A stretch of 63,938 bases of DNA, filler included, from Candidatus Tectimicrobiota bacterium (GTDB taxonomy: Bacteria > JACPSX01), in NCBI GenBank assembly GCA_016193065.1. It is 9 parts of 9 records of this genome, joined end to end, with 100 filler letters (N's around TTAATTAATTAA, not from the genome) between each part and the next. Parts side by side here need not be neighbours in the genome. Positions count along the whole stretch, not along the records: positions 38,832 to 43,436 come from JACPSX010000114.1; 8 more parts are not named here. One strand, given 5' to 3'. Below are positions 1 through 63,938 of this stretch, in pieces. Under the pieces are notes generated by a model. The model worked only from the letters and a program-made list of their open reading frames with translations. It did no database searches and was not told where the DNA came from. The translations under genes and the position numbers were made by a program. Numbering within the stretch: position 1 is the first letter of the stretch; every line of letters begins with the position of its first letter.

Positions 1-113
1 CGGAGGCAGCTAAGGAAGAAATCCTGGGCGTGGTCCGGCGAGTGGAAGGCGTCGTTGCCGTCCAGGATCTCCTGGAAATCAGCGTGATTCCAACCCCCGA
101 GTTTATGGGTTAG
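1..113 (+). CDS. 3' end of a protein with a probable BON-like C-terminus (partial)
   Basis: Frame 3 reads EAAKEEILGVVRRVEGVVAVQDLLEISVIPTPEFMG* (TAG 111-113). VEGVVAVQDLLEI resembles the BON domain C-terminal motif. Confidence 0.5.
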   Translation, partial: EAAKEEILGVVRRVEGVVAVQDLLEISVIPTPEFMG

Positions 114-159
114 GGGCAGTCGGGTCAGCTTCACTTCCATCTTTCCGCCCGCTGGGGCA

Positions 160-942
160 TTAAGAAGGACGCAGATCCCGGGAAACTGTAGGGAGGCCCG
201 CAGTGCGGAGAAGGGTCTTGGCGGCTCCGAAAAGGATCCGGATGGACAATTCTCTGGCTTGCCGGTAGCTGGGCTTCCTGAACCCTTGGATCCAGCGCTT
301 CTCTTTTAGCTCATCGGAAACGGCGTGAAGTGCGGCAACCGGTACCCCGCGGAACTTTCCCAGGGCGAAGAGGGCCGAGGTCTCCATGTCTACAGCTACC
401 CCGCCTTGGCTCCGGTAGCGGGCGATGACCTCCTGGGTCTCCCGGTAGGGCGCGTCGGTGGTGCATATTCGCCCGCCGTGAAAGGGAACCTCGAGGCTCC
501 GGCAGCTCCCCTCCAGAATCTCTCGCATCCCGGTGTCTGCTGCAAATACCTGGGTCCCTGGTAAGTAGTGGTGTGAAGTCCCCTCGTCGCTCAGGGCCTG
601 CGAGGGGATGAGAAGGGACCCCACGGGCAAATTGGAGACCAGGGAGCCGCAACTGCCCATGATCAGAAGGCTCACGCAACCGTTGGCGAACAGGCTTTCG
701 GCGACCATTACGGCAGCCGGAGCTCCGACGGCAGGTCCCGCTACCCCCAGGATCCCCTGGTGATCCCGAGACCTGTACCAACTGGCCGACAGCACGGGGC
801 TTGGATTATCAAGCTGGCCTGAATCCTGAATGGCCTGCAGATCCTGCGGGGAAGGAACCAGGATCATGAGTGGAGGCAGCTTCGGACCTCGCCTCCGCCC
901 CGGTCGTACCCATTCCCTTCCAAAAGAGCTTCCCTGTTTCAT
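160..942 (-). CDS. Nucleoside phosphorylase (PNP/UDP family)
   Basis: Motifs GAPAA, GSCGSL, ALSDEGTSHHY, TTDAPYRET, AVDMETSAL and VSD. Confidence 0.85.
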   Translation of the reverse strand: MKQGSSFGREWVRPGRRRGPKLPPLMILVPSPQDLQAIQDSGQLDNPSPVLSASWYRSRDHQGILGVAGPAVGAPAAVMVAESLFANGCVSLLIMGSCGSLVSNLPVGSLLIPSQALSDEGTSHHYLPGTQVFAADTGMREILEGSCRSLEVPFHGGRICTTDAPYRETQEVIARYRSQGGVAVDMETSALFALGKFRGVPVAALHAVSDELKEKRWIQGFRKPSYRQARELSIRILFGAAKTLLRTAGLPTVSRDLRPS

Positions 943-1039
943 CTCCCATCCCGGTGGAATATGGCGAATTATACCCGCATCTGGAGGCCGAAGGACAGCG
1001 GAGAGTTGGATGTTGGTCAGCCGGGTGCATGGCGGGCAT

Positions 1040-1055
1040 TGGCATGGAAATTGCT
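1040..1055 (+). promoter_or_regulatory. Putative sigma-54 (-24/-12) promoter upstream of mreB
   Basis: TGGCATGGAAATTGCT matches TGGCAC-N5-TTGCW with one mismatch and correct GG/GC spacing; intergenic. Confidence 0.55.
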
Positions 1056-1333
1056 GCTAACCCCGATCCGACAAAAATAATCAAGCCCTATGCGATCCTG
1101 GACTGCGTGTTGCCAGGGTTGCCGACATATTGATCGTAGGTCTGTAAACACACGAAAGGTGAGTTGTCGATTCATCGTAGGAACAGCTCTTCCCCGTAAT
1201 CTAACGCTTATCAGCAATGATTTATGGGGCTGGATAATGTCGGATCGCGGCTAACGTCTGAGTGCCAGTGCTCCGATAGGAGATAGGGGCCAATGACCCG
1301 CGACCGGAACCTAAGAATCGGATCTCGAGGAGG

Positions 1334-2314
1334 ATGGGTATGATCTTGGATAGGCTATCCCGGATGTTCTCCACTGACCTGGCCGTGGATCTAGGGACGG
1401 CCAATACCCTCGTCTATGTGCGAGGGAAAGGGATTGTTCTCAATGAGCCTTCGGTGGTGGCTGTGCATGCCGAGACCCGCCAGATTCTGGCCGTAGGGAA
1501 GGATGCAAAGCGTATGCTCGGTCGTACTCCGGGGAGCATTGTGGCTACACGTCCCTTGAAGGACGGGGTCATCGCCGACTTTGACGCCACGGAGGCCATG
1601 CTTCGCTACTTCATCACAAAGGTCCACAACCGAAAGCGCTTCGTCCATCCCCGGGTGGTCATCTGTATCCCTTCGGGGATCACGGATGTTGAGAAGCGAG
1701 CGGTGATGGACTCGGCCCGGTCAGCTGGCGCCCGGGAGGTTTATTTAATCGAGGAGCCTATGGCGGCTGCCATTGGCGCCGGACTGCCGATTCAGGAGGC
1801 TTCAGGAAACATGGTGGTCGATATCGGAGGCGGCACCACGGATGTGGCCGTGATCTCCCTGTCCGGGATCGTCTTCAAGAAGTCCGTGCGCTGTGCCGGG
1901 GACGCAATGGACGAGAAAATCATCCATTACATTAAGCGGAAATATAACGTCCTGATCGGAGAGCGCAGCGCGGAAGAGATGAAGATCGAACTGGGGTCCG
2001 CCTTCCCCCTCCCCCAGAGGATAACTCGCGAGGTCAAGGGACGGGACCTGCTTACGGGCGTGCCAAAGGTCATCATATTGAATGACGATGAGATTCGGGA
2101 AGCGCTCTCGGAGCCCGTGGCGACGATCCTCGACACGGTCAAGGTGGCTCTCGAGCATACCCCCCCGGAACTGGCCGCCGATATCATGGAGCGCGGAATT
2201 GTCCTGACGGGAGGTGGCCCGGTGTTCCGGGCTGAGGATGCCCTGGCGGCGATTGCTCTGGGTTCGGGCAAGGTACTGGATGAAATCGAGCTTTTGAGGA
2301 AGGTGGCCGTGTGA
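1334..2314 (+). CDS. mreB: Rod shape-determining actin homologue MreB, with an apparent short deletion near the C-terminus
   Basis: [41 protein letters not shown] and GIVLTGGG. The segment normally following TGGG is absent. Confidence 0.93.
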
Positions 2315-2640
2315 GCCATTCCCTTAGGATGCGAGGGATCGGTCGTGGATTCTCTGCGGGCATTCAGTTGGCGCGATTGCAGCCCAAGAGGCGCTGATGA
2401 TTTCCGGTAGCCCAGCGGCCACGCATAGCGATCCTTGCGGGTGCCGCTGCTGCGGGCAGTGCGCTTAGGGAGGGAATGGACAGCCTCCTTAAAGTCTCCT
2501 GTCCGGCGCTGACCTCACCACGGTACTCTGAAACCTCAGGCCGTACGGCTCTGCAGGAGCCCCAGAGAGACACCCCGAGGGCCTCGATCGCCCGCCAGTT
2601 CCCCGCCAGGAAACCAGGCGCAGGCAAGCATTTTCCTCAC

Positions 2641-2669
2641 TTGACTTCTCGGAAGATATCGATTAGCCT
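2641..2669 (+). promoter_or_regulatory. Putative sigma-70 promoter for the zinc-ribbon gene
   Basis: TTGACT-N17-TAGCCT. Confidence 0.35.
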
Positions 2670-2963
2670 CAAATTATTCTCGAGGGAAAACGGAGGGTAG
2701 GTTCGTCAGTCAGTGAGGCTGGAGAAAATTAAACAGTCGGTAGTTTCGTTTGTTTCAGATCAGTCCTTGCCTTCTCCCAACCAGTCCAGGATCCTCGTGG
2801 GTGAAGACTTTTTCCGGCTTGAGCCCGGATTGAGGAGCTGGTTTTCGAGCGGGTGCCCTTTGGGCGCGCCCTGTTCCCGCCTGCAACAAATATAGAAGGG
2901 AAAGATCCGAGGTGGATTGAAAGCGCATTCGCAGCCAAGTTCCCACAAGAGGAGGCGCTCGCT

Positions 2964-3281
2964 ATGGAAGGAACTTCCCTGGGAAGTGGTGGTGACAAAC
3001 AACTGGTTTGTACCCTGTGCGGCCAGCCCTTCCTCTTTACTGTAGGGGAACAGGAGTTTTATCGCCAGCGGGGGTTCCTGCATGAACCCAAGAAGTGTAA
3101 GCCGTGCCGCGACCGCGAGAAGCAGTCGGGGAACCGAAAACGGAGCGAGAACCCCGCAAGTCAATCCTTTGAGGTGGTGTGCTCTACTTGCCAGAAGACC
3201 ACCCGCGTTCCCTTCCGGCCCATCCCGGGAAAGCCAGTTTACTGCCGAGACTGTTACCTTCAGATCAAGAGGAATCAGTAA
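2964..3281 (+). CDS. Zinc-ribbon / CxxC-x17-CxxC domain protein
   Basis: DKQLVCTLCGQPFLFTVGEQEFY...PKKCKPC and CSTC-x17-CRDC (VPFRPIPGKPVYC). RBS GAGGAGG precedes ATG 2964. Confidence 0.85.
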   Translation: MEGTSLGSGGDKQLVCTLCGQPFLFTVGEQEFYRQRGFLHEPKKCKPCRDREKQSGNRKRSENPASQSFEVVCSTCQKTTRVPFRPIPGKPVYCRDCYLQIKRNQ

Positions 3282-3754
3282 ATCTGATTTCCTCCCTCGG
3301 CGGTTGGACTCGAAGCTGAGGGGGTAGTCTTCTCTATATTGACCCAGTGCCGTCCCCCTTCTTCCCAATGCTCTCTTTTCCATATGGGAACCAGGATTTT
3401 GATCTGCTCTATGGCAAAGCGGCAGGCAGCAAACGCGTGATCCCGGTGAGGGGATGATACCGCAATGATCACGCTGCTCTCCCCCACTTCCAAGTGGCCC
3501 ACCCGGTGGAGGATCGCCACTTTGGAGACCGGCCAACGCCGATGGATTTCCTCGCCGATGTCCCGGAGTTTTTCCTCCGCCATTGCCTCGTAGGCTTCGT
3601 ATTCGAGAAACTTCACCTTTTTCCCTTCCGAGTGATCTCTTACAATCCCATCAAAGTAGACGACGGCTCCCGCGCCGGGCTCTTTCACCCACGCTTCAAC
3701 ATCCGCCGGGGAAATCTTGTCCCGGGTAACCCGAAACATCCTACTTGCCTCCAC
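3275..3754 (-). CDS. moaE: Molybdopterin synthase catalytic subunit
   Basis: GAVVYFDGIVR, LEYEAYEAMA, HRVGHL, SSPHR and VPIWKRE. Confidence 0.93.
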   Translation of the reverse strand: MEASRMFRVTRDKISPADVEAWVKEPGAGAVVYFDGIVRDHSEGKKVKFLEYEAYEAMAEEKLRDIGEEIHRRWPVSKVAILHRVGHLEVGESSVIIAVSSPHRDHAFAACRFAIEQIKILVPIWKREHWEEGGRHWVNIEKTTPSASSPTAEGGNQIY

Positions 3755-3989
3755 TTACAGGGGGGATCACAGCGATCTCATCGCCAGCCGTGAGCACTTG
3801 GCTTCTCGGGACATACTGCCGGTTTACGGCGATCAGGCAATTGGGCAGAAGAGGTGCAATTTCGGGTTGGCGGGAAGCCAAAGTGGCCAGCAAATCTTCT
3901 ACCTTGCTGCCCGGTTGCATTTCCATGGAAATCTCGCCCTCCCCCAGTTTTTCCCGCAAAATGGCGAAGAGCTTGAGCCGGACCTGCAC
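3741..3989 (-). CDS. moaD: Molybdopterin synthase sulfur carrier subunit
   Basis: LFAILRE, AVNRQY and GDEIAVIPPVSGG (one extra K after GG); adjacent to moaE. Confidence 0.9.
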   Translation of the reverse strand: MQVRLKLFAILREKLGEGEISMEMQPGSKVEDLLATLASRQPEIAPLLPNCLIAVNRQYVPRSQVLTAGDEIAVIPPVSGGK

Positions 3990-4127
3990 GCCTTCTCCTT
4001 TCCTGCATTTGTAAGAAAGATCTCGTTCCTATTGTGAAAAACAAATTTATTATAGAAAAAGGAACGGCAAGCTGCAAGGAGCCTCTGGGAGGCAGTTGAA
4101 GCCCGGAGAGAGCGAGGGAAATCAAGG

Positions 4128-4739
4128 CTACCGTTCCGGCCGGGAAACAAACGGACTGCCGAGGAGATAAAACCGCAGCGGTAGCTCGCGGGCCGTGCGA
4201 ATTCCGATCCGGCCGCTTACCCCAAGAGGAGGGGATTTTTCCCCGTTGTCGGTAATAAAGAGGATCTCGGAAGTCAGATCCGCTTCATTTTGCGTGAGGT
4301 TGATGCCGAGAGCCTGGGTAAGTCGGGCAGGTCCCCGGGCCAGGTCGAGGATCTGCTTCACTCCCCGCCGGCGCTGCATGAGAGGGACACCAAACAGGGG
4401 TTCCAGAGCCCGGATCAGAATGGCTCCCGGGACCCCCTCAGGTTCCGTAACGACGTTCATGCAGTAGTGCATTCCATAGGTGAAGTAGACATAGACTGTG
4501 CCTGGTGTTCCGAACATGGGGCGATTGCGGGGGGTGAGGCCCCGGTAAGCGTGGGAAGCGGAGTCCGTGCTGCCGAGATAAGCTTCTACCTCCACGATGC
4601 GTCCGCCTGCCGCTCCTGCGCGGGTTCGATGGAGGAGGATTTTCCCCACCAGATCCCGGGCTACGGTCGGAGTATCCCGCTCATAAAAATCCCGCTGCAG
4701 GGGAAGGCCCCAATTTGCCGAGTCGCCCCGTCTTCTCAT
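4128..4739 (-). CDS. DNA-3-methyladenine glycosylase (MPG/AAG family)
   Basis: GRIVEVEAY, D-x-ASHA, YVYFTYGMHYCMNVV, LIRALEP, GPARL and RIGI. Confidence 0.92.
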   Translation of the reverse strand: MRRRGDSANWGLPLQRDFYERDTPTVARDLVGKILLHRTRAGAAGGRIVEVEAYLGSTDSASHAYRGLTPRNRPMFGTPGTVYVYFTYGMHYCMNVVTEPEGVPGAILIRALEPLFGVPLMQRRRGVKQILDLARGPARLTQALGINLTQNEADLTSEILFITDNGEKSPPLGVSGRIGIRTARELPLRFYLLGSPFVSRPER

Positions 4740-4830
4740 GCCAAACCGGAAAGCTCTCTTGTCCCCTGGCGGGGATCTGCATTATAGTCCTCTGCCGGTC
4801 GGCAGAATCGCGTCCCGGAGGCAGCGATCC

Positions 4831-5487
4831 TTGAAACCCGAACAGATCCACGAGGCAATCCGCATCTTGCGAAATCTATCCCGGCACTGGACGTCACCCG
4901 CCGTATCTCAGGTTACCGCCAAGGGGAAAGACCCTTTCAAGATCTTCCTGAGCACCGTGCTGAGTCTCAGGACCAAGGATGATACCACAGGACCAGCCTC
5001 GGAGCGCCTTTTCGCTCTGGCCTCCACACCCAGGGAGATTCTGAAGTTGGGCCGGGCCAGGATTGAGCGCGCCATTTATCCGGTGGGGTTTTACAGGGTC
5101 AAGGCGGCCACCCTCCTTGAGATCTGCAGGGTTCTCGTACGGAAATATAATTCGAGGGTTCCCGATGACCTGGACGAACTCTTGAAATTGAAGGGGGTGG
5201 GGCGGAAAACGGCGAACTTAGTCGTCACCATGGGATACGGGAAGCCGGGGATCTGCGTGGACACCCATGTCCGCCGCATCTGCAATCGCTGAGGTTATAT
5301 CTCTACAAAAAATCCGCTGCAGACCGAGATGGCCCTGCGACAGCGGCTTCCCCGACTGTATTGGATCCCGTTCAATCACTTGCTCGTATCCCTTGGACAG
5401 AACATTTGCCGTCCTGTTTCTCCGCTTTGCAGCCTCTGTCCTTTGTCCCATCTTTGTGAACGGAAAGGGGTGCGTGTGTGGAGATGA
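4831..5487 (+). pseudogene. nth: Endonuclease III (HhH-GPD, 4Fe-4S) interrupted by an in-frame TGA at 5290-5292
   Basis: LSLRTKD, GVGRKTAN and VDTHV. After the TGA the frame continues GYISTKNPLQTEMALR...CRPVSPLCSLCPLSHLC (Fe-S motif) to TGA 5487. RBS GGAGG precedes TTG 4831. Confidence 0.85.
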
Positions 5488-5540
5488 GAAACCGGCACTC
5501 TGGAAACTTGGTGCCGGGCTGTCAATCGGGAAGGAGGGCC

Positions 5541-6005
5541 TTATTGCACGATTCGTCGGATCTTTATAAGGGGATGGCGGAGTTGCAACGCCGGGCTTGG
5601 GGGAGACAGAGGCACGTGAGATTCGGCCTGTACCGCCGAGGGTTTCTGTCCTAAAACAGCGGGATGCTCAGGATACGCTGTTTCCGTTCGCGGCCGCTTG
5701 ACCCCTTTTGCCGCCGTCTTGGCAGGGACCTTTCTCTTCGTCGGCATGGATTTCGAGCGAACGGTCAGTTTCCTGCCTGTCGAACCCTTGACCTTGGCTG
5801 TGGAGGACTTCGGTGTTTCTCTCAACTTGCGGCTGGAGGCCAGGAAACGTAAAAAGGCCTTTCCAAGTTCCTCCTTGGAATAAACCAGGAGACCTCCGGG
5901 CTTTCGCTTGCACTCGACTCCTAGCATCCTCAGGAACTTGACGGCACTTTTCATGCCACATCCGAGGTGGGATGCAAGTGTTTTTGTACTTGCAGGGTTT
6001 TTCAT
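5541..6005 (-). CDS. Basic Lys-rich hypothetical protein, possibly DNA-binding
   Basis: RBS AAGGAGG upstream. HTH-like N-terminus (TLASHLGCGMKSAVKFLR) followed by a K/R/A/P-rich tail. Confidence 0.55.
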   Translation of the reverse strand: MKNPASTKTLASHLGCGMKSAVKFLRMLGVECKRKPGGLLVYSKEELGKAFLRFLASSRKLRETPKSSTAKVKGSTGRKLTVRSKSMPTKRKVPAKTAAKGVKRPRTETAYPEHPAVLGQKPSAVQAESHVPLSPPSPALQLRHPLIKIRRIVQ

Positions 6006-6299
6006 ATTTAGCCTCCTTTAACCCGTGCCCAGGCTATCAACGCATAGAATTTGTATATATTTTAACATCTTATTGATTCAAAACACAGAAGGAAGTGGGG
6101 AAAACCCTCTTTTCTGCCCTCTGAGAAAAGGATTTAAGACTGTATCCAATTGAAAAGAATGATCTTTGTTGTGTTATGGGGGATCATTCAGGGGCCGTGA
6201 TTTCTCTTGACATGGGAGGTAACAATAGGTTATGGAATCAAAAAAATGCTCGTTGAGTCTTAGCGAGGGGGGATCTCGTTAATTGAAGGAAAATCAGTC

Positions 6300-7154
6300 A
6301 TGAAAAGGCAGCTGCTCACACCCGGGAAAGGCGGATTCAAGCGGCTGTGGATGGCTACCGTGGTAGGGACAGGCATTATTCTGGCCGGGTACGTAGCGGT
6401 TGTGGTGGGTGCTCAGGATCTGCAAGAGCTGAGAGTGAAAGGAGTCAATGTCGACCGTCAGAGTAATTCGCCCGTCGTCATTGTAGAGGCAGTCAAAGGT
6501 GGAAAGACCTTTCCAATTTGGATCGGGTATACGGAAGCGCAGGCCATTGCTATGGAAATGGAGCACGTTCCTACCGAACGTCCCATGACCCATGATTTAC
6601 TGCGAAATATCCTCGCAGGTCTCAGGGCAAAAGTGGCGCGCGTCACCATCACGGATCTGCGAGATGGGATTTTCTATGCTTCCATTGCGCTCCATCCTCA
6701 AGGAGGAGGGCCGGAAATCTCGATTGATTCCCGACCCAGTGATGCTATTGCATTGGCTCTGCGGGTTCGGGCTCCCATATTTGCAACCCAGAAGGTGCTT
6801 GAGGAGGCACGCGCTTATGGTTCTGCCGAACCGGGATTTTCCGCTTCTTTGCGGGAGCAATTTGGAATTGGCGTCCAGGAGTTGACCCCGGATCTGGCCC
6901 GGGTTTTCGGCATTCCCCGCGCCGAGGGGGTCCTGGTCTCTGAAATCGTCCCTAGGAGCCCGGCGGACACAGCAGGGGTTCATTTGGGCGATATAATCCT
7001 TGAGGTGAACTTAAAAAAGATATTGAACCTCAAGGAGTTATTGGGTCTCCAGGGAGAGATCTTAAAGGCAGGGAAACTGCAGCTTACCCTGTTTCGGGTC
7101 AAAGATGGCAAGCAGAGTTTGACCCTTAGCTTAACCCCAAAACCGGCAAAATAG
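6300..7154 (+). CDS. Bifunctional nuclease (DUF151) domain fused to a C-terminal PDZ domain, with an N-terminal TM/signal segment
   Basis: FPIWIG-EAQAIA, RPMTHDLL and DSRPSDAIALALR. PDZ part: GIGVQELTPDLA...GVLVSEI...SPA...GDII. Confidence 0.85.
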   Translation: MKRQLLTPGKGGFKRLWMATVVGTGIILAGYVAVVVGAQDLQELRVKGVNVDRQSNSPVVIVEAVKGGKTFPIWIGYTEAQAIAMEMEHVPTERPMTHDLLRNILAGLRAKVARVTITDLRDGIFYASIALHPQGGGPEISIDSRPSDAIALALRVRAPIFATQKVLEEARAYGSAEPGFSASLREQFGIGVQELTPDLARVFGIPRAEGVLVSEIVPRSPADTAGVHLGDIILEVNLKKILNLKELLGLQGEILKAGKLQLTLFRVKDGKQSLTLSLTPKPAK

Positions 7155-7347
7155 GCTCTTTTCCCTCAGGAAGGAGGAGAATCGACAGTAAGTTTTTGTG
7201 TAAAGCAGCCGATAAAACAAGTGTGAGATTGGACGGGAACCTCTCGGAAAACCGAGACTCGCGAAGTAGTAGCTGAATTCTTGAAGGTCGGGCAAGGAAG
7301 CGGATCATCGGAAGCAGGTCGGGACAGCCAGGGAGGAGAGCGAAATT

Positions 7348-8280
7348 ATGGCGAGGCGGTTTTACACGATACTTGTGATCCCTGACGTCAGCAGTAAACT
7401 ACGGCGCATTTCTATCCCATCGAACTGGGTGCGCGGCATCATTGGAATCTCAGCTGCTGTTTTCTTGTTGGTAATTTTCCTTATCTACAGCTACGTCCAG
7501 ATGGGGGTAAAGGTTGTCGAGTTGAGCAGCTTGCGCAGAGAGGCCCGCGAACAGAGGGCCCAGATTCGCACCTTTGTCAAAAGCCTTCAAGCCCTGGAAG
7601 CCCAGATGGCCCGCCTGGAGCGCCTTGACAAGAAGCTGCGGCTGATGACCGCTCTCGGTACCCCCGAGAAGGGAAACAACAATTCAGCCCTCGGAGTTGG
7701 AGGTCCGGAGGGGAAAGAGGTAGAGGGCCTTCTGGGGGATCTGGACAAAAACCAAAGTGAGATCTTAAAGAGGGTCCAAGCTGGGCTGCTGGATCTGCAG
7801 CGGTTCGCTGTTCGTCAGGAGTTGAGCTTTCTTCAGATCGATGAATTCCTCAAGGGACAAAAGCATCTGTTGGCTTCTACCCCTTCCATCTGGCCGACCC
7901 GGGGATTGATTAGTTCTGGTTTCGGCTACCGGACTTCTCCTTTTACCGGGACCCGGCAGATGCACGAAGGACTTGATATTTCCAACCTGGAAGGAACTCA
8001 GATCCTCGCCACGGCGGATGGGGTTGTGGTCCGAGACGATCGGGATGTGACCCTCGGGAAGTTTATCGAGATCGATCACGGCAACGGAATTACGACCCGC
8101 TATGCCCACAATTCCCGTGTCCTGGTCAAGGCGGGTCAGAAGATCAAGAGAGGCGATCCCATCGCCACGGTAGGAAACACCGGGAAAAGCACCGGCCCTC
8201 ACCTCCACTACGAGATTCGCGTCAACGGGACTCCGGTGAATCCCCGAAACTATATCGTCGAGGAGCCCGGCCCCGGCTAG
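7348..8280 (+). CDS. M23 family metallopeptidase with TM and coiled coil
   Basis: TPSIWPTRG, HEGLD, YAHNS and STGPHLHYE. Confidence 0.92.
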   Translation: MARRFYTILVIPDVSSKLRRISIPSNWVRGIIGISAAVFLLVIFLIYSYVQMGVKVVELSSLRREAREQRAQIRTFVKSLQALEAQMARLERLDKKLRLMTALGTPEKGNNNSALGVGGPEGKEVEGLLGDLDKNQSEILKRVQAGLLDLQRFAVRQELSFLQIDEFLKGQKHLLASTPSIWPTRGLISSGFGYRTSPFTGTRQMHEGLDISNLEGTQILATADGVVVRDDRDVTLGKFIEIDHGNGITTRYAHNSRVLVKAGQKIKRGDPIATVGNTGKSTGPHLHYEIRVNGTPVNPRNYIVEEPGPG

Positions 8281-8315
8281 GGATATGCGGCTGGCTGAAG
8301 GTTGGATTCCGGAAG

Positions 8316-8343
8316 AGCCCTGGCGACGAGCCAGGGCTTTTTT
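8316..8343 (+). terminator. Rho-independent terminator after the M23 gene
   Basis: AGCCCTGGC-gacga-GCCAGGGCT followed by a T-run. Confidence 0.7.
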
Positions 8344-8443
8344 GTGAGAATCGGTGCCGCCGTCCGCAGTGGATATTTGTGCTATTATAATCTGCAGAAG
8401 GGTAAACAAATTGACTGTGGTTTGAAGGCGGGTTTTTTCCATT

Positions 8444-10719
8444 ATGCTGACAGGAATCGTCAAAAAGGTTATCGGCAGCAAGAACGACCGGGAGCTGCGC
8501 CGGATTCAGCCTCTCGTCGATCGCGTGAACCAACTCGAACCCCGGGTGCAGGCTCTCACAGCCGAACAAATGGTGGCCAAGACTGGGGAATTCCGGGAAC
8601 GTCTCCAGCGGGGGGAATCCCTCGACAGTATACTTCCGGAAGCTTTCGTCCTGGCTCGCGAGGCGGCCCGGCGTACGATCAACATGCGCCACTTCGACGT
8701 CCAAATCGTCGGCGGCGTCGTCCTCCACGAAGGGAAGATCGCCGAGATGAAAACCGGCGAGGGGAAGACTCTGGTTGCCACCTTGGCCGTCTATTTGAAT
8801 AGCCTGTTGGGGAAAGGGGTTCACGTCGTTACTGTGAATGATTACCTGGCCCGCCGGGATAGCGAATGGATGGGACCTGTTTACCGCTACTTGGGCCTGG
8901 CGGTCGGCGTGATTCAACACCAGATGGGGGATCTGGAGAGACAGCAAGCTTACCGGTGCGATGTCACTTATGGGACCAACAATGAATTCGGCTTCGATTA
9001 CCTGAGGGATAACATGAAGTTTGCCCTGGACCACTGCGTCCAGAGAGAGCTCCATTACGCCATCGTTGATGAGGTGGACAGCATTCTCGTCGATGAGGCC
9101 AGAACCCCTCTCATCATTTCGGGTCCTGCCGAAGAATCGACGGATAAGTACGACAAGATCGATCGCACGATCCCAAGGTTGCGGGCGGGACGGGACTATC
9201 AGGTGGATGAGAAGTACCGCGCGGTCACGCTTACCGAGGAAGGGGTGACAAAATCTGAAGGTCTGCTCGGAATTGAGAACCTGTATGACCTTTCCAACAT
9301 TGACACCCTTCACCACATCAATCAAGCCCTCAAGGCCCACACCCTGTTCAAGCGGGATGTGGACTATGTGGTTAAGGACGGGGAGGTCATCATCGTCGAT
9401 GAATTTACCGGGCGTCTGATGCCGGGTCGGCGCTACAGCGACGGGCTACACCAGGCTCTGGAAGCCAAGGAAAAGGTCAGTGTGGCCAATGAAAACCAGA
9501 CCCTGGCCACCATTACCTTTCAGAACTACTTCCGCATGTACGAAAAGCTGGCCGGGATGACGGGAACGGCGGATACGGAGGCCGCTGAGTTCCACAAGAT
9601 CTACGCCCTCGACGTCGTGGTGATTCCCACCAACAAGCCTCTGATCCGGACAACTTACCCCGACGTGGTGTACAGGACCGAGGAAGAGAAATTCCGGGCG
9701 GCCGTTGAGGAGATCGTGGAACTGCACGAAATGGGACGTCCCGTGCTGGTGGGGACGATCTCCATCGAGAAGTCGGAGCATCTGAGCAGCATGCTGCGCA
9801 AACGCGGCATCGATCACCATGTCCTGAATGCCAAGCACCACGAAAAGGAGGCCGAGATAATCGCCCAGGCGGGCCAGAGAGGGGCTGTAACCATAGCGAC
9901 GAACATGGCGGGCCGCGGTACCGATATTATTCTCGGAGGGGAGGTCGCCGCCCTGGCAGGTTTGCACATCCTGGGCACCGAACGACACGAGAGCCGGCGA
10001 ATCGATAACCAGCTCCGGGGCCGCGCCGGCCGCCAGGGAGATCCAGGATCCTCCCGCTTCTATCTGTCGCTGGAAGATGATCTGTTGCGAATCTTCGGGT
10101 CGGACCGGATTTCCGGGATTATGGAGAAGCTCGGGATGGAAGACGGCCAGCCCATCGAGAACCGCCTGGTCACCAGGGCAATCGAGAACGCCCAGGGGCG
10201 CGTCGAGGCCCATAACTTCGAGATTCGCAAGCAACTTCTGGAATATGACGACGTCCTGAACAAGCAGAGGGAGGTCATTTACGCCCAGCGCCGGCAGATT
10301 CTGGAAGGGAGAGAAACCAAGGAGATGTTTCTCGATATGGTCGGCGACGTTCTGGATGGGGTCATAGAGCAGTTTCTAGGCCGGGACCGCCATCCCCAGG
10401 ACTGGGACCTGGAGGGGCTGGCCGAAGCCCTGCAGAGACAGTTTTCCCTAGAGGCTAGACTGGAAGGTTCCGAAAATCTGATGCTTGCCGGCCGCTCTTC
10501 CAAGCCCCTGGCGGAGTTCACGCCGGAGGAGATCCGCGACTTCCTGTGGGCAGCCATTTTATCCCATCACGAGGCGCGGGGAGAAGAGTATGGACCGGAA
10601 CTGATGTGTTACCTGGAGAGGCGGTTCATGCTGGAGGTGCTCGACAACCTCTGGAAGGATCACCTCCTGAGCATGGATTACCTGAAGGAAGGAATCGGGC
10701 TGCGAGGATACGCCCAGAA
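8444..10719 (+). CDS. secA: Preprotein translocase subunit SecA (3' truncated by contig end)
   Basis: [37 protein letters not shown] and [19 protein letters not shown]. Confidence 0.98.
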
Positions 10720-10819
10720 NNNNNNNNNNNNNNNNNNNNNNNNNNNNNNNNNNNNNNNNNNNNTTAATTAATTAANNNNNNNNNNNNNNNNNNNNNNNNN
10801 NNNNNNNNNNNNNNNNNNN
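10720..10819. other. Artificial contig spacer
   Basis: N44-TTAATTAATTAA-N44 (stop codons in all frames). Confidence 0.98.
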
Positions 10820-10905
10820 AGATCCTGATAGCCGATTTCCAGCGCCTCAAGGCAGGTCCTCATATCCAGGAGCTTTTCGACTTCCTCATTGTTGATCAAC
10901 AGCAT
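10820..10905 (-). CDS. N-terminus of an ornithine cyclodeaminase/mu-crystallin family protein (partial)
   Basis: MLLINNEEVEKLLDMRTCLEALEIGYQD with RBS GGAGG; typical OCD-family start. Confidence 0.6.
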
Positions 10906-11137
10906 CAGTTGTCCTCCACTGACAGGCAGCACGGTTTTAGAGGAACACGGCATGGGGACTCAGCCTTGTCTTGTAAGGTCTCGGTGCTATTCTAGGCTCC
11001 CCAGAAACTCCCTGTCAGCAAAAATCTGCGCACTTGGATCTTCCTGGCGAGTTGCGCTCATCTCCCTCGATTCCCCGCGGAAACGTCTCGCCGCAAGCCG
11101 TTCGCCTGCGGGGCAACTCCCTCGGAGACAGAGCACA

Positions 11138-11346
11138 AAGGGGACTGACCTTCTCGCCCTGAGCGAAACTGCCGGGAGCAGCGGGGACCCACCGGGAGCG
11201 GCCAGGGATGGGAAACCGCGCAGCCTAACCTCGCTTGCAGATAGCCGAATCATTACCGTGGCGGTAGCGGAGGGGTCCCACCCTGGGCGCCCCGAGAAGG
11301 GTCGCTGCGGGGGGCGTGAAGCGAGGGGCGGGAGGCAGTCCCCTTT
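11138..11346 (+). ncRNA. Candidate structured cis-regulatory RNA in the leader of the ThDP enzyme gene
   Basis: Nested pairings: AAAGGGGACTG/CAGTCCCCTTT, CCAGGG-A-TGGGA/TCCCACCCTGG and GCAGCG..ACCC/GGGTCGCTGC. Sub-motifs are reminiscent of c-di-AMP riboswitches. Confidence 0.4.
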
Positions 11347-11468
11347 TCCACGGAGCCGCAAAAACTGGTGGGCAAGTCCTCGCTTGCCTTGACTTGGGAA
11401 TCGGCCCTGTGGTACCGTCTCCCGACAATCCGAAAAGGCAAAGTACCTGGAGAAGGAGGTGTGGGTCG

Positions 11469-13121
11469 ATGCCCTCCGGCGCACAACTGTTTGTCGAATG
11501 TCTCAAAGCCCTCGGCGTGACTCACGTCTTCAGTCTCCCCGGAACGGGGATCATGATTCTGCTGGAAGCCCTGGAGCATGCCCCGGAGATCCGCTGCATC
11601 ACGGTCCGGCACGAGCAACTCGCATCTCACATGGCGGATGGATACGCGCGGACCAGTGGAAAACCGGGCGTCGTCCTGGCTTCCCGCGGTCCCGGGGCCG
11701 CCAATACGCTGGTAGGGCTAACCTGCGCGTATCCCGCCTGCTCTCCGGTGGTGGTCATTGCAGGCCAGACTCCAACCCGGTGGCTCGGTCGGGAAGCTTT
11801 TGAAGAGTTTGACCTGGTCGCCATGTTCCGTCCCGTCACCAAACACGCTTTCCAAGCCCAAAGGGCCTCTACATTCCCTGAAGTGTTGCGCCGGGCGTTT
11901 TGGGAGGCATCCAGTGGCCGGCCGGGGCCAACTTTCTTGAGCGTCCCTTCCGACCTCTTCCAGGAGGAAGTCGAAGCATCCATTTCACCCGTTCCTCTCT
12001 CGATCCCGCCGCGGCTGCGACCGGATCCCGGCCCGATTACCCGGGCGCTGGACCTTCTCTTGGAGGCGCGCTTTCCGGTCATGCTCCTGGGGGGTGGCGT
12101 GAACATTTCCGGAGCGGCATCCGAAGCGGTGACCCTGGCCGAGCGCCTGGGCCTGGCCGTCGTGCCCAGCAGCGAACCGGACGTTTTCCCCACCCACCAC
12201 CCTCTCTTCGTCAACGATCGCCAGGTGGTCAAGGAAGCGGACGTGGTCCTGGCCGTCGGTTGCCGGTTTTCCGAATTAGGAACTTTCGGCTGGACCCTGC
12301 TGCCCGGCAACGCGCGCTTGATCCACATCGACATCGATCCCTTCCAGATCGATAAAGTATACACGGCGGAAGTGGGAATCATCGCCGACGCGAAAGCCGC
12401 CTTGACGGATCTCCTGGAAGCCGTCTCCGCTGCCCGCCTCCAGGCCGCGGCGAGCCAACGCATCGAGGAACGCCGGAATCAGGTACGAATGCGTCACGAG
12501 GATTTCCAGCGCCGGCGCTGGCCCAAGGAGGGCTGGGACTCCGGGCCGATCACCCCCTGGCGATTTCTCCGTGATCTGCAGGAAGTCTTACCCGGCGATG
12601 CCCTGATTGCTTCCAATGCCGCCACACTGGGACATTGGCTCAACCGCTGTTATGATTTCGGGACGCCGGGAACCCTCCTGTACTCCGTGGGAGGGGCCAC
12701 GGGCTTCGGCCTCCCGGCCGCCGCCGGCGCAAAGCTCGCCCTCCCGGAGCGCACGGTGGTATGCCTGTGCGGAGACGGGGCGTTCACCATGGTGGAGGGG
12801 ACGCTGAGCACGCTGGTCCACGACCGGATTCCGCTTTTCACGATGGTGTGGAACAACTCGGCCTTTCTCCAAACCGCGCTCCACGTTCCGACCGTCTCCG
12901 GAAACTACCTCAAGAACCCCGACTTCGTCACCATCGCCCGGGCCTATGGGATTTCCGGCAGGCGGGTGGAGCACCCCGGACAGATCAAGGAGGCCCTTGT
13001 CTGGGGACTGAAGGAAACCCGGGAGGGCCGTCCGAGCGTCGTGGAGGTGATCGCAACCAGCGACCTGAACGAGGCGACTCCCGCCCGCTACTTCCGGCTG
13101 GGACGAGGCGGCGGCAATTAG
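11469..13121 (+). CDS. Thiamine pyrophosphate-binding enzyme (acetolactate synthase/benzoylformate decarboxylase-like)
   Basis: RHEQ-A-MADGYAR, GPGAAN and the GDGAF...WNN ThDP motif. RBS AGAAGGAGGT precedes ATG 11469. Confidence 0.9.
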   Translation: MPSGAQLFVECLKALGVTHVFSLPGTGIMILLEALEHAPEIRCITVRHEQLASHMADGYARTSGKPGVVLASRGPGAANTLVGLTCAYPACSPVVVIAGQTPTRWLGREAFEEFDLVAMFRPVTKHAFQAQRASTFPEVLRRAFWEASSGRPGPTFLSVPSDLFQEEVEASISPVPLSIPPRLRPDPGPITRALDLLLEARFPVMLLGGGVNISGAASEAVTLAERLGLAVVPSSEPDVFPTHHPLFVNDRQVVKEADVVLAVGCRFSELGTFGWTLLPGNARLIHIDIDPFQIDKVYTAEVGIIADAKAALTDLLEAVSAARLQAAASQRIEERRNQVRMRHEDFQRRRWPKEGWDSGPITPWRFLRDLQEVLPGDALIASNAATLGHWLNRCYDFGTPGTLLYSVGGATGFGLPAAAGAKLALPERTVVCLCGDGAFTMVEGTLSTLVHDRIPLFTMVWNNSAFLQTALHVPTVSGNYLKNPDFVTIARAYGISGRRVEHPGQIKEALVWGLKETREGRPSVVEVIATSDLNEATPARYFRLGRGGGN

Positions 13122-13155
13122 CCGAGGGAAACGGACACCTGAAGGAGAGGGCATT

Positions 13156-14121
13156 ATGCGCGGCATTTCAACTCTGACCTTGCTTCTGTTTCTAAGCGGA
13201 TCACTGCTGGCGTCACCAGACCCCGCTTCCGCCCAGAGCTCGCTCATCAAGACCCGCCTGGCCATTCCCGTAACCGGCTTGAGCCAGCTCCCCATCTTCG
13301 TCGCCAGGGACAAGAAGACCTTTCAGGGCGAAGGGCTGGACGTGGAGATCATCGAGATGAGAGCGGCTTTGGCCATTCCCGCCCTCACCGGCAGCCAGAT
13401 CGACTTCACCACGACGGCCGAGACCACAATCCGCCGGGCCGTTTCCGGACTGCCCCTGAAGGCTCTGGGCTTCATCGCGATCCGGCCCGCCCTGGTGCTC
13501 ATGTCCAGGCCGGGGATCAATTCCGTGGCGGATCTCAAAGGAGGAACGATCGCCGTGACCTCCCTGCGCGCCACCGTGGACTTTGTGGCCCGGGACGTGG
13601 CGCGCCATTTCGGCCTGAACCCGGACAAGGACATCACCTCCATCGCCCTGGGCAGCGACGCGAACAAGCTCGCGGCCGTCAAGAGCGGCGCCGCGGACGC
13701 CGCCATCATTACCTTGCCGGGGGACACCCTCGGCGAAGAGATGGGCCTCAAGAAGCTTGCCGCCGCCTGGGACTATGTGGAGGGCCTGCAGTCCGGGTTG
13801 GCCACTTCGGACAAGGTGATCAAAGAAGAGCGGGACAAGGTTGTGAGAATGACCCGTGCGTTCGTGAAGAGCCTCGCACTGGCGCGCCAGGATCGGGAAA
13901 ACACCGTACCTCTCATCATGAAGCTGTACAAATTAAACCGCAAAGTAGCCGAGAGCAGCCTGGACCAGATGATCAAGACCTTCAGCCCCGATGGGGAAGC
14001 CCCGGAGCACCTCGTGCGCAAACTGATCGAGGAGGTAAGGCAAGAACAAAAAATGGAGAAGGAAGTGCCTCTCTCCCAGGTCGTGGACTTCTCGTTCGTC
14101 CGCCAGGCGCGCGGTCAATAA
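13156..14121 (+). CDS. ABC transporter substrate-binding protein (NMT1/THI5/SsuA-like)
   Basis: Signal peptide; F-EGLDVEII, ALTGSQIDF, VADLKG and GLNPDKDI. Confidence 0.85.
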   Translation: MRGISTLTLLLFLSGSLLASPDPASAQSSLIKTRLAIPVTGLSQLPIFVARDKKTFQGEGLDVEIIEMRAALAIPALTGSQIDFTTTAETTIRRAVSGLPLKALGFIAIRPALVLMSRPGINSVADLKGGTIAVTSLRATVDFVARDVARHFGLNPDKDITSIALGSDANKLAAVKSGAADAAIITLPGDTLGEEMGLKKLAAAWDYVEGLQSGLATSDKVIKEERDKVVRMTRAFVKSLALARQDRENTVPLIMKLYKLNRKVAESSLDQMIKTFSPDGEAPEHLVRKLIEEVRQEQKMEKEVPLSQVVDFSFVRQARGQ

Positions 14122-14125
14122 GAGT

Positions 14126-14665
14126 GTGGAGATCTTCACGGTAGGGCACTCCACCCGGGAAATGGGTGAATTCCTGGAGCTGATGGAGGCCCACGGAATT
14201 GAGCTCGTGGTCGACGTGCGCACGGTCCCCCGGTCGCGCCACGTTCCCCAGTTTAATCGGGATTCCCTCGAGAAGGTCCTTCCGATGCATGGTGTCGCGT
14301 ACCGCCATCTGGCCTTGCTGGGAGGGCTTCGCAAACCCCGGAAGGACTCGCCAAACCTGGGCTGGCGCAACGAGAGCTTCCGCGGCTTTGCCGACTACAT
14401 GCAAGAGGACCACTTCTGGGATGGGATCGCCGAGCTGGAAGCGCTGGCCTGCGACCAGCGCGTAGCCATCATGTGCGCCGAGGCCGTGCCGTGGCGCTGC
14501 CACCGCTCATTGATCGCGGACACTCTGCTGATTCACGGCATCGTGGTGCGCCACATCTTCTCCAAGACCAAGGTCGAGACGCACGCGATGACTCCTTTTG
14601 CCGTCGTCCAGGAAGGTCGCATCCTGTACCCGCCCGGCGGTCCTCAAAGTGCAGGTAACTTTTGA
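14126..14665 (+). CDS. DUF488 family protein
   Basis: IFTVGHSTR, VDVRTVPRSR-PQFN, LGGLR and MCAEAVPWRCHRSLIAD. Confidence 0.9.
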   Translation: MEIFTVGHSTREMGEFLELMEAHGIELVVDVRTVPRSRHVPQFNRDSLEKVLPMHGVAYRHLALLGGLRKPRKDSPNLGWRNESFRGFADYMQEDHFWDGIAELEALACDQRVAIMCAEAVPWRCHRSLIADTLLIHGIVVRHIFSKTKVETHAMTPFAVVQEGRILYPPGGPQSAGNF

Positions 14666-14810
14666 CAGGGGCCTGGGGATCTGCTAGGTTTTGATCCATC
14701 TCCAAGCCATCGGCGATGCCATGTGACTTTCAGAGGTAAGCGGACCCGCATATCTTCAAGACCGCACAGGTCGGGCGTCCCGAAGGATGCCGGACTTAGA
14801 GGAGAGGAAA

Positions 14811-15803
14811 ATGAAAAAGTCGATCTGGTTGCAGAGCTTCATCCTGGTGTTGCTCCTCGCAGCGCCGGCTGCCGCCCAGGAAAAGATCAACCTGGCCTAT
14901 ATTTCCCCGGCCGCGGAGGCCAACGCGGCTTTCTGGATCGGCAAGGAAGCGGGTCTCTACAAGAAGCACGGCCTGGATGTGAACCTGATCTTCATCGACG
15001 GCTCCCCCAGAAGTATTCAGGCCCTGCTGGCTGGGGAACTGCAGATCATCCACACCACGGGAGTCGCCGAGGCGAACGCCAAGCTGAGCGGAGGCGACGT
15101 GGTCCTCTTCATGGGGCTCAGCGTGGTCCTGCCCTACTATCTGGTCACCAGCCCCGATGTTCAGAAGGTCCAAGACCTCAAAGGGAAAGTGGGTGCGAAT
15201 CACATTCCGGCCACTTCCGCCGACCTTGCCACGCGCATGGGATTGCGAAGTCTGGGACTTGACCCCGACAAGGACGTGATCCTGAGGTCCGTCGGCGGCA
15301 CCAACCTGCGGATGGCAGCCCTCAGGCAAGGGATTGCCCAGTTCACCCTCGTTTCAGAGGGGGACAAAGTGGCAAGCGAGAAGGCTGGATTCAAGGTGCT
15401 CGTCGACTTCGCTCAAAAAGGAATTCCCTTCCAGCACACCGCTGTCGCCTCCAGCTCAAAATTTCTCAAGGAAAAGAGAGAGACAGCGATGCGATTCGCC
15501 CGGGGCATCGTGGAGTCCATTTACTTTTTCAAGACCCGGAAACCCGAGACCATTTCGATCATCAAAAAGTATACCCGGACTGACAACATGGAGGCCCTGG
15601 AAGCTGCCTACCTCTGGCAGAAACAGTATCTTCCGGAAGTCCCCTACCCTTCCATCGACGGCATGAAGCTCATTCTTGCCGAGGTGGCCCGCAAACGTCC
15701 GGAGGCAGCCAAGGCGGAGGTCTCCCAGTTCGTGGACATGAGCATCGTGAAGAGCCTGGAAGACTCCGGCTTCATCAAGGAGATCTTTCACCGGCCGAAC
15801 TAG
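14811..15803 (+). CDS. ABC transporter substrate-binding protein (NMT1/THI5/SsuA-like)
   Basis: Signal peptide; KEAGLYKKHGLDV, QALLAGE, DLKGK and GLDPDKDV. Confidence 0.85.
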   Translation: MKKSIWLQSFILVLLLAAPAAAQEKINLAYISPAAEANAAFWIGKEAGLYKKHGLDVNLIFIDGSPRSIQALLAGELQIIHTTGVAEANAKLSGGDVVLFMGLSVVLPYYLVTSPDVQKVQDLKGKVGANHIPATSADLATRMGLRSLGLDPDKDVILRSVGGTNLRMAALRQGIAQFTLVSEGDKVASEKAGFKVLVDFAQKGIPFQHTAVASSSKFLKEKRETAMRFARGIVESIYFFKTRKPETISIIKKYTRTDNMEALEAAYLWQKQYLPEVPYPSIDGMKLILAEVARKRPEAAKAEVSQFVDMSIVKSLEDSGFIKEIFHRPN

Positions 15804-15816
15804 TGCCGGGCCAAAG

Positions 15817-15901
15817 GGCTGAGAGCTAAGTGCTAAGGGCCAGAAAAAGCGAAGAGCGAAGGAGTCTCCGGCTCTGGGCTCTAGGCACTAAGCACTCAGC
15901 T
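15817..15901. repeat. Imperfect inverted repeat built from heptamer units between convergent genes
   Basis: GGCTGAGAGCTAAGTGCTAAGGGCCAGA ... TCTGGGCTCTAGGCACTAAGCACTCAGCT. Confidence 0.65.
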
Positions 15902-15906
15902 CTTCT

Positions 15907-16977
15907 TCATTGACCTTTCAGGATTTGCCCAATCTCCCGCTCCGTCTGGGCGCCCTTTTCGGAAAGCATGAAATCCAGCAAACCCGGCACCTGCTGTACG
16001 GCATAAACCTTGAGCCCAAGCTTGCGGTCCGCTTGGTCAATATCGTGCTCAAAGTTGCCTGGATAAAACACGCTGCCCGCGCCGGCTTCCTCGATCATAT
16101 ATTTATCTCCTTCCGGGCTCGCCAGGAAGACGGCTAAGAGCTTTGCGGCGTTCGGGCGCCGAGCCCCTTTCGCAACATAAACAGCATGAACTGTAGACAA
16201 GGAAATATCGGGAGAGACCCACTGAGCAGGCACTCCCTTCTTTTTTGCCTCCCAATAAAAGCTGCTGGCAGTAAGAAGAATCGGATACTCGCCAGCCATA
16301 TAGCGGGTTAAGCCGGTCGCGTAAGTGTCCACCACGGGATCGTTTTTCATAATCTCCCGCAACGTGGACAGGGTCTTATCGATGCCCAGGACATAGGCAA
16401 AATTAAGGTAAATGGTTGTATAGGGATGAATGGCAATCTTCCCTCGCCACTTCGGATTGGCCAGATCCTTTAGAGACTTGGGAGCCTCCTGAGCGGAGAT
16501 GACATTGGGATTGTAAACGAACCCGTAGTGGTTTGTGTGCTCGGAAAGGGCATTCCCATCAAACTGGATTACCTGAGGTGGAGTCCCCTCGGCGAGGAGC
16601 GGTTTCCAATCCACCTTCTCCGTGATCCCGGCAGCGACGGCCCTGGCAAGGGTCGCATCGGAGAGAATCATGAGGTCAAACGTGGGTGCCGCCCCCGTCT
16701 TGTGCTCGGTGATGGCCTTAACAAGATGTTCGGGGTAGGATCTCACCGGTGTATAGTCGATTTGCAGATCCACCCCGTACTTTTCCGCCACACCTCGCCT
16801 GAGACGCTCGATCCCTTTGCCGTAAAGGCTAGCGTGTAGCATCACCGCAACTCGCCCTTCCCTTTTTGCTCCTTCGATAACCCGGGACAAGGCCGGGGAA
16901 GTTGCCCCGAATGCTTGTACTCCTCCCCAAGACCACGCGAGAAGAATCACCCCTAAGAGAACCAATATCTTACGCAT
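15907..16977 (-). CDS. ABC transporter substrate-binding protein (AfuA/PotD-like extracellular solute-binding family)
   Basis: Signal peptide MRKILVLLG; EGAKREG, YNPNVI-APKSLKDLANPKWRGKI and A-RPNAAKL. RBS AGGAGG. Confidence 0.85.
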   Translation of the reverse strand: MRKILVLLGVILLAWSWGGVQAFGATSPALSRVIEGAKREGRVAVMLHASLYGKGIERLRRGVAEKYGVDLQIDYTPVRSYPEHLVKAITEHKTGAAPTFDLMILSDATLARAVAAGITEKVDWKPLLAEGTPPQVIQFDGNALSEHTNHYGFVYNPNVISAQEAPKSLKDLANPKWRGKIAIHPYTTIYLNFAYVLGIDKTLSTLREIMKNDPVVDTYATGLTRYMAGEYPILLTASSFYWEAKKKGVPAQWVSPDISLSTVHAVYVAKGARRPNAAKLLAVFLASPEGDKYMIEEAGAGSVFYPGNFEHDIDQADRKLGLKVYAVQQVPGLLDFMLSEKGAQTEREIGQILKGQ

Positions 16978-17621
16978 CCTGAATCCTCCTTGACGGATAA
17001 GGATCTCAACGCTCCCGGTGTCAATTGGCCAGTGCGGAGGAGAGAGAGAAACACAAACTGTCACCCCATGTCCTTCCGCAGGAGCAAGGTTCACGCTTAC
17101 GAAGGGATTCCTTCGTCGCATTCCACCAATTACAAATTGCATGAGGAGATTCCATGCATCTTAAGAGATACCCGTCTCAAAGTCAAAGAGCATTTCCCGT
17201 TTGAGGGCGCAGAGGGAAGATGAACCTGTGCAGAAGGCGTCCTTCCGCGATGAGGAATCCCGGCTCGACTTTTAAGGAAAGTGGATGTATTGCGACTTTC
17301 TTCAAGCCCGACTGAAGAAAATATATGAAACCAGCTCCTTTCATTTGTTGGTCTCACTATCGGCGACGTGATTGGCTGATGGTTGGGCGCTCACATGGGG
17401 ATAATGACTGCCTTCATCATCAGTACAATTGGCGCCGCAGTCGGACTGTACATCGCCTTGCGGATTTACGGAGAATATATTGGGTAACGTCCAAGCCATA
17501 CAGATCGCAAGAATCAGATGCGAAAATCCGTCCTTAGAGCATGATATAGAAGTGTAAGTATCTATTTTAATTTATCATCCATTTAAATTGAACCTTCAGT
17601 AGCTGTCCTCAAAAAAATAAA

Positions 17622-17650
17622 TTGACATATCATCTGATAAATCATATGAT
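17622..17650 (+). promoter_or_regulatory. Sigma-70 promoter of the hsd operon overlapped by two ATCA-N2-TGAT palindromes
   Basis: TTGACA-N17-TATGAT, with TATCATCTGATA (17628-17639) and ATCATATGAT (17641-17650). Confidence 0.65.
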
Positions 17651-17676
17651 CCCTTGAAATTCGGGGAGGCCAGAAC

Positions 17677-19587
17677 TTGGCCAACAACACCGACATCTCA
17701 ACCCTGATTACGCAGCTTCGCCAGCGCCTCGGGCTCAGCCAGGAAAAACTGGCGGCCCGGCTCCGGGTGTCCCTTCCAACAATCAACCGCTGGGAAAAAG
17801 GGAAAACGAAACCCGACTTATTGGCGCTGCACGCCGTCGAGGTGTTCATTCAACAGCTCGGCGCGGAGTACCAGGACCTCTGCAAGCGCTACTTTCCTAA
17901 TGAAACTGGAACTGCTCCACCGGTAGAGGTCTCTGAAACTCCGAGACGCGGACGTCACAAGCGCAAGACAACCCAAAATGGCCCAGGCAGCACAGAGCCC
18001 AACGGAGGCAACGGCTCTGTCCTCGACACCAAGTCAATGGAAGGACTCCTCTGGAAGGCGGCCTGTTCCATCCGGGGCGAAAAGGACGCGCCGAAATTCA
18101 AGGCCTACATCCTGCCGCTGGTCTTCATCAAACGGCTCTCTGACGTTTTCGAAGACGAAATCGCGCGCCTCACAGCGACATACGAGGACGAGGAGACCGC
18201 TCGCACGGTGTTGGAAACAGATCATAGCCTGGTTCGCTTCTATATCCCACAAGAAGCCACTTGGACGGTTGTGAGCGGCCGCCGGAAATTCGATTGGCCT
18301 GAAGACAAGAAACCAAAGACCCTGGGCGAACAGCTCACCAACACCATCCGCGCCATCGCCCGAGCCAACCCCTCGCTCCAGGGCGTCATCGATATCGCCG
18401 ACTACAACGAGACCCGTAACGGAGAACGGGAGATCAGCGACGAAGCTCTTTCGCGTCTGATCGAGCTCTTAAGCGATCCGCGCTACCGCTTGGGGTTAAA
18501 CGACGTGGAGCCTGACTTCCTCGGGCGTGCTTACGAATATTTGCTTCGCAAGTTCGCCGAGGGTCAGGGACAAAGCGCGGGTGAGTTTTTTACGCCTAAA
18601 GAAGTGGGTTGGCTGATCGCCTATCTCATGAAGGCCAAGCAAGGCGAAGAGGTCTATGACCCATGCTGCGGTTCCGGTGGATTGCTCATCAAGTGTCAGC
18701 TCGCTCTGAAAGAGCAGGAAAAGGAAATCGCCCGGCCTCTTCAGCTTTGCGGCCAGGAATTAACCGGTTCCTCCTTCGCCATTGCCCGGATGAACATGGT
18801 CCTTCACGATATGGAGGGAGAGATAGTCCGTGGCAACACGATGACCAATCCGAAGTTTCTCGACGGATCGAGCCTCAAGAAGTTCGATATCGTGGTGACG
18901 AATCCCATGTGGAACCAGAATAACTTCGATCCCGCCTCCTACGAAAACGATCCGTTCGAGCGCTTCACGGAACGCGGAGGATTCGCGCCCGCCTCGAGCG
19001 CCGACTGGGCCTGGCTCCAGCATGTCCTTGCTTCTCTCAATGACCACGGTCGCGCGGCCATGGTCATTGACACGGGTGCCGCAGGCCGCGGCAGTGGAAA
19101 TCAGGGGGAAAACAAAGAGAAGACGATCCGCCGGTGGTTCGTGGACAACGACGTGATCGAAGGTGTGATCCTGCTCCCGGATAACCTTTTCTACAACACC
19201 ACCGCTGCCGGAATCATCATCCTCCTTAATTGCAAGAAGCCTAAAGACCGGCAAGGCAAAGTCGTTCTCGTCAACGCGAGCAACGAATTCCAGAAAGGCC
19301 GGCCCAAGAACTTTATTCCCGACGAGTCGATTCAAAAGATCGCCGAAGCCTTTCATTTAGGCAAGGACCTCGAACGGTTCGTCAAGGCGGTACCGGTCGA
19401 AGAAATTGCCAAGAACGACTACAACCTCTCTCCATCCCGCTACATCGAAACCGCCGCCGCTACAGAGCACCGAGACGTCCAAACCATTCTGGATGAACTG
19501 GCAGGGCTTGAGGGCGATGCATCACGATTGGATCAGGAGATCAAAGAGATCTTTCGTGGGCTTGGATATCAATGGGGAGGAAAGTGA
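17677..19587 (+). CDS. hsdM: Type I R-M methyltransferase subunit with an N-terminal XRE/Cro HTH fusion
   Basis: HTH: LRQRLGLSQEKLAARLRVS-TINRWEKG. MTase motifs GEFFTP, YDPCCGSGG and NPMW (motif IV). Confidence 0.93.
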   Translation: MANNTDISTLITQLRQRLGLSQEKLAARLRVSLPTINRWEKGKTKPDLLALHAVEVFIQQLGAEYQDLCKRYFPNETGTAPPVEVSETPRRGRHKRKTTQNGPGSTEPNGGNGSVLDTKSMEGLLWKAACSIRGEKDAPKFKAYILPLVFIKRLSDVFEDEIARLTATYEDEETARTVLETDHSLVRFYIPQEATWTVVSGRRKFDWPEDKKPKTLGEQLTNTIRAIARANPSLQGVIDIADYNETRNGEREISDEALSRLIELLSDPRYRLGLNDVEPDFLGRAYEYLLRKFAEGQGQSAGEFFTPKEVGWLIAYLMKAKQGEEVYDPCCGSGGLLIKCQLALKEQEKEIARPLQLCGQELTGSSFAIARMNMVLHDMEGEIVRGNTMTNPKFLDGSSLKKFDIVVTNPMWNQNNFDPASYENDPFERFTERGGFAPASSADWAWLQHVLASLNDHGRAAMVIDTGAAGRGSGNQGENKEKTIRRWFVDNDVIEGVILLPDNLFYNTTAAGIIILLNCKKPKDRQGKVVLVNASNEFQKGRPKNFIPDESIQKIAEAFHLGKDLERFVKAVPVEEIAKNDYNLSPSRYIETAAATEHRDVQTILDELAGLEGDASRLDQEIKEIFRGLGYQWGGK

Positions 19588-20318
19588 TGACCACACTCGT
19601 ACCAACGGAACGTATTGACCACGCAATCCTTTTGATCCGAGGCCAGAAAGTCATGCTTGATGCGGATTTGGCTGAGCTTTACGGGGTCACAACCAAGGTG
19701 CTCAACCAGGCTGTGAATCGCAATAGGGACCGTTTTCCCGAGGATTTTATCTTTCAATTGACTGCCGACGAGAAAGCCAAGGTAGTCGCGAAGAGTCCCC
19801 ACCTTCAATGTCTGAAGTTCTCGTCTGTGCTGCCCTGCGCTTTCACTGAACCGGGGGCTGGCATGCTGGCGAGTGTCTTGCGCAGCCCAGCAGCTACTAA
19901 AATTTCTATCGAGGTTCTGCGCGCTTTCGCACGACTCCGCCAGGAAGAAGAACCAGAGCCGTTACCCGAGAACAGCGGTGCCCGCAACCTGTTCGCCGCG
20001 ATTCGCGATGCGATACTGCTCCAACCTGAAGACGAAATATACACCACAAGTGAGCCGTACACGTACTTCGTACAGGCTGGCGACCGGGGTCCCATCAAGA
20101 TTGGCTCGACCAGAAACCTGCTGGTCCGTCTACGTACTCTATGCGCGATGTCTCCCGTGCCGCTGAAGCTCTTGGGCGTGATGAAGGGTGATGCTGAGGA
20201 TCGGTGCCATCTCCGACTGGGCGCATTCCGCCTACATGGAGAATGGTTCGCTCCATCGTCCGTGGTGTTCGACTTCATTCGCGAGCATGCTGTGATACCC
20301 GAATCTGGAAGGGCATAA
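19587..20318 (+). CDS. ORF6N domain fused to a GIY-YIG (T5orf172/MUG113-like) nuclease domain
   Basis: IRGQKVMLDADLAELYGV...RNRDRFPEDFIFQL...AFTE, then YFVQA-GPIKIG...RL-L...E-CH...GEWF. Confidence 0.85.
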   Translation: MTTLVPTERIDHAILLIRGQKVMLDADLAELYGVTTKVLNQAVNRNRDRFPEDFIFQLTADEKAKVVAKSPHLQCLKFSSVLPCAFTEPGAGMLASVLRSPAATKISIEVLRAFARLRQEEEPEPLPENSGARNLFAAIRDAILLQPEDEIYTTSEPYTYFVQAGDRGPIKIGSTRNLLVRLRTLCAMSPVPLKLLGVMKGDAEDRCHLRLGAFRLHGEWFAPSSVVFDFIREHAVIPESGRA

Positions 20319-21595
20319 TGACCACCGATAACGGTCATGCTGAGATGCCGCAAGGATGGAGGAACGTTCCTCTTCGGTCGTTGTGCCTAAAAACTGAGTT
20401 GGCCGACCCAACGAAGAGTCCACATAAGTCTTTTCGATACATCGATGTCTCAGCCGTTTCGAATGGACTTTGGAAGATCATAAGCTCAACGGAACATACG
20501 GGTTCAACGGCACCGAGTCGTGCACGCAAGCTCGTGAAAGCCAATGATGTCATTTTCGCGACGGTGCGACCAACGCTGCGGCGGGTTGCTATGGTTCCAG
20601 ATCACCTGGATGGTCAGGTGGTTTCCACCGCTTTTTGCGTCATCCGAGTCAACCCCACACAGGCGGATGCTCTTTTCATTTACTACTCGCTCTTGACTGA
20701 CGAATTCCTTGATCGTATCGGGAACGTGCAACGAGGGGCCAGCTATCCTGCTGTGACTGACGGCGACGTTCTAAGGCAGGAGATACTTGTCCCTCCTCTT
20801 TCCGAGCAGTGCGCCATTGCGGCGGTGCTGTCGAAGATTCAGTCGGCTGTGGAGGTTCAGGAAAAGGTCGTCGCCACGCTGAAAGAGCTAAAAGCCGCAA
20901 CCATGGCTAAGCTCTTCCGGGAGGGCCTGCGTGGCGAGCCCCTCAAGCAAACCGAAATCGGCGAGATCCCGCAGACCTGGGACGTTGTCCGGCTTGGCAC
21001 CGTCGCCGAACTATTAAGCGGCGGAACACCTTCTAAGAGCCGCCCTGAGTGGTGGCGAGGACCGATTCCCTGGGCAAGCCCGAAGGACATGAAGCAGCCT
21101 CGATTGTGGGATACCCAAGACCACATTTCTCAAGAGGCCCTCGAAGATGGGTCTCGCCTAGTTCCTGCTAGAACGCTTTTTGTCGTCATTCGCGGAATGA
21201 TCCTTGCCAAGGACCTTCCGGTCGCAATGACTGAAGTCCCAATGGCATTCAACCAAGATATGAAGGCCGTCATACCGGCAGACTCAATTGACCCCGAGTA
21301 TCTCCTTTATGCAATTGTTTCTTGTAAAGATGCATTAACTCGCGAAATCGGCACCTCCGCGCATGGTACTCGACGCATGGGCACTTCGTCGTTGGAAGCA
21401 CTCCCAATCCCACGGCCGGAAAAGGATGAGCAGCGGGAGATCGCCAGAGCTATCCGAGCAGTTGAACAGCGAGAAGAGACGGCATTGAAAAGACGCGACC
21501 GGATCAAATCTCTCTTTTCCTCAATGCTGCACCTGCTCATGACCGGGGAAGTGCGGGTGAATCATTTAAAACTTAGCGAGGAACAAGATGGCTAA
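20318..21595 (+). CDS. hsdS: Type I R-M specificity subunit
   Basis: Two TRDs with conserved regions PPLSEQ-IA-VL, EIGEIP-WDVVRLG, GGTPS and EQREIA. Confidence 0.92.
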   Translation: MTTDNGHAEMPQGWRNVPLRSLCLKTELADPTKSPHKSFRYIDVSAVSNGLWKIISSTEHTGSTAPSRARKLVKANDVIFATVRPTLRRVAMVPDHLDGQVVSTAFCVIRVNPTQADALFIYYSLLTDEFLDRIGNVQRGASYPAVTDGDVLRQEILVPPLSEQCAIAAVLSKIQSAVEVQEKVVATLKELKAATMAKLFREGLRGEPLKQTEIGEIPQTWDVVRLGTVAELLSGGTPSKSRPEWWRGPIPWASPKDMKQPRLWDTQDHISQEALEDGSRLVPARTLFVVIRGMILAKDLPVAMTEVPMAFNQDMKAVIPADSIDPEYLLYAIVSCKDALTREIGTSAHGTRRMGTSSLEALPIPRPEKDEQREIARAIRAVEQREETALKRRDRIKSLFSSMLHLLMTGEVRVNHLKLSEEQDG

Positions 21596-22529
21596 GCAGA
21601 AGAGACAAGAGGCACCAAGTAAAGGTTTCGGTCTCTCCTTGATGGATCGGATTCAAAACGAGGGCTCGATCCACCATGAGGCAGTGCGAAGGGTTGAGTC
21701 AATCACCAAGCGGAATCTGATCTGCTATACGGCATTTCTCAGACATCCAGCAAGTACCATCATTCAGGAAGATAGCCAGTTTATCGAACACTTGCTTCGG
21801 TCAGTGAACCTCCAAGAGTATCCAGATACTCTTGACCTCCTACTGCATACTCCGGGTGGGGATCCAACCGCTGCAGAGCGCATTGTAAAGACCTGCAGAT
21901 CCTACGCTAAGTCCTTCCAGGTGATCGTTCCTCAGACTGCCATGAGTGCTGGGACACTTATCGCTATGGGCGCAGAATCAATCCTCATGACCGAAACTTC
22001 AGAGTTGGGTCCAATTGATCCACAAATGATCATATCAAGTGGCAAAGAGCAGACGTTACGACCGGCTGCAGCGTTTGTGGACGCCTATATGGATTTAATC
22101 AATAAATCACAGGAAGCGATTCGGAAAGGAGATCCCCCACATCCCTACATTGAACTCCTGCGGAGGATGGATCCCACATGGATTCAAGTTTGTCTCAAGG
22201 CTCGGGAACTCGCGCGAACTATCGCTGGAGAATTCTTAGAGCAGTACATGCTTAATGGAAAAGACAAGAAAGAAATCGAACGAACCGTCGAATGTTTTAT
22301 GAAAGAAGGTGAGTTGCTTTCCCATGGGCGAATCATCCGGCACGCTAAAGCCAAGGAGTACGGGTTAAACGTAAAAGTGATCCCGAAGGGAACCCCACTT
22401 GATGAAGCACTGTGGGAACTACAGACCCGCTGTGAAAACTACGTCCAGTCGCGGAGTCTCGCGAAGTACCTGGTTTGTCGTTCCGGTGGGATTAATGTCA
22501 GTGTGCGTATGCAGAGACTGTCCGTTTAG
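21588..22529 (+). CDS. ClpP-fold serine protease (SDH/SppA-like)
   Basis: LDLLLHTPGG, AMSAGT, LGPIDPQ and SHG. Confidence 0.85.
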   Translation: MAKQKRQEAPSKGFGLSLMDRIQNEGSIHHEAVRRVESITKRNLICYTAFLRHPASTIIQEDSQFIEHLLRSVNLQEYPDTLDLLLHTPGGDPTAAERIVKTCRSYAKSFQVIVPQTAMSAGTLIAMGAESILMTETSELGPIDPQMIISSGKEQTLRPAAAFVDAYMDLINKSQEAIRKGDPPHPYIELLRRMDPTWIQVCLKARELARTIAGEFLEQYMLNGKDKKEIERTVECFMKEGELLSHGRIIRHAKAKEYGLNVKVIPKGTPLDEALWELQTRCENYVQSRSLAKYLVCRSGGINVSVRMQRLSV

Positions 22530-22750
22530 ATAGAAGCATGGACCTGATATGAAAAATTCGCTTCGGCGACATAATTTGGCACTTCAGATTCCCCAGGCAA
22601 CTCAGCAGGTAGGTCTAAATAGAGAGAGCCTAATTTGTCAACCAGCTTCTGATACTGTTCAAAGTTCTTTAGGAGATCTTCCTCAGTGACTGAAGTAATC
22701 ATTTCAGATTCCAGACCTGTTGGTTCGAGATTCCGGATTTCCTTTTTCAC
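22526..22750 (-). CDS. Small acidic hypothetical protein, probably leaderless, convergent with the protease
   Basis: 74-aa ORF. TTGACG-N17-TATAGT places +1 at about the GTG start (22750). Confidence 0.55.
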   Translation of the reverse strand: MKKEIRNLEPTGLESEMITSVTEEDLLKNFEQYQKLVDKLGSLYLDLPAELPGESEVPNYVAEANFSYQVHASI

Positions 22751-22756
22751 AAGCGT

Positions 22757-22785
22757 ACTATACCCAAATCAGAGACCAGCGTCAA
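22757..22785 (-). promoter_or_regulatory. Sigma-70 promoter for the 74-aa ORF
   Basis: Minus strand TTGACG (22785-22780), 17-nt spacer, TATAGT (22762-22757). Confidence 0.6.
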
Positions 22786-22904
22786 GAGACTTCGAAAATT
22801 GGCTCCTTTCAAGGAATTGCAGCGCAATTATTTGCTGTAACCCATTCATCTCATTATGTTCTCATGATTTGGCCGTGTAATTGAGCGAAATCGGAGGTGG
22901 CGTC

Positions 22905-23039
22905 ATGCCCCTCAATCTCGGTTCCGAACGGGCCACAGTCCAAGACCCACTGATCGGTTACGCCGTTGAGATCGGGTGGGCCTATCTTTGTCCTTGGAAA
23001 AAGAATGGCAGCTTAAGAAACCAAGAGAGGGCGATATGA
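22905..23039 (+). pseudogene. Duplicated 5' remnant of hsdR (44-aa mini-ORF)
   Basis: MPLNLGSERATVQDPLIGYAVEIGWAYL vs HsdR MATSLASERATVQDPLISYAVEIGWAYL. RBS GGAGGT; its stop overlaps the MNT ATG. Confidence 0.8.
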
Positions 23040-23365
23040 AAGCGAGAAAGAAGGTCTTAAGCGAAGGGGTCCTTCAGGAAACCGTCCGGCGGATTGTTGA
23101 AGTTGCCAAGCCGGAGAAGATCATTCTTTTTGGCTCGGCGGCACGGGGTGAGCTGGGGCCGGACAGTGATCTGGATTTCCTGGTAATCAAGGCATGCAGT
23201 CACCGGCGGAATACGGCCCGCAGAATTCGACGTGCCCTGTTCGGTATTGGCGTGCCCATAGACATCATCGTTGCGAAACCGGAGGACATCGAACGCTACA
23301 AAGACGCGATAGGTCTCCTCTATCGTCCTGCCTTGAGGGAGGGAAAGGTCCTCTATGCCGCCTAA
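23036..23365 (+). CDS. Minimal nucleotidyltransferase (MNT) antitoxin
   Basis: PEKIILFGSAARG-DSDLDFLVI and EGKVLYAA. Confidence 0.9.
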   Translation: MKARKKVLSEGVLQETVRRIVEVAKPEKIILFGSAARGELGPDSDLDFLVIKACSHRRNTARRIRRALFGIGVPIDIIVAKPEDIERYKDAIGLLYRPALREGKVLYAA

Positions 23366-23594
23366 GACTGATCCCACTGGACAACCAAAGGAATGGCTGC
23401 GGCGTGCGAAGGGTGAGGGTCACTCAATCCCTCAGGAGATATGGGAAGCAGTTGATCTAACCGATTATGCGGTTGAGACCCGCTATCCAGGACCGGCGGA
23501 ACCAGTAACACAGAAGGAGTATCGAGCAGCAGTTAGGATAGCCGAGCAAGTCGTTAAGTGGGCAGGAAGAATTATCTCAGGAAAACAGCGATAA
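23355..23594 (+). pseudogene. HEPN domain protein, internally deleted
   Basis: EWLRRAK N-terminus joined directly to LTDYAVETRYPG...A-RIAEQV. The central QQAAEK/THDL region is missing. Confidence 0.7.
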
Positions 23595-23600
23595 AGAGCC

Positions 23601-26489
23601 ATGGCAACTAGCCTCGCCTCGGAAAGAGCTACGGTCCAAGACCCACTGATCAGCTACGCCGTTGAGATCGGGTGGGCCTACCTGTCACCAGAGCAAGCCC
23701 TGAGCCTCCGGCGAGGGGAAAGCGGCACGCTTCTGTACCAGGTCCTTCGCGATAAACTTATCGCTCTCAATCCGGGCGTTGTGACCATGGAAACCGTCGA
23801 TCAGGTCATTTCGAGAATCGAGAACGTCCGCAACAACATCGAGGGGAATGCCGAGGTGCTGGCATGGCTACGAGGTGAACGCTCGGTCTACGTGGAGAGC
23901 GAGAAGCGCCAGAGGAACGTTACGCTTATCGACTTTGAACACCCCGCCCACAACGTCTTCCACGTCTCCGACGAGTGGGAATACACAAACGGACGGCACA
24001 CAAACCGAGCCGATGTAATGTTTCTCATCAACGGCGTCCCCCTGGCACTGGTCGAGACCAAGGGCGCAACGAAACAGGACGGGATCGATGAGGGGGTCAC
24101 TCAGATCCGGCGCTACCACCGGGAGACGCCGGAACTCATGACCGCAACGCAGGTGTTTGATGTCACTCACCTCATCGACTTCTATTACGGAGTCACCTGG
24201 AACCTGGATCGTAAGGACCTCTTCAACTGGAAAGACGAGGAGAAAGGCCACTTCGAGAAGAAGGTAAAAAGATTCTTCAGCCGGGAGCGTTTTCTCAAGC
24301 TGGTTGGAGAATGGATCGTATTCTTCAAGAGAGATGACGAACTGCGAAAGATCGTCTTGCGGCAGCACCAGACACGGGCGGTGGAAAAGGTCGTCGAGCG
24401 CACTCTCGACCCGGAGAAGAAAAGGGGCTTGGTGTGGCACACACAGGGGTCCGGAAAAACCTTCACGATGATCAAGGCAGCCGAACAAATCCTCCAGCAT
24501 TCGGCCTTCGAGAAGCCCACAGTCATCATGCTGGTAGACCGAAATGAGCTGGAAGGCCAGCTTTCCGGTTGGATTGCGAGTGTACTGGGTGCGGGTAAGG
24601 CAGAGCCCGCCTACAGCAAGCAACGTCTGCGCGAACTTTTGCGTTCGGACTACCGCGGCCTCATCGTCTCGATGATTCACAAATTCGACCGTGCAGACGC
24701 AGACCTTTGCACACGAGAAAACGTCTTTATTCTGGTGGATGAGGCCCACCGGAGCATGAGCGGAGACCTGGGTAACTACCTCGTGGCCGCCCTGCCCAAC
24801 GCCACGATGATCGGCTTTACCGGCACGCCGATCGACAAGATCGCCTACGGCAAAGGAACCTTTAAAGTATTCGGCAAGGACGACCCGAAAGGCTACCTGG
24901 ACAAGTACTCCATTTCCGAGTCTATCGAGGATGGAACGACACTGCCGCTCCATTACACGCTGGCACCGAACGACATCCGCGTGCCTCCCGATCAACTGGA
25001 GAGAGAGTTCTTCGATCTGGTGGAGGCCGAAGGGATCAGTGATATCGAGGAGCTGAACAAGATTCTTGACAAGGCAGTGAATCTGAAGGCCTTCCTCAAG
25101 GCCTCCGACCGGGTCGAAAAGGTGGCTCACTATGTCGCTCGCCACTTCCGCGAGAACATCCAACCTCTGGGCTACAAGGCTTTTCTCGTGGGGGTCGATC
25201 GGGAAGTCTGTGCTCTCTACAAGAACGCTCTGGACCGGCAACTGCCGGCGGATTACTCAACCGTCGTTTATACCTCTGCCCATAACGACAGCGAGCTGCT
25301 GGCCCAATACCGTCTTAGTGAAGAAGGCGAAAAGAAGATCCGCAAAGCGTTTCTCAAGAGGGATGCGCTCCCAAAAATCCTCATCGTTACTGAAAAGCTG
25401 CTGACGGGCTTTGATGCTCCGATTCTTTACTGCATGTACCTGGACAAGCCGATGCGGGATCACACACTGCTCCAGGCAATCGCTCGGGTCAACCGTCCCT
25501 ACGAGGAAGAGGGAGAAATCAAGAAGCCGGCGGGGTTCGTTCTCGATTTCGTTGGGATCTTTGCCAAGCTTGAGAAGGCACTGGCCTTCGATTCGGATTT
25601 TGTCGGAAGCGTCATCCAGGATCTGGACGTCCTCAAGCACCGCTTCTCCATGCTCATGACGGACCAGGCGCCAGAGTATCTCGCCCTCTCCCAGGGCCGT
25701 ATTGATGACAAGGCTGTTGAGCGCGCCATCGAAACCTTTGCCGATCAGGAGAAGCGCAACAGGTTCTATAAGTTCTTCAGAGAAATCGAGATGCTCTACG
25801 AGATCATCTCGCCGGATATATTCCTCCGGGAACATCTAGACAACTATGGAAAGCTCTCAGTCCTGTACGAGATCGTCCGAAATAACTTTGCCAAGCGCGT
25901 TGCCCTCTCCAAGGATATAGCGAAAAAAACCGAGGGGTTAATCCGTGAACAAGCTGAAGCCTATGGGCTTAAAACGGCCATGCCGATCGTGGAGATCGAT
26001 GAGAAAACCATTGACGCCTTGAGGAAGTCGGGTCCATCAGACCCTGCGAAGGTGATCAACCTGGGGAAAAGCCTGGCCAAGAAAGTTTTTGAGGAAGCCG
26101 AGCGGGCCCCCTATCTGATACCGATCGGCGAGCGCGCTGAAGCGATCCTTGATTCTTACGACGACCGGCAGATGACTACGCAGGAAGCATTTGAGCGGAT
26201 CCGGGCATTAATGGAGCAATACCTTCAGGCACATAAGGAGCGAGAAAAGTCCGGATTCGACGACAACACGTTCGCAGTTTATCTGGTGCTAAGACAGTTC
26301 GGCGCGTCTCAGCCAGAGAAAGTCGCGCCTTTGGTCAACTCCGCCTTTCAACGATTCCCAAACTACGGGTACAACACTTCGGAGCAGCGCCATCTCAAGG
26401 CCGAGCTATACAAGGTGCTGTTACGCGCAGTCGGAAAGGAACGCATGGTGGATCTGGCGGAAAATCTCCTCCGGCTGCCGCGAAAATGA
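23601..26489 (+). CDS. hsdR: Type I R-M restriction subunit
   Basis: D-x13-ETK nuclease motif, WHTQGSGKT, DEAHR, GFTGTP, LLTGFDAP and QAIARVNR. Confidence 0.95.
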   Translation: MATSLASERATVQDPLISYAVEIGWAYLSPEQALSLRRGESGTLLYQVLRDKLIALNPGVVTMETVDQVISRIENVRNNIEGNAEVLAWLRGERSVYVESEKRQRNVTLIDFEHPAHNVFHVSDEWEYTNGRHTNRADVMFLINGVPLALVETKGATKQDGIDEGVTQIRRYHRETPELMTATQVFDVTHLIDFYYGVTWNLDRKDLFNWKDEEKGHFEKKVKRFFSRERFLKLVGEWIVFFKRDDELRKIVLRQHQTRAVEKVVERTLDPEKKRGLVWHTQGSGKTFTMIKAAEQILQHSAFEKPTVIMLVDRNELEGQLSGWIASVLGAGKAEPAYSKQRLRELLRSDYRGLIVSMIHKFDRADADLCTRENVFILVDEAHRSMSGDLGNYLVAALPNATMIGFTGTPIDKIAYGKGTFKVFGKDDPKGYLDKYSISESIEDGTTLPLHYTLAPNDIRVPPDQLEREFFDLVEAEGISDIEELNKILDKAVNLKAFLKASDRVEKVAHYVARHFRENIQPLGYKAFLVGVDREVCALYKNALDRQLPADYSTVVYTSAHNDSELLAQYRLSEEGEKKIRKAFLKRDALPKILIVTEKLLTGFDAPILYCMYLDKPMRDHTLLQAIARVNRPYEEEGEIKKPAGFVLDFVGIFAKLEKALAFDSDFVGSVIQDLDVLKHRFSMLMTDQAPEYLALSQGRIDDKAVERAIETFADQEKRNRFYKFFREIEMLYEIISPDIFLREHLDNYGKLSVLYEIVRNNFAKRVALSKDIAKKTEGLIREQAEAYGLKTAMPIVEIDEKTIDALRKSGPSDPAKVINLGKSLAKKVFEEAERAPYLIPIGERAEAILDSYDDRQMTTQEAFERIRALMEQYLQAHKEREKSGFDDNTFAVYLVLRQFGASQPEKVAPLVNSAFQRFPNYGYNTSEQRHLKAELYKVLLRAVGKERMVDLAENLLRLPRK

Positions 26490-26830
26490 AAACTTCAAAG
26501 CGGGAGACTTCCCAAAAAGCCGAGACTCTAAGAAGTAATGTGCAGAACTGGGCGGCAAAGATCGGCGTGAGGCCCAGGCGCGTTCAGATCCAGCACATGA
26601 CGACGAAATGGGCTTCCTGCTCGCCCGCGGGTCGGATCTGTCTTAGCAAAGATCTCCTCCAGGAAGACACTGCATTTCAAGAGGCGGTCATCGTTCACGA
26701 GCTTCTTCACCTTCGTGTGCCCAACCACGGGAAATTGTTCAAGAGCCTGATGAATGCCTATCTGCCGGAATGGGAGGAGGCAGCGCGGGGACGTGTCGGA
26801 CGTGTGTGCGGATACAGAGATCCTTCTTGA
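26486..26830 (+). CDS. M48/YgjP (DUF45) family metallopeptidase
   Basis: KWASCS and VHELLHL-NH; usual position after hsdR. Confidence 0.88.
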   Translation: MKTSKRETSQKAETLRSNVQNWAAKIGVRPRRVQIQHMTTKWASCSPAGRICLSKDLLQEDTAFQEAVIVHELLHLRVPNHGKLFKSLMNAYLPEWEEAARGRVGRVCGYRDPS

Positions 26831-26864
26831 TGCTGGAATGTCCGATCCAGGCGATCAAGTGCTT

Positions 26865-26905
26865 CCCCCTTACCCTCCCCTCTCCCCCCTACAAGGTGGA
26901 GAGGG
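26865..26905. repeat. REP-like palindrome (CCCCT.ACCCT.CCCTCTCCC...GAGAGGG family)
   Basis: GC-rich hairpin between convergent genes. Related elements lie at about 61841-61886 and 62245-62296. Confidence 0.55.
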
Positions 26906-26920
26906 TAAAGGTTCTTTTCG

Positions 26921-28717
26921 TCAGCGCCCCAGCAGAGCCTTGGCCCGGCGGATGACGTTGGCCGCGGTAAAGCCGTACTCTTTCATGAGGACCTCGTAAG
27001 GCGCCGAGGCGCCGAAGCGATCGACCCCCAGGATCCCTCCCTGATCCCCGGCGTAACGCTCCCACCCCAGAGGAGAAGCTGCCTCCACGACGAGGCGGGC
27101 CTTGACCGCTTGGGGGAGCACCTCCTCCCGATAGCTTTCCGGCTGCTTCTCAAAAAGCTCCCAGCAGGGTACGTTCACCAGACGGACCGTGATTCCTTCC
27201 TGACTGAGAGCCTCCCAGGCCTCCAGAGCCACAGAAACCTCCGAGCCGGTTGCAATGAGGATCAGCTCGGGCTCGGGGCTTTTCTCTTTTGCCAGCACGT
27301 AGGCTCCCCGGGAGAGCTTTTCCGCGGTACCAAACCGGGTGCGGTCGACGACCGGAAGCTTCTGCCGTGTCAAGATCAGAGCAGTAGGACCCGATTTGCG
27401 GGTCAAGGCTTCTTTCCAGGCTGCGGGGACCTCGCCGGCATCCGCCGGCCGGATGACATTCAAATTCGGAATTGCGCGCAGAGCGGCAAGATGCTCTACA
27501 GGCTGATGGGTGGGTCCGTCCTCTCCCAGGCCGATGCTGTCATGGGTAAACACATAGATGACGCGCAGTCCCATCATGGCCGCCAGGCGGATGGACGGGC
27601 GCATGTAGTCGGAAAAGATCAGGAAGGTACCCCCGTAAGGGATCAGCCCTCCGTAAAGCGCCATGCCGTTCAAGATGGCTCCCATACCGTGCTCTCGAAC
27701 CCCGAAGCGCAGGTTTCGAGCCCCAAAATTCCTCGCGCTCACGTCTCCCCCCCCTTTGATGAGGGTCTCCGTGGAGGGGGCCAGATCGGCAGACCCGCCG
27801 ATCAGCGTGGAGATAACCGGCGCCAGGGCATTGATGACCTTTCCCGAGGCCTGACGCGTCGCCATGGCACCCTGCTCCGGAGTAAAGACCGGGAGGGATT
27901 TTTCCCACCCTTCGGGGAGATTTCCGTTTTGAATCCGGGCCCATTCATCGGCCAGATCGGAGTGCTCCCGCGCATAGTTTGCAAGGCCGGATTTCCACTG
28001 CGCTTCCAGCTTCTCCCCCCGCTCGACGCAACGGCGAAACACGGCCAGGGCTTCTTCCGGTACCAGGAAGGCAGGCTCCACGGGCCAGCCCAGGTTCTGC
28101 TTGGTCAGCTTCACCTCCTCCGCTCCCAGCGGAGAGCCATGGGCGTCGGCGCTGTCCTGCTTGTTGGGACTCCCATAGGCAATATGGGTGGTGAGAAGGA
28201 TCAGAGATGGTTTGGCGGCCTCGGCACGGGCCGCTTCAACGGCCTCCTCGATAGCTTTCAGATCGTTTCCATCGGAGACCTTTTGAACGTGCCAGCCGTA
28301 GGCCTCAAAGCGCCGGGCCACGTCCTCTGTGAAGGCCAGGCGGGTGCTCCCCTCGATCGTGATCCGATTGTCATCGTAAAAATAAACGAGCTTGCCCAGG
28401 CCCAGGTGACCCGCCAGGGAAGCGGCTTCCGAGGCCACCCCCTCCATCAAGTCGCCGTCGCTGACGATCCCGTAAACGGTATGGTCGAGGATCGGATAAT
28501 CCGGCTGATTAAAGCGGCTGGCCAGAATCTCCTGGGCAAGGGCCATCCCGACCCCGTTGCCGAATCCCTGGCCCAGCGGACCCGTGGTCGTCTCGACGCC
28601 CGGGGTGTGCGCGAACTCCGGATGGCCCGGGGTCTTGCTGCCCCACTGGCGAAACTTCTTAAGCTCGTCCAGAGAGAGGTCGTAACCGGTCAAGTGAAGC
28701 ATGCTGTACAGGAGGAT
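26921..28717 (-). CDS. tkt: Transketolase (5' truncated)
   Basis: [36 protein letters not shown] and [16 protein letters not shown]. Confidence 0.97.
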
Positions 28718-28817
28718 NNNNNNNNNNNNNNNNNNNNNNNNNNNNNNNNNNNNNNNNNNNNTTAATTAATTAANNNNNNNNNNNNNNNNNNNNNNNNNNN
28801 NNNNNNNNNNNNNNNNN
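28718..28817. other. Artificial contig spacer
   Basis: N-TTAATTAATTAA-N. Confidence 0.98.
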
Positions 28818-29372
28818 ACGGATGTAGGCCACTCCGGCATGGCGGTCAGCGCTTTCTGTGGAGTCCACCGACGGATCAACCACCAGGTCGGAGACGTTGC
28901 GTGAGCCGCTCTCAGGAATCCGCATGTTACGGAAATAGCCGAGCACCTGGTGCGTCCAGTCCTTCACCTCGGGGTCAGTCAGGGGCTTCTTGTCTTTCTC
29001 CCACTCTTGCAGAATCCGCTTTGCCTCGTCGCGGACAGTCGGATGGAGCCAAGTGGCTTCGTTGGCCGCATGCGAGAGGGAAACAAAGCCCCGGTTCTCC
29101 GGCTTGCGGGTCAGGTCGGTTTGCACGTGCATCGTGCGTTCAGGATGTCCAGGAGGTGTCAGGAATCCACCCGCCCCGCTTGTCCGGTCAACCCGTCCTG
29201 GGTCTCCTTCGGCCCGCGACATCCCGCCACGGTTGCCATGCGTGCTCTGGTCGTGATCCCCGTGCTTCTGAAGGTCATGCGCTTTGCGGATCATCTCAGC
29301 CAGAGACCTGGAGGCGATACCGGCCAGATGTCGAAGCTCGTCAAGTGTTGTTTTGTCCATTGGTCTTGCCAA
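28818..29372 (-). CDS. Phage hypothetical protein (3' truncated) with an HGDHDQSTHGNR motif
   Basis: Long ORF running off the contig. The H-x2-HDQ-x2-HG motif recurs in phage head-associated proteins (recollection). Confidence 0.6.
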
Positions 29373-29547
29373 TGAGTTTCTTCAGGCCGTCCCTGACGAT
29401 TTTGGCTACGTCAGCACGGACCAAGAGGCGCGGCCGAAATAAGGACGGCTTCGACTCGAGCATCTTGGTAAGTTTCTCGTCCTGTTCTTTGCTGGGTCGG
29501 TAGTACATCCTGGTTATCTCCCTCCCGCTCCATCCCCGATCGTCCAA
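29341..29547 (-). CDS. Small phage protein, possibly ribbon-helix-helix-like
   Basis: YYRPSKEQDEKLTKML...VAKIVRDGLKKL; overlaps the next gene. Confidence 0.4.
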   Translation of the reverse strand: MDDRGWSGREITRMYYRPSKEQDEKLTKMLESKPSLFRPRLLVRADVAKIVRDGLKKLIGKTNGQNNT

Positions 29548-29798
29548 CTCCCAAAGGGCAGCCCCTGCCCGGACGTGTCTCCTGACATGCGGTGCTCCTG
29601 TCGTCGGTTGGGCCTGTGCAGTCCGGTGATCGTTGGGCTGACCTCCGCCTCCCTGACCACCCTCTCTGGCTCATCTGGTTTGACAGGTGGACTGTAGCGA
29701 AGGGTCTGAAGAAGATTGGTCAGGTCGCTTTTGGTCATGCCGCTTCGCTGGAGTTGTCCGAGGACATTGCGGAGTTTTTCCAGACCCTCGTGCGTCAT
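29514..29798 (-). CDS. Phage hypothetical protein
   Basis: Co-oriented ORF with an amphipathic helical N-terminus. Confidence 0.4.
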   Translation of the reverse strand: MTHEGLEKLRNVLGQLQRSGMTKSDLTNLLQTLRYSPPVKPDEPERVVREAEVSPTITGLHRPNRRQEHRMSGDTSGQGLPFGSWTIGDGAGGR

Positions 29799-30141
29799 GG
29801 GGTGCGTGACCGATGAATCTTCCAGTGTCCCTTGCGGGCTTTGGGCTGGTCTTCCACCTGCCGTACCTTATGGTGACTTTGCGCTGGAAGGCGATCAGGC
29901 ACTCATCCGAACAGAAGTGGCTGGCGCCATCCGCCGAGTCGTTGCAGTGGCCGTAGGGATAGAAGACGATGATGGCCAGGCCGGGCATCTCCCTGACGCA
30001 GTAATCGCAGACGTAGACGATGTCTGGGTTGTAGTGTTTGATCATCGTCGCCACTCCCTTCGGTCTCATGCGGTGGAGTCCCGTTTCCTTTCTAGGGTCC
30101 CCCCACCCGTTCCACCCTGCCGGTGGTGGGCCCCCAAACAC
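29671..30141 (-). CDS. Phage Cys-rich zinc-finger protein (TRASH/YHS-like); the true start is probably MIKHYNP
   Basis: CDYC ... HFCSDEC motif. Confidence 0.45.
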   Translation of the reverse strand: MFGGPPPAGWNGWGDPRKETGLHRMRPKGVATMIKHYNPDIVYVCDYCVREMPGLAIIVFYPYGHCNDSADGASHFCSDECLIAFQRKVTIRYGRWKTSPKPARDTGRFIGHAPHDARGSGKTPQCPRTTPAKRHDQKRPDQSSSDPSLQSTCQTR

Positions 30142-30332
30142 CTTTTCGGATTTTTCTGGACGGCACCCCGCCTGCCTCGTTCTCCTGCTTGTTTCCTTAG
30201 CGGGGGCTTAGCAGGGGAGATTGTTCTTATGCGGAAGGTTCCTGTAACCGCTTGCTGCTCAATAGGTATTGGCGAGCCAGGGTGCCGATGACTGCCTGAC
30301 TGCTTATCATGTGGCAGCTCGGAAAACCGTTT

Positions 30333-30418
30333 TGTGCGGTCATGTGCGGTCAACCCGCGCCCGTCGTCGTTTCCCATGTGCGGTTCCGTGTGCGGTCTTG
30401 TGCGGTCATGTGCGGTCA
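30333..30418. repeat. Cluster of six TGTGCGGT(C) direct repeats
   Basis: Copies start at 30333, 30343, 30377, 30389, 30399 and 30409. Confidence 0.85.
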
Positions 30419-30454
30419 GGCGTGGATGAGACGTGTCGCGCCCAGTTTTTGTGC

Positions 30455-30685
30455 TTAGCCGCGCTCGATTTTCTCAAGGTGCGGTACGTCAAGCACCCAC
30501 CAGTGGTCTGGCTTCGCTGTTTCCCACGCAAACAGGCTGTCTGTCTGTATCAAATCCACGCAGACCCGTTTATATGGATTCCCAAGACAAGCTCCGTTAA
30601 TCAACGCGCCAGGCCAATGACACACGTGGCAGCGACTCCAGATGCACCCACTGAATCGTTCAATGCGGGGGTTGAATTCCATCAT
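30455..30685 (-). CDS. Phage hypothetical protein
   Basis: 76 aa with CHVC; co-oriented in a compact gene run. Confidence 0.4.
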   Translation of the reverse strand: MMEFNPRIERFSGCIWSRCHVCHWPGALINGACLGNPYKRVCVDLIQTDSLFAWETAKPDHWWVLDVPHLEKIERG

Positions 30686-30832
30686 CGCCTTGCCACTCGG
30701 TCAGAACGCCTTATTTCTTGTACTTCCGGTACACCACAACGGCGACTGTCACTACCACTGCAATCAGTACGAGTGTCCACATCGATGTTTCTCCTCTTTG
30801 GTTGTGTCCTGCGTTTTACGCTGCCCACGTAG

Positions 30833-31015
30833 TCAGTTCCTGAGATCACGGAAGATGTCCTCAATCCGATGCTGGCCCACCCTGAACGGGTTTTGCTGCC
30901 TGGTCATCCTCGTGAGCTGCCATACCCACCACAGCCCTATCACGCTCGTCCCGCAGACGAACCCACCCAGGAACAGGGTCAGGCCCAATAAGGTCAATGC
31001 CTGCCCGTCCATCAC
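30833..31015 (-). CDS. Small phage membrane protein
   Basis: MDGQALTLLGLTLFLGGFVCGTSVIGLWWVW hydrophobic segment; start overlaps the upstream stop. Confidence 0.5.
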   Translation of the reverse strand: MMDGQALTLLGLTLFLGGFVCGTSVIGLWWVWQLTRMTRQQNPFRVGQHRIEDIFRDLRN

Positions 31016-31230
31016 TTTGCCTCTTTCCAGCCGCTGTCCTGCAGGGTCTGGTAGGTAATCTTCATCACGGTCTTTCGTTCTCTGGTGGCGGGACAATGAC
31101 GGCACCGTTCGGTTTCAGTTTCTACCACGGTCCCATCCGGCTCGTTGTAGCCGGCCGTCCCGTTCCGCTCCCAGCAGTGCTCGTTGCCGCCCAAGACACA
31201 CAGGGTCATCGCCTTGTTCTCCTGATTCAC
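31012..31230 (-). CDS. Phage hypothetical protein (Cys/His zinc-binding-like)
   Basis: C-x6-HCW...CRHC; overlaps the terminase stop. Confidence 0.45.
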   Translation of the reverse strand: MNQENKAMTLCVLGGNEHCWERNGTAGYNEPDGTVVETETERCRHCPATRERKTVMKITYQTLQDSGWKEAK

Positions 31231-33056
31231 CAGGGAAATCGCTTGTACCAGCTCGGGGGTTTTTCGCCGTGGCGGACCAATTCTTCACTCTCGAAGCGGT
31301 ACATATCCCGCATCTTCCGCATGAGGTCTGGTCGGTCTTTGAGGGGATCTCCATCACCTGCTGACCAGAACTGGAAGTTGTTCTTGCCCTTGTCGATGCA
31401 GGTCTTGATGCAGCCGGCCACCGCATCCGCCACATCCTTACTGGCCCTGATGACCCCGCCTTCCGCCGAGGCGTAGCGGCTACCATAGTCAGGATGGTCA
31501 ACCTTTCCCCGATTGGTCACAATGAGTTCTTCAAGTTCGCGGATGAGAGTCGGGTGGTAGTAGGCTTCAAGGATGCCGCGGTAGAGCAGGGATTTCAGCG
31601 TGTCGTAGGCGGAGTTGTTGCGGTCGACACTCAACTCTTCCGCGTGGGCGCCGTCTTTGCGCAGGAGCTGGATGGAGTCGGTGGACTGCCAGCCGTCAAA
31701 CGTCACCTGCTGGATGGAAAACTTCAGCTCGTGTTTGATCCGCTTGATGAACTCGCGGATTTCATCGAAGATGATCTCCCCGCCCGGGGCGGCTTTGATC
31801 TGCAACACCAGGTCCAGCACCACCCCCAACTCTTTCCGTCCCACAGCGGCGCTGAGATCGTAGTTCTCGTAGCGCTTCACCGCCTCAATCAGGCTTGGGG
31901 GAAGGGTGACTGGCATATCCCGCTTGAAATGTCCCATGGCCAGCCCACAGGCATCCCCCTTGCCGTCCTTGTCCTTGGCCAGGTCGACGTGGATGAAGTA
32001 CGCCGTATTGGACTCGGGCTTGAACCAATCCTTGAACTGCACCCCACGCAGATTGATGATGCGCCAGAGGTCGCTGACGACAGGGTTCTGCCGGCTCGCT
32101 GCGTTGATCACCTCAGCAATCCGATTCTTGAACTTGATGTAACCGCCTTCCGAGGTGCTGCCCAGACATTCATACACCCGCTGCGCCCCTTCGGGATCGC
32201 GGGCGTACTCGTCCACCAAGTCTTCCTTTTTCCTGAGCTCGTTCACCTCCCACGTGGCAGCCCGAGTTCGATAGGTCTTGGATTCATAGGCCGCCTCGTC
32301 GTAGCGGATCATCATGTAGTCCGTGTCATTCCGTTTGTAGGAGAGCAAGAGCAGCTTCATATGCTGCGGAAAGCGGGAAGCACACGTGCTGCGTAGCGCA
32401 GCGTACAGTTCCCGTGCCTTGGCCGGGTCAAAGCCCGCGATCTCATCGAAGATGACAAAGAACAAGTTGAGGCCTTCGCCGGTGTACTCCTCACTATCCA
32501 GCGAATAGGCGGTGATATGCTTGGGGAACTTAATCTCCCGCGTGAGGATGTCCTTCTTGAGGTTCAGCCCCTTTTCCTCAAACCAGTTCTTGCCCGTCTG
32601 GGGATTGGTAGTGCTTTTCACCATCTGCCTGAAGTATTTGAAGAACACCGCCTTGGCCAGGTGCGCATTGATGCACACATTCGCCACTTCAATCTTGTCC
32701 GCCAGCCGTGAGCGGTATTCGGGCGCAACTTCCCGTTTGAAGTACGCGGCCGGGTCTTTCATACACAGGAGCTTGTAGCAGACGTAGGTGAGAATCTTCG
32801 CCGCGGTCCGGTCCTTGCCGCTGCCCTTGCCCCAGAGAGCGATCCCCTCGGTGTAGCGGGTGTCCCACTCCCGGGGATCGGTGCCCAGCATGGCGTCCAC
32901 GAACGCCTGCTGGATGGGAAAGAACGGCTCCTTCATAAACGTCGAGAAGAACGTCCGTGTGTCCACAGGCTCTTCTTCCCAGACACCGTCTGATTGGACG
33001 GTTGATGGCTGGTCCAACTGGAGAGCTTCCTCTTCACGTTTGCGTTGTTTAGCCAT
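31227..33056 (-). CDS. terL: Phage terminase large subunit
   Basis: Walker A GKGSGKD, Walker B VIFDE, and RNase H-like HVDLAK, VTFDGWQS, KVDHP, SKDVADAVAG. Confidence 0.9.
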   Translation of the reverse strand: MAKQRKREEEALQLDQPSTVQSDGVWEEEPVDTRTFFSTFMKEPFFPIQQAFVDAMLGTDPREWDTRYTEGIALWGKGSGKDRTAAKILTYVCYKLLCMKDPAAYFKREVAPEYRSRLADKIEVANVCINAHLAKAVFFKYFRQMVKSTTNPQTGKNWFEEKGLNLKKDILTREIKFPKHITAYSLDSEEYTGEGLNLFFVIFDEIAGFDPAKARELYAALRSTCASRFPQHMKLLLLSYKRNDTDYMMIRYDEAAYESKTYRTRAATWEVNELRKKEDLVDEYARDPEGAQRVYECLGSTSEGGYIKFKNRIAEVINAASRQNPVVSDLWRIINLRGVQFKDWFKPESNTAYFIHVDLAKDKDGKGDACGLAMGHFKRDMPVTLPPSLIEAVKRYENYDLSAAVGRKELGVVLDLVLQIKAAPGGEIIFDEIREFIKRIKHELKFSIQQVTFDGWQSTDSIQLLRKDGAHAEELSVDRNNSAYDTLKSLLYRGILEAYYHPTLIRELEELIVTNRGKVDHPDYGSRYASAEGGVIRASKDVADAVAGCIKTCIDKGKNNFQFWSAGDGDPLKDRPDLMRKMRDMYRFESEELVRHGEKPPSWYKRFPW

Positions 33057-33423
33057 GTATTTTCCGTCGGGTCGCCCACGCAGTTTCCAGATCGTCGATC
33101 CACCGGCCAATCGCCACCAGAAGAGCTTTCCTCACCCTCAACTCAGGAACATGCTTGCTCACCAGCTCTTTCAGGGTGTTCCAGACAACCACTGTGGATA
33201 CTGTGCACGACCGCCCCTTCTGCGCCTGCCTGCCAGCCACACCCAGTTTTCCACCCGTGAAATCCTGATGAGGTCCACAGAGCGTCCCGTCTGTCTTCAC
33301 CTGGCAATAGGCCCAATGCGCCCTCTCTCCTGTCTCTTCGTTCGCTCTGACCCGCTCGCGGAAATTGCAGGTTACGTCAGGGGGTTTCGGTGGAAGATTA
33401 CATGGGGGGATTTTAAATCTCAT
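33049..33423 (-). CDS. Phage hypothetical protein
   Basis: Overlapping start/stop with both neighbours. Confidence 0.5.
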   Translation of the reverse strand: MRFKIPPCNLPPKPPDVTCNFRERVRANEETGERAHWAYCQVKTDGTLCGPHQDFTGGKLGVAGRQAQKGRSCTVSTVVVWNTLKELVSKHVPELRVRKALLVAIGRWIDDLETAWATRRKIHG

Positions 33424-33689
33424 AACGTGATCCCGTTCTGGAGGGCAATGGCCCTGATGAGTTCGATGGTGTTTTTCAGTCCGAGCCGGAACACAAGGTT
33501 GATGAACGCCTGGTCACTGAGCTCTTTGGCAAAAATTCTGGACACCTGGTAATGGACAGCCTCCTGTCCTTCCAGGAGCGCCTCAAGCTGGATTCTGACC
33601 AGTTCGTGGCGGATGCCGGTTTCAGCGCCTACGCGGTGGCGCAGGCTGGTCAGGTCGGCTTCAATGCGGGTCTTGGTCTGGGTGTCCAT
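33420..33689 (-). CDS. Phage hypothetical helical protein
   Basis: RBS GGAGG; coupled to the next ORF. Confidence 0.55.
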   Translation of the reverse strand: MDTQTKTRIEADLTSLRHRVGAETGIRHELVRIQLEALLEGQEAVHYQVSRIFAKELSDQAFINLVFRLGLKNTIELIRAIALQNGITL

Positions 33690-33741
33690 GCGGCTGCTAC
33701 TATCCCTCCACCCTTCGCCTTTTCAGACCGCCCTTTTTAAC

Positions 33742-34227
33742 CTATTTCGCCGACGGCCTGGCCTTCGGCTGCACACTCGCTTTGACCAGCCTCGACAACT
33801 CTTTGCGGATGAGCACCTTGAGCTGCTTTCTGGCCCGGTCAGGGTATTTGGCCGCCATGCGCTGGGAGGACAGCCCCAGGTCCCCGGCAATCTCCGGCTG
33901 GCTCCTGGCTTCCTTGCCGATGCCGTAGTATTTCTTGATGGCCAACTGCTGCATCAGGCTGAGCTTGGGCAGGCAGTTGTGCAGCGCCTGGGTGAACAGC
34001 TGCATCCTAGGACTGGGCTTCATGCGCTGGTAGTCCGCAGGCAGCCGTTCGGCCAGAAATTCCAGTTTGCGGGGGCTGACCAGAATCTCAGAGTGGGAGC
34101 GGCTACCCGACTCATCCATCTGGGAGCGCAGGTATTTCTCCCACGCCTCCTGAAGCTGCTCGGGCGGCAGGTCATCTGGTGGACGCTGCACCTCGTCTTG
34201 TTCTCGTTTCTGATTGTCGCGTTCCAT
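33742..34227 (-). CDS. Sigma-70 region 4-like HTH protein (phage transcription factor)
   Basis: L-KLSLMQQLAIKKYYG...SQPEIAGDLGLS...RARKQLK. Confidence 0.65.
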   Translation of the reverse strand: MERDNQKREQDEVQRPPDDLPPEQLQEAWEKYLRSQMDESGSRSHSEILVSPRKLEFLAERLPADYQRMKPSPRMQLFTQALHNCLPKLSLMQQLAIKKYYGIGKEARSQPEIAGDLGLSSQRMAAKYPDRARKQLKVLIRKELSRLVKASVQPKARPSAK

Positions 34228-34450
34228 CGTGGATCGTCCGTGTTGCTGACCACGACAAAAAGGCCGAGAGCATGACCCTTTCGGGCCACACTCTCGGTCA
34301 TTCACCGCCAAGTGCGGGCCTTACCTGTTCCTAGCTTGTCACCTCAAGTATACCGTCGACACCTCATGATGATAAGGGCTGATTCAGGTTGTACAACAAA
34401 CGCTCTGGTTGGCTTGAGAGCTGTCCCTCAAGAGCGTTGTTCAGGGGGTT

Positions 34451-34810
34451 TTATGTCGGGGAGGACGATCCCAGTAGGGGCTGCGGCATTTTGGACACCG
34501 AAGCGGACGGCCAGGCTTGCGGGGAAACCATCGGGCTCCGCATCGGAGACACCGCATTTCCTCGATCGTGGGCTTCGCCATTCTGCACTATGGATACCAT
34601 ATCTGGTATCCAGTTGTCAAGCCGAGCATGGCAGAAGCACCCACAGTAGCGGCGGACTCTCTGACGCGGATCTTCGCGGGTGATCTCCAGCCAGGGACAC
34701 CGCTCACACCGCAGCAGATAACGAACCTCCCCATTGGCCCGCTGAAACCGCTTGAGGCTCAGCTTATGCCTGAACCAGCACCGCCAGTTGGCTTCCCTCG
34801 TCTCGGTCAT
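34451..34810 (-). CDS. Phage Cys-rich hypothetical protein
   Basis: MTETREANWRCWFRH...CERC with RBS GAGGTGG. Confidence 0.45.
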   Translation of the reverse strand: MTETREANWRCWFRHKLSLKRFQRANGEVRYLLRCERCPWLEITREDPRQRVRRYCGCFCHARLDNWIPDMVSIVQNGEAHDRGNAVSPMRSPMVSPQAWPSASVSKMPQPLLGSSSPT

Positions 34811-34863
34811 CCTGGTATCCACCTCTACATATATGGATACCATACATGGATACCATTTGTCAA
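34591..34863 (-). promoter_or_regulatory. Two TTGACA elements, each followed by paired TGGATACCA/TGGTATCCA boxes
   Basis: Boxes at 34591, 34604, 34813, 34834 and 34847. Minus-strand TTGACA at 34615-34620 and 34858-34863 with identical spacing to the boxes. Confidence 0.6.
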
Positions 34864-35109
34864 GGGGCCCTGGCATGAAAAACAACAACCGAGAGCACAG
34901 CCCATCCCTGAGCTGCACTCTCGGTTCGTATACCGCGGAGTGCCTACTTGGCCACTAACTTCTCAGAGCCGTGAGCGATTTTCCCGACTCATGCGTTTGT
35001 GGCGTCGTTCACGTCCCGCTGTCGGGCGGCGTGTTCCTTGCTCTACGCGACGCTTTCCTTAGCGCCACCTTAGCTGGGAAACCCGACAGCGCGGAGCGCT
35101 TGTTGTAAG

Positions 35110-35212
35110 TGGTGGAGGCGCCGGGAGTTGCACCCGGGTCTTCGGACCGAGCGCCGTGAGCCCTCTACATGCTTAGCTTCACATCAAACCATCCACCATA
35201 GCCCGTCTGTGA
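35110..35212 (-). ncRNA. ssrA: tmRNA 3' portion (5' part cut by contig end)
   Basis: Minus strand ...TAAGCATGTAGA...GACCCGGGTGCAACTCCCGGCGCCTCCACCA: tmRNA-type motif, T-arm, and Ala-type acceptor strand with encoded CCA. Confidence 0.85.
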
Positions 35213-35312
35213 NNNNNNNNNNNNNNNNNNNNNNNNNNNNNNNNNNNNNNNNNNNNTTAATTAATTAANNNNNNNNNNNNNNNNNNNNNNNNNNNNNNNN
35301 NNNNNNNNNNNN
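35213..35312. other. Artificial contig spacer
   Basis: N-TTAATTAATTAA-N. Confidence 0.98.
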
Positions 35313-35555
35313 TTCCGCAAGAATTTGACAGACAGCGAAAGCGCTCTTTGGTCACGTTGGCGAAATAAACCGCTTCTAGGCGTCCAGTTTTATCGGCAGA
35401 AACCAATCGGTGAATACCTTGTGGATTTCTATGCGCCAGGGGCAATATTGGTGGTTGAAGTGGATGGGTCTCAGCATGTACGAAGCGATACGGGTAACAA
35501 AGACACGTGTCGTGATGAGTATTTAGCGCAGAAATCCCCCCTCACCCCCCTTTAA
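35313..35555 (+). pseudogene. DUF559/Vsr-like endonuclease fragment truncated by a REP-like element
   Basis: RKNLTDSE-LW, FYRQKPIG-Y-VDF, VEVDGSQH and RDEYL. The usual VLRF end is replaced by repeat sequence. Confidence 0.75.
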
Positions 35556-35567
35556 AAAAGGGGGGAA
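35532..35567. repeat. REP-like palindrome AAATCCCCCC...CCCCCCTTTAAAAAAGGGGGG
   Basis: Hairpin; a related copy lies at 62323-62368. Confidence 0.7.
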
Positions 35568-35659
35568 TAATAGGGAAGAAACTCTAAGTTAGCGCTTATG
35601 CCCCTCCCCCCGGGTGCCCTCTGGGCGTGCGGGAGAATATGGGTGGGGGGGACCTGTTC

Positions 35660-37246
35660 TCAACCTCCTTTGAGAACCGAACCGGGAGCAGCCTTCGAGG
35701 CCAGGAGGTGGCGCAAGATCTTCCCCGAAGGGCTGCGCGGGACGGCATCGACAAACTCGACCTGCCGGACTCTCTTATATCCCGCCACCTTGCCCCGCAG
35801 AAATTCCATGAGAACGTCGCCGCTGACGGCCTGGCCGGGTTTCAGCACCACGAAGGCTTTAGGGATCTCGCCGGCCTCCTGGTCCGCGACACCGATGACG
35901 GCGCAATCCTGCACAAGTGGGTGCTCCAGCAACAGGGCTTCCAGCTCGGCGGGGGCCACGGTGTAGCCCTTGTACTTGATCATCTCCTTCGTGCGACCCA
36001 CAATGAACACGTAGCCGCGCTCATCCATGCGGGCCAGGTCCCCGGTGTGGAACCATCCATCGACCAGAACCCGACTCGTGAGACCCGGATCCCGCCAGTA
36101 CCCTCGCATGACTTGCGGGCCCCGCACGACGAGTTCTCCCACTTCCCCCGGTCCCAGCACCCTCCGGGGACCACGGAGATCCAACACCCGCTCCTCCGTA
36201 TCGGCCAGCGGAGGCCCGACGGATTCGATTTCGGCGTGAGCGTAAAAATCGGTGTTAATCGCCGGGGAGGTCTCCGTGAGGCCGTAACCCTGCTTTACCG
36301 GAACCCCAGTCAGTGCCCGGAACTCCCGGGCCACCTCCGCAGGCAGAGGAGCCGCGCCGCTGTTCACGTAGCGCAGCGAGGACAGGTCGCGATCCTGGAT
36401 CCGGGGGAAATGGACCAGAGACAGGAGCACGGGCGGAACCGTAAACAGGAGTGTGGCCCGATGGCGGGCGATCAAGTCCACCAGTTCCTCAGGATCATAG
36501 CGGCTCATGATCACCTGGGTGGCGCCCACGGCCACGGCCTCCGCCATCAGCACGTTCATCCCGTAGATGTGGAAAAAGGGGAGGTGATTGAGAAAGGTGT
36601 CTGCAGGGGTGATCGGCATCGGATCCTGATACTGGAACTGAACCAGATTCGTGACCAGGTTCCGGTGAGTCAACATGACCCCCTTGGGGACTCCCGTGGT
36701 TCCGCTGGAATAGGCAATCACCGCGAGCCGGTCCGGAGCTAAGGGAGGGAAAGAGACGCCCGTCCCCGGAGAGATGCCGAGATTCTCAAGACAGGGACCC
36801 CGATCCTCCTCTGGCTTCCCGATGGAGATCCGTTTCTCTGCAGGGATCAAGCTCCCACCCGCTTCCGTGAACCGGGCCAGCAGGTCGGAGTCAACGATGG
36901 CGGCCGCAGCCTCGCAGTCAACAAGCTGCGCCGCGATTTCCCGTGCCGCGTAGGCCGGACTGAAGGGGACGACCACGCCACCGGCCTTCAAGATCCCGAA
37001 AAAAGCGGCGATATAGTCGATGCTGTTCTGCCCCATGAGGGCGACCCGCTGGCCGGGCTCCACACCCGACCTCGCCAGGCCCGCCGCGATCCCCGCGCAC
37101 TGCGCATTCAACTGGGAGAAGGTGGCCGTTTGTGACCCATGAACGGCCGCGATTTTGTCCCCGAAGTGCTTGGCGCTCCGGGAGAGAACCTCAGGCAGCG
37201 AAATTTCCGGGTACGGTTTCAATGAAGGTCGAAGGATCGGGTTCAT
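35660..37246 (-). CDS. AMP-binding acyl-CoA ligase (4-coumarate-CoA ligase-like)
   Basis: YSSGTTGVPKG, GYGLTE, GWFHTGD and PRSPSGKILR. Confidence 0.92.
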   Translation of the reverse strand: MNPILRPSLKPYPEISLPEVLSRSAKHFGDKIAAVHGSQTATFSQLNAQCAGIAAGLARSGVEPGQRVALMGQNSIDYIAAFFGILKAGGVVVPFSPAYAAREIAAQLVDCEAAAAIVDSDLLARFTEAGGSLIPAEKRISIGKPEEDRGPCLENLGISPGTGVSFPPLAPDRLAVIAYSSGTTGVPKGVMLTHRNLVTNLVQFQYQDPMPITPADTFLNHLPFFHIYGMNVLMAEAVAVGATQVIMSRYDPEELVDLIARHRATLLFTVPPVLLSLVHFPRIQDRDLSSLRYVNSGAAPLPAEVAREFRALTGVPVKQGYGLTETSPAINTDFYAHAEIESVGPPLADTEERVLDLRGPRRVLGPGEVGELVVRGPQVMRGYWRDPGLTSRVLVDGWFHTGDLARMDERGYVFIVGRTKEMIKYKGYTVAPAELEALLLEHPLVQDCAVIGVADQEAGEIPKAFVVLKPGQAVSGDVLMEFLRGKVAGYKRVRQVEFVDAVPRSPSGKILRHLLASKAAPGSVLKGG

Positions 37247-37489
37247 GACAGTCCATTGAAAAAGTGTCATCGGCGAAATATTACAGTTCCAACGCAAAAC
37301 GGAGAGCTTGCTTGATCCTATCCAGACTTTCGGTAGGAAGTGAACCGAGTCTTCGCGGCTAGACCCAGGTCCGCCAGCCAGACTTCACCCTGCTTTGGGC
37401 TCATCTATAATGTCGAGCACTTCCTGCTCGACCTCGCGGGAACGAGCCAGGTCGAGCGCATCATGGTCGGCTAAGTCAACCGGCGAGAT

Positions 37490-37873
37490 TCAGCGCGAAC
37501 CGGCCGAACCAGGGGCGGATTCCGGGGCCGCGGGGACGAAGACGTAAACCTTCTCGCCGGGCTTCACCAAGCCCAGTTCTTCCCGGGCGATCTTTTCCAC
37601 GGCGTGGGGGTCGTTCCGCAGCGACTCGATCAGAACCCGCAGAGACCGGTTCTCTGCCTCGATGCGGGCGATTTGGTCTTTCATGACTTTATTTTTCTTC
37701 CCCAACTGATAGACTCCGTAGATTCCCCCCTGTCCCGCGATCGACGCCACCAGCAGGAAGGCAAAAAACGCCAGGCTGGAATAAAGGACGATGCGAGCTT
37801 TGCGCTCCCGGGCCTTGATCCAGACCGGCGGCTGATGGGCATTGCGGCGATCGACGGCCACCTCGCTCCTCAT
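37490..37873 (-). CDS. ftsB: Septum formation initiator FtsB/DivIC
   Basis: TM helix, coiled coil and EKIAREELGLVKPGE; directly downstream of eno. Confidence 0.85.
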   Translation of the reverse strand: MRSEVAVDRRNAHQPPVWIKARERKARIVLYSSLAFFAFLLVASIAGQGGIYGVYQLGKKNKVMKDQIARIEAENRSLRVLIESLRNDPHAVEKIAREELGLVKPGEKVYVFVPAAPESAPGSAGSR

Positions 37874-37874
37874 T

Positions 37875-38731
<857 letters not shown>

Positions 38732-38831
38732 NNNNNNNNNNNNNNNNNNNNNNNNNNNNNNNNNNNNNNNNNNNNTTAATTAATTAANNNNNNNNNNNNN
38801 NNNNNNNNNNNNNNNNNNNNNNNNNNNNNNN
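38732..38831. other. Artificial contig spacer
   Basis: N-TTAATTAATTAA-N. Confidence 0.98.
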
Positions 38832-39605
38832 CATTCCGTTGAGTTCCTGCATCTCGGTCTCGGTGATCGTGCCCGCCAGCTCCCCCAGGATTCGTTTGGC
38901 TCCCTCCTCCACATCGGCGCGCACCAGGGGTGCAGCCAGATAATCGGGGAAATAGTGCCGATCGTCTTCCAGAAGTATCAGATCGAATTTCCGGATGTCT
39001 CCGTCCGTCGAGTAGACATCCGTCAAGTCCAGTTTGTTCTCCCGGATCGCCTGGTAGGCCAGGCCGTGCTCGATTCCCGAAGGCCTCACGGTGAGCCCGT
39101 AGGTACGGGCCAGTCCGGGCCAGCCGTCCTGCCGGTTGAGGAACTCCAGGCTGAAGCCAAAGCGCAGGCCCGGCAACCGGGACAAATCGCTGATCCTCTT
39201 CAGACCCAACTTCTCGGCCAGGTTTCGACTTACGGCAATCGCGTAAGTGTTGCTGAAGCCGAAGGAGTCCAGAAGATCCAAACCAAACTGACTTTTCAGA
39301 CGGCGGCGCAACTCGCCATACGAGACCCTCTCGGGCAACTTCAGGACCGCCTGCTCCAAGGTCCCCGAATATTCCGGGTAAAGGTCGATGCCACCGTTGC
39401 GCAGGGCGTCAAAACAAATGAGCGTCCCCCCCAAGCCGAACTTCCTATCCACCGCGAAGCCGCGGTCTTCCAGGAGCTGGGCCAGAATCTCCGAAAGGAT
39501 GTAGCCCTCGTTGAAATGCTTGGAGCCCACCACAATGGTCCGCTGCGGAGCCGGGGCGCTCCTTCCCGGCCAAAGCAGAAGAAGGAACACTGCGGCCAGC
39601 GCCAT
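38832..39605 (-). CDS. OpuAC/OsmF/EgtU-type betaine ABC substrate-binding domain (3' truncated), in frame with the upstream ATPase
   Basis: VVGSKHFNE, GLGGT, IDLYPEYSGT, GFSNTYA, R-DG-PGL, YSTDG and LEDD-FPDY. Confidence 0.88.
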
Positions 39606-40211
39606 GGGTGCCTCCCGGAGATCGTGGGTGACCAGGATCATGGTCCTCGCTTCGAGCTTCTGCAGGTGCAAGAATTCCTGATGAATCTCGTTGCGGGTCA
39701 TGGGATCAAGGGCTCCAAACGGTTCGTCCAGGAGAAAGATCTTTGGATTCAGAATCATGGCCCGGCACAGTCCCACCCTCTGCTGCTGCCCGCCGCTGAG
39801 CTCGTAGGGGTATCTCCGCTCAAAAGAAAGCGGAAGGTCCACCAACCGCATGAGATCCTGACCTCGGGCCCGGACTCGTTCGGGCTCCCAGCGGGCGAGC
39901 CTGGCCAGCAGCGTGATGTTTTCCCAGACCGTCAGATGCGGGAACAGGCCCGTACCCTGCACCGCATAACCGATCCGCAAGCGGAGCTGCGGCAGCCGTT
40001 CGTAGTCGATGGGATTCCCAAAGACGGAAACCTTCCCCCGAGTGGGCCGGATGAGCCCGTTGATCAACTGCAAGAGGGTCGATTTTCCGCTGCCGCTGGG
40101 GCCCACCACGGCCGTGGTCACAAGATCCGTGAAGGCAAGGTGAATGTCTGCAAGGGCCGTTTCGCCGCCGTAGAACTTGCTGACTCCTTCCAGGAAGACC
40201 TGGGAGCCCAC
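39606..40211 (-). CDS. OpuBA/ProV-type ABC ATP-binding protein, C-terminus missing and fused to the SBP
   Basis: GPSGSGKS, LSGGQQQR, LLDEPFGALD and VTHD. The sequence after HDLREA is absent. Confidence 0.85.
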
Positions 40212-40243
40212 TCCCCCTTCTCCTTCCACGGAGCAGAGCCTCA

Positions 40244-41563
40244 CTAGAGGGCGCAGGTGCGAAAGCCGGCAAAAACGTCCCGGCGGTCCGCCGTGTAGAA
40301 ATTCCGCCAGGTGTTGCGGATCAAGCGGGAGCCCGTGGCCCAGCATCCCCCCCTCAAGACCTTGTGGGTTCCAAACCAGGGCTGGGAATACTCTTTATAC
40401 GGATCCACCACAAAATCCGGATAGGCTCCGAAATCCGTGCCCGTCCACTCCCACACGTTCCCGATCATCTGCCGGCATCCAAAAGCGCTGTCGCCGGCGG
40501 GAAGGGAGCCCACGGCAATGCAGCCAAGCCTCGCAAAGTCCAGGTGAGCCCGCTCTGTTGAAGGGGGCTCGTCTCCCCACGGATACCGCCGCTTTCGCTC
40601 CGCGCTCTCGCGGCCACCGGGCAACGGATCTAAGCTGGCCGCCATCTCCCATTCAGCTTCCGTCGGCAGTCGCCGCCCCGCCCACCGGCAATAGGCATCC
40701 GCTTCGTACCAGTTCACGTGAATGATCGGGAGGTGGTCCTCCAGCGAAACGAGCTGGTCAAAGCTGCGGTCCCGCCAGCGCCCCCCGGCCCCGCGCTCCC
40801 AGTAGACCGGCTGGCTGGCGCCGGACTCTTCCCGCCAGATCCAGCCCGCAGCGCTCCAAAACTCCCGGCGCCGGTAGCCACCATCCTCTACAAATGCGGC
40901 AAACTCGGCGTTCGTCACAGGGGCGCGCGCGATTCGGAAGGTCCGCACCTGGACAGGGTGAGCCCATTTCTCGTTGTCAAACACGAACGCGAGGTCAGAC
41001 GTGGCCCCAAGCCAGTAGGTGCCGCCGGGGATCTCCACATCCCCGGGCAGCGGCCCGCCGGCGGGTTCGGAATGAACCTGAGCCGGGATGTCCAAGAGAT
41101 GAGGCCGGGAGTAGCCGAGCGTCTGTCGCGTATAGGTGAAAGCCTCTGCGTGCATGCCCGTGTGGAAAGCCGCCAGGTGATGGAAGTAATCTTCCTCAGC
41201 ACTCGGCTCGATGGAGCTGAGGCGATCGAGCACCCGGTCCCGCACCTCCTGGACGTAGCGGAAGGTTTCCTGCCGGGCAGGCAGCGGCAGATCCCAGCGG
41301 GAATCGTGGGGGACAAGGGCGGAGTCGTAGAGGGCGTCCCCATCCGGGCGGATCGGCTTTGCCCTGCCCAGGTGCCGCAAGACCCATTTTTCCGCAAACC
41401 ATGCGACATGGCCGATTTCCCAGAGCGGGGGATTGACGATCGACAAGCGGGGCCCCATCATCTGCTCGTCCGTCAGGTCTGCGACGAGATCCACGGCGAC
41501 TCCGTGAGTCTCGCTCACCAGTTGAGCCAGCTCAGAAGCGGCGGTTAAGGATTCTATTTTCAT
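40244..41563 (-). CDS. senA: Selenoneine synthase SenA-like (EgtB family DinB + FGE-sulfatase enzyme)
   Basis: NPPLWEIGHVAWF, LYDSALVPHDSRWDLPLP, FHTGMHAEAF (iron ligands), FVFDNEK, RRLPTEAEWE, GNVWEW and YKEYSQPWFG. N-terminal motifs fit the SenA branch better than canonical EgtB (from recollection). Confidence 0.75.
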   Translation of the reverse strand: MKIESLTAASELAQLVSETHGVAVDLVADLTDEQMMGPRLSIVNPPLWEIGHVAWFAEKWVLRHLGRAKPIRPDGDALYDSALVPHDSRWDLPLPARQETFRYVQEVRDRVLDRLSSIEPSAEEDYFHHLAAFHTGMHAEAFTYTRQTLGYSRPHLLDIPAQVHSEPAGGPLPGDVEIPGGTYWLGATSDLAFVFDNEKWAHPVQVRTFRIARAPVTNAEFAAFVEDGGYRRREFWSAAGWIWREESGASQPVYWERGAGGRWRDRSFDQLVSLEDHLPIIHVNWYEADAYCRWAGRRLPTEAEWEMAASLDPLPGGRESAERKRRYPWGDEPPSTERAHLDFARLGCIAVGSLPAGDSAFGCRQMIGNVWEWTGTDFGAYPDFVVDPYKEYSQPWFGTHKVLRGGCWATGSRLIRNTWRNFYTADRRDVFAGFRTCAL

Positions 41564-41608
41564 AACTCCTCCTGAAGCGCCTCAGGCAAGCGGTGGTTGG
41601 GCCGTGCT

Positions 41609-42718
41609 CTATTCCCAGACGGCTCGGGCCGCCTCCACGACCAAATGGAGTTTTTTCTTCTGTGCCTCGGGGGTGAGGCGGTTTCCCAGAACCGAGGAGG
41701 AGAAGCCGCACTGGGGGGATAAGGCCAGTTGCTCCAGAGCCAGATAGCAGCCCGCCTCCCGGAGTCGCGCGCGGATCTCTTCCGGAGTTTCCAACCGGGA
41801 GTTCTTCGTGGTGATCAATCCCAGGACGGCGATCTTGTCCTCGGGTACCTCGCGCAGGGGCTCGAAGGACCCGGAGCGCGCGTCGTCGTACTCAAGCAGC
41901 AGGCGTTGCGCCTTCACGCTCCGGAAGATCCGCCGGGAAATCTTCTCATACCCGCCCCGGGCCAGCCACCGGCTGCCCTGGTTTCCCCGTCACAGGTGAA
42001 AGCCGAAGGTCACGCCGGGGAAGCTTCCCATCACGGCATTGTCCATCTCGATCCCTTGCCCCAACCAGCGATCCAGGCTCCACCCCTGCCCCTCGTAAAA
42101 AGCCCGGGTCCGCGGATCCACCAACAAACCGTAATGAGGGGCATCGATCTGGATGTAGAGGGCCCCCAGGCGGACCAGCTCGGCCACCTCCTCCTGCAGG
42201 ATCTCCACCACATCGGCCAGAAAAGAATCGAGGGTCGGATAAACCTCCCTGGAGCGCTCGGACGACCAGAAGCTGGCGAACAAGCTGGGGCTCGGCAAAG
42301 TCACCTTGGCGGTTTTGCGGGTCCGGCCCCGCAGGTAGGTGAACTCTTCCGCCGAAAGGTGACGCCGGCGGTGGAGTTTGCCAACGACCCCCAGAGAAGC
42401 TGGACGGGACAGGCTCCAGTTTCCCACCTCTTCATCCCCATGCCAGTGGCCCCATAGAAACGCATCGCTGCTGTACTCGCCAAACCCCTGGACAGCTTCC
42501 GTCATCTGGCTTTGAAACGACTGGCGGCGCATCTCGCCATCGCTTACCACTTCCAGTCCTGCCTCCTCCTGGAGGGATACAGCCTCATCGACCGCCCGAT
42601 CCTCAATGGCCTTAAAGGCCGAATCGCTGATCGCTCCCGCCGCCACTTCCTGCCGGGCCTTGAACAGCCAGGGCGGGCGCAGCAGGCTGCCCACCGTATC
42701 CGCGCGGACCGTGATCAT
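41609..42718 (-). CDS. Cobalamin-independent methionine synthase II-like (core MetE) protein with in-frame UGA (predicted Sec) at 41990-41992
   Basis: VGSLLRP, SDGEMRR, YIQIDAP, HL*RGN, GGYE, LEYDDARSG and LSPQCGF. The two tracked ORFs are in the same frame and join across the UGA. Confidence 0.85.
41959..41989 (-). promoter_or_regulatory. Putative bacterial SECIS element
   Basis: After UGA: CGGGGAAACCA-GGGCAGCC-GGU-GGCUG(G)CCC. Stem-loop with a G-led apical loop 19 nt from the UGA. Confidence 0.6.
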
Positions 42719-42728
42719 TCACCTGACC

Positions 42729-43436
42729 TCAAGAGCGAGTCGCCGAAAGGGAAAGGGCGAAGAAGTTTTCCGCGTCCGTCTCCCAGCGCAGAAGCTTTAG
42801 CCCGGCTTCTTCCAGCATTTCTTCCACCATCCTCCGGGTGTACTTGCAACTGATCTCCGTGCGGATCGATTCTCCCTTGGCAAAGTCAACCGCCAGACCG
42901 ATCTCATCGATCCAGGCGCGGTGGGACTCCCGGGCTACGAGGTGCATCTCGATTCGTGATTCCCGCTCGTTGTAAAACGCCAGGTGATCGAAGAGATCCA
43001 GCTTAAAATCCGCCCCCAGATGCTGATTGATGACCGACAGCATGTTCCGGTTAAAGGCCGCCGTTACTCCCGCGGAGTCGTTGTAGGCCCTCTCCAGAAG
43101 GGCGACATCCTTGACCAGGTCTGTACCCAGCAGAAATCGATCCTGGGGGATGAGAAGCCTTGCCACATTGCGCAGAAAGGCGACGGCTTCCTCGGCAGTG
43201 AGGTTTCCAATGGTGCTCCCCAGGAAGGCAACCAGACGGCGCCCCTCTTCCGGGGGCAGTTCGACGGGGAGGTTGAAGTCTCCGGTCACGCCGCGCACCC
43301 GCAATCCCGGATAGTCATTTTCCAGGGCCCGGGCCGTCTCCTGGATCATGTCTTCACTTAAATCAATCGGCACATAGAGATCCAGGAGCCTATGACACGC
43401 CATGGCATCGAGCAGGACCCGGGTCTTCCGGCAGTT
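42729..43436 (-). CDS. egtD: Histidine N-alpha-trimethyltransferase (5' truncated)
   Basis: KTRVLLDA, YVPIDLS, FLGSTIGN, GTDLVKD, AYNDSAGVTAAFN, RIEMHL and IRTEISCKY. Confidence 0.92.
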   Translation of the reverse strand, partial: NCRKTRVLLDAMACHRLLDLYVPIDLSEDMIQETARALENDYPGLRVRGVTGDFNLPVELPPEEGRRLVAFLGSTIGNLTAEEAVAFLRNVARLLIPQDRFLLGTDLVKDVALLERAYNDSAGVTAAFNRNMLSVINQHLGADFKLDLFDHLAFYNERESRIEMHLVARESHRAWIDEIGLAVDFAKGESIRTEISCKYTRRMVEEMLEEAGLKLLRWETDAENFFALSLSATRS

Positions 43437-43536
43437 NNNNNNNNNNNNNNNNNNNNNNNNNNNNNNNNNNNNNNNNNNNNTTAATTAATTAANNNNNNNN
43501 NNNNNNNNNNNNNNNNNNNNNNNNNNNNNNNNNNNN
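43437..43536. other. Artificial contig spacer
   Basis: N-TTAATTAATTAA-N. Confidence 0.98.
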
Positions 43537-43556
43537 CAGGCATTTTCTAATCGGGT

Positions 43557-45524
43557 TTAGCTGCTTTCCTGCCGAGAGCCTTCGTAAAAGCGCCGGGAAG
43601 CCTGCACTCGTTGGAGAGCCGCTTCGAAGTGGGCCAGATCCAAAGGCAGGGCGTGTGCAAACTCCACCTGCCTTAGAGCCGCAAGCTTGGCTTCCTGGCA
43701 AATTGCCTGCAGTTCTGCGCCACAAAATCCCGAAGTGTGTCCGGCCACGCTGCGAATGATCTCCTGGGCCGATGATCCTTCGCTTAATGGAACTCCGCGC
43801 AAATAGATCTGCAAGATTTCTTCTCTCTCCCGGGCATCCGGCAGGGGGACGTGGATGTGGATACCAAAACGGCCGGGTCTCAAGATCGCCGGATCCAGGA
43901 GGTCGGTGCGGTTCGTGGCCGCCACCACGGTAATTGAGCTTAGAGGTTCAATCCCATCCAGTTCGGCCAGGATCTGATTGACGACCCTCTCGCTGGCTCT
44001 GCTGCCGCTGCTGGCACTGCGAACCGGGGCCAGGGCGTCGATCTGATCGAAGAAGATGACCGCCGGGGAAACCTGGCGGGCAACCCGGAAAATGTGGCGG
44101 ATCCCTTCTTCCGATTCCCCCAACCATTTGCTGAAGATCTCGGTCCCCTTAACGGCGAGGAAGTTGGCCTGAGCCTCACTGGCCAGCGCCTGGGCAAGAA
44201 GTGTCTTACCGGAGCCCGGCGGCCCGTAGAGCAGGATGCCCACGGGGGGCTTTAACTTCATATCCCGAAAGACTTCGGGGTGCAGCATCGGTTTTTCCAC
44301 AATCTCCCGGAGCTGGCGTTTGACCTCGTCCAGCCCTCCGATGTCCTCCCAACGAACTTCCGGGACGGTGGCCATGGTCTCCCGAAGAGCCGAGGGTCTC
44401 ATGCGGGAGAGAGAGGTTTGCAGATCCTGAGGCTCTACGATAAGACGGTCAAGGGAAACGGAGAGCTTACTGTCGCCATTCCATTGGCTGCCCAGTTGCC
44501 GCCGCATGGCGTTCAACCCGGCCTCACGGCAAAGCTCCAAATCGACGCGATTTGTGGTGCCGACGACCAAGACTCCCTCGACCTTCTTGAGGCCGTCCAT
44601 CAGCTCTAAAAACTGTGTGGCCATACGGGTATCGGCCTGGGTTCCCGACTCTCCTCTTTTGGGGGCGATAATGTCCAGCTCATCGATGAAGATAATCGAG
44701 GGGAGATGATGGGAGGCCTCGTGGAAGATCTTGCGCAAGTTGGCTTCCGTCTCACCGTAAGTAGAACTGACCACGTCGGGACCGTTTATGTAAAGAAACC
44801 GGGCCTCGAGCTCGTTGGCAATGGCCCGGGCCAGGTGGGTCTTGCCGGCGCCCGGAGGACCGTAAAAGATGATTCCTCGGGGAGGGGAAATGCCCAGCCT
44901 GCGAAAGACGTCGGGAAAGCGCAGGGGGATCTCCACGAGCTCGCGCACCTGGCGGATCTGGGATGACATCCCTCCCACGTCCTCGAAAGTGACTTCAGCA
45001 GCCATTCCTGGCCAGACGTTGAAAATGTATTTAAGCTCCACCGTGGTTTTCGGTGTAATGAGGCCGGCTCCCGGGGAGAGGTCGAGAACCTTGAAGGCAC
45101 TGCCGCTGTGAGCTCCCGGCACGGTGGCGTAGAGGATGGCTCCAGGCGTGGCCATTAGACCTCGGGCCGCAAAAGTTTCCGCCAGAAATCGAGCCAGGTT
45201 TTCCACCTGGGAGAGGTCCAGAAAGGGGGCCAGCACAATCCGGTCCACCGGCGAGACCTCCGCAGGTTCCACTTCGACCTGATCCCCGATGAGCGCTTTA
45301 ATGGACTGCCGCAGGTACTGGTCGATGCGTATAATGCCCAGGCCACGATCTTGGGCCAGAGGGGGACCGACTCGGGCCAGGACCCGCTTTCGAAACTGAT
45401 TGTTGATCTCGATAATTTGCTTGGCCCGGATCCCGTGTTTCTTCATTACTTGTGGATCCAGAAGGGCCAGCCCTCGAGCACTGTGTTGCTCGGGGCATGA
45501 CTCGACTTGCAACATGATTCCCAT
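43557..45524 (-). CDS. CDC48/VCP-family double AAA+ ATPase with an apparent internal deletion in D1
   Basis: N-domain; D1 GPPGAGKT/FIDE; RPSALRE-VPEVRWEDIGG linker; D2 GPPGSGKT/FFDQID/DPAILRPGRF. The D1 second region of homology is missing. Confidence 0.88.
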   Translation of the reverse strand: MGIMLQVESCPEQHSARGLALLDPQVMKKHGIRAKQIIEINNQFRKRVLARVGPPLAQDRGLGIIRIDQYLRQSIKALIGDQVEVEPAEVSPVDRIVLAPFLDLSQVENLARFLAETFAARGLMATPGAILYATVPGAHSGSAFKVLDLSPGAGLITPKTTVELKYIFNVWPGMAAEVTFEDVGGMSSQIRQVRELVEIPLRFPDVFRRLGISPPRGIIFYGPPGAGKTHLARAIANELEARFLYINGPDVVSSTYGETEANLRKIFHEASHHLPSIIFIDELDIIAPKRGESGTQADTRMATQFLELMDGLKKVEGVLVVGTTNRVDLELCREAGLNAMRRQLGSQWNGDSKLSVSLDRLIVEPQDLQTSLSRMRPSALRETMATVPEVRWEDIGGLDEVKRQLREIVEKPMLHPEVFRDMKLKPPVGILLYGPPGSGKTLLAQALASEAQANFLAVKGTEIFSKWLGESEEGIRHIFRVARQVSPAVIFFDQIDALAPVRSASSGSRASERVVNQILAELDGIEPLSSITVVAATNRTDLLDPAILRPGRFGIHIHVPLPDAREREEILQIYLRGVPLSEGSSAQEIIRSVAGHTSGFCGAELQAICQEAKLAALRQVEFAHALPLDLAHFEAALQRVQASRRFYEGSRQESS

Positions 45525-45623
45525 GGATTAGCTCCTGAGTTTTACAAGGTTGTGCTGCGGCCTACATACTGTAAAAAACACGGTAGAACCTGTCAAATGG
45601 AATTGGCCTCGCTCCGAGGAATC

Positions 45624-46049
45624 CTATGCTTTGTAGGCCTCAAGAGCCCGGACGATGTGAGCGGGAAGCGGGGCAGCGGCCATTTTCCCCTGTGGTCCCT
45701 TGGGATCCTGCACCCAGATCCGGACGACATACCCCTTAGCGGTCAGTTCGGCGCCCCGGTAAACCTGGTGATCCAGTCGAAACGCCCGGGTGCGGATTTC
45801 TCCCACCGTGGTCACAATGCGGATGACGTCATTATAGAAGAGGGGGAGGATGAACCGGGCAGTGGCCTCCACAATGGGCAATCCCAGTATGTTTTCCCGG
45901 ACGAAAAGGGTGGGCCAGTCCAGGCCCATGGTCCGAAACATCTCCTCGGCGGCCAGATCGAACCATTCAAAGTACTTGGGAAAGTAAATCGTTCCAGCCT
46001 TATCAAGGTGGGACCAGCGTACGGGGAGCTCCAGGACGTGGCCAGGCAC
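45624..46049 (-). CDS. Acyl-CoA thioesterase (4HBT/hotdog family)
   Basis: VRWSHLD-AG-IYFPKYFEWFD and LPIVEA. Confidence 0.82.
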   Translation of the reverse strand: MPGHVLELPVRWSHLDKAGTIYFPKYFEWFDLAAEEMFRTMGLDWPTLFVRENILGLPIVEATARFILPLFYNDVIRIVTTVGEIRTRAFRLDHQVYRGAELTAKGYVVRIWVQDPKGPQGKMAAAPLPAHIVRALEAYKA

Positions 46050-46222
46050 AATGTTTCTCCCTTCTCCGAGATGGATTTTCTTGCCGAGGCTTACTCATAG
46101 AGGAGAACGGGGGCTTTGTCAATGAGAATGGCCGTGTATTTTCCGGTTGTCTCAGGGCCAATGTTATGTTATACAGCTATGCTTACGTTTTTTGCCTGGA
46201 ATCTGCGGGAAGGAGTGGAGTC

Positions 46223-46888
46223 ATGGCGCTCGGTTTGATCGGGAAAAAATTGGGGACGAATCGCATTTTTAACCCTGATGGTGACGTCATTCCCGTCACC
46301 GTTATCGAAGCAGGACCCTGCCTGGTCACCCAGGTAAAGGATGAGAAGAAGGATCGCTACAGCGCTGTTCAACTGGGGTTCGACGAAGCCAAGGTGAAGA
46401 ACGTTTCCAAGGCCTTGCAGGGGCATTTCCGTAAGGCTTCCGGAAGTCCCAGGCGGGTTCTCCGGGAGTTCCGGGTGAACTCCGAGGATCTCTCCTCACT
46501 GAGCCCTGGACAGCAGGTGACAGTGTCCATGTTCCGGCCAGGGGACCGCGTGGATGTGACGGGTTTCTCCAAGGGGAGGGGCTTTTCAGGGCCCATAAAG
46601 CGCCACGGCTTCCACGGCTTTCCCGGTTCTCATGGAACCCATGAGTATTTTCGCCACGGGGGATCGGTGGGTTCCCGCTTTCCGCAAGGAACCCTTCGTG
46701 GCCATCGCATGGCGGGCCAGTACGGAGACGAAAAAACGACGGTGCAGAACCTTCAGATCGTTGATGTCAAGGAGGCGCAAAACCTCCTGGTCGTCAAAGG
46801 GGCCGTCCCCGGGGCCCGCAACGGGTATCTAGTGATTCGGCCGGCAAAGCGCCAGAGCCGAGGAAAAAGCCAGTCCAAGACTGCCTGA
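46223..46888 (+). CDS. rplC: 50S ribosomal protein L3, stand-alone
   Basis: GLIGKKLG, PVTVIEAGPC, SKGRGF-G-IKRH, MAGQYG and VKGAVPG. Confidence 0.95.
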   Translation: MALGLIGKKLGTNRIFNPDGDVIPVTVIEAGPCLVTQVKDEKKDRYSAVQLGFDEAKVKNVSKALQGHFRKASGSPRRVLREFRVNSEDLSSLSPGQQVTVSMFRPGDRVDVTGFSKGRGFSGPIKRHGFHGFPGSHGTHEYFRHGGSVGSRFPQGTLRGHRMAGQYGDEKTTVQNLQIVDVKEAQNLLVVKGAVPGARNGYLVIRPAKRQSRGKSQSKTA

Positions 46889-46904
46889 GCGGTGGTTGCG
46901 GCGT

Positions 46905-48113
46905 TCATTCTTCCTCGGATTCCAGGAAACGTTCAGCGGCCATGGCAGCCATGCACCCCATGCCGGCTGCCGTGATGGCCTGCCGGTACACCCGGTCCAC
47001 CACATCGCCGGCAGCAAATACTCCGGGCACCGATGTCTTGACGCCTTCGCGGGTGATCAGATAACCATCGGAGTCCATTTCCAGAAGGCCTCGCAGAAAG
47101 CCCGTGTTTGGGGTGTGACCGATGGCGATGAAGACCCCTTCACAGGGGAGCTCCGAGACCTCCCCAGTCTTGAGGTTGCGAAGCCGCACGCCGACCACCT
47201 TGCCTTGTTCAGCGTCCAGCACTTCGCTGATCCCCGAATTCCAGATGAAGCGGATTTTGCTGTTGCGGTGGGCGCGGTCCTGCATGACTTTTGAGGCTCT
47301 GAGCTTATCCCGCCGGTGGACGACGGTGACCGTGCGAGCGAACTTGGTCAGGAACAAAGATTCTTCCATGGCCGTATCCCCCCCTCCGACCACGACCACA
47401 TCCTGATCCTTGAAGAAGAAGCCGTCGCAGGTCGCGCAGGCGGAGACTCCATGTCCAAGAAGCTTTTGCTCGGAGGGGAGGCCCAGAAAGCGGGCGCTGG
47501 CCCCGGAGGCGATGATGATGGTTTTTCCCCGGTACGCGTCGCCATCGGCTTCGATTGTGTAAGGCCGCCGGGAGAGGTCGATTTTGCTCACTTCGCTGGA
47601 AACGAAGGTGGTGCCGAAGCGCTCCGCCTGCTTCTTCATCTCCTCCATCAGTTCCGGTCCCAATATCCCCCGGGGGAAACCGGGATAATTCTCCACATCG
47701 GTCGTGATCGTGAGTTGGCCTCCGGGCTGGGCCCCGGAAATGACCAGAGGCGCCAGGTTGGCCCTGGCTGCGTAGATGGCGGCTGTCAAGCCCGCCGGGC
47801 CCGATCCGACGATGATCACCGCATGCTCCTTACCTTCTTCGCGCGGTTTGGATGCGGGGCGAATTTCCAGAAGGGAGTTGAGTTCGCCGCGCCTTTCGAG
47901 GGCCCTCAAATCATCGTATCCGCCAACCGATTTGCCGCTGACGAAGATCTGCGGAACGGTTTGCCTGCCGGATCTCTCCCGCGCCTCTTCCCGCTTGACA
48001 GAGTCATCAGTTACATCGGTTTCCGTGAAATGAACTCCTTTTTCCCTGAGCAGTACTTTAGCCAGACGGCAGTAGGGACAGTTGCTCTTGGTGTACACCT
48101 CCACGAGAGCCAT
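46905..48113 (-). CDS. trxB: Glutaredoxin 3 - thioredoxin reductase fusion
   Basis: N-terminal CPYC, TVPQIF and GGYDD, then GSGPAG, ENYPGF, SACATCDG, GGGDTA and YRQAITAAG. Confidence 0.92.
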   Translation of the reverse strand: MALVEVYTKSNCPYCRLAKVLLREKGVHFTETDVTDDSVKREEARERSGRQTVPQIFVSGKSVGGYDDLRALERRGELNSLLEIRPASKPREEGKEHAVIIVGSGPAGLTAAIYAARANLAPLVISGAQPGGQLTITTDVENYPGFPRGILGPELMEEMKKQAERFGTTFVSSEVSKIDLSRRPYTIEADGDAYRGKTIIIASGASARFLGLPSEQKLLGHGVSACATCDGFFFKDQDVVVVGGGDTAMEESLFLTKFARTVTVVHRRDKLRASKVMQDRAHRNSKIRFIWNSGISEVLDAEQGKVVGVRLRNLKTGEVSELPCEGVFIAIGHTPNTGFLRGLLEMDSDGYLITREGVKTSVPGVFAAGDVVDRVYRQAITAAGMGCMAAMAAERFLESEEE

Positions 48114-48154
48114 GGCGCTCCTTTCTTCATTGGAAGAATTGCGGGGGGCCCTGC

Positions 48155-48397
48155 TTAAATATTCGTTGAGCTGGAAGACTCCATGCGACCGGCGACCCTC
48201 TTTGTTGCTTCTCTCAAGGTCTGTTTGTGGGCCAGGGCGCCGTGCTTCATGAAGATCCGGAATTTGACGATTTTGACCGGGAATGTATCAAACAGCTCCC
48301 GGTAGTAGCGCTGGTCCACGGGTTCTTCCTCGGGATCGTAAATGTTGATTTGCTGGGGGCCGGCAAACGGATTGTCCGGCCGGGGATCAAACGGGGC
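48155..48397 (-). CDS. 3' end of an unidentified protein
   Basis: Open frame APFDPRPDNPF...FPVKIVKFRIF...STNI* from the contig edge. Confidence 0.5.
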   Translation of the reverse strand, partial: APFDPRPDNPFAGPQQINIYDPEEEPVDQRYYRELFDTFPVKIVKFRIFMKHGALAHKQTLREATKRVAGRMESSSSTNI

Positions 48398-48497
48398 NNN
48401 NNNNNNNNNNNNNNNNNNNNNNNNNNNNNNNNNNNNNNNNNTTAATTAATTAANNNNNNNNNNNNNNNNNNNNNNNNNNNNNNNNNNNNNNNNNNNN
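48398..48497. other. Artificial contig spacer
   Basis: N-TTAATTAATTAA-N. Confidence 0.98.
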
Positions 48498-50390
48498 ACT
48501 CAGGTCCTGGGTATTCTCTCCGCCTGCGCCGACCACGGAATCGGCGCCATCACGGTGATCACCTCCGGTTTCGCCGAGATGGACGAAGAGGGCAGGCAGC
48601 TTCAACAAGAAATGACCCGTCTGGCGCAAGAACGAGACCTGCTGATCTGCGGCCCAAACTGTTTTGGCTACGTGGCCATGTACCAGCGGTTCAGCTCTTC
48701 CATCGTCTACCGGGTCTGTCCCCTCCGCCAGGGCAACGTGGCCGGAGTGGTGCAAAGCGGCGGGCTGCTCAATCAGGTGGCCTATTCCGGTGTGGAGCGG
48801 GGAATCGGCTTCTCCTATCTCATCTCCACCGGCAACGAGGCCGTTCTCAGCTCGACCGACTACATGGATCACGTGCTCCGGGATGACCGCACGGAGGTCG
48901 TTGTCGCCATCATCGAGGGGTTTAAACACCCAGAAGCCTTTCTTCGTGTTGCTGATCTCGCCCTGGACCTCGAAAAGCCGCTCATCCTCATGAAAATCGG
49001 CCGCTCCACCAAAGGACAGAAGGCAGCGGCTTCCCATACCGGGTCCCTGGCAGGTTCCTTTGAGGTTCACGATGCCGTCTTTCGTCAAAAAGGGGTCACC
49101 CGGGTGGATAACTTTGACCAGTTGAGCGAGTGCATCGAGCTGTTCTCAAAAGTGCGCAGGTCCGGAAAGCACCGGATCGTTTCACCCGGGGTTGGTGTCA
49201 TCGAGGTCTCGGGAGGAGGGTGCGGGTTGATCGCCGACTTGGCGCAAAAGGTCGGCGTCGATCTCCCCGATCTTCGGCCGGAAACAAGGCGCACGGTAGA
49301 GGAGATGCTGGCGCCCCTCGGGAGCGCGGAAAACCCTCTTGACATTGCCGGGATTACGCCGGAGCGGGACGCAGCTCATCACCGGAGCTGCCTGGAGATC
49401 CTGGGAGCCGAACCTCAAATCGGTGTTATTTTGAGCCGCCTGCGGGGCAACACCAGCGAGGAGCGCTTCCGTGAGGTGGAGCTCACCGAAGCAGAGAGTC
49501 CCAAAGTCTACGGGGTCATCGCGCGAGCCTCGGACAACATCGAACCGGAATGGTGCCGGATTCTGGAGCGCTCCCGGGTACCCTTCCTGCGGGAGTTTGA
49601 AAAAGGGCTTGAGGCGGTGAAAGCACTGCTGACTTAATCGCAGTTCTTGAGCCAGCGAGAAACCGAGCCGGTGCGCACCAGCCCGCAAGCCGCTCCCGAT
49701 CTGGAAGCGGTGGAAGGCTATCTCCGGCAGGCCAGGGACGGCGTGCTCGGCGAGTGGCCAACCATGCGCATCCTGGAGCTTTACGGATTCAAATGTGCCC
49801 GCAGCGAGATAGCGGACTCTGCCGAAGCGGCAGCGAAGGCAGCGCAGGTGATTGGATTCCCCGTGGCGATCAAGGCGCAGGTCCCCGGGGTGACCCATAA
49901 GCACCGCAGCGGTCTGGTTCGGCTGGGACTTAGCTCCGACCGTGAGTTGATTCAGGCCTACGAAGACATTGCCATGCGGAGCCGGGAGCTTCGACCTACC
50001 CCGGACCGGCCCATAGTCTTGGTCCAGGAGATGATCCGGGGAGAGGCCGAAATTTTCCTGGGGATGTCAGTGGATCCTCTTTTCGGTCCGGTCGTTGCTT
50101 TTGGCCTGGGCGGGGTTTGGGTGGAAACCCTTCGCGACGTCTCTCTCCGCCTGGCAGACCTCAGCGCCGGAGAAGCCCGGCGGATGATTCACGAGCTGCG
50201 TGGTTTCCAAGTCTTGAAGAACGCAGGAATTGATTTGGACCGTCTGGCGGGAACCATCCTCCAATTTGCCCGCCTCGCCGCCGACCTGGCACCGCAGGTG
50301 AGGGAAATTGACGTAAACCCGCTGATCCTGGCAGGGGACGAGGCAATCGCGGTGGACGGGCTCATGGTGCTGCGAGGACTCCGGAGATGA
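48498..50390 (+). CDS. Acetate/acyl-CoA ligase (ADP-forming) family protein, 5' truncated and split by an in-frame TAA at 49635-49637
   Basis: SGFAE, GPNC-G, QSGG, STGNEA, SHTGSLAG, SGGG and NPLD, then ATP-grasp THKH, VQEM, DPLFGP and IDVNP in the same frame. Confidence 0.85.
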
Positions 50391-51409
50391 AAATCGGGTT
50401 GGGACCAATCACCTGCCAGATCATGCCGGGCGATCACCGCACCTCTGCACAGGTTCTTCGAGAGGTGCTGGACCTCGTTCGGCTTGCCGAGGAGAACAGG
50501 TTCTCCTCGGCCTGGGTTGCGGAACACCATCTCGCGCTCGACAACTACACCCCCTCGCCGCTCGTTTTGCTGGGAGCCTTGGCTGCCGTCACGACCCGGC
50601 TCAATCTCGGGACCAGCGTTGCCCTGCCGACATTTTATCATCCTCTGCGTCTCGCCGAAGATGGAGCCACTCTGGATGTCCTCAGCCAGGGACGCTTTCA
50701 GATGGGGCTTGGGCTCGGGCGCGTCGACAAGGAGCTCAAGGCCTATGGTGTGGGGCGCAGCGAGCGCGTGGCCCGCCTCGAGGAAGCGATGCAGGTTCTG
50801 AAACTGGCCTGGTCGGGTGAGACATTTTCTTGCCGGGGGCCTTTCCACGCATTCGAGTCTGTCCGTCTCTCTCCCAGGCCCGTGCAGGTACCCCGACCGC
50901 CGATCCTGATCGGAGCGGTGGCCCCGCCGGCAGTGGAACGGGCAGGTCGTCTGGCCGACGGGTTCATTGCCCCCTACCGCACACTGGCGGAGCTCCAGGA
51001 GAGCATTGGACTTGCACGAAGAACGGCTCAGGGCCGGCAGGATCTCGCCGGACCCTTCCGGATCGCCATCATGAAACATTGCTGCGTCTCCGAGCAGGGG
51101 GACGCCTGGGAGCATCTCGAGCAGAGCCTGGCTTACCGGGTCTTGGAGCACCCCGGGGAGGCGGAACTGTTCCAGCGCAAGCCGCCGAGCGCGCAGCAGA
51201 AGAAAGAGATGATCGCGGAAACCCGCGCCGGAGCCCTCCTCGGGACACCGGAAGAGGTGCTGGCCCAACTGCGCGAGCACGAACGCGAACTCGGGACAGA
51301 CATTGAGTTCATGGTCCGGCTCATTTATCCGGGGATGACCTTCGCACAGTCGGCGCGGCAGATCGAGATCTTTGGAAGCAAGATCATTCCGAAAATCGAG
51401 AGAACTTGA
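50387..51409 (+). CDS. LLM class flavin-dependent oxidoreductase
   Basis: WVAEHH, HPLRLAED-ATLD-LS-GR, PRPVQ-PRPPI and GTPEEV. Confidence 0.9.
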   Translation: MKIGLGPITCQIMPGDHRTSAQVLREVLDLVRLAEENRFSSAWVAEHHLALDNYTPSPLVLLGALAAVTTRLNLGTSVALPTFYHPLRLAEDGATLDVLSQGRFQMGLGLGRVDKELKAYGVGRSERVARLEEAMQVLKLAWSGETFSCRGPFHAFESVRLSPRPVQVPRPPILIGAVAPPAVERAGRLADGFIAPYRTLAELQESIGLARRTAQGRQDLAGPFRIAIMKHCCVSEQGDAWEHLEQSLAYRVLEHPGEAELFQRKPPSAQQKKEMIAETRAGALLGTPEEVLAQLREHERELGTDIEFMVRLIYPGMTFAQSARQIEIFGSKIIPKIERT

Positions 51410-51434
51410 GAAATAGCCAAGGGAAAGAGACGAT

Positions 51435-52385
51435 TTGTTTCAATTCGTGACACGCCGGTTGATCTTCTCTCTCCCCATTCTCTGGGGCGTGGCCACAATT
51501 GTCTTCGTTGCGCTCCGGATGCTCCCCGGGGATCCTGCGGTGGCCATTCTCGGGGACCAGGCTTCCGCCGAGTCACTGCGAGTGCTGCGTCACCGTCTGG
51601 GCCTTGACGCCCCCCTTATCCACCAATATTTCGACTACATGAGCCTCCTGCTCCGGGGGGATCTCGGCCGTTCCCTCCTCAACGAGGAGGCCGTGACACG
51701 CCTCATCTGGCGCAACCTGCCCTATACGGCCGAACTGACGGTGGGGGCTATCCTCGTAGCCTGCCTTTTCGGCATCCCCATCGGAATGCTTTCTGCCGTC
51801 AAACGCAACACGGTCGTTGACCGGCTGGCCCGCATCGTTGCGCTCATGGGTGTGGCTACCCCCGCATTTTATGCCGGAGTGGTGCTCCTCATCGTCTTCT
51901 CGCTGCAACTGGGCTGGTTCCCGGTGATGGGGGGAGGAGAGTTTTCCCGTCCTCTGGACCACATCCGCTACTCGGCGCTCCCCTCCGTCAGCGTCGGAGC
52001 GGTCATCGCCGGATCCATCATGAGAGTGACGCGCTCGGCCATCCTGGAAGTACTGAGCGAGGAATACATTCGAACCGCCCGCAGCAAAGGGCTCAAGGAG
52101 TTCGCGGTGCTCTACAAGCATGCCCTCAAGAACGCCATGATCCCCATTATCACCGTGATTGGCTTGAACATGGGAATCCTGTTGGGGGGTGTGGTGGCCA
52201 TCGAGAGAGTTTTCAACCGACCGGGGCTTGGTTCCCTGCTCGTGACGTCCATCTACGGGCGAGACTATCCCGCCATTCAATCCACACTCGTAATCTTCGC
52301 GGTTGTTGTCGTCTCCGTGAACTTGATCACCGACCTGACCTACGGGCTTCTCGATCCGCGGATTCGCTACGGGAGGAAACGCTGA
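51435..52385 (+). CDS. Peptide/nickel ABC permease (DppB/OppB)
   Basis: PGDP, GDLG-S, EYIRTARSKG, HALKNA and DPRIR. Confidence 0.93.
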   Translation: MFQFVTRRLIFSLPILWGVATIVFVALRMLPGDPAVAILGDQASAESLRVLRHRLGLDAPLIHQYFDYMSLLLRGDLGRSLLNEEAVTRLIWRNLPYTAELTVGAILVACLFGIPIGMLSAVKRNTVVDRLARIVALMGVATPAFYAGVVLLIVFSLQLGWFPVMGGGEFSRPLDHIRYSALPSVSVGAVIAGSIMRVTRSAILEVLSEEYIRTARSKGLKEFAVLYKHALKNAMIPIITVIGLNMGILLGGVVAIERVFNRPGLGSLLVTSIYGRDYPAIQSTLVIFAVVVVSVNLITDLTYGLLDPRIRYGRKR

Positions 52386-52869
52386 TGGATGCCCAGGTCG
52401 TGATAGAGACGGAGGAGGTTTTCTCCGCCGAGCCGAGCAAGTTTTCGCGGTGGGGGATCGCCATCATCGGAATCGTCGTGTTTGCGGCGCTATTTGCGCC
52501 GTGGATATCACCGTATGACTATAGAGTGCAAAACATGCTCAACACATTTGCCAACCCCAGCCGGGCGCACCTTCTCGGCACCGACCAGTTCGGTCGCGAC
52601 ATCCTGTCCCGGATCCTCTGGGGTTCAAGGGCCTCACTGATCGTGGGGCTGGAAGCGACCTTGCTGGGGGGAATCGTCGGAACCCTCATCGGGATGATAG
52701 CCGGGTATAAGGGCGGAACAATCGATCATCTCGTAACGCGTCTGGTCGACATGATGATGGCCATCCCGACCTTGATCATGAGCCTGATGATCATGGTGGC
52801 TCTGGGGCCGAGCTTGCATCACACGGCCCTGGCGATCGCCATTTCCATGACCCCCAAATTTATCCGGCT
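52385..52869 (+). CDS. Peptide/nickel ABC permease (DppC/OppC), 3' truncated
   Basis: HLLGTDQFGRDILSRI-WG-R-SL. Confidence 0.9.
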
Positions 52870-52969
52870 NNNNNNNNNNNNNNNNNNNNNNNNNNNNNNN
52901 NNNNNNNNNNNNNTTAATTAATTAANNNNNNNNNNNNNNNNNNNNNNNNNNNNNNNNNNNNNNNNNNNN
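52870..52969. other. Artificial contig spacer
   Basis: N-TTAATTAATTAA-N. Confidence 0.98.
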
Positions 52970-53754
52970 CCTCTCTGATGACGGGGCCGGGCACCAACAC
53001 ATACCTGGTCGGTAAAAAAAATCCCCTGCTCATTGATACAGGCTCGGGGCTGCCGGAATACACGAACCTGTTAAGGGAAGTCTTGCGCGAAAAGGGGGTC
53101 CCCGAAATTTCCCGGGTCCTCGTAACCCACGGTCATCCGGATCATGCCGGCGGTCTGGAGGTGTTGCGGCGGGAGTTTCCTGCCCTGACGGTGAGGAAGA
53201 TGGTCCGTTCCGGGGAGGAAATCGGCCCGATCGCGTTTCTGAAGGACGGAGATCGGGTCGAAGTGGATGGATGTACCCTGACCGCCATTCATACGCCGGG
53301 GCATGCCATTGATCATCTCTGTTTTCACCTGGAAGAGGAACTGAGCTTGTTTACAGGGGACCTCATCGTGGGCGTGGGGACCGTCGTGATTCACCGGGAG
53401 GCTGGCGGGCTCAAGCAATATATTGCTTCTCTGGAGCGCCTTCTTTCTCTGGAGTTGGAGCGACTTTACCCGGGACATGGTCCGGTTATCCACCGGCCTC
53501 GAGAGAAGATCGTGGAGTACATCGAGCACCGCCGGATGAGGGAGGAGCAGATTCTGGAAGCTCTGGCCCGCGGGGACACCACAATTCCCGAAATCGTCAG
53601 CCGGGTCTACACGGATGTGATCCCCCCCTTGCACCCCGTCGCAGAACGCTCGGTTGAAGCTCATCTCTCCAAACTGGAAGAGGATCATCTCGTAGAGCGC
53701 TGGACCGAGGAGGGTCAAAACCACTACCGCCTTCTCTCCCTGGAGATCGGGTGA
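52970..53754 (+). CDS. MBL-fold metallo-hydrolase (LACTB2-like, winged-helix C-terminus), 5' truncated
   Basis: TGPGTNTY, THGHPDH, TPGH, GD, PGHG, YIEHR-RE and AHL-KL. Confidence 0.9.
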
Positions 53755-53906
53755 AAGGGCGTTTCGTTTCTTATCACGTGGGATCCGGCGCGGTTTGTAA
53801 TGACCGGGGATTCCTGGGTTTGCCCCCCTTGCGGACTTTTCCCGTGCGCATGGAGGGGGGCTTAGTGGAAGTTCTCATACCCGAATAGGGGAACAGGGGA
53901 AATTCG

Positions 53907-55667
53907 ATGATGGAGAGGATCGACAAAAAAAGCGGGGCAAGCACCGACCGAGGGGCGCGGGTTACGGCGAAGGTGGAGACGGTGGCCCAGGCCTTCCTGG
54001 AACTGTTGTCCTTGCGGGGCGTTGACTACTTTCTTGCCAACCCGGGAACCGATTTTGCCAGCATCGTGGACGGATTCGCCCTCCGTCAGGAGCAAGGGAA
54101 GCACTCTCCACGGCCCCTGGCGATTCCCCACGAGGTTGTCGTCGTCAGTATGGCCCACGGCTACTATCTGGTGACGGGAAGACCCCAGGCGGCCATGGTG
54201 CACGTCGGGGTCGGAACCGCCAACGGTCTCGGCGCCATCATGACGGCCAGCCGGGCGCGGGTTCCTGTCCTATTCGGCGCCGGCCGAACCCCTATCACGG
54301 AGGAAGGGGAGCTCGGTTGCCGCTCCGGGTACATCCACTGGGGGCAGGAATGTTTCGATCAGGCCGGGGTGCTGCGGGAGTTTGTGAAGTGGGACTATGA
54401 GCTCAGGACCGCTTCCCAACTGGAGGTGGTCGTGGATCGGGCCCTTTCCATGGCCATGTCTGAACCTCGGGGTCCTGTCTATCTGACGCTTCCCCGGGAG
54501 GTACTAGCCCTGCCGCTGGAGGAGGTGGAATTTCAAGCCCAGTCGCGCTTCGATCTGCCGACATTTCACCCCGATCCGACGAAGGTCGAACAGGCCGCCG
54601 ATCTTCTGGCCGACTCTGAATTTCCTCTGATCATCACCTCCTCGGTCGGCCGAACTTCCGAGGGGGTCCGGGCTCTGGTGGATCTGGCCGAAGCCGGAGG
54701 CATCGGAGTGGTCTCTTTTAACCCCGATACTATGAACTTCCCGACCGATCACCCCTGCCACCAGGGGTTTCTCCCCGACCGCTTGCTCCCCCGGGCCGAT
54801 GTGGTCCTGGTGATCGACTGCGACGTGCCCTGGTATCCGAATCACGTGAAACCCCGGGAGTCTGCTGCGGTCGTCCAGGTGGGGATTGATCCGCTGTACA
54901 GTCGGTACCCGATCCGCGGCTTCCGTTCCGATCTCACCGTGCAGGGGGAACCTGCAGTTGTCCTGACCGAACTGGCTCGGGCGCTGGCGCGCCACCCGGG
55001 CAGAGACGGGGAGGGCATCCGGGAGAGAAAGGCGCAGCTTCGGGATATGCATGATGAGATGTGGAGGCAGTGGAAGGAATCGGCGATCAAAGCAGCCGCA
55101 GAGTGCCCTTTGGATTTTGAGTGGGTATCCTATCAGGTGAACCGGATTCTGGGGGAGGATACGGTGCTGGTCAACGAATATGACATGCATCTCACGCAAC
55201 TGGAAAGCCGGCACCCGGGGAGCTATTTCGGCACGCCCCATGCGGGCTATCTCGGCTGGGGGGTGGGAGCGGCTCTCGGGATCAAACTCGCCTCCCCGGC
55301 AAAAACGGTGGTCGTCACCGTGGGGGACGGCAGCTACATGTTTTCGGTGCCGAGCGCCTGTCACTTCACCTCCTCTGCCTATCAGCTCCCGATCCTTGTC
55401 GTCGTTTACAACAACCAGTGTTGGAATGCGGTAAAGCGGGCGGCCCGGACCTTGCATCCCAAGGGGTGGTCGGCCAGGACGAACGAGTACCCCCTGGGCG
55501 AGCTGCAGCCGACCGCCCATTTTGAAAAGATCTGCGAGGCCTTCGGAGGCTACGGAGAGCGCGTGGAGACTCCTGATCAGGTGGAGCCGGCCTTGCATCG
55601 TGCCCTGCATGCGGTAAAAAATGAAAAACGCCAGGCCGTCCTGAACATGGTCTGCAAGCACCCTTGA
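53907..55667 (+). CDS. Thiamine pyrophosphate-requiring enzyme (acetolactate synthase-like)
   Basis: NPGTDF, PHE, HVGVGTAN, IHWGQE and GDGSY...NN. Confidence 0.9.
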   Translation: MMERIDKKSGASTDRGARVTAKVETVAQAFLELLSLRGVDYFLANPGTDFASIVDGFALRQEQGKHSPRPLAIPHEVVVVSMAHGYYLVTGRPQAAMVHVGVGTANGLGAIMTASRARVPVLFGAGRTPITEEGELGCRSGYIHWGQECFDQAGVLREFVKWDYELRTASQLEVVVDRALSMAMSEPRGPVYLTLPREVLALPLEEVEFQAQSRFDLPTFHPDPTKVEQAADLLADSEFPLIITSSVGRTSEGVRALVDLAEAGGIGVVSFNPDTMNFPTDHPCHQGFLPDRLLPRADVVLVIDCDVPWYPNHVKPRESAAVVQVGIDPLYSRYPIRGFRSDLTVQGEPAVVLTELARALARHPGRDGEGIRERKAQLRDMHDEMWRQWKESAIKAAAECPLDFEWVSYQVNRILGEDTVLVNEYDMHLTQLESRHPGSYFGTPHAGYLGWGVGAALGIKLASPAKTVVVTVGDGSYMFSVPSACHFTSSAYQLPILVVVYNNQCWNAVKRAARTLHPKGWSARTNEYPLGELQPTAHFEKICEAFGGYGERVETPDQVEPALHRALHAVKNEKRQAVLNMVCKHP

Positions 55668-56041
55668 GGAGGGGAGAAGCTGTGGTCCTCCGTAAATTTC
55701 TCCGCGCTGGGATTGGAATTGCCGGTCTGGGGATCGGATTGAGCCTAGGCCAAGCCGCGGCCGGAGAGCTTTTCCCTCAAGTTTCGCCCCGGCGCCTTCT
55801 TCCTCCACCCGTGATCACTTCTCCCCCGGCGATCCGCGTTCCCGAACCGCCCCGGCCGGTTTCACCCGAAACGGTCACCGTCCCTCGTGTTCCTCAACGC
55901 GCCGGTGAACTGGAGACCCTGCGGATTCATGGGGAGCAGGTGATCCTCCGCGACGGGCAGGTTGTTTATCGGAGTTCTGCAGTGAAGGGGGTCCTGGTGA
56001 CTCCCGGGCAAGTCATTCTTCTCGTGGAGCCCCGGGAGTGA
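55664..56041 (+). CDS. Exported proline-rich hypothetical protein
   Basis: Signal-like segment; overlaps both neighbours by 4 nt. Confidence 0.55.
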   Translation: MRRGEAVVLRKFLRAGIGIAGLGIGLSLGQAAAGELFPQVSPRRLLPPPVITSPPAIRVPEPPRPVSPETVTVPRVPQRAGELETLRIHGEQVILRDGQVVYRSSAVKGVLVTPGQVILLVEPRE

Positions 56042-56706
56042 ACGGCGGGTCCGTAGCGCAGGACGCTGGAGGGGAACTGGTGAACTTTCCGGAAGATTCC
56101 CGCTTGCAGGAGCCGATCAAAGGGATCCCCCTGGTTTTCGTCGATGTGGAGACCACCGGTCTTAGTCCCGCTCAGGGGGATCGGGTGTGTGAGATTGCCT
56201 TGCTGCGAGTTTGTGGGGAGCAAGAGGAAGATTCCTTTGTGACACTGGTGAATCCGGGGCGCCCCATTTCCGCAGGGGCTTCTGCAGTGAACGGGATCAC
56301 GGACTCCATGGTCCACGATGCTCCCCCCTTTGTCCGGGTGGCCGGCGCCGTGATGAAGATTCTCAAGGGCTCGGTCCTTGTGGCTCATAACGCCCCTTTT
56401 GATCTGGGTTTTTTGCGAAACGAACTGCTCTTGGCCGGTCACTCGGTGCCGTCATTCCGGGTGATCGATACCCTGGAGCTGGCCCGGCGCTGCTTTAGTT
56501 TCCCAGGCAACGGCCTGCAGGAGATCTGCCGTGCTTTGAGGATTGAGGTCAGCGACCAACACCGGGCCCTGGCCGATTGCCGCACCACCTGGAGGGTCTT
56601 TTCCTACTTCCTGAAGGTCTGGGAAACTCGGGGGGTCGTGAGTCTGGGGCAGATCTTGGAACTTCAAGGAGCCAAACTCGTTTCGGGAGGTGGATCGAGA
56701 TGGTAG
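56038..56706 (+). CDS. DEDDh 3'-5' exonuclease (DnaQ-like)
   Basis: DVETTG, AHNAPFD, IDTL and HRALAD. Confidence 0.9.
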   Translation: MNGGSVAQDAGGELVNFPEDSRLQEPIKGIPLVFVDVETTGLSPAQGDRVCEIALLRVCGEQEEDSFVTLVNPGRPISAGASAVNGITDSMVHDAPPFVRVAGAVMKILKGSVLVAHNAPFDLGFLRNELLLAGHSVPSFRVIDTLELARRCFSFPGNGLQEICRALRIEVSDQHRALADCRTTWRVFSYFLKVWETRGVVSLGQILELQGAKLVSGGGSRW

Positions 56707-57260
56707 AGGGCCCGGGTCATTTCGTGATCATCACGGCCGTGGGTGAGGATCGCCCGGGGATCATCGCTGCCTTATCCCGGGAAATCTACGAACTGGGGGG
56801 GAACATTGAAGACTCCAGCATGACGATCCTCAAGGGGGATTTTGCGATGATTCTGACCGTGCAGTTCCCAAAGACTCTGGATTGGGAGGAACTGGCCGGC
56901 CGCCTGAAGAGGGTCGAAGAGAACTGCGGGCTCTTGACCTCCCACCGTCTCATGCCGGAACTGGAGTCCCGGCGGGAGAGGGAAGGAGAAACAAATTCCT
57001 ATATCATTTCTGTTTACGGCGCCGATAAGCCCGGCATTTTGTATGGCGTTAGCGATCATCTGGCCCGACACTCGATCAACATCACGGACCTTCGAACCAA
57101 CACCCTGGAACGGGAAGGGGTTCCGGTGTACGTCATGATCTTGGAAGTGGACGTGCCCCCGGAAACAGATTGGGAATCGGTCAATGCCGAACTGACCGAG
57201 ATCTGCCGACGGCTCGCGGTGGACGTAACCGTGCAAGCTCTGGATGAGACCATCCTGTAA
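56700..57260 (+). CDS. Tandem ACT-domain protein (GcvR-like)
   Basis: GEDRPGII...NIEDSSM and GADKPGIL...NITDL. Confidence 0.87.
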   Translation: MVEGPGHFVIITAVGEDRPGIIAALSREIYELGGNIEDSSMTILKGDFAMILTVQFPKTLDWEELAGRLKRVEENCGLLTSHRLMPELESRREREGETNSYIISVYGADKPGILYGVSDHLARHSINITDLRTNTLEREGVPVYVMILEVDVPPETDWESVNAELTEICRRLAVDVTVQALDETIL

Positions 57261-57263
57261 GCC

Positions 57264-57791
57264 ATGCCTGCCCAAACGATCCTGCTCTACCCTGACCCCC
57301 GGCTGAAGGAAATTTCAGCTCCGGTAACCGCCGTCACGGCGGAGATTCGCTCCATTGTCCGGAACCTGCTGGACACGATGAAGGCCCATCCCGGATCTGT
57401 GGGGATCGCGGCGCCGCAAATTGGGGAACTCAAACGGATCATCGTTGTGGATGTCTCCGGTCACAAACGTGCTGGAAACCACCACGGACTTCTGATCCTC
57501 TTGAACCCTGTGATCCGTGAGCGGGACGGAGAGCAGATTGGCCGGGAAGGTTGTCTGAGCATCCCAGATTATACGGCGCGGATTCGGCGAGCTGCCCGCA
57601 TCCGGGTGGAAGCTTATGACTTCAGCTTTTCCTCCATCTGTATCGATGCTTCCGGTTTTGAAGCCGTCGCTTTGCAGCACGAGATTGATCACCTGAACGG
57701 AGTTCTCTTCTTGGATCGGGTTGCCTCCCTCAAGTTGGACCTCTTTCCACGCAAGAATTATCTTCCCCAGCTTGCAAGGCCAAAAGAATAA
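57264..57791 (+). CDS. def: Peptide deformylase
   Basis: GIAAPQIG, EGCLS and QHEIDHLNG. Confidence 0.95.
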   Translation: MPAQTILLYPDPRLKEISAPVTAVTAEIRSIVRNLLDTMKAHPGSVGIAAPQIGELKRIIVVDVSGHKRAGNHHGLLILLNPVIRERDGEQIGREGCLSIPDYTARIRRAARIRVEAYDFSFSSICIDASGFEAVALQHEIDHLNGVLFLDRVASLKLDLFPRKNYLPQLARPKE

Positions 57792-57825
57792 ATAACTTAG
57801 AGGATGTCAGGGGCACGTTCTGGTC

Positions 57826-57875
57826 TTGACTTCTCGTCGGAAGAATCGTATACTAATTCAATTGAAGATATTGAA
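57826..57875 (+). promoter_or_regulatory. Sigma-70 promoter with a downstream TTCAAT-N7-ATTGAA palindrome
   Basis: TTGACT-N17-TATACT (57826-57854); palindrome at 57857-57875. Confidence 0.55.
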
Positions 57876-57891
57876 CGACGGGAGTCATCCG

Positions 57892-58089
57892 ATGTCCGAA
57901 TTGCAGATCAACCTGGCCGATCTTCTCCGGGAACGATTCCCCAACGGAACGCATCCTCTCGTGAACCGCCGTACGGGGGAAGCCTTACGGCGGAACATCG
58001 AGGAGAAACTGAATCAAGCCCCTGAGTCCACCATTGCCTACCTGGATTTTTCCCGGGTTGAGATCATTGATTTCTCCTGTGCCGACGAA
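57892..58089 (+). CDS. Hypothetical STAS-like protein (3' truncated)
   Basis: LVNRRTG...LDFSRVEIIDFSCADE resembles a STAS-type D-x-S motif. Confidence 0.55.
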
Positions 58090-58189
58090 NNNNNNNNNNN
58101 NNNNNNNNNNNNNNNNNNNNNNNNNNNNNNNNNTTAATTAATTAANNNNNNNNNNNNNNNNNNNNNNNNNNNNNNNNNNNNNNNNNNNN
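58090..58189. other. Artificial contig spacer
   Basis: N-TTAATTAATTAA-N. Confidence 0.98.
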
Positions 58190-59863
58190 CCGTGAGATCT
58201 CTTCGCTGACCTCCAGGACCTCGAAAACTCCGGTTCTCCCCAGATAGCCGGTGCTCCGGCACTTGGGACAACCGTCTCCGACGCGGAAGACCCCCATCTC
58301 TACCGCATCGGGTTCCAGGCCCAGGAATGCCAGCTCTTGTCCTTTTAGCTTCTCGCTGCGTGAGCAGTGCGGGCAAATTTTCCGTACCAGGCGTTGAGCG
58401 ACCACTCCGATAATCGTCGAGGAGAGGAGAAACGGTTCAAGCCCCAGATCGACCAGCCGGGTGACTGCCGAGGCTGCATCATTCGTATGCAGGGTACTCA
58501 GGACCAGGTGTCCGGTAAGTGCCGCCTGGACGGCGTTATCCGCCGTCTCCTGATCCCGGATCTCACCGACCATGATGATATCGGGGTCCTGCCGCAAGAT
58601 GCTGCGCAGGCTGCTGGCAAACGTGATCCCCACCTGAGACTGGACCGCCACCTGGTTAAATTCCTCGAAGACCATCTCAATGGGATCCTCGATGGTTGTT
58701 ACATTCATCGCTGGAGTGGCCACAGAGCGCAGAGAAGAGTAAAGGGTGGTTGTTTTTCCGCTCCCCGTGGGTCCTGTAACCAAGATCATGCCATGGGGCC
58801 GCGCCAGAAAGGTGCGGTACAGGGCCAGATCCCGCGTGGAAAAGCCCATCTCCCCGAGTTCCTGAAACAAAATCCGCGGATCAAGGACCCTCATGACCGC
58901 CTTCTCTCCGAAGGCTACCGGAAGCGTGGACACCCTCAGTTCCCGATCCCCTTCCGCATACTGGAGCTTGATGCGCCCGTCCTGGGGACGCCGCTTCTCG
59001 GCAATGTCCAAGCGAGCCAGCATCTTGATGCGGGAGATAATGGCCGGGTAAACTTCCTTTGGAAGCGAGTGGATGTCGTGCAATACCCCGTCAATTCGGA
59101 ATCTCACCAGCGCCCGCTCGCGCTTGGGCTCCAGATGGATATCGCTGGCCCGGTTTTCGATGGCATAGGTGAAGAGGTGGTCGACGGCGCTGCGAATGTG
59201 CTGGTCCGTCGATTCAATCTCGCTCTCGGACTTTACGCGCACATACTGTTCGAGATTTCCCAGGTCGACCAGAGGAGCCACGATCTCTTTGCGAGCAGCC
59301 ATCACGGAGGATTGGAAACCGTAGAACTGCCGGATTGTTTTTAAGATGTCGCTTTTGAGACTCACTACAGGAGCGACCCGAAATCCAGTCACCTGGCGGA
59401 TGCTCTCCTGGAGCTCCAGATCAAAGGGGTTATTAATGGCAACTTTCAACGTCCCCTCTTCCAGAATCAGCGGAACCACCAGGTGCTTGAGGGCAAAGGC
59501 TCGGGGGATCGTGCTGGTGACCACTTCCAGGTCAAGTTCCAGGGGGTCGATCCGTTGAAAGGGGATGCCCGCCGCCTCCGAGACGGCTCGCATGATCACT
59601 TCCTCGGTGAGATGCTCCGCGGGGTTATGGGCCAGAGGCAGTCCCAGCGATGAAACAACATCCACCGCCGTAAGCGCGGGCGGTGCACTGTCCGGACTTC
59701 CGTTCCCATCGCGCTTCGGCAGGTTCCCGTCCTCTCCGCGAACCCTCCCTATTTTTCTCTTCAAGGCCTTTTCCTCGGACAAAATGGAGGACGCCTGCGC
59801 CTTCGTGACGAGCATCGCCCGGCTCAGAATCTCGCAGAGGTGTTCCATTGTGAGGGCAGGCAC
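58190..59863 (-). CDS. GspE/PilB family assembly ATPase (3' truncated)
   Basis: ASDIH-EP, RRPQDGR, GPTGSGKT, TIEDPIE, LRQDPD-VGEIRD, TGHLVLSTLH and two CxxC pairs. Confidence 0.95.
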
Positions 59864-59949
59864 CGCGTCTCTCCTGTCGAGTTTCGAAACTACAGCGAGG
59901 GCCCAACGGGGAAAAACCTGTGTTCATATTAATCGATACGCCCCACATG

Positions 59950-60462
59950 TCAAGGGGAGGGAGGCTCGTAGGGTCCCCAGCCCCGTTCGAGCCGGACCCT
60001 CCCCGTAGCGGATAGGACCGTAATGCGGTACCTCGCTTGGGATCCCCCTAGGAAATAGAGCCCCCCGCTCAGGCCACCCAGGGAGCCATCGGGCCTGAAG
60101 GTCACCGCGTCGCCGGGGAAGGTGACCGGGTCCCCACCCCCTCGGTTGAAAACCACCGAGGAGGGGAGGTCCATTGGAAATCCTTCCCCCACCCACCCGA
60201 GAAAAGCGTCCTTCTTTTCAATCAGGTAATTCGCCCCGTCGGCAAAGAAGCGAACACGATACTCCAGATTGGTCGATACCGCTCGAAACCGGACGTACTG
60301 GAGAGTTGATGCCACCTGGCGCACGGCCCGCCGCGCCTCCAGGGTGTTTAGCCAATTCGGGATATTTACCAGGGTCACGGAAGCGACAATTCCGATAATG
60401 GCAACCACGATGACGACCTCTAGGAGAGTGAAACCCGAGGAACTTCTGGCAAGTGGAGACAT
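59950..60462 (-). CDS. FimT/GspH-type minor pilin
   Basis: Prepilin site G|FTLLE with hydrophobic helix; F-PDG and TGRVR. Confidence 0.88.
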   Translation of the reverse strand: MSPLARSSSGFTLLEVVIVVAIIGIVASVTLVNIPNWLNTLEARRAVRQVASTLQYVRFRAVSTNLEYRVRFFADGANYLIEKKDAFLGWVGEGFPMDLPSSVVFNRGGGDPVTFPGDAVTFRPDGSLGGLSGGLYFLGGSQARYRITVLSATGRVRLERGWGPYEPPSP

Positions 60463-60529
60463 GAGCACCTCCTCCCTGAAGAAAAAGACAGCAATTCCTC
60501 TGCGGGAAACCCAGCGTTTTGTGTCTTGG

Positions 60530-60591
60530 GTCTCCCCGGCGGAAGCCGGGGTCCAGTGGTTCCCCTGGATTCCGGCGTTCGCCGGAATGAC
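60530..60591. repeat. REP-like double palindrome (GTCATTCCGGCG..GCCGGAATCCA family)
   Basis: GTCTCCCCGGCGGAAGCCGGGGTCCAG...CTGGATTCCGGCGTTCGCCGGAATGAC. Confidence 0.75.
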
Positions 60592-60670
60592 GGGGACGAA
60601 ACCGTCACCCCGGTGGAAGCGGATTCCACTCTGATTCGATGCTTTCCCCTGCTAGATGACCGGTTCGCCT

Positions 60671-60686
60671 AGCAAAAGAGGTGCCA
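60671..60686 (-). promoter_or_regulatory. Sigma-54 promoter for the pilin-ATPase genes
   Basis: Minus strand TGGCACCTCTTTTGCT matches TGGCAC-N5-TTGCW. Confidence 0.8.
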
Positions 60687-60802
60687 ACCGGGAGGGAAGC
60701 GCCTTCTGCTAAAGTGATTGCTTCTTTTCAGAGATTTGCGCGGCGGTGAGGCCTGAGGTGGACGGAGGATCCGTGTTTACAACGAAGAAAAGATGTGCAA
60801 TG

Positions 60803-60820
60803 TGCACAATTTTTTGTGCA
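60803..60820. promoter_or_regulatory. Putative enhancer-binding-protein site (UAS)
   Basis: Palindrome TGCACAA-TTTT-TTGTGCA about 120 bp upstream of the -24 box, in an AT-rich stretch. Confidence 0.55.
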
Positions 60821-60827
60821 GTGTCGT

Positions 60828-61823
60828 TCAGGGACGAGAAGGGGTCCTGGCAGGAGCGGAGACTGTCATGAGGTAGCGTTGTACACCCTTGGCGCCGTCC
60901 TTGTCGGTGGCGATAATCTCGATCAGGAAAGTGCCGCTGGACTCCGGACTGAGAGCCCACTGCAGCTTGCCGCTCTGAGGATCGATCGTCATCCCCTTGG
61001 GAACCGAGGGCCCCAAAGAAAAGGTAACGGGATCACCGTCCGGGTCGGAGGCCTTGACCGGGTAAACATAAAGGTTGTTGGCCGTTGGACCGACCGGAGG
61101 TTGAGAGGCAATGACCGGTGGACTGTTGGTGATGGTCACCTCCGCGGAAACCACCCTCGCGCCCCGGGTTTCCCCATCAAAGGGCGTCGCGGCAGCCGAG
61201 ATCCGGTCCCCCTTGCGGACCAGCTCTGGCGGAAGATTCTCCGTCCCCTGCCCGATCACGAGCTCCCCGTTCCGAAACCATTCATAGGAATACGATACGG
61301 TATCTCCGTCCAAGTCCTCGCTCTCCACCTGGATCTGCAGGCGATCCCCTCCGGAAGCGGGTCGGGGGAGAATGGCCAGGGAGCGGACCCTGGGGGAGCT
61401 GTTCAGGATCGGGAGGGGGTCGGATTGCTTGGGATTCCCAACCAAGATCCCATCTGTCGGGGTGACCGCCACGACGACCTGATCTCCCTTGTGAAAACTC
61501 CCCGGCTTCAGCGTGTTTTCTTCTGCCCGGCTTACCACGCTTCCATTGACCCGCCACTCATAGGAATAGCTGACCGGATCCCCATCCGGGTCCTGGCCGG
61601 AAACAATGGCCGTGATGCTGCTGAAGGCGTAAGCCTTCTCGGGGGTCAGCATCACCTGGCGGACAACGGGGGGAGAATTCTGCGTCCGTTGGGAGGGAGG
61701 GGAAGGTGCCTTGGCAGCCGGAGTAGGAGGAGTTTCATTTCCGCCTCCGCACCCCGAAAGGAGCAGAGCGAGTCCGGCCAAGCAAAGAGCCCGGAAAATT
61801 CTCTCTTCGAGGAGGAAGCGCAA
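60828..61823 (-). CDS. Lipoprotein with tandem Ig-like domains
   Basis: Lipobox LSG|C; three NS-P...D-DGD-V-Y repeats; C-terminal putative Ig (GMTIDPQSG-L-W). Confidence 0.82.
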   Translation of the reverse strand: MRFLLEERIFRALCLAGLALLLSGCGGGNETPPTPAAKAPSPPSQRTQNSPPVVRQVMLTPEKAYAFSSITAIVSGQDPDGDPVSYSYEWRVNGSVVSRAEENTLKPGSFHKGDQVVVAVTPTDGILVGNPKQSDPLPILNSSPRVRSLAILPRPASGGDRLQIQVESEDLDGDTVSYSYEWFRNGELVIGQGTENLPPELVRKGDRISAAATPFDGETRGARVVSAEVTITNSPPVIASQPPVGPTANNLYVYPVKASDPDGDPVTFSLGPSVPKGMTIDPQSGKLQWALSPESSGTFLIEIIATDKDGAKGVQRYLMTVSAPARTPSRP

Positions 61824-61925
61824 CTCAAATCTCCTTGTTCACCCCCTCCCTTCCCCTCCCCCCTGGGGAGGGATGGGTGGGGGGGTATTTCGCCATACCT
61901 CGGCCGGTCGCAGCTCTATGCCAAC

Positions 61926-62240
61926 TCACCGGGGCAGCGGTGGGGTCAATATAATCTCCTGGGCCACAAAATACCGTATGCTGGTGGCGTAACCCTTGAC
62001 GGTCACCTCTTTGGAAACCTGCAGGTCCTCAAATGGGACCGGATTGCCGCGCGGGTCGCGGATGGCCGTCGTGCTGCGAACTTCAACAACAATGTCCTCG
62101 ACCCGGATCGACTTGGGCTGTTGCAGGCGGTCCCGGATGACCCCATGAAAGGAAACCAGCTTCTGGTCCTGGGCAAAGGAGACGGAGGTAAGCGAGAGGA
62201 GACAGAGTGCCGCAACCAGAAGCACGGCAACTGATGCCAC
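61926..62240 (-). CDS. Small exported OB-fold-like (DUF5666-like) protein
   Basis: Signal peptide ending SFA; T-I-D-G...DL-V...V-V-G...AQEI pattern. Start uncertain. Confidence 0.55.
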   Translation of the reverse strand: MASVAVLLVAALCLLSLTSVSFAQDQKLVSFHGVIRDRLQQPKSIRVEDIVVEVRSTTAIRDPRGNPVPFEDLQVSKEVTVKGYATSIRYFVAQEIILTPPLPR

Positions 62241-62322
62241 CTCCACCCCTCCCCTCCCCGTGTACCTCGGGTGCGGGAGGGTATGGAAGGGGGGAGTTGC
62301 CGTGCGTTTCATTTCAACTCGC

Positions 62323-62368
62323 AAATCCCCCCTTCCCCCCCTTTTTAAAGGGGGGAGCAGGGGGATTT
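62323..62368. repeat. REP-like palindrome
   Basis: AAATCCCCCC...CCCCCCCTTTTTAAAGGGGGGAGCAGGGGGATTT. Confidence 0.7.
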
Positions 62369-62419
62369 TCTTCAGTGGGGGGGCTATCTGGAGATGATCT
62401 TGTACCGAGCATCTTTCCA

Positions 62420-63938
62420 TTAGAACACCTCCCGCCAGTTCAACAGAGTCTTCAGCGACCCCGTGGAGAGTCCGGTACTGCCGATGACCTGCCCGTCCGA
62501 AGTCCCGACGGTTACGATGACCGACCCGTCGGCCCCCACCGAAACCACCGGCGAGGAAGCCAGTCCGGTCCCCACGCTGATTGCTCGAGCCGATAGAGCT
62601 GCTGCGGTAAACCCGGAAGACTGGACCGCAGCCACATTCGTTGCCCCTCCTCCGGAAAGGAAATGCAGGGCATAGAGCTTGGACGTCCCGCCGCGGACGC
62701 AGGGATCGGCGGACACGGTCGGGGTATAGGTCGAAAAAAACGCGATTTGGTTAAAGACCGTTGGCCGGGAGAGGACCTTCTCTCCCGCCGCCATGCTGAC
62801 GAACCACCCCTTGAAGGGAGCCGCCGGCTCAGAGAACGTGTTCGTACCTGATACGTCCGAAAGATTGGTCTCGTTCAGGGGGGTTATCCCGGACTCGTCG
62901 CGAATCGCATAAAATTTGTTGGTGCTGGCGGCATTTTGCGGATCCTCGCGGTTTCCGCTGCCGAAGTAAACCCACAGCCTCGACTGGGCATCAAAGGCCA
63001 CGGCCGGGGCGTAGTAGAAGGGCTGCGTCGCCGTGGCCGTGTTCGATGTGTTGGCCACAAAGAAACGGCTGCCGGACCAGGAACTGGAATTCGTGCTGGA
63101 GAAGTCGAAGCGCCAGATCTGCCCTCCGAGATCTCCCACGTAGACCCGGTCAATATACCCGTTGCCGTCGGTATCCACGGCCACAGGGGTCGACGGCAGA
63201 CTCCAGGTCAGATACTGTTTGTCTCCCGAGTTTGCGTAGGCGTACTTAAACAGCACGGATCCCGTCTTGATGTCCAGCATGTAGAAGGCATTTCCCCGGG
63301 TCGTCGCGTTCCCTGCTCCGGTGGCGCTCGTGGAATCCCAGCCTCCAGCTACAAGGGCGACCCAGCGCTCCACATCCGTGCTGCCCACCCGCATCTTGAT
63401 CCGGCCAACGACCGGGTCCGACCAGGTTTGCCCCAGATTGGAGTCCGTGAAGGTCCACAGGTAGGAGGGAAAGCTCAGCGCAGTCGGGTCCGTGACATCC
63501 AGGGCAAAATAGCTGTTCCCGCCCTTGCGGTTTCCCCCCACAAGAACCGTGCGCCATTCGTTGGCGGTCTTGGTCGTGTCGGTGCTGGTGGTATAAAACC
63601 ACACATCGGCAACGGAGGCCTTCAAGTCCACGTAGTACTTATGGGGGTTCGTGCGCATGTCCTTCAGGGTTCCCAGCACGTTGGGTGGAATAAACGCCCA
63701 CAGCTCGGTCCCCGTCCCCGCATCATAAGTGCCCGTGTCCGCGTGGAAATCACCGGCGTGAAAAGCGTGGAGCATGCCGTCGTTGGCTCCCACGTACACG
63801 ATTTTCTTGCGGCTGCTGAAGAGCTCTGCAAACCCGCCGCTGCCGCTGAAGCCGTCATCGAAAAAGATCTGGGACGGGGCTCCGACCACCACGGGGGTGG
63901 AATGGAAGATGTCTCCCAGCTTCCAGGTGCGCTCTTCC
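62420..63938 (-). CDS. pilY1: PilY1/PilC beta-propeller C-terminal region (5' outside the window)
   Basis: LGDIFHS, YVGANDGMLHAF, GTELWAFIP, YFALDVT, Ca-loop DTDGNGYID and YVGDLGGQIWRFD. Confidence 0.88.
   Translation of the reverse strand, partial: EERTWKLGDIFHSTPVVVGAPSQIFFDDGFSGSGGFAELFSSRKKIVYVGANDGMLHAFHAGDFHADTGTYDAGTGTELWAFIPPNVLGTLKDMRTNPHKYYVDLKASVADVWFYTTSTDTTKTANEWRTVLVGGNRKGGNSYFALDVTDPTALSFPSYLWTFTDSNLGQTWSDPVVGRIKMRVGSTDVERWVALVAGGWDSTSATGAGNATTRGNAFYMLDIKTGSVLFKYAYANSGDKQYLTWSLPSTPVAVDTDGNGYIDRVYVGDLGGQIWRFDFSSTNSSSWSGSRFFVANTSNTATATQPFYYAPAVAFDAQSRLWVYFGSGNREDPQNAASTNKFYAIRDESGITPLNETNLSDVSGTNTFSEPAAPFKGWFVSMAAGEKVLSRPTVFNQIAFFSTYTPTVSADPCVRGGTSKLYALHFLSGGGATNVAAVQSSGFTAAALSARAISVGTGLASSPVVSVGADGSVIVTVGTSDGQVIGSTGLSTGSLKTLLNWREVF

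Follow-up and report, generated by a model that had tools for sequence, protein, structure and literature searches.

A candidate egtD-senA operon with a MetE-like gene whose in-frame TGA almost certainly encodes selenocysteine at a zinc-ligand position

The described cluster closest to the locus reported here is the sen cluster (senA-senB-senC) of the Variovorax paradoxus type (10.1101/2022.04.13.486033), and, in the part of this work by Kayrouz et al. (2022) drawn on here, egtD is co-localised in a subset of sen clusters, as it is in our locus. Further points of comparison are the core methionine synthases MesA-MesD with the uncharacterised 1YPX-like ‘cobalamin-independent methionine synthase II family’, which the relevant section of PMC7857596 presents as a single Meth_synt_2 barrel of ~370 aa with an H-x-C...E...C zinc motif and homocysteine-binding motifs, the EgtUV ergothioneine importer, and the bacterial selenoproteins with a possible metal-ligating Sec, for which the review text of PMC13188914 describes a Sec/Cys pair where a metal may be bound and a hairpin 3′ of the UGA. 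Our locus resembles each of them: it encodes a SenA-class synthase (by HMM and active site), a MetE-like protein with the same barrel and both motif sets, an EgtU-like ABC system, and a Sec/Cys pair followed by a hairpin. Compared with the V. paradoxus cluster as depicted in that preprint, our locus lacks senB and senC, both inside the cluster and close by, and has the MetE-like selenoprotein gene and the ABC system in addition. Compared with the methionine synthases and possibly metal-ligating selenoproteins covered by those two sources, the predicted Sec would take the place of the first zinc-ligand Cys, in the catalytic zinc centre of an enzyme that transfers alkyl groups.

The window, i.e., the whole stretch of 63,938 nucleotides that was analysed, consists of nine contigs joined by N44-TTAATTAATTAA-N44 linkers, and positions 38832-43436 are exactly one whole contig of 4,605 bp with every gene on the minus strand. 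The order is egtD, the MetE-like gene with an in-frame TGA, the SenA-class synthase, an ABC ATPase and an EgtU-like binding protein; the gene identities bear out the operon proposed in the first-pass annotation, and its gaps of 10, 45 and 32 bp were read again from the contig. The egtD gene (histidine N-alpha-trimethyltransferase, 42729..43436, minus strand, stop TGA) lacks its 5′ part at the contig end and matches positions 74-300 of the TIGR03438 profile with 258.4 bits and Pfam Methyltransf_33 with 256.7 bits, while its full-length orthologues reach 364.9 (L001) and 380.8 bits (L002) on TIGR03438, for which the cut-off is 290.9. At the other end, the ProV/EgtV-like ATPase (39608..40211, minus strand, start at 40211; Pfam ABC_tran 110.9 bits, TIGR01186 proV 192.8 bits) and the OpuAC/EgtU-like substrate-binding domain (38832..39607, minus strand, 3′ part cut by the contig end; Pfam OpuAC 185.4 bits) form a single open frame in the window. 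We rejected a fusion in favour of a 158-bp assembly omission, since independent contigs of all four sequencing runs contain 158 extra letters between 39607 and 39608 and the two genes are separate in L001 and L002; the 3′ end of the ATPase and the start of the binding protein were lost in this omission. As the first-pass annotation had supposed, the binding domain is of the OpuAC/EgtU type: its nearest solved relative is the ergothioneine transporter EgtUC (171 bits, a small margin over the 152 bits of ProX-type proteins), and it is paired with a ProV-type ATPase. In its orthologues (501 aa in L001, 527 aa in L002), a permease half is fused C-terminally, so that the binding domain precedes the permease, an order that differs from EgtUV. 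Across its genes the contig is no chimera, as single contigs bridge these regions (X2 over 40370-43319 and X1 over 40695-43020, with X4 over 39853-40362 and X3 over 39984-40286 at the senA/ATPase junction). The TGA region is covered in all four runs with zero differences; note that all four come from a single study and that the source sample may be among them, so that they are not fully independent.

The MetE-like gene (41609..42718, minus strand, 369 codons) encodes a 1YPX-like Meth_synt_2 protein (54.8 bits on the Pfam profile versus a cut-off of 21) of the ‘core’ type, i.e., the C-terminal-domain-only MetE without the folate-binding N-terminal domain, and is 67–73% identical to full-length Cys homologues. 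Its nearest solved relative is 1YPX (157 bits), MesD (3RPD, only 44–46 bits) is distant, and no DUF1852 partner was found among the Pfam families of the recurrent neighbours. The invariant MetE substrate- and zinc-binding motifs are GS (S11), GE (E62), D192, H241, C/U243, E276 and C337, with residue roles as assigned in the relevant section of Price 2021 (PMC7857596). The single in-frame TGA, at codon 243 (41990..41992, minus strand), stands where the H-x-C zinc-ligand motif (HLC) has its invariant Cys, a position with Cys in all 16 aligned homologues, and TGA is otherwise a stop here because egtD of the same operon terminates in it. Indeed, the same codon is TGA in L001 and L002, in 9 of the 61 related genomes, and in 79 of the 80 loci fetched from at least 119 metagenome stretches matching H-x-TGA-R-G-N-Q-x-S-R-W, each of the 79 with one stop, full-length alignment and 57–74% identity. 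These alignments and recurrences support the selenocysteine reading of the first-pass annotation, and the TGA almost certainly encodes Sec at the zinc-ligand Cys position. The Sec-containing family is uncatalogued in the selenoprotein inventories searched, namely the text of the 2026 review PMC13188914 and one BSepDB supplementary file.

A SECIS-like hairpin (41960..41978, minus strand) begins 11 nt after the UGA in an 8-bp register, and its inner 5-bp stem CAGCC/GGCUG (41963-41975), with a GGU loop, begins 14 nt after it. The five inner pairs are kept in 75–80 of the 80 Sec-form sequences, and the loop-forming Arg codon is CGG in 69/80 Sec forms versus 0/5 Cys forms. In the window, counting inwards along the 8-bp helix, the third pair is a G-G mismatch (41976/41962, alignment columns 20/34). 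The 76-nt fold is not more stable than shuffles (z = 0.91), and covariation is weak (89.1% paired cells versus 87.6% in shuffles). A similar fold is seen in the five Cys forms, owing to the self-complementarity of the S-R-W-L codons, and the hairpin alone does not discriminate as evidence for Sec.

The third gene (40244..41563, minus strand; DinB_2 and FGE-sulfatase domains, 439 aa) encodes a non-heme-iron selenoxide/sulfoxide synthase, and the proposal that this EgtB-like protein is a SenA agrees with its profile scores, i.e., 504.6 bits for NCBIfam SenA (cut-off 420) and 333.9 bits for EgtB (cut-off 360). In addition, the EgtB thiol-binding residues Arg87/Asp416, which the SenA section of the Kayrouz 2022 preprint (10.1101/2022.04.13.486033) reports as replaced by His and Tyr in SenA, are His and Tyr in the window protein. 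Over the whole sequence it scores 329 bits against OvsA, 257 against EgtB-I and 238 against V. paradoxus SenA, whose alignment splits into two stretches at query residues 316-367, whereas OvsA and EgtB align through. The first-pass annotation supposed that senB and selD may lie upstream of the truncated egtD; that position is occupied by housekeeping genes in L002, and neither SenB nor SelD was found in any of the 20 fetched operon regions. SenB is missing from the cluster, and the search of the relatives failed to find it in most of them, which speaks against selenoneine as the product. It is possible, though we would not bet on it, that the SenA-class enzyme of this lineage bypasses the SenB route to selenoneine and takes another donor, i.e., sulfur or a selenol not from SenB. 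Above the profile cut-offs, SenA occurs in 36 of the 61 related genomes and SenB in 4, SenB being not found in 32 of the 36 SenA-bearing relatives; these include G040, whose 2.75-Mb single contig is nearly the whole 2.8-Mb assembly and encodes SenA, EgtD, SelD and MetH but no SenB. However, incomplete MAGs make up most of the 61 genomes, 44/61 encode a related GT4 glycosyltransferase that could stand in for SenB, and the twelve active-site positions of the window protein, His and Tyr included, read NEHHRHHYNFYR, as do 26/53 of the SenA genes adjacent to SenB, more than show any other pattern.

Altogether, the operon, the gene identities, the Sec and a role in methionine/SAM regeneration, read as one explanation of the contig as a conserved operon of a Methylomirabilota-like groundwater bacterium, have about an even chance of holding jointly. 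EgtD would make hercynine, the SenA-class enzyme would attach Se (or possibly S) to C2 of the imidazole ring, yielding selenoneine or a product of the ergothioneine type, and the ABC system would move the betaine. The MetE-like enzyme would methylate homocysteine or selenohomocysteine, bound at a Zn(His, Sec, Glu, Cys) site, from a non-folate donor, and the regenerated methionine and SAM would feed the three methylations that EgtD performs per hercynine. We favour this regeneration for EgtD as the putative role of the MetE-like enzyme. Its gene is an extra, specialised paralogue, since G002 also encodes MetH and a canonical split-MetE pair.

Alternatively, the gene may be a passenger inserted once in the operon of one lineage, kept by linkage and functionally unconnected to the making of selenoneine or ergothioneine, which we consider unlikely. 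In its favour, the family of Sec/Cys pairs to which the Sec enzyme belongs is widespread and mostly unlinked to egtD/senA: 77 of the 79 Sec-form metagenome loci fetched have neither gene within 2 kb, their neighbours being TauE (33 loci), a PEMT-like methyltransferase (21) and isochorismatase (12), and at SenA loci of other lineages a MetE-like gene lies within 10 kb in only 3/80. Five close relatives (G009, G010, G013, G015, G018) keep the same operon without it, and the AU test does not reject that the Sec-linked and Cys-linked copies arose only once (p = 0.755), so the linkage may reflect one event in one phylum. Against this, 13 of the 14 Methylomirabilota-like genomes with the gene keep it inside the egtD-senA-ABC cluster, and the gene order of our contig recurs unchanged in L001, L002, L128, L162 and L242-L246. 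The gene also persists through rearrangement and Sec/Cys change, as egtD-metE(Sec)-senA-ABC or senA-egtD-ABC-metE(Cys), while the family is rare elsewhere (its Cys pattern occurs in 1/301 Acidobacteriota genomes) and its gaps of 10 and 45 bp imply that it is transcribed together with its neighbours. Thus, the predicted co-conservation with egtD and senA stands in this one lineage, and the Sec form is not special to the operon. The first-pass annotation knew of no described sen/egt cluster with a MetE-like enzyme, and the table of synthase-adjacent genes in section 7 of a 2026 survey (PMC13674229) lists none.

Slightly less probable still, the enzyme could act on the betaines of the pathway, either methylating the selenol/thiol product (Se-methylselenoneine-like) or taking a methyl from a quaternary amine such as hercynine, ergothioneine or an imported betaine for homocysteine, like betaine-homocysteine methyltransferase. 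In two gene orders, the gene lies between that of a betaine-forming methyltransferase and those of a betaine-type ABC importer, and, since the folate-binding domain is absent, the donor would not be methyl-folate polyglutamate in the canonical manner, as far as the domain account in Price 2021 extends. However, the residues binding the homocysteine alpha-amino and carboxylate groups are invariant family-wide, including in members far from egt/sen genes, which argues for a common amino-acid substrate and not a trimethylated acceptor, and the recurrent neighbours include no betaine catabolic genes. It is also improbable, yet compatible with any enzymatic role, that the UGA is a selenium gate: lack of Sec-tRNA would cause a stop 375 nt before the natural one, polarity would lower senA and transporter expression, and operon output would follow selenium supply. 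The Sec-type arrangement, with the MetE-like gene directly upstream of senA (45-bp gap), and the Cys-type, with it last in the operon, would suit this conjecture, whereas Sec forms are common outside such operons. Finally, a sequencing error or inactivating mutation that makes the gene a pseudogene is very improbable: a single TGC/TGT to TGA change would suffice and gene callers break the gene into two, but the contigs of four runs confirm the TGA, at least 88 distinct sequences, otherwise 57–77% identical and with the frame conserved downstream, share it at this codon, and relatives carry the Sec machinery, with SelD (itself with one TGA), SelA, SelB and tRNA-Sec all above cut-off in G001 and G002.

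TGA codon 243 of the MetE-like gene (42718..41609, minus strand), located between egtD and senA, almost certainly encodes selenocysteine (Sec), in agreement with the reading of this UGA in the first-pass annotation. Indeed, full-length homologues of the protein are abundant (67–73% identical among the best 120 of 7,999 scored), and the position of codon 243 is a Cys within F-H-L-C-R-G-N-Q in 16 of 16 aligned homologues, H-x-C being the zinc-ligand motif of MetE-type enzymes according to Price 2021 (PMC7857596). The TGA recurs at the same codon in two close relatives with the same gene order, L001 (whose SenA is 80% identical) and L002 (a MAG of Candidatus Methylomirabilis), and in 9 genomes among our reference set of 61 Methylomirabilota-like relatives of genome G002. 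On the metagenomic scale, the pattern H-x-TGA-R-G-N-Q-x-S-R-W matched at least 119 stretches, and 79 of the 80 stretches retrieved from these encode MetE-like homologues (57–74% identity); contig ends truncate many of these. No more than one stop occurs in any of the 72 full-length MetE-like copies examined over all loci, and SelD, SelA, SelB and tRNA-Sec all scored over cut-off in relatives G001 and G002. The UGA is thus aligned with the Cys of homologues, recurrent across organisms and followed by a conserved frame, as expected of a selenoprotein. SelD also carries one in-frame TGA in 7 of 7 relatives examined (L089 and L090; G010, G016, G029, G040 and G044) and is therefore itself a selenoprotein; a 2026 review of prokaryotic selenoproteins mentions 63 such genes predicted in one Methylomirabilota MAG. 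The terms ‘methionine synthase’ and ‘homocysteine’ are absent from the text of that review and from the BSepDB paper and one supplement, and ‘methionine synthase’ is also absent from further selenoproteome papers at the level of search listings. The Sec MetE-like family was accordingly not found in the selenoprotein inventories compared; it could be listed in inventories beyond these, such as Haft and Tolstoy 2025 or the groundwater MAG selenoproteomes of Deng et al. 2026.

The operon occupies exactly one contig of 4,605 bp (38832-43436), all genes of which are on the minus strand. Note that the window consists of nine contigs joined by linkers (N44-TTAATTAATTAA-N44), and genes across linkers are not genomic neighbours; no tRNA or Rfam family was found in window 1-63938 (ARAGORN, Rfam). 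Gene identities and order were confirmed on this single contig as originally observed, including the tight intergenic gaps of 10, 45 and 32 bp: a 5′-truncated egtD (TIGR03438, profile positions 74-300), the MetE-like Meth_synt_2 gene (369 codons, with the TGA as its single in-frame stop codon), a SenA-class protein (439 aa, DinB_2 and FGE-sulfatase), a ProV-type ABC ATPase and an OpuAC-type binding protein. The egtD product scores 258.4 bits, below the TIGR03438 cut-off of 290.9, because the gene is cut (full-length orthologues reach 364.9 bits in L001 and 380.8 bits in L002), and since egtD ends in TGA, this codon is a normal stop in the organism. The ATPase and binding protein form one frame in the window and are separate genes in L001 and L002. 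Comparison of these loci demonstrated that the window is ~158 bp short at 39607|39608, and contigs from each of four groundwater runs contain 158 extra letters between these positions, the loss of which removes ~40 C-terminal residues of the ATPase; the apparent fusion is therefore an assembly omission. The four-run contigs, assembled independently from runs of one study that may include the source sample, also cover the TGA without any difference and bridge both egtD-metE-senA and senA-ATPase, so that the TGA is real and a chimeric contig, one of the cases in which the earlier reading would have failed, is excluded.

A hairpin (CAGCC GGU GGCUG) lies shortly 3′ of the UGA and can be extended to 8 bp; counted from the UGA, the 8-bp register begins after 11 nt and the inner 5-bp stem, which is the well-kept part, after 14 nt. 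SECIS loops generally require G/U at roughly such a spacing from the UGA. As evidence for Sec, this hairpin is weaker than it looks. The inner five pairs are kept in 75–80 of 80 Sec-form sequences (TGA at position 243), covariation is slight (89.1% of cells paired, shuffles 87.6%), folding the UGA region as a single 76-nt sequence did no better than shuffles (z = 0.91), RNAalifold retained just 4 pairs (covariation term −0.15), and in the window sequence the outer stem is interrupted by a G-G mismatch. Moreover, five Cys-form genes (Cys codon at position 243) fold similarly at this site because the S-R-W-L codons are self-complementary. These codons (AGC CGN TGG CTN) are already hairpin-forming in the Cys forms L063, L233, L234, L251 and L254, compared with the Sec forms in alignment A3. 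The one Sec-specific feature seen is the Arg loop codon: 69 of 80 Sec forms use CGG (GGU loop), and all 5 Cys forms use CGC or CGT. This control set is limited to five sequences because Cys-form DNA gave a single match among 301 Acidobacteriota genomes scanned. At least 13 Cys/Sec switches were counted on the tree by parsimony, at least 2 of them forced by well-supported branches, and this repeated switching may be explained by the hairpin being latent in Cys forms.

The MetE-like protein is a single-domain ‘core’ enzyme, without the folate-binding half, and scores 54.8 bits on Meth_synt_2 (PF01717), over the cut-off of 21. Canonical MetE (TIGR01371; two domains, ~750 aa) was rejected, since the 369-aa protein covers positions 430-601 only, with 44.5 bits vs 929.95. 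MesD was likewise rejected: the nearest structure is the uncharacterised 1YPX (156.8 bits), and the MesD structure 3RPD (ACIAD3523) reaches only 43.7 bits; no MesX (DUF1852) occurs among the annotated recurrent neighbours of Sec-form loci. S11, E62, D192, H241, C/U243, E276 and C337 are invariant across homologues, and alignment with MetE-structure motifs showed no variation in the GS, GE and D motifs, the homocysteine-binding elements of MetE, or at the ligand positions H, C/U, E and C, E276 being the probable equivalent of E. coli Glu665. The MetE-like gene is an additional paralogue, given that genome G002 encodes MetH (1,704 bits) as well as a canonical pair of Meth_synt_2 proteins. In the operon, EgtD would make hercynine, SenA would form the C2-Se bond and the EgtU-like ABC system would transport the betaine, the best PDB match of the binding domain being EgtUC (171 bits vs 152 for ProX). 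The most likely role of the MetE-like enzyme, proposed tentatively and at somewhat less than an even chance, would be to methylate (seleno)homocysteine to methionine and thus refill SAM for EgtD.

The synthase was classified as SenA rather than EgtB, the distinction that the first-pass annotation had left to a model search. It scores 504.6 bits on the NCBIfam SenA model (NF041186, cut-off 420; 502 in L001 and 515.4 in L002), and EgtB type I (TIGR03440) was rejected (333.9 bits vs a cut-off of 360), the Arg87/Asp416 pair being replaced by His/Tyr. Ranking against solved structures gave OvsA 329, M. thermoresistibile EgtB 257 and V. paradoxus SenA 238 bits, the last being low because its alignment is interrupted: query residues 316-367, through which OvsA and EgtB do align, remain unaligned between two stretches. 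Residue alignments place His at the EgtB Arg87 site, Tyr at the Asp416 site and N/E/H near the iron site, and the structure-sequence alignment places Y-N-F where OvsA (8U41) has M-Q-A. These residues agree with the SenA-defining composite (N/E/H, His for Arg87, Phe/Tyr for Asp416, and the hercynine triad Y-N-F) of Kayrouz et al. (2022 preprint and PMC11030361). Ovoselenol synthase (OvsA) was also rejected, as the histidine-accepting M-Q-A triad is absent, Y-N-F is present and egtD is adjacent. Note that in a subset of SenA proteins with the window's gene order (L002, L128, L242 and L244) the hercynine-binding triad is T-Y-Y, not N-F-Y, which the window's protein keeps. Elsewhere, L047:8599-11308 contains two tandem SenA-class genes, 50% and 60% identical to that of the window, beside a putative selenate ABC transporter.

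SenB (selenosugar synthase) is adjacent to SenA in 53 of 80 loci drawn from genomes of many phyla. No SenB or SelD was found in the 64-kb window or in 20 retrieved regions around SenA in relatives, nor upstream of egtD in L002, and the earlier suggestion that senB and selD may lie upstream of the truncated egtD was not borne out in relatives. The 61 relatives, with the unpublished genomes G012 and G026 counted in, comprise 36 with SenA over cut-off, 4 with SenB over cut-off and 14 with a MetE-like gene; SelD is present in relatives but unlinked. In G040, a 2.75-Mb single contig covering nearly the whole 2.8-Mb assembly, SenA, EgtD, a Sec-type SelD and MetH are present, SenB gave no match at E <= 1e-40, and the neighbourhood of its isolated senA contains nothing informative. 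A selenium donor for SenA that does not derive from SenB, compatible with any role of the MetE-like enzyme, is therefore possible, if doubtful. The active-site pattern of SenA is unchanged despite the missing SenB: its twelve positions read NEHHRHHYNFYR in the window, the commonest pattern among SenB-adjacent SenA genes (26 of 53) and also found in 14 of 27 without adjacent SenB. Weak SenB-model matches in G001 and G002 (~96 bits) correspond to a GT4 glycosyltransferase (L085:1468-2508) that scores better on NF038229 (338 bits) and in G002 has as its neighbour a LysR regulator associated with selenium metabolism (310 bits, over cut-off; both within L085:497-2508, G002:C193). This GT4, distantly related to SenB, is a possible SenB stand-in, as a lead only: 44 of 61 relatives have a homologue, none of the four with SenB among them, but so do at least 11 relatives without a SenA match above ~90 bits (cut-off 420), so the GT4 is not specific to SenA genomes.

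The MetE-like gene is within 10 kb in only 3 of the 80 SenA loci (L001, L002 and L063). In the 20 regions of relatives, four layouts were distinguished. Layout A (egtD-metE(Sec)-senA-ATPase-binding protein/permease) was found in the regions of G002, G006, G007, G008, G011 and G016, and by gene coordinates in G014, G017 and G019; layout B, which differs from A in lacking the MetE-like gene, in G009, G010, G013, G015 and G018; layout C (senA-egtD-ATPase-permease-binding protein-metE(Cys)) in G044, G046, G050, G058 (over two contigs) and G056 (cut before its end); and layout D, senA alone, in G025, G029, G037 and G040. The MetE-like gene thus lies inside the cluster in 13 of the 14 genomes that have it, in two orders and in Sec and Cys forms, and the family, searched by its Cys pattern, is rare elsewhere (1 of 301 Acidobacteriota genomes). 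A third context tying the family to a sen cluster is a Thiohalorhabdus MAG, where a Cys-form gene (L063:5178-6287) immediately precedes an oxidoreductase-SelD fusion, SenB and SenA. The proposed co-conservation with egtD and senA stands in the relatives but not in metagenomes, where 77 of 79 Sec forms (from the at least 119 stretches) have other neighbours. These other neighbours, together with the existence of layout B and the fact that one shared origin for the A and C copies is not rejected, argue against a tight functional tie; nevertheless, that the MetE-like gene is a mere passenger appears unlikely. FastTree and a quick IQ-TREE placed the Sec-linked and Cys-linked genes apart, but a single clade was not rejected in the AU test (p = 0.755), where the constrained tree had the higher score, so the claim of independent recruitment was dropped.

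Altogether, the gene-cluster observation of the first-pass annotation holds, and its interpretation is supported in part only. Rather improbable is an action of the MetE-like enzyme on the betaines of the pathway themselves, which, like the passenger reading, is mutually exclusive with other roles of the enzyme. That the UGA acts as a selenium gate, which is compatible with any role, is very unlikely. So is a SenB-independent route to selenoneine or 2-selenoimidazole in Methylomirabilota-like bacteria, in which the Sec/Zn MetE-like enzyme would handle the selenium donor, perhaps charging or interconverting a selenol (selenohomocysteine, methylselenol) for SenA, and the UGA would tie expression to selenium supply.

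The locus offers two testable surprises, a Sec-at-zinc enzyme family and a SenA without SenB. The former is a widespread selenoprotein family, absent from the inventories compared, in which Sec replaces a catalytic-zinc ligand in a methionine-synthase-type enzyme, an unusual chemistry since Sec occurs mostly in redox motifs. As for the latter, SenA-class proteins, EgtD and SelD are common in the phylum and SenB is mostly not found, which makes selenium supply to SenA directly testable. In addition, a defined five-gene operon is now available for expression, giving access to the function of the uncharacterised 1YPX-like ‘methionine synthase II’ family. In metagenome loci outside sen clusters, such as L124, L191 and L178, the Sec form recurs with a divergent TauE/SafE-family exporter (33 loci), with a PEMT/ICMT-like membrane methyltransferase on its downstream side (21 loci) and, upstream, with a gene of the isochorismatase family (12 loci).

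Follow-up and report, generated by a model that had tools for sequence, protein, structure and literature searches.

The window analysed here is a 63,938-nt stretch of MAG contigs strung together via N spacers, and the 4605-bp contig at 38832-43436 carries a MetE-like gene interrupted by a single in-frame TGA (Table 1). Two ORFs lie in one minus-strand frame, namely, 41990..42718 (242 aa, ending in GFHL followed by the TGA) and 41609..41917 (102 aa). The sequence-only reading had regarded them as one gene separated by this TGA only, and translation of the frame bore this out: when the TGA was read as U, a 369-aa product (...GFHL-U-RGNQGSRW...GGYE...LEYD...SPQCGF) was obtained, with U243 as the sole non-standard codon. 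The splitting by gene callers that it had anticipated was also found, the 242-aa and 102-aa pieces being separate entries in protein collections.

Table 1 Features of the MetE-like locus (positions along the window; nt numbers count from the U of the UGA)
Feature	Position	Strand	Source
MetE-like (PF01717) gene, 369 codons plus TAG stop, single in-frame TGA	41609..42718	-	
TGA codon 243, proposed Sec; at the first Cys position of the zinc motif (H-x-C)	41990..41992	-	
His241 codon, zinc ligand by homology	41996..41998	-	ligand mapping PMC7857596
Glu276 codon, zinc ligand by homology	41891..41893	-	ligand mapping PMC7857596
Cys337 codon (SPQCGF), zinc ligand by homology	41708..41710	-	ligand mapping PMC7857596
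SECIS-like hairpin, family-wide helix nt 16-22/26-33	41960-41977	-	
Hairpin apical loop G23 G24 U25	41968-41970	-	
Extended hairpin of the window, nt 12-22 paired with nt 26-36	41957..41981	-	
egtD (L-histidine N-alpha-methyltransferase), 5' end cut by contig end	42729..43436	-	
senA (selenoneine synthase family), begins 45 nt past the MetE-like stop	40244..41563	-	
ABC transporter ATPase with in-frame betaine-type substrate-binding domain, cut by contig end	38832..40346	-	

The egtD stop lies 10 nt ahead of the MetE-like start, and the N spacer stands at 43437. The truncated egtD matched Pfam Methyltransf_33 with 243 bits (profile 90-301 of 304), and its TIGR03438 score of 247.4 bits fell below the cut-off of 290.9 owing to truncation. 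The downstream gene scored 504.6 bits against NF041186 SenA (cut-off 420), whereas its score against EgtB TIGR03440 (333.9 bits) was below the cut-off of 360. At the place of the transporter gene, five related loci (L009, L008, L019, L055 and L160) carry ATPase and permease/binding-protein genes. The operon order, both here and in the nearest relatives, is egtD - MetE-like(Sec) - senA - ABC transporter, and senB and senC are absent from the 4.6-kb contig of the window. The sequence-only reading had not remarked on the egtD and senA neighbours.

The product belongs to the Pfam family Meth_synt_2 (PF01717; 54.8 bits against a cut-off of 21, residues 8-365), and it is not a canonical MetE, with 369 aa against a two-domain protein of approximately 750 aa and 44.5 bits against the TIGR01371 cut-off of 929.95. 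The curated NCBIfam cut-offs of PRK06520 (247.3 vs 313) and PRK06233 (216.1 vs 576) were also missed. The AF2 model had a pLDDT of 85.1, and its best fold matches were to the catalytic domain of MetE, with 1YPX and 3RPD among them (TMq 0.72-0.75) and a Foldseek E of 2.3e-18 for 1T7L. In a separate search, 1YPX matched over residues 5-368 (E 7.4e-45). The motif H241-x-C243-R-G-N-Q was invariant in 19/19 aligned homologues. His241 was kept in 115/115 Sec rows and 83/83 Cys rows, and Glu276 and Cys337 were likewise invariant in 115/115 Sec rows, with Cys337 present in 81 of the 83 Cys rows. S11, E62 and D192 align with the homocysteine-binding residues of 3RPD; these residues and the zinc ligands were taken from the excerpted text of PMC7857596. 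Identity across phyla within the family is approximately 70%, and Cys-containing relatives share 67-73%. We found no experimental work on members of the present MetE-like subfamily in the literature: Price et al. 2021 make no reference to YxjG/YxjH, Listeria, 1YPX or selenocysteine, PMC12366255 lists a 'Mes-like' protein with no function given, and PMC10418091, considered as an account of this family, concerns MtaA-like proteins instead.

The in-frame TGA and the hairpin that follows it

The TGA is genuine in the sequence data. Contigs from four runs of one groundwater study cover 41990-41992 with 0 differences, a comparison of contigs and not of raw reads in which two of the four runs carry no flag as a potential source. 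A degenerate pattern with TGA fixed at this column, for which approximately 0.5 chance matches were expected by our own estimate, matched at least 119 loci of species-representative genomes, and all of the 119 listed loci are in-frame MetE-like genes. The frame stays open for 125-139 codons more and reaches the usual C-terminus of the family in 110 of them; of the remaining nine, eight run off the end of their locus and L025 is broken, further breaks being seen in L025 and L051 among the 119. The 150 Sec loci collected yielded 114 distinct full-length Sec forms. Among 151 genomes of one phylum, the best eight full-length matches (70-74% identity) each contained exactly one TGA, and matches of at most 65% identity contained none. 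The homologues had been expected to carry either TGA or TGC/TGT at this column, and both states were found: 65 further motif-bearing loci had TGA (31), TGC (23) or TGT (11), and Cys occupied the column in 120/120 best database homologues. The C-terminal half is under purifying and not relaxed selection, with dN/dS values of 0.13-0.28 3' of the TGA against 0.08-0.19 5' of it; these values were finite in both halves for 10/12 relatives with dS near saturation, and the 5' range leaves out L021, whose ungapped N-terminal register is off.

The hairpin that had been proposed next to the UGA, GGGCAGCC-GGU-GGCUG(G)CCC with its loop G 19 nt past the UGA, is present in the window. On this single GC-rich sequence it is not above chance (z -0.29 in a single-sequence fold, with 63 of 200 shuffles as good), and the support comes from comparison with relatives. 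A search of 41850-42100 against Rfam returned no SECIS family and two chance-level matches (E 1.3 and 3.1). Across the family, the hairpin begins 13 nt after the UGA and has the loop G23-K24-U25. The loop was GGU (99) or GUU (28) in 127/127 Sec forms and in 2/17 Cys forms (Fisher p 1.6e-18, with kinship ignored and a small Cys DNA sample of 17-23 distinct sequences). The Arg250 codon was CGG in 98, CGT in 29 and AGG in 3 of 130 distinct Sec forms, with CGC and CGA in 0, and CGC in 18, CGA in 2 and AGA, AGG and CGG in 1 each of 23 Cys forms. The Arg244 codon in the same 130 Sec forms was distributed over CGC (69), CGG (34), CGA (17), CGT (8) and AGG (2).

The helix showed a similar pattern. Its seven pairs were 94.2% paired in Sec forms against 73.1% in Cys forms, and all seven were intact in 78/127 Sec forms against 0/17 Cys forms. 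Double-sided changes numbered 12 in the Sec helix against 3.3 in shuffles, none of 500 shuffles reaching 12, and the synonymous third-base pair of Gly248 and Leu252 in Sec forms was CG (102), GC (6), AU (2), GU (2) or UG (1). Four of the seven pairs are dictated by conserved Ser-Arg-Trp-Leu codons and also occur in Cys forms, and only the loop base and the three outer pairs are specific to Sec forms. The expectation of a conserved hairpin therefore held in these synonymous sites and compensatory changes, the element being kept, covarying and specific to TGA forms.

SelB was found above cut-off in all five genomes with the closest Sec forms, and tRNA-Sec (anticodon tca) in three of them; RF01852 on its own gave excess calls, and its best matches in G002 and G004 were rejected as tRNA-Sec and assigned to tRNA-Ser by ARAGORN. 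The 64-kb window itself contained no tRNA, and no Sec gene was present among its 48 scanned ORFs. In the phylum of G003, SelB exceeded the cut-off in 134/151 genomes and therefore fails to distinguish genomes with Sec forms from those with Cys forms; it was present in 8/8 genomes with full-length Sec forms and absent from G125, which has a partial Sec form.

These observations bear on what the TGA means. A nonsense mutation or assembly error in a pseudogene would take one base change from TGC or TGT, the MAG is fragmented, and L025 and L051 do bear additional breaks. Such an origin is nevertheless highly improbable in view of the identical contigs from four runs, the same codon in so many species with an open frame beyond, the low dN/dS past the TGA, the invariant catalytic residues 3' of it and the synonymous-site constraints specific to Sec forms. 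We give hardly any weight to a true stop with an enzyme assembled from the 242-aa piece and a separately initiated C-terminal polypeptide. Gene callers do report two ORFs, and split MetE is known, for example as adjacent halves in G003 and in the excerpted discussion of PMC7857596; yet the first start codon of the window past the TGA is 24 codons downstream, and the intervening 24 codons start with R-G-N-Q (invariant by search pattern), followed by conserved residues in 119/119 listed loci. No conserved ribosome-binding or start signal was seen there, and the break falls exactly at the metal ligand and not between domains. The UGA might also be read through by another route, such as a near-cognate Trp or Cys tRNA or a reassigned code, and it is true that selenium in the protein is putative and that only three of five relatives showed tRNA-Sec. 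This route is very unlikely: egtD of the same operon terminates in TGA, which rules out a reassigned code, Cys is the residue typical of the column, the hairpin has an invariant G at nt 23 as does the SelB-binding element, and SelB occurs in every one of the five relatives. The reading that we favour is a single selenoprotein gene with SECIS-guided Sec243 at a MetE-like zinc site and a role tied to selenium metabolism, and we hold it with considerable confidence.

Gene neighbourhood and the role of the protein

The MetE-like gene recurs beside genes of selenoneine biosynthesis. At least one of senA, senB, senC/selD or egtD lies within 3.5 kb in 28 of the 119 listed species loci, and no sen or egtD gene lies within that distance in the remaining 91. 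Before de-duplication, 40/150 Sec loci had such neighbours within 3.5 kb against 1/30 Cys loci. The linkage is found in varied gene orders under at least five phylum-level labels (Methylomirabilota, Acidobacteriota, Poribacteria, Latescibacterota and Planctomycetota); in Poribacteria-type loci, the Sec gene adjoins senC (selD) and senB. SenA was present in only one of five Chloroflexota-type genomes with the Sec form, and SenB exceeded the cut-off in 0/5 genomes with the architecture of the window, all of them incomplete MAGs. SenB-like 96-bit matches in G001 and G003 were rejected, with 26-28% identity to Poribacteria SenB and no SelD adjacent. Of the 26 conserved clusters of neighbouring genes that were scanned, none represented a methyl-donor partner such as a corrinoid protein or MesX. 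MetH was above cut-off in three of the five closest genomes, and MetE pieces were found in two, giving MetH or MetE in 4/5, so that methionine synthases other than the Sec form exist there.

From this gene context, a role linked with the metabolism of selenoneine, hercynine or selenium, and not with housekeeping methionine synthesis, appears most likely. The protein could still be a housekeeping folate-independent methionine synthase, its adjacency to egtD and senA reflecting the regeneration of SAM for the three methylations of EgtD or being incidental. The invariant homocysteine-binding Ser/Glu/Asp and zinc ligands, the high identity across phyla and the majority of listed Sec loci without sen neighbours speak for this possibility; the additional MetH or MetE in most of the closest genomes, the recurrence of the sen/egtD linkage in different gene orders across phyla and the lack of a methyl-donor partner in the scanned clusters speak against it, and we consider it a minority prospect. 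Zinc-thiolate methyltransferases in general use thiols and selenols as substrates. Such chemistry, together with the operon partnership with egtD and senA or with senC and senB, would suit an enzyme that methylates selenoneine or ergothioneine itself, yielding Se-methylselenoneine in the former case, or another selenol of the pathway. This assignment is unlikely, given that the residues binding a free alpha-amino group are conserved, yet selenoneine has a trimethylammonium group, and given that Cys forms are common without sen genes.

In the favoured selenoprotein reading, SelB and tRNA-Sec would decode UGA codon 243 as selenocysteine, guided by the short hairpin 13 nt past the UGA with its G-(G/U)-U loop at nt 23-25. 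The product would be a stand-alone barrel of the MetE catalytic-domain type, 369 aa in length and devoid of the folate-binding domain, in which Sec would replace the first Cys of a zinc site formed by His241, Sec243, Glu276 and Cys337. The zinc centre with its selenolate ligand may activate a homocysteine-like amino acid at its thiol or selenol, which would then accept the methyl group. The signature of recoding, the membership of the family and the gene context are shown by the data, and the presence of selenium in the protein, Sec as a zinc ligand, the substrate and the donor of the methyl group are putative. Within the selenoneine cluster, the enzyme might methylate selenohomocysteine or another selenol, or the selenolate might serve as a methyl relay.

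Parsimony counted 11 changes between Cys and Sec in the family. The Ser-Arg-Trp-Leu codons already form the core of the hairpin at a suitable distance, which may have made repeated Cys/Sec switching possible, as a change of one loop base and a handful of synonymous substitutions would then be enough for a SECIS. A more far-reaching proposal is that this is an unlisted, widespread family in which Sec ligates catalytic zinc, that it supplies an overlooked fourth component of selenoneine clusters, and that Cys/Sec switching was eased by the codon-built hairpin core; we put this combination forward tentatively, as a whole that is rather doubtful. Among the 119 families of prokaryotic selenoproteins tabulated in 2026, we came across no entry for this one.

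Significance and comparison with known systems

If Sec is indeed a zinc ligand here, the roles of selenocysteine would extend beyond redox centres and the ligation of Ni, Mo or W to the tuning of a Lewis-acid zinc site in methyl transfer. The Sec and Cys forms, both abundant, constitute a natural pair for testing the benefit of selenium to such an enzyme. That the gene repeatedly lies next to egtD, senA, senB and senC points to a step or supporting role in the bacterial metabolism of selenoneine or selenium that has gone unrecognised. Standard gene callers split the gene in two in the genomes of at least 119 species, and annotation pipelines and selenoproteome censuses overlook it. The locus also offers a clear case of a protein-coding sequence pre-adapted for becoming a SECIS.

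In [NiFeSe] hydrogenase and formate dehydrogenase, Sec stands in place of a Cys that ligates the catalytic metal, which is redox-active Ni, Mo or W. By comparison, the metal in the window protein would be zinc, in a putative methyltransferase, and the main text of a 2026 review holds no precedent for Sec-ligated zinc in a methyltransferase. The hairpin can be compared with the SECIS of E. coli, which is described in the excerpted text of PMC8659212 as a stem-loop of nt 15-31 located 11 nt from the UGA with G23 and U24. Like the fdhF element, the present hairpin lies in the coding region just 3' of the UGA with a loop G at nt 23, and the following U is at nt 24 (28/127 Sec forms) or nt 25. Unlike the fdhF element, it has no bulged U17, its loop is 3 nt and its helix spans nt 16-33; in addition, part of its helix is set by Ser-Arg-Trp-Leu codons, and this part is present in Cys forms too.

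The nearest protein relatives are stand-alone MetE-like 'methionine synthase II' proteins, namely, 1YPX of Listeria monocytogenes and those of the B. subtilis YxjG/YxjH type (NCBIfam PRK06520/PRK06233), which have the same length, domain and H-x-C-R-G-N, E and C motifs, whereas the window protein has Sec (TGA) in place of Cys. MetE and MesA-MesD, as presented in the excerpted text of PMC7857596, have the zinc ligands His/Cys/Glu/Cys and the homocysteine-binding Ser/Glu/Asp in common with it, and that text describes no Sec in these families. The window protein resembles them in its TIM-barrel fold, and resembles MesA-D in having no folate-binding N-terminal domain; it is distant from MesD 3RPD (E 1.7e-10) and from MetE, judging by its TIGR01371 score, and unlike them it has no corrinoid or MesX partner near the gene. 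The main text on the senABC cluster (bioRxiv 10.1101/2022.04.13.486033) notes that some of the clusters have egtD and a transporter co-localised with them, and 'methionine synthase', 'MetE' and 'methyltransferase' have 0 occurrences in it. Unlike that cluster, senB and senC are not adjacent in the architecture of the window; the window shares with it the adjacent SenA equivalog, and the related loci share senC (selD) and senB.

Reading frame, protein family and zinc site

The nine MAG contigs of the window are separated by spacers of N44-TTAATTAATTAA-N44, and the MetE-like gene lies on a 4605 bp contig with a GC content of 0.62. The coordinates, motifs and hairpin described in the sequence-only reading were all re-derived from the ORF listing, the translation and the fold, and gene callers split the gene as it had claimed. 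Translation of the TGA as selenocysteine (U) yielded a 369-residue protein (...TFGFHL-U-RGNQGSRWLARGGYE...LLLEYDD...SPQCGF...) with no further irregular step.

Features of the window (strand in the third column)
Feature	Position	Strand	Description
Contig of the MetE-like gene	38832-43436		
Upstream ORF of the MetE-like gene	41990-42718	-	242 aa, same frame as 41609-41917
Downstream ORF of the MetE-like gene	41609-41917	-	102 aa, same frame as 41990-42718
In-frame TGA	41990-41992	-	codon 243
egtD		-	upstream of the MetE-like gene; Methyltransf_33, 243 bits; 5' end lost at contig end; stop 10 nt before the MetE-like start
senA		-	45 nt after the MetE-like gene; SenA equivalog NF041186, 504.6 bits (cut-off 420); EgtB model below its cut-off
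ABC ATPase and betaine-type binding domain, one frame	38832-40346	-	after senA; cut at contig end
Glutaredoxin fused to thioredoxin reductase	46905-48113	-	TIGR01292, 414 bits; Grx3, 104 bits; weak match, below cut-off, to the 'Uxx-star' glutaredoxin-like (seleno)protein model
Type I restriction-modification system	17677-26489	+	hsdM with N-terminal HTH, hsdS, hsdR; interleaved with Clp-like SDH protease and MntA-like nucleotidyltransferase

Part of the window was found in six metagenome runs, and most of it in four runs of one groundwater-metagenome study. Each of the four contained a Logan contig (an assembled contig, not raw reads) over the TGA with zero differences, namely, 2950 nt at depth 29.6 in X1 and 2326 nt at depth 5.8 in X2, which may be the source, and 1050 nt at depth 8.6 in X3 and 1137 nt at depth 8.7 in X4, which represent other samples. 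A one-off assembly slip as the origin of the TGA is therefore ruled out, and the triplet that the sequence-only reading had wished to see confirmed from reads is upheld by contigs within one study. In X1-X3, unitigs of just 31-36 nt (one mismatch, high depth of 27-83) covered the TGA-plus-hairpin stretch (41963-42007) only, and were probably derived from other, more abundant groundwater organisms with the same highly conserved nucleotides.

Residues 8-365 were covered by Meth_synt_2 (Pfam PF01717; 54.8 bits, cut-off 21), and the two NCBIfam models that scored best, PRK06520 (247.3 bits with a cut-off of 313) and PRK06233 (216.1 bits with a cut-off of 576), describe stand-alone 'methionine synthase' subfamilies. 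By contrast, the protein reached just 44.5 bits against the cut-off of 929.95 for canonical MetE (TIGR01371). By sequence, the nearest solved structure was that of an uncharacterised protein from Listeria (1YPX; E 7.4e-45), and MesD (3RPD) was matched at E 1.7e-10. The AlphaFold2 model from a 20-row alignment (pLDDT 85.1, pTM 0.88) gave a predicted fold comparable to the MetE catalytic barrel, 1YPX and 3RPD (TMq 0.72-0.75). A database search identified 7999 relatives among 8000 scored sequences; the best 120 shared 66-73% identity, were nearly all 369-372 aa long and carried Cys at column 243 without exception (120/120).

According to passages in Price et al. (2021, PMC7857596), the zinc ligands of E. 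coli MetE are His641, Cys643, Glu665 and Cys726, and homocysteine is bound by Ser433, Glu484 and Asp599. The aligned counterparts were H241, U243, E276 and C337, and S11, E62 and D192, respectively. Because U243 aligns with Cys643, the TGA occupies precisely the position of the first Cys among the zinc ligands. Column 243 aside, all these columns were invariant in 115 Sec-form rows (TGA at this column) and in 83 Cys-form rows (TGC or TGT), except that C337 was kept in 81 of the 83. These results show a member of the MetE catalytic-domain family with its ligand and homocysteine-binding residues all intact, and a Sec/Cys pair at a catalytic metal-ligand column.

Recurrence, constraint and proposed decoding of the Sec form

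A single genome from each of 185,579 species was scanned with a degenerate pattern for H-x-TGA-R-G-N-Q-x-x-R-W, for which approximately 0.5 chance matches were expected by our own estimate (41 bits against 1.2e12 positions), and at least 119 loci with TGA at the motif column were recovered. Labels among the loci listed included Chloroflexota/Dehalococcoidia, Poribacteria, Binatia, Methylomirabilota, 'Deltaproteobacteria'/Myxococcota, Thermodesulfobacteriota, Acidobacteriota, Gemmatimonadota, Latescibacterota, Nitrospinota, Planctomycetota, Verrucomicrobiota and Bacteroidota. An in-frame MetE-like gene was present in 119/119 loci listed, and in 110 the frame stayed open for 125-139 codons past the TGA to the usual ...VWG-type end; in eight of the others it was cut off by the locus end, and one (L025) was broken. 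The gene in L051 was broken upstream. Identity to the window protein was 77% for the locus L009, 75.5% for L097 (Thermoanaerobaculia label) and 74.5-74.7% for L008 and L074. Among 151 genomes of the phylum of L008, 105 matched the protein; exactly one TGA occurred in each of the eight best full-length matches (70-74% identity) and in one partial match, and zero in matches of 65% identity or less. A metagenome scan with the window's protein as query provided 60 loci. The motif was found in 65 loci of L128-L217 (TGA 31, TGC 23, TGT 11), and the other 25 were distant paralogues or partial.

A FastTree phylogeny covered 115 Sec and 83 Cys rows (198 in total); column 243 was masked in every Sec row and in the 23 locus-derived Cys rows. 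At least 11 Sec/Cys changes were needed on the tree, compared with an average of 63.6 for shuffled labels, and well-supported branches alone forced at least 2. Large all-Sec clades were formed by Binatia/Myxococcota/'delta' (33 rows, support 100), Dehalococcoidia/Chloroflexota (22-25 rows), Poribacteria (14-17 rows) and the clade of the window, in which Methylomirabilota and Thermoanaerobaculia labels occur; the sister of the window was L009/L159 (support 99). The MetE-like methyltransferase family has a genuine, widespread branch that most likely contains Sec.

The window and 12 Sec-form relatives were compared codon by codon without gaps, and 10 of the relatives gave finite values for both halves. 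dN/dS was 0.13-0.28 over the 125 codons after the TGA and 0.08-0.19 over the 242 codons before it (L021 left out, its N-terminal register being off). All these values are rough, with dS near saturation, but both halves are clearly constrained. A two-piece enzyme, with a separate start after the TGA, could begin its second piece no earlier than 24 codons downstream; the RGNQGSRWL... stretch in between is among the most conserved parts of the protein, which argues against this arrangement.

No tRNA was detected in the window's 64 kb, and a scan of 48 ORFs revealed no Sec gene. In the five genomes with the closest Sec forms (those of L009, L097, L008, L074 and L021), SelB exceeded its curated cut-off in 5/5, compared with 2/14 control genomes in the same search. 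ARAGORN detected tRNA-Sec (anticodon tca) in three of the five; the best tRNA-Sec matches in the other two were tRNA-Ser. Since egtD in the same operon terminates with TGA as an ordinary stop, the UGA at codon 243 is a site-specific recoding. The expectations of the sequence-only reading were thus borne out, in that homologues carried both TGA and TGC/TGT, Sec machinery occurred in relatives' genomes and selection on the C-terminal half was purifying, not relaxed.

Prokaryotic selenoproteins were compiled into 119 families or subfamilies in a May 2026 review (PMC13188914). Neither the main text of this review, with Table 1, nor that of the deep-Sep paper (PMC12013277) contained 'methionine synthase', 'homocysteine', 'MetE' or 'PF01717', and the main text of the selenoneine preprint named no MetE-like gene. 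Full-text literature searches returned nothing relevant on selenoprotein with cobalamin-independent methionine synthase or on selenoneine with methionine synthase, and no NCBIfam '(seleno)protein' model claimed the sequence. The Sec-form family is apparently unlisted, and a supplementary list or database annotation may still include it.

Gene neighbourhood and a proposed selenoneine link

The 873 ORFs around 180 loci were clustered, and frequent clusters were named. Sec forms were most often accompanied by SenA (downstream) and EgtD (upstream), in 21 loci each, followed by SelD/SenC (downstream) in 15 and SenB (TIGR04348, 403.5 bits; mostly downstream) in 13. At least one of the four lay within 3.5 kb in 40/150 Sec loci, where L128-L135 partly repeat first-set genomes, versus 1/30 Cys loci; at species level, 28/119 Sec loci listed had a sen or egtD gene within this distance. 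Two gene orders recurred: the window shares egtD - MetE(Sec) - senA - ABC transporter with L009, L097 and Methylomirabilota, and Poribacteria have MetE(Sec) - senC - senB. L068 united egtD, transporter, MetE(Sec), senA and senC. These data show operon linkage of Sec forms to egtD/senA or senC/senB, and the branch is recurrently embedded in selenoneine-type clusters.

SenA exceeded its cut-off elsewhere in the genome in 4/5 Binatia/'delta'-type Sec-form genomes (the fifth has contig-end pieces), in only 1/5 Chloroflexota-type ones and in 0/14 controls. SenB exceeded its cut-off in 0/5 window-architecture genomes, those of L009, L097, L008, L074 and L021 (best 96.7 bits against 300); these MAGs are incomplete, so the result does not amount to absence. 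MetH was above cut-off in three of these five, and MetE halves were found in G005 and G003 (the genomes of L021 and L008), so these genomes have a route to methionine besides the Sec protein.

In the ORF after senA, the ABC ATPase ends just past the H-loop and is followed by a signal-peptide-like stretch and the substrate-binding domain. In L009 the corresponding parts gave two overlapping matches, and in relatives the ATPase and the permease/binding protein are encoded by separate genes; the ORF could have arisen by true fusion, by a frameshift or by a small deletion. This transporter presumably resembles the fused permease/binding-protein layout of ergothioneine transporters. Other, lineage-specific neighbours of Sec forms were Amidohydro_2 (PF04909; 27 loci in two clusters of 14 and 13, including L058, L098 and L115, mostly directly upstream on the same strand), a TauE/SafE exporter (downstream, opposite strand, 19 Binatia-type loci) and a PEMT/ICMT-like methyltransferase (12 loci). 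In seven Cys-form metagenome loci (L177-L202), genes for an ATP-grasp protein and for a CUAEP/CCAEP-tail radical SAM (seleno)protein (NF040546, 607 bits) lay downstream of the MetE-like gene; the latter protein is a relative of ArsL, an arsinothricin enzyme. This neighbourhood hints that the family may methylate homocysteine analogues with other heteroatoms.

The hairpin after the UGA and a proposed mechanism

The single window sequence folded no better than shuffles (z -0.29), and no Rfam family matched the hairpin. Across 130 distinct Sec forms, the Arg250 codon (nt 22-24, counted from the U of UGA) was CGG in 98, CGT in 29 and AGG in 3, and never CGC or CGA; the Arg244 codon of the same genes was CGC in 69, CGG in 34, CGA in 17, CGT in 8 and AGG in 2, and Arg250 in 23 distinct Cys forms was CGC in 18, CGA in 2 and AGA, AGG and CGG in 1 each. 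Owing to this bias, loop nt 23-25 read GGU (99) or GUU (28) in 127/127 Sec forms, compared with GCU (12), GAU (3) and GGU (2) in 17 Cys forms (Fisher p 1.6e-18, relatedness ignored). The helix pairs 16-33, 17-32, 18-30, 19-29, 20-28, 21-27 and 22-26 were 94.2% paired in the 127 Sec forms, with 12 double-sided changes versus 3.3 in shuffles (0/500 as high), and sliding the 3' partners by 1-3 columns reduced pairing to 11.8-68.6%. Pair 18-30, between the third (synonymous) codon positions of Gly248 and Leu252, was CG in 102, GC in 6, AU in 2, GU in 2 and UG in 1. Cys forms were 73.1% paired (18-30 in 24%, 16-33 in 29%), and all seven pairs formed in 0/17 of them versus 78/127 Sec forms. The four inner pairs are common to both forms because the AGC-CGN-UGG-CUN codons of Ser-Arg-Trp-Leu dictate them; the core of the element is thus fixed in advance by the protein sequence and is completed in Sec forms by the loop base and the outer pairs. 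The comparison shows a Sec-specific hairpin with compensatory change, and the conservation anticipated from the window alone holds among Sec forms.

In the proposed mechanism, SelB would bind the G23-loop hairpin and bring Sec-tRNA to the UGA. Zinc, bound by Sec243, His241, Glu276 and Cys337, would activate a homocysteine-like amino acid, at its thiol or selenol group, towards methylation, and the role of the Sec protein is most likely specialised and linked to selenium or selenoneine metabolism. Selenocysteine might serve as a softer, more acidic ligand tuning zinc for selenol substrates, or selenium might act as a methyl relay. It might also confer resistance to oxidative inactivation at the zinc site, for which the zinc-site Cys of MetE is known.

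The E. coli SECIS is described in a review (PMC8659212) as a stem-loop of nt 15-31, 11 nt from the UGA, in which U17, G23 and U24 are critical. The MetE-like hairpin differs from it in having no bulged U17, and resembles it in the invariant G23 of the Sec forms, with a U next at nt 24 or 25.
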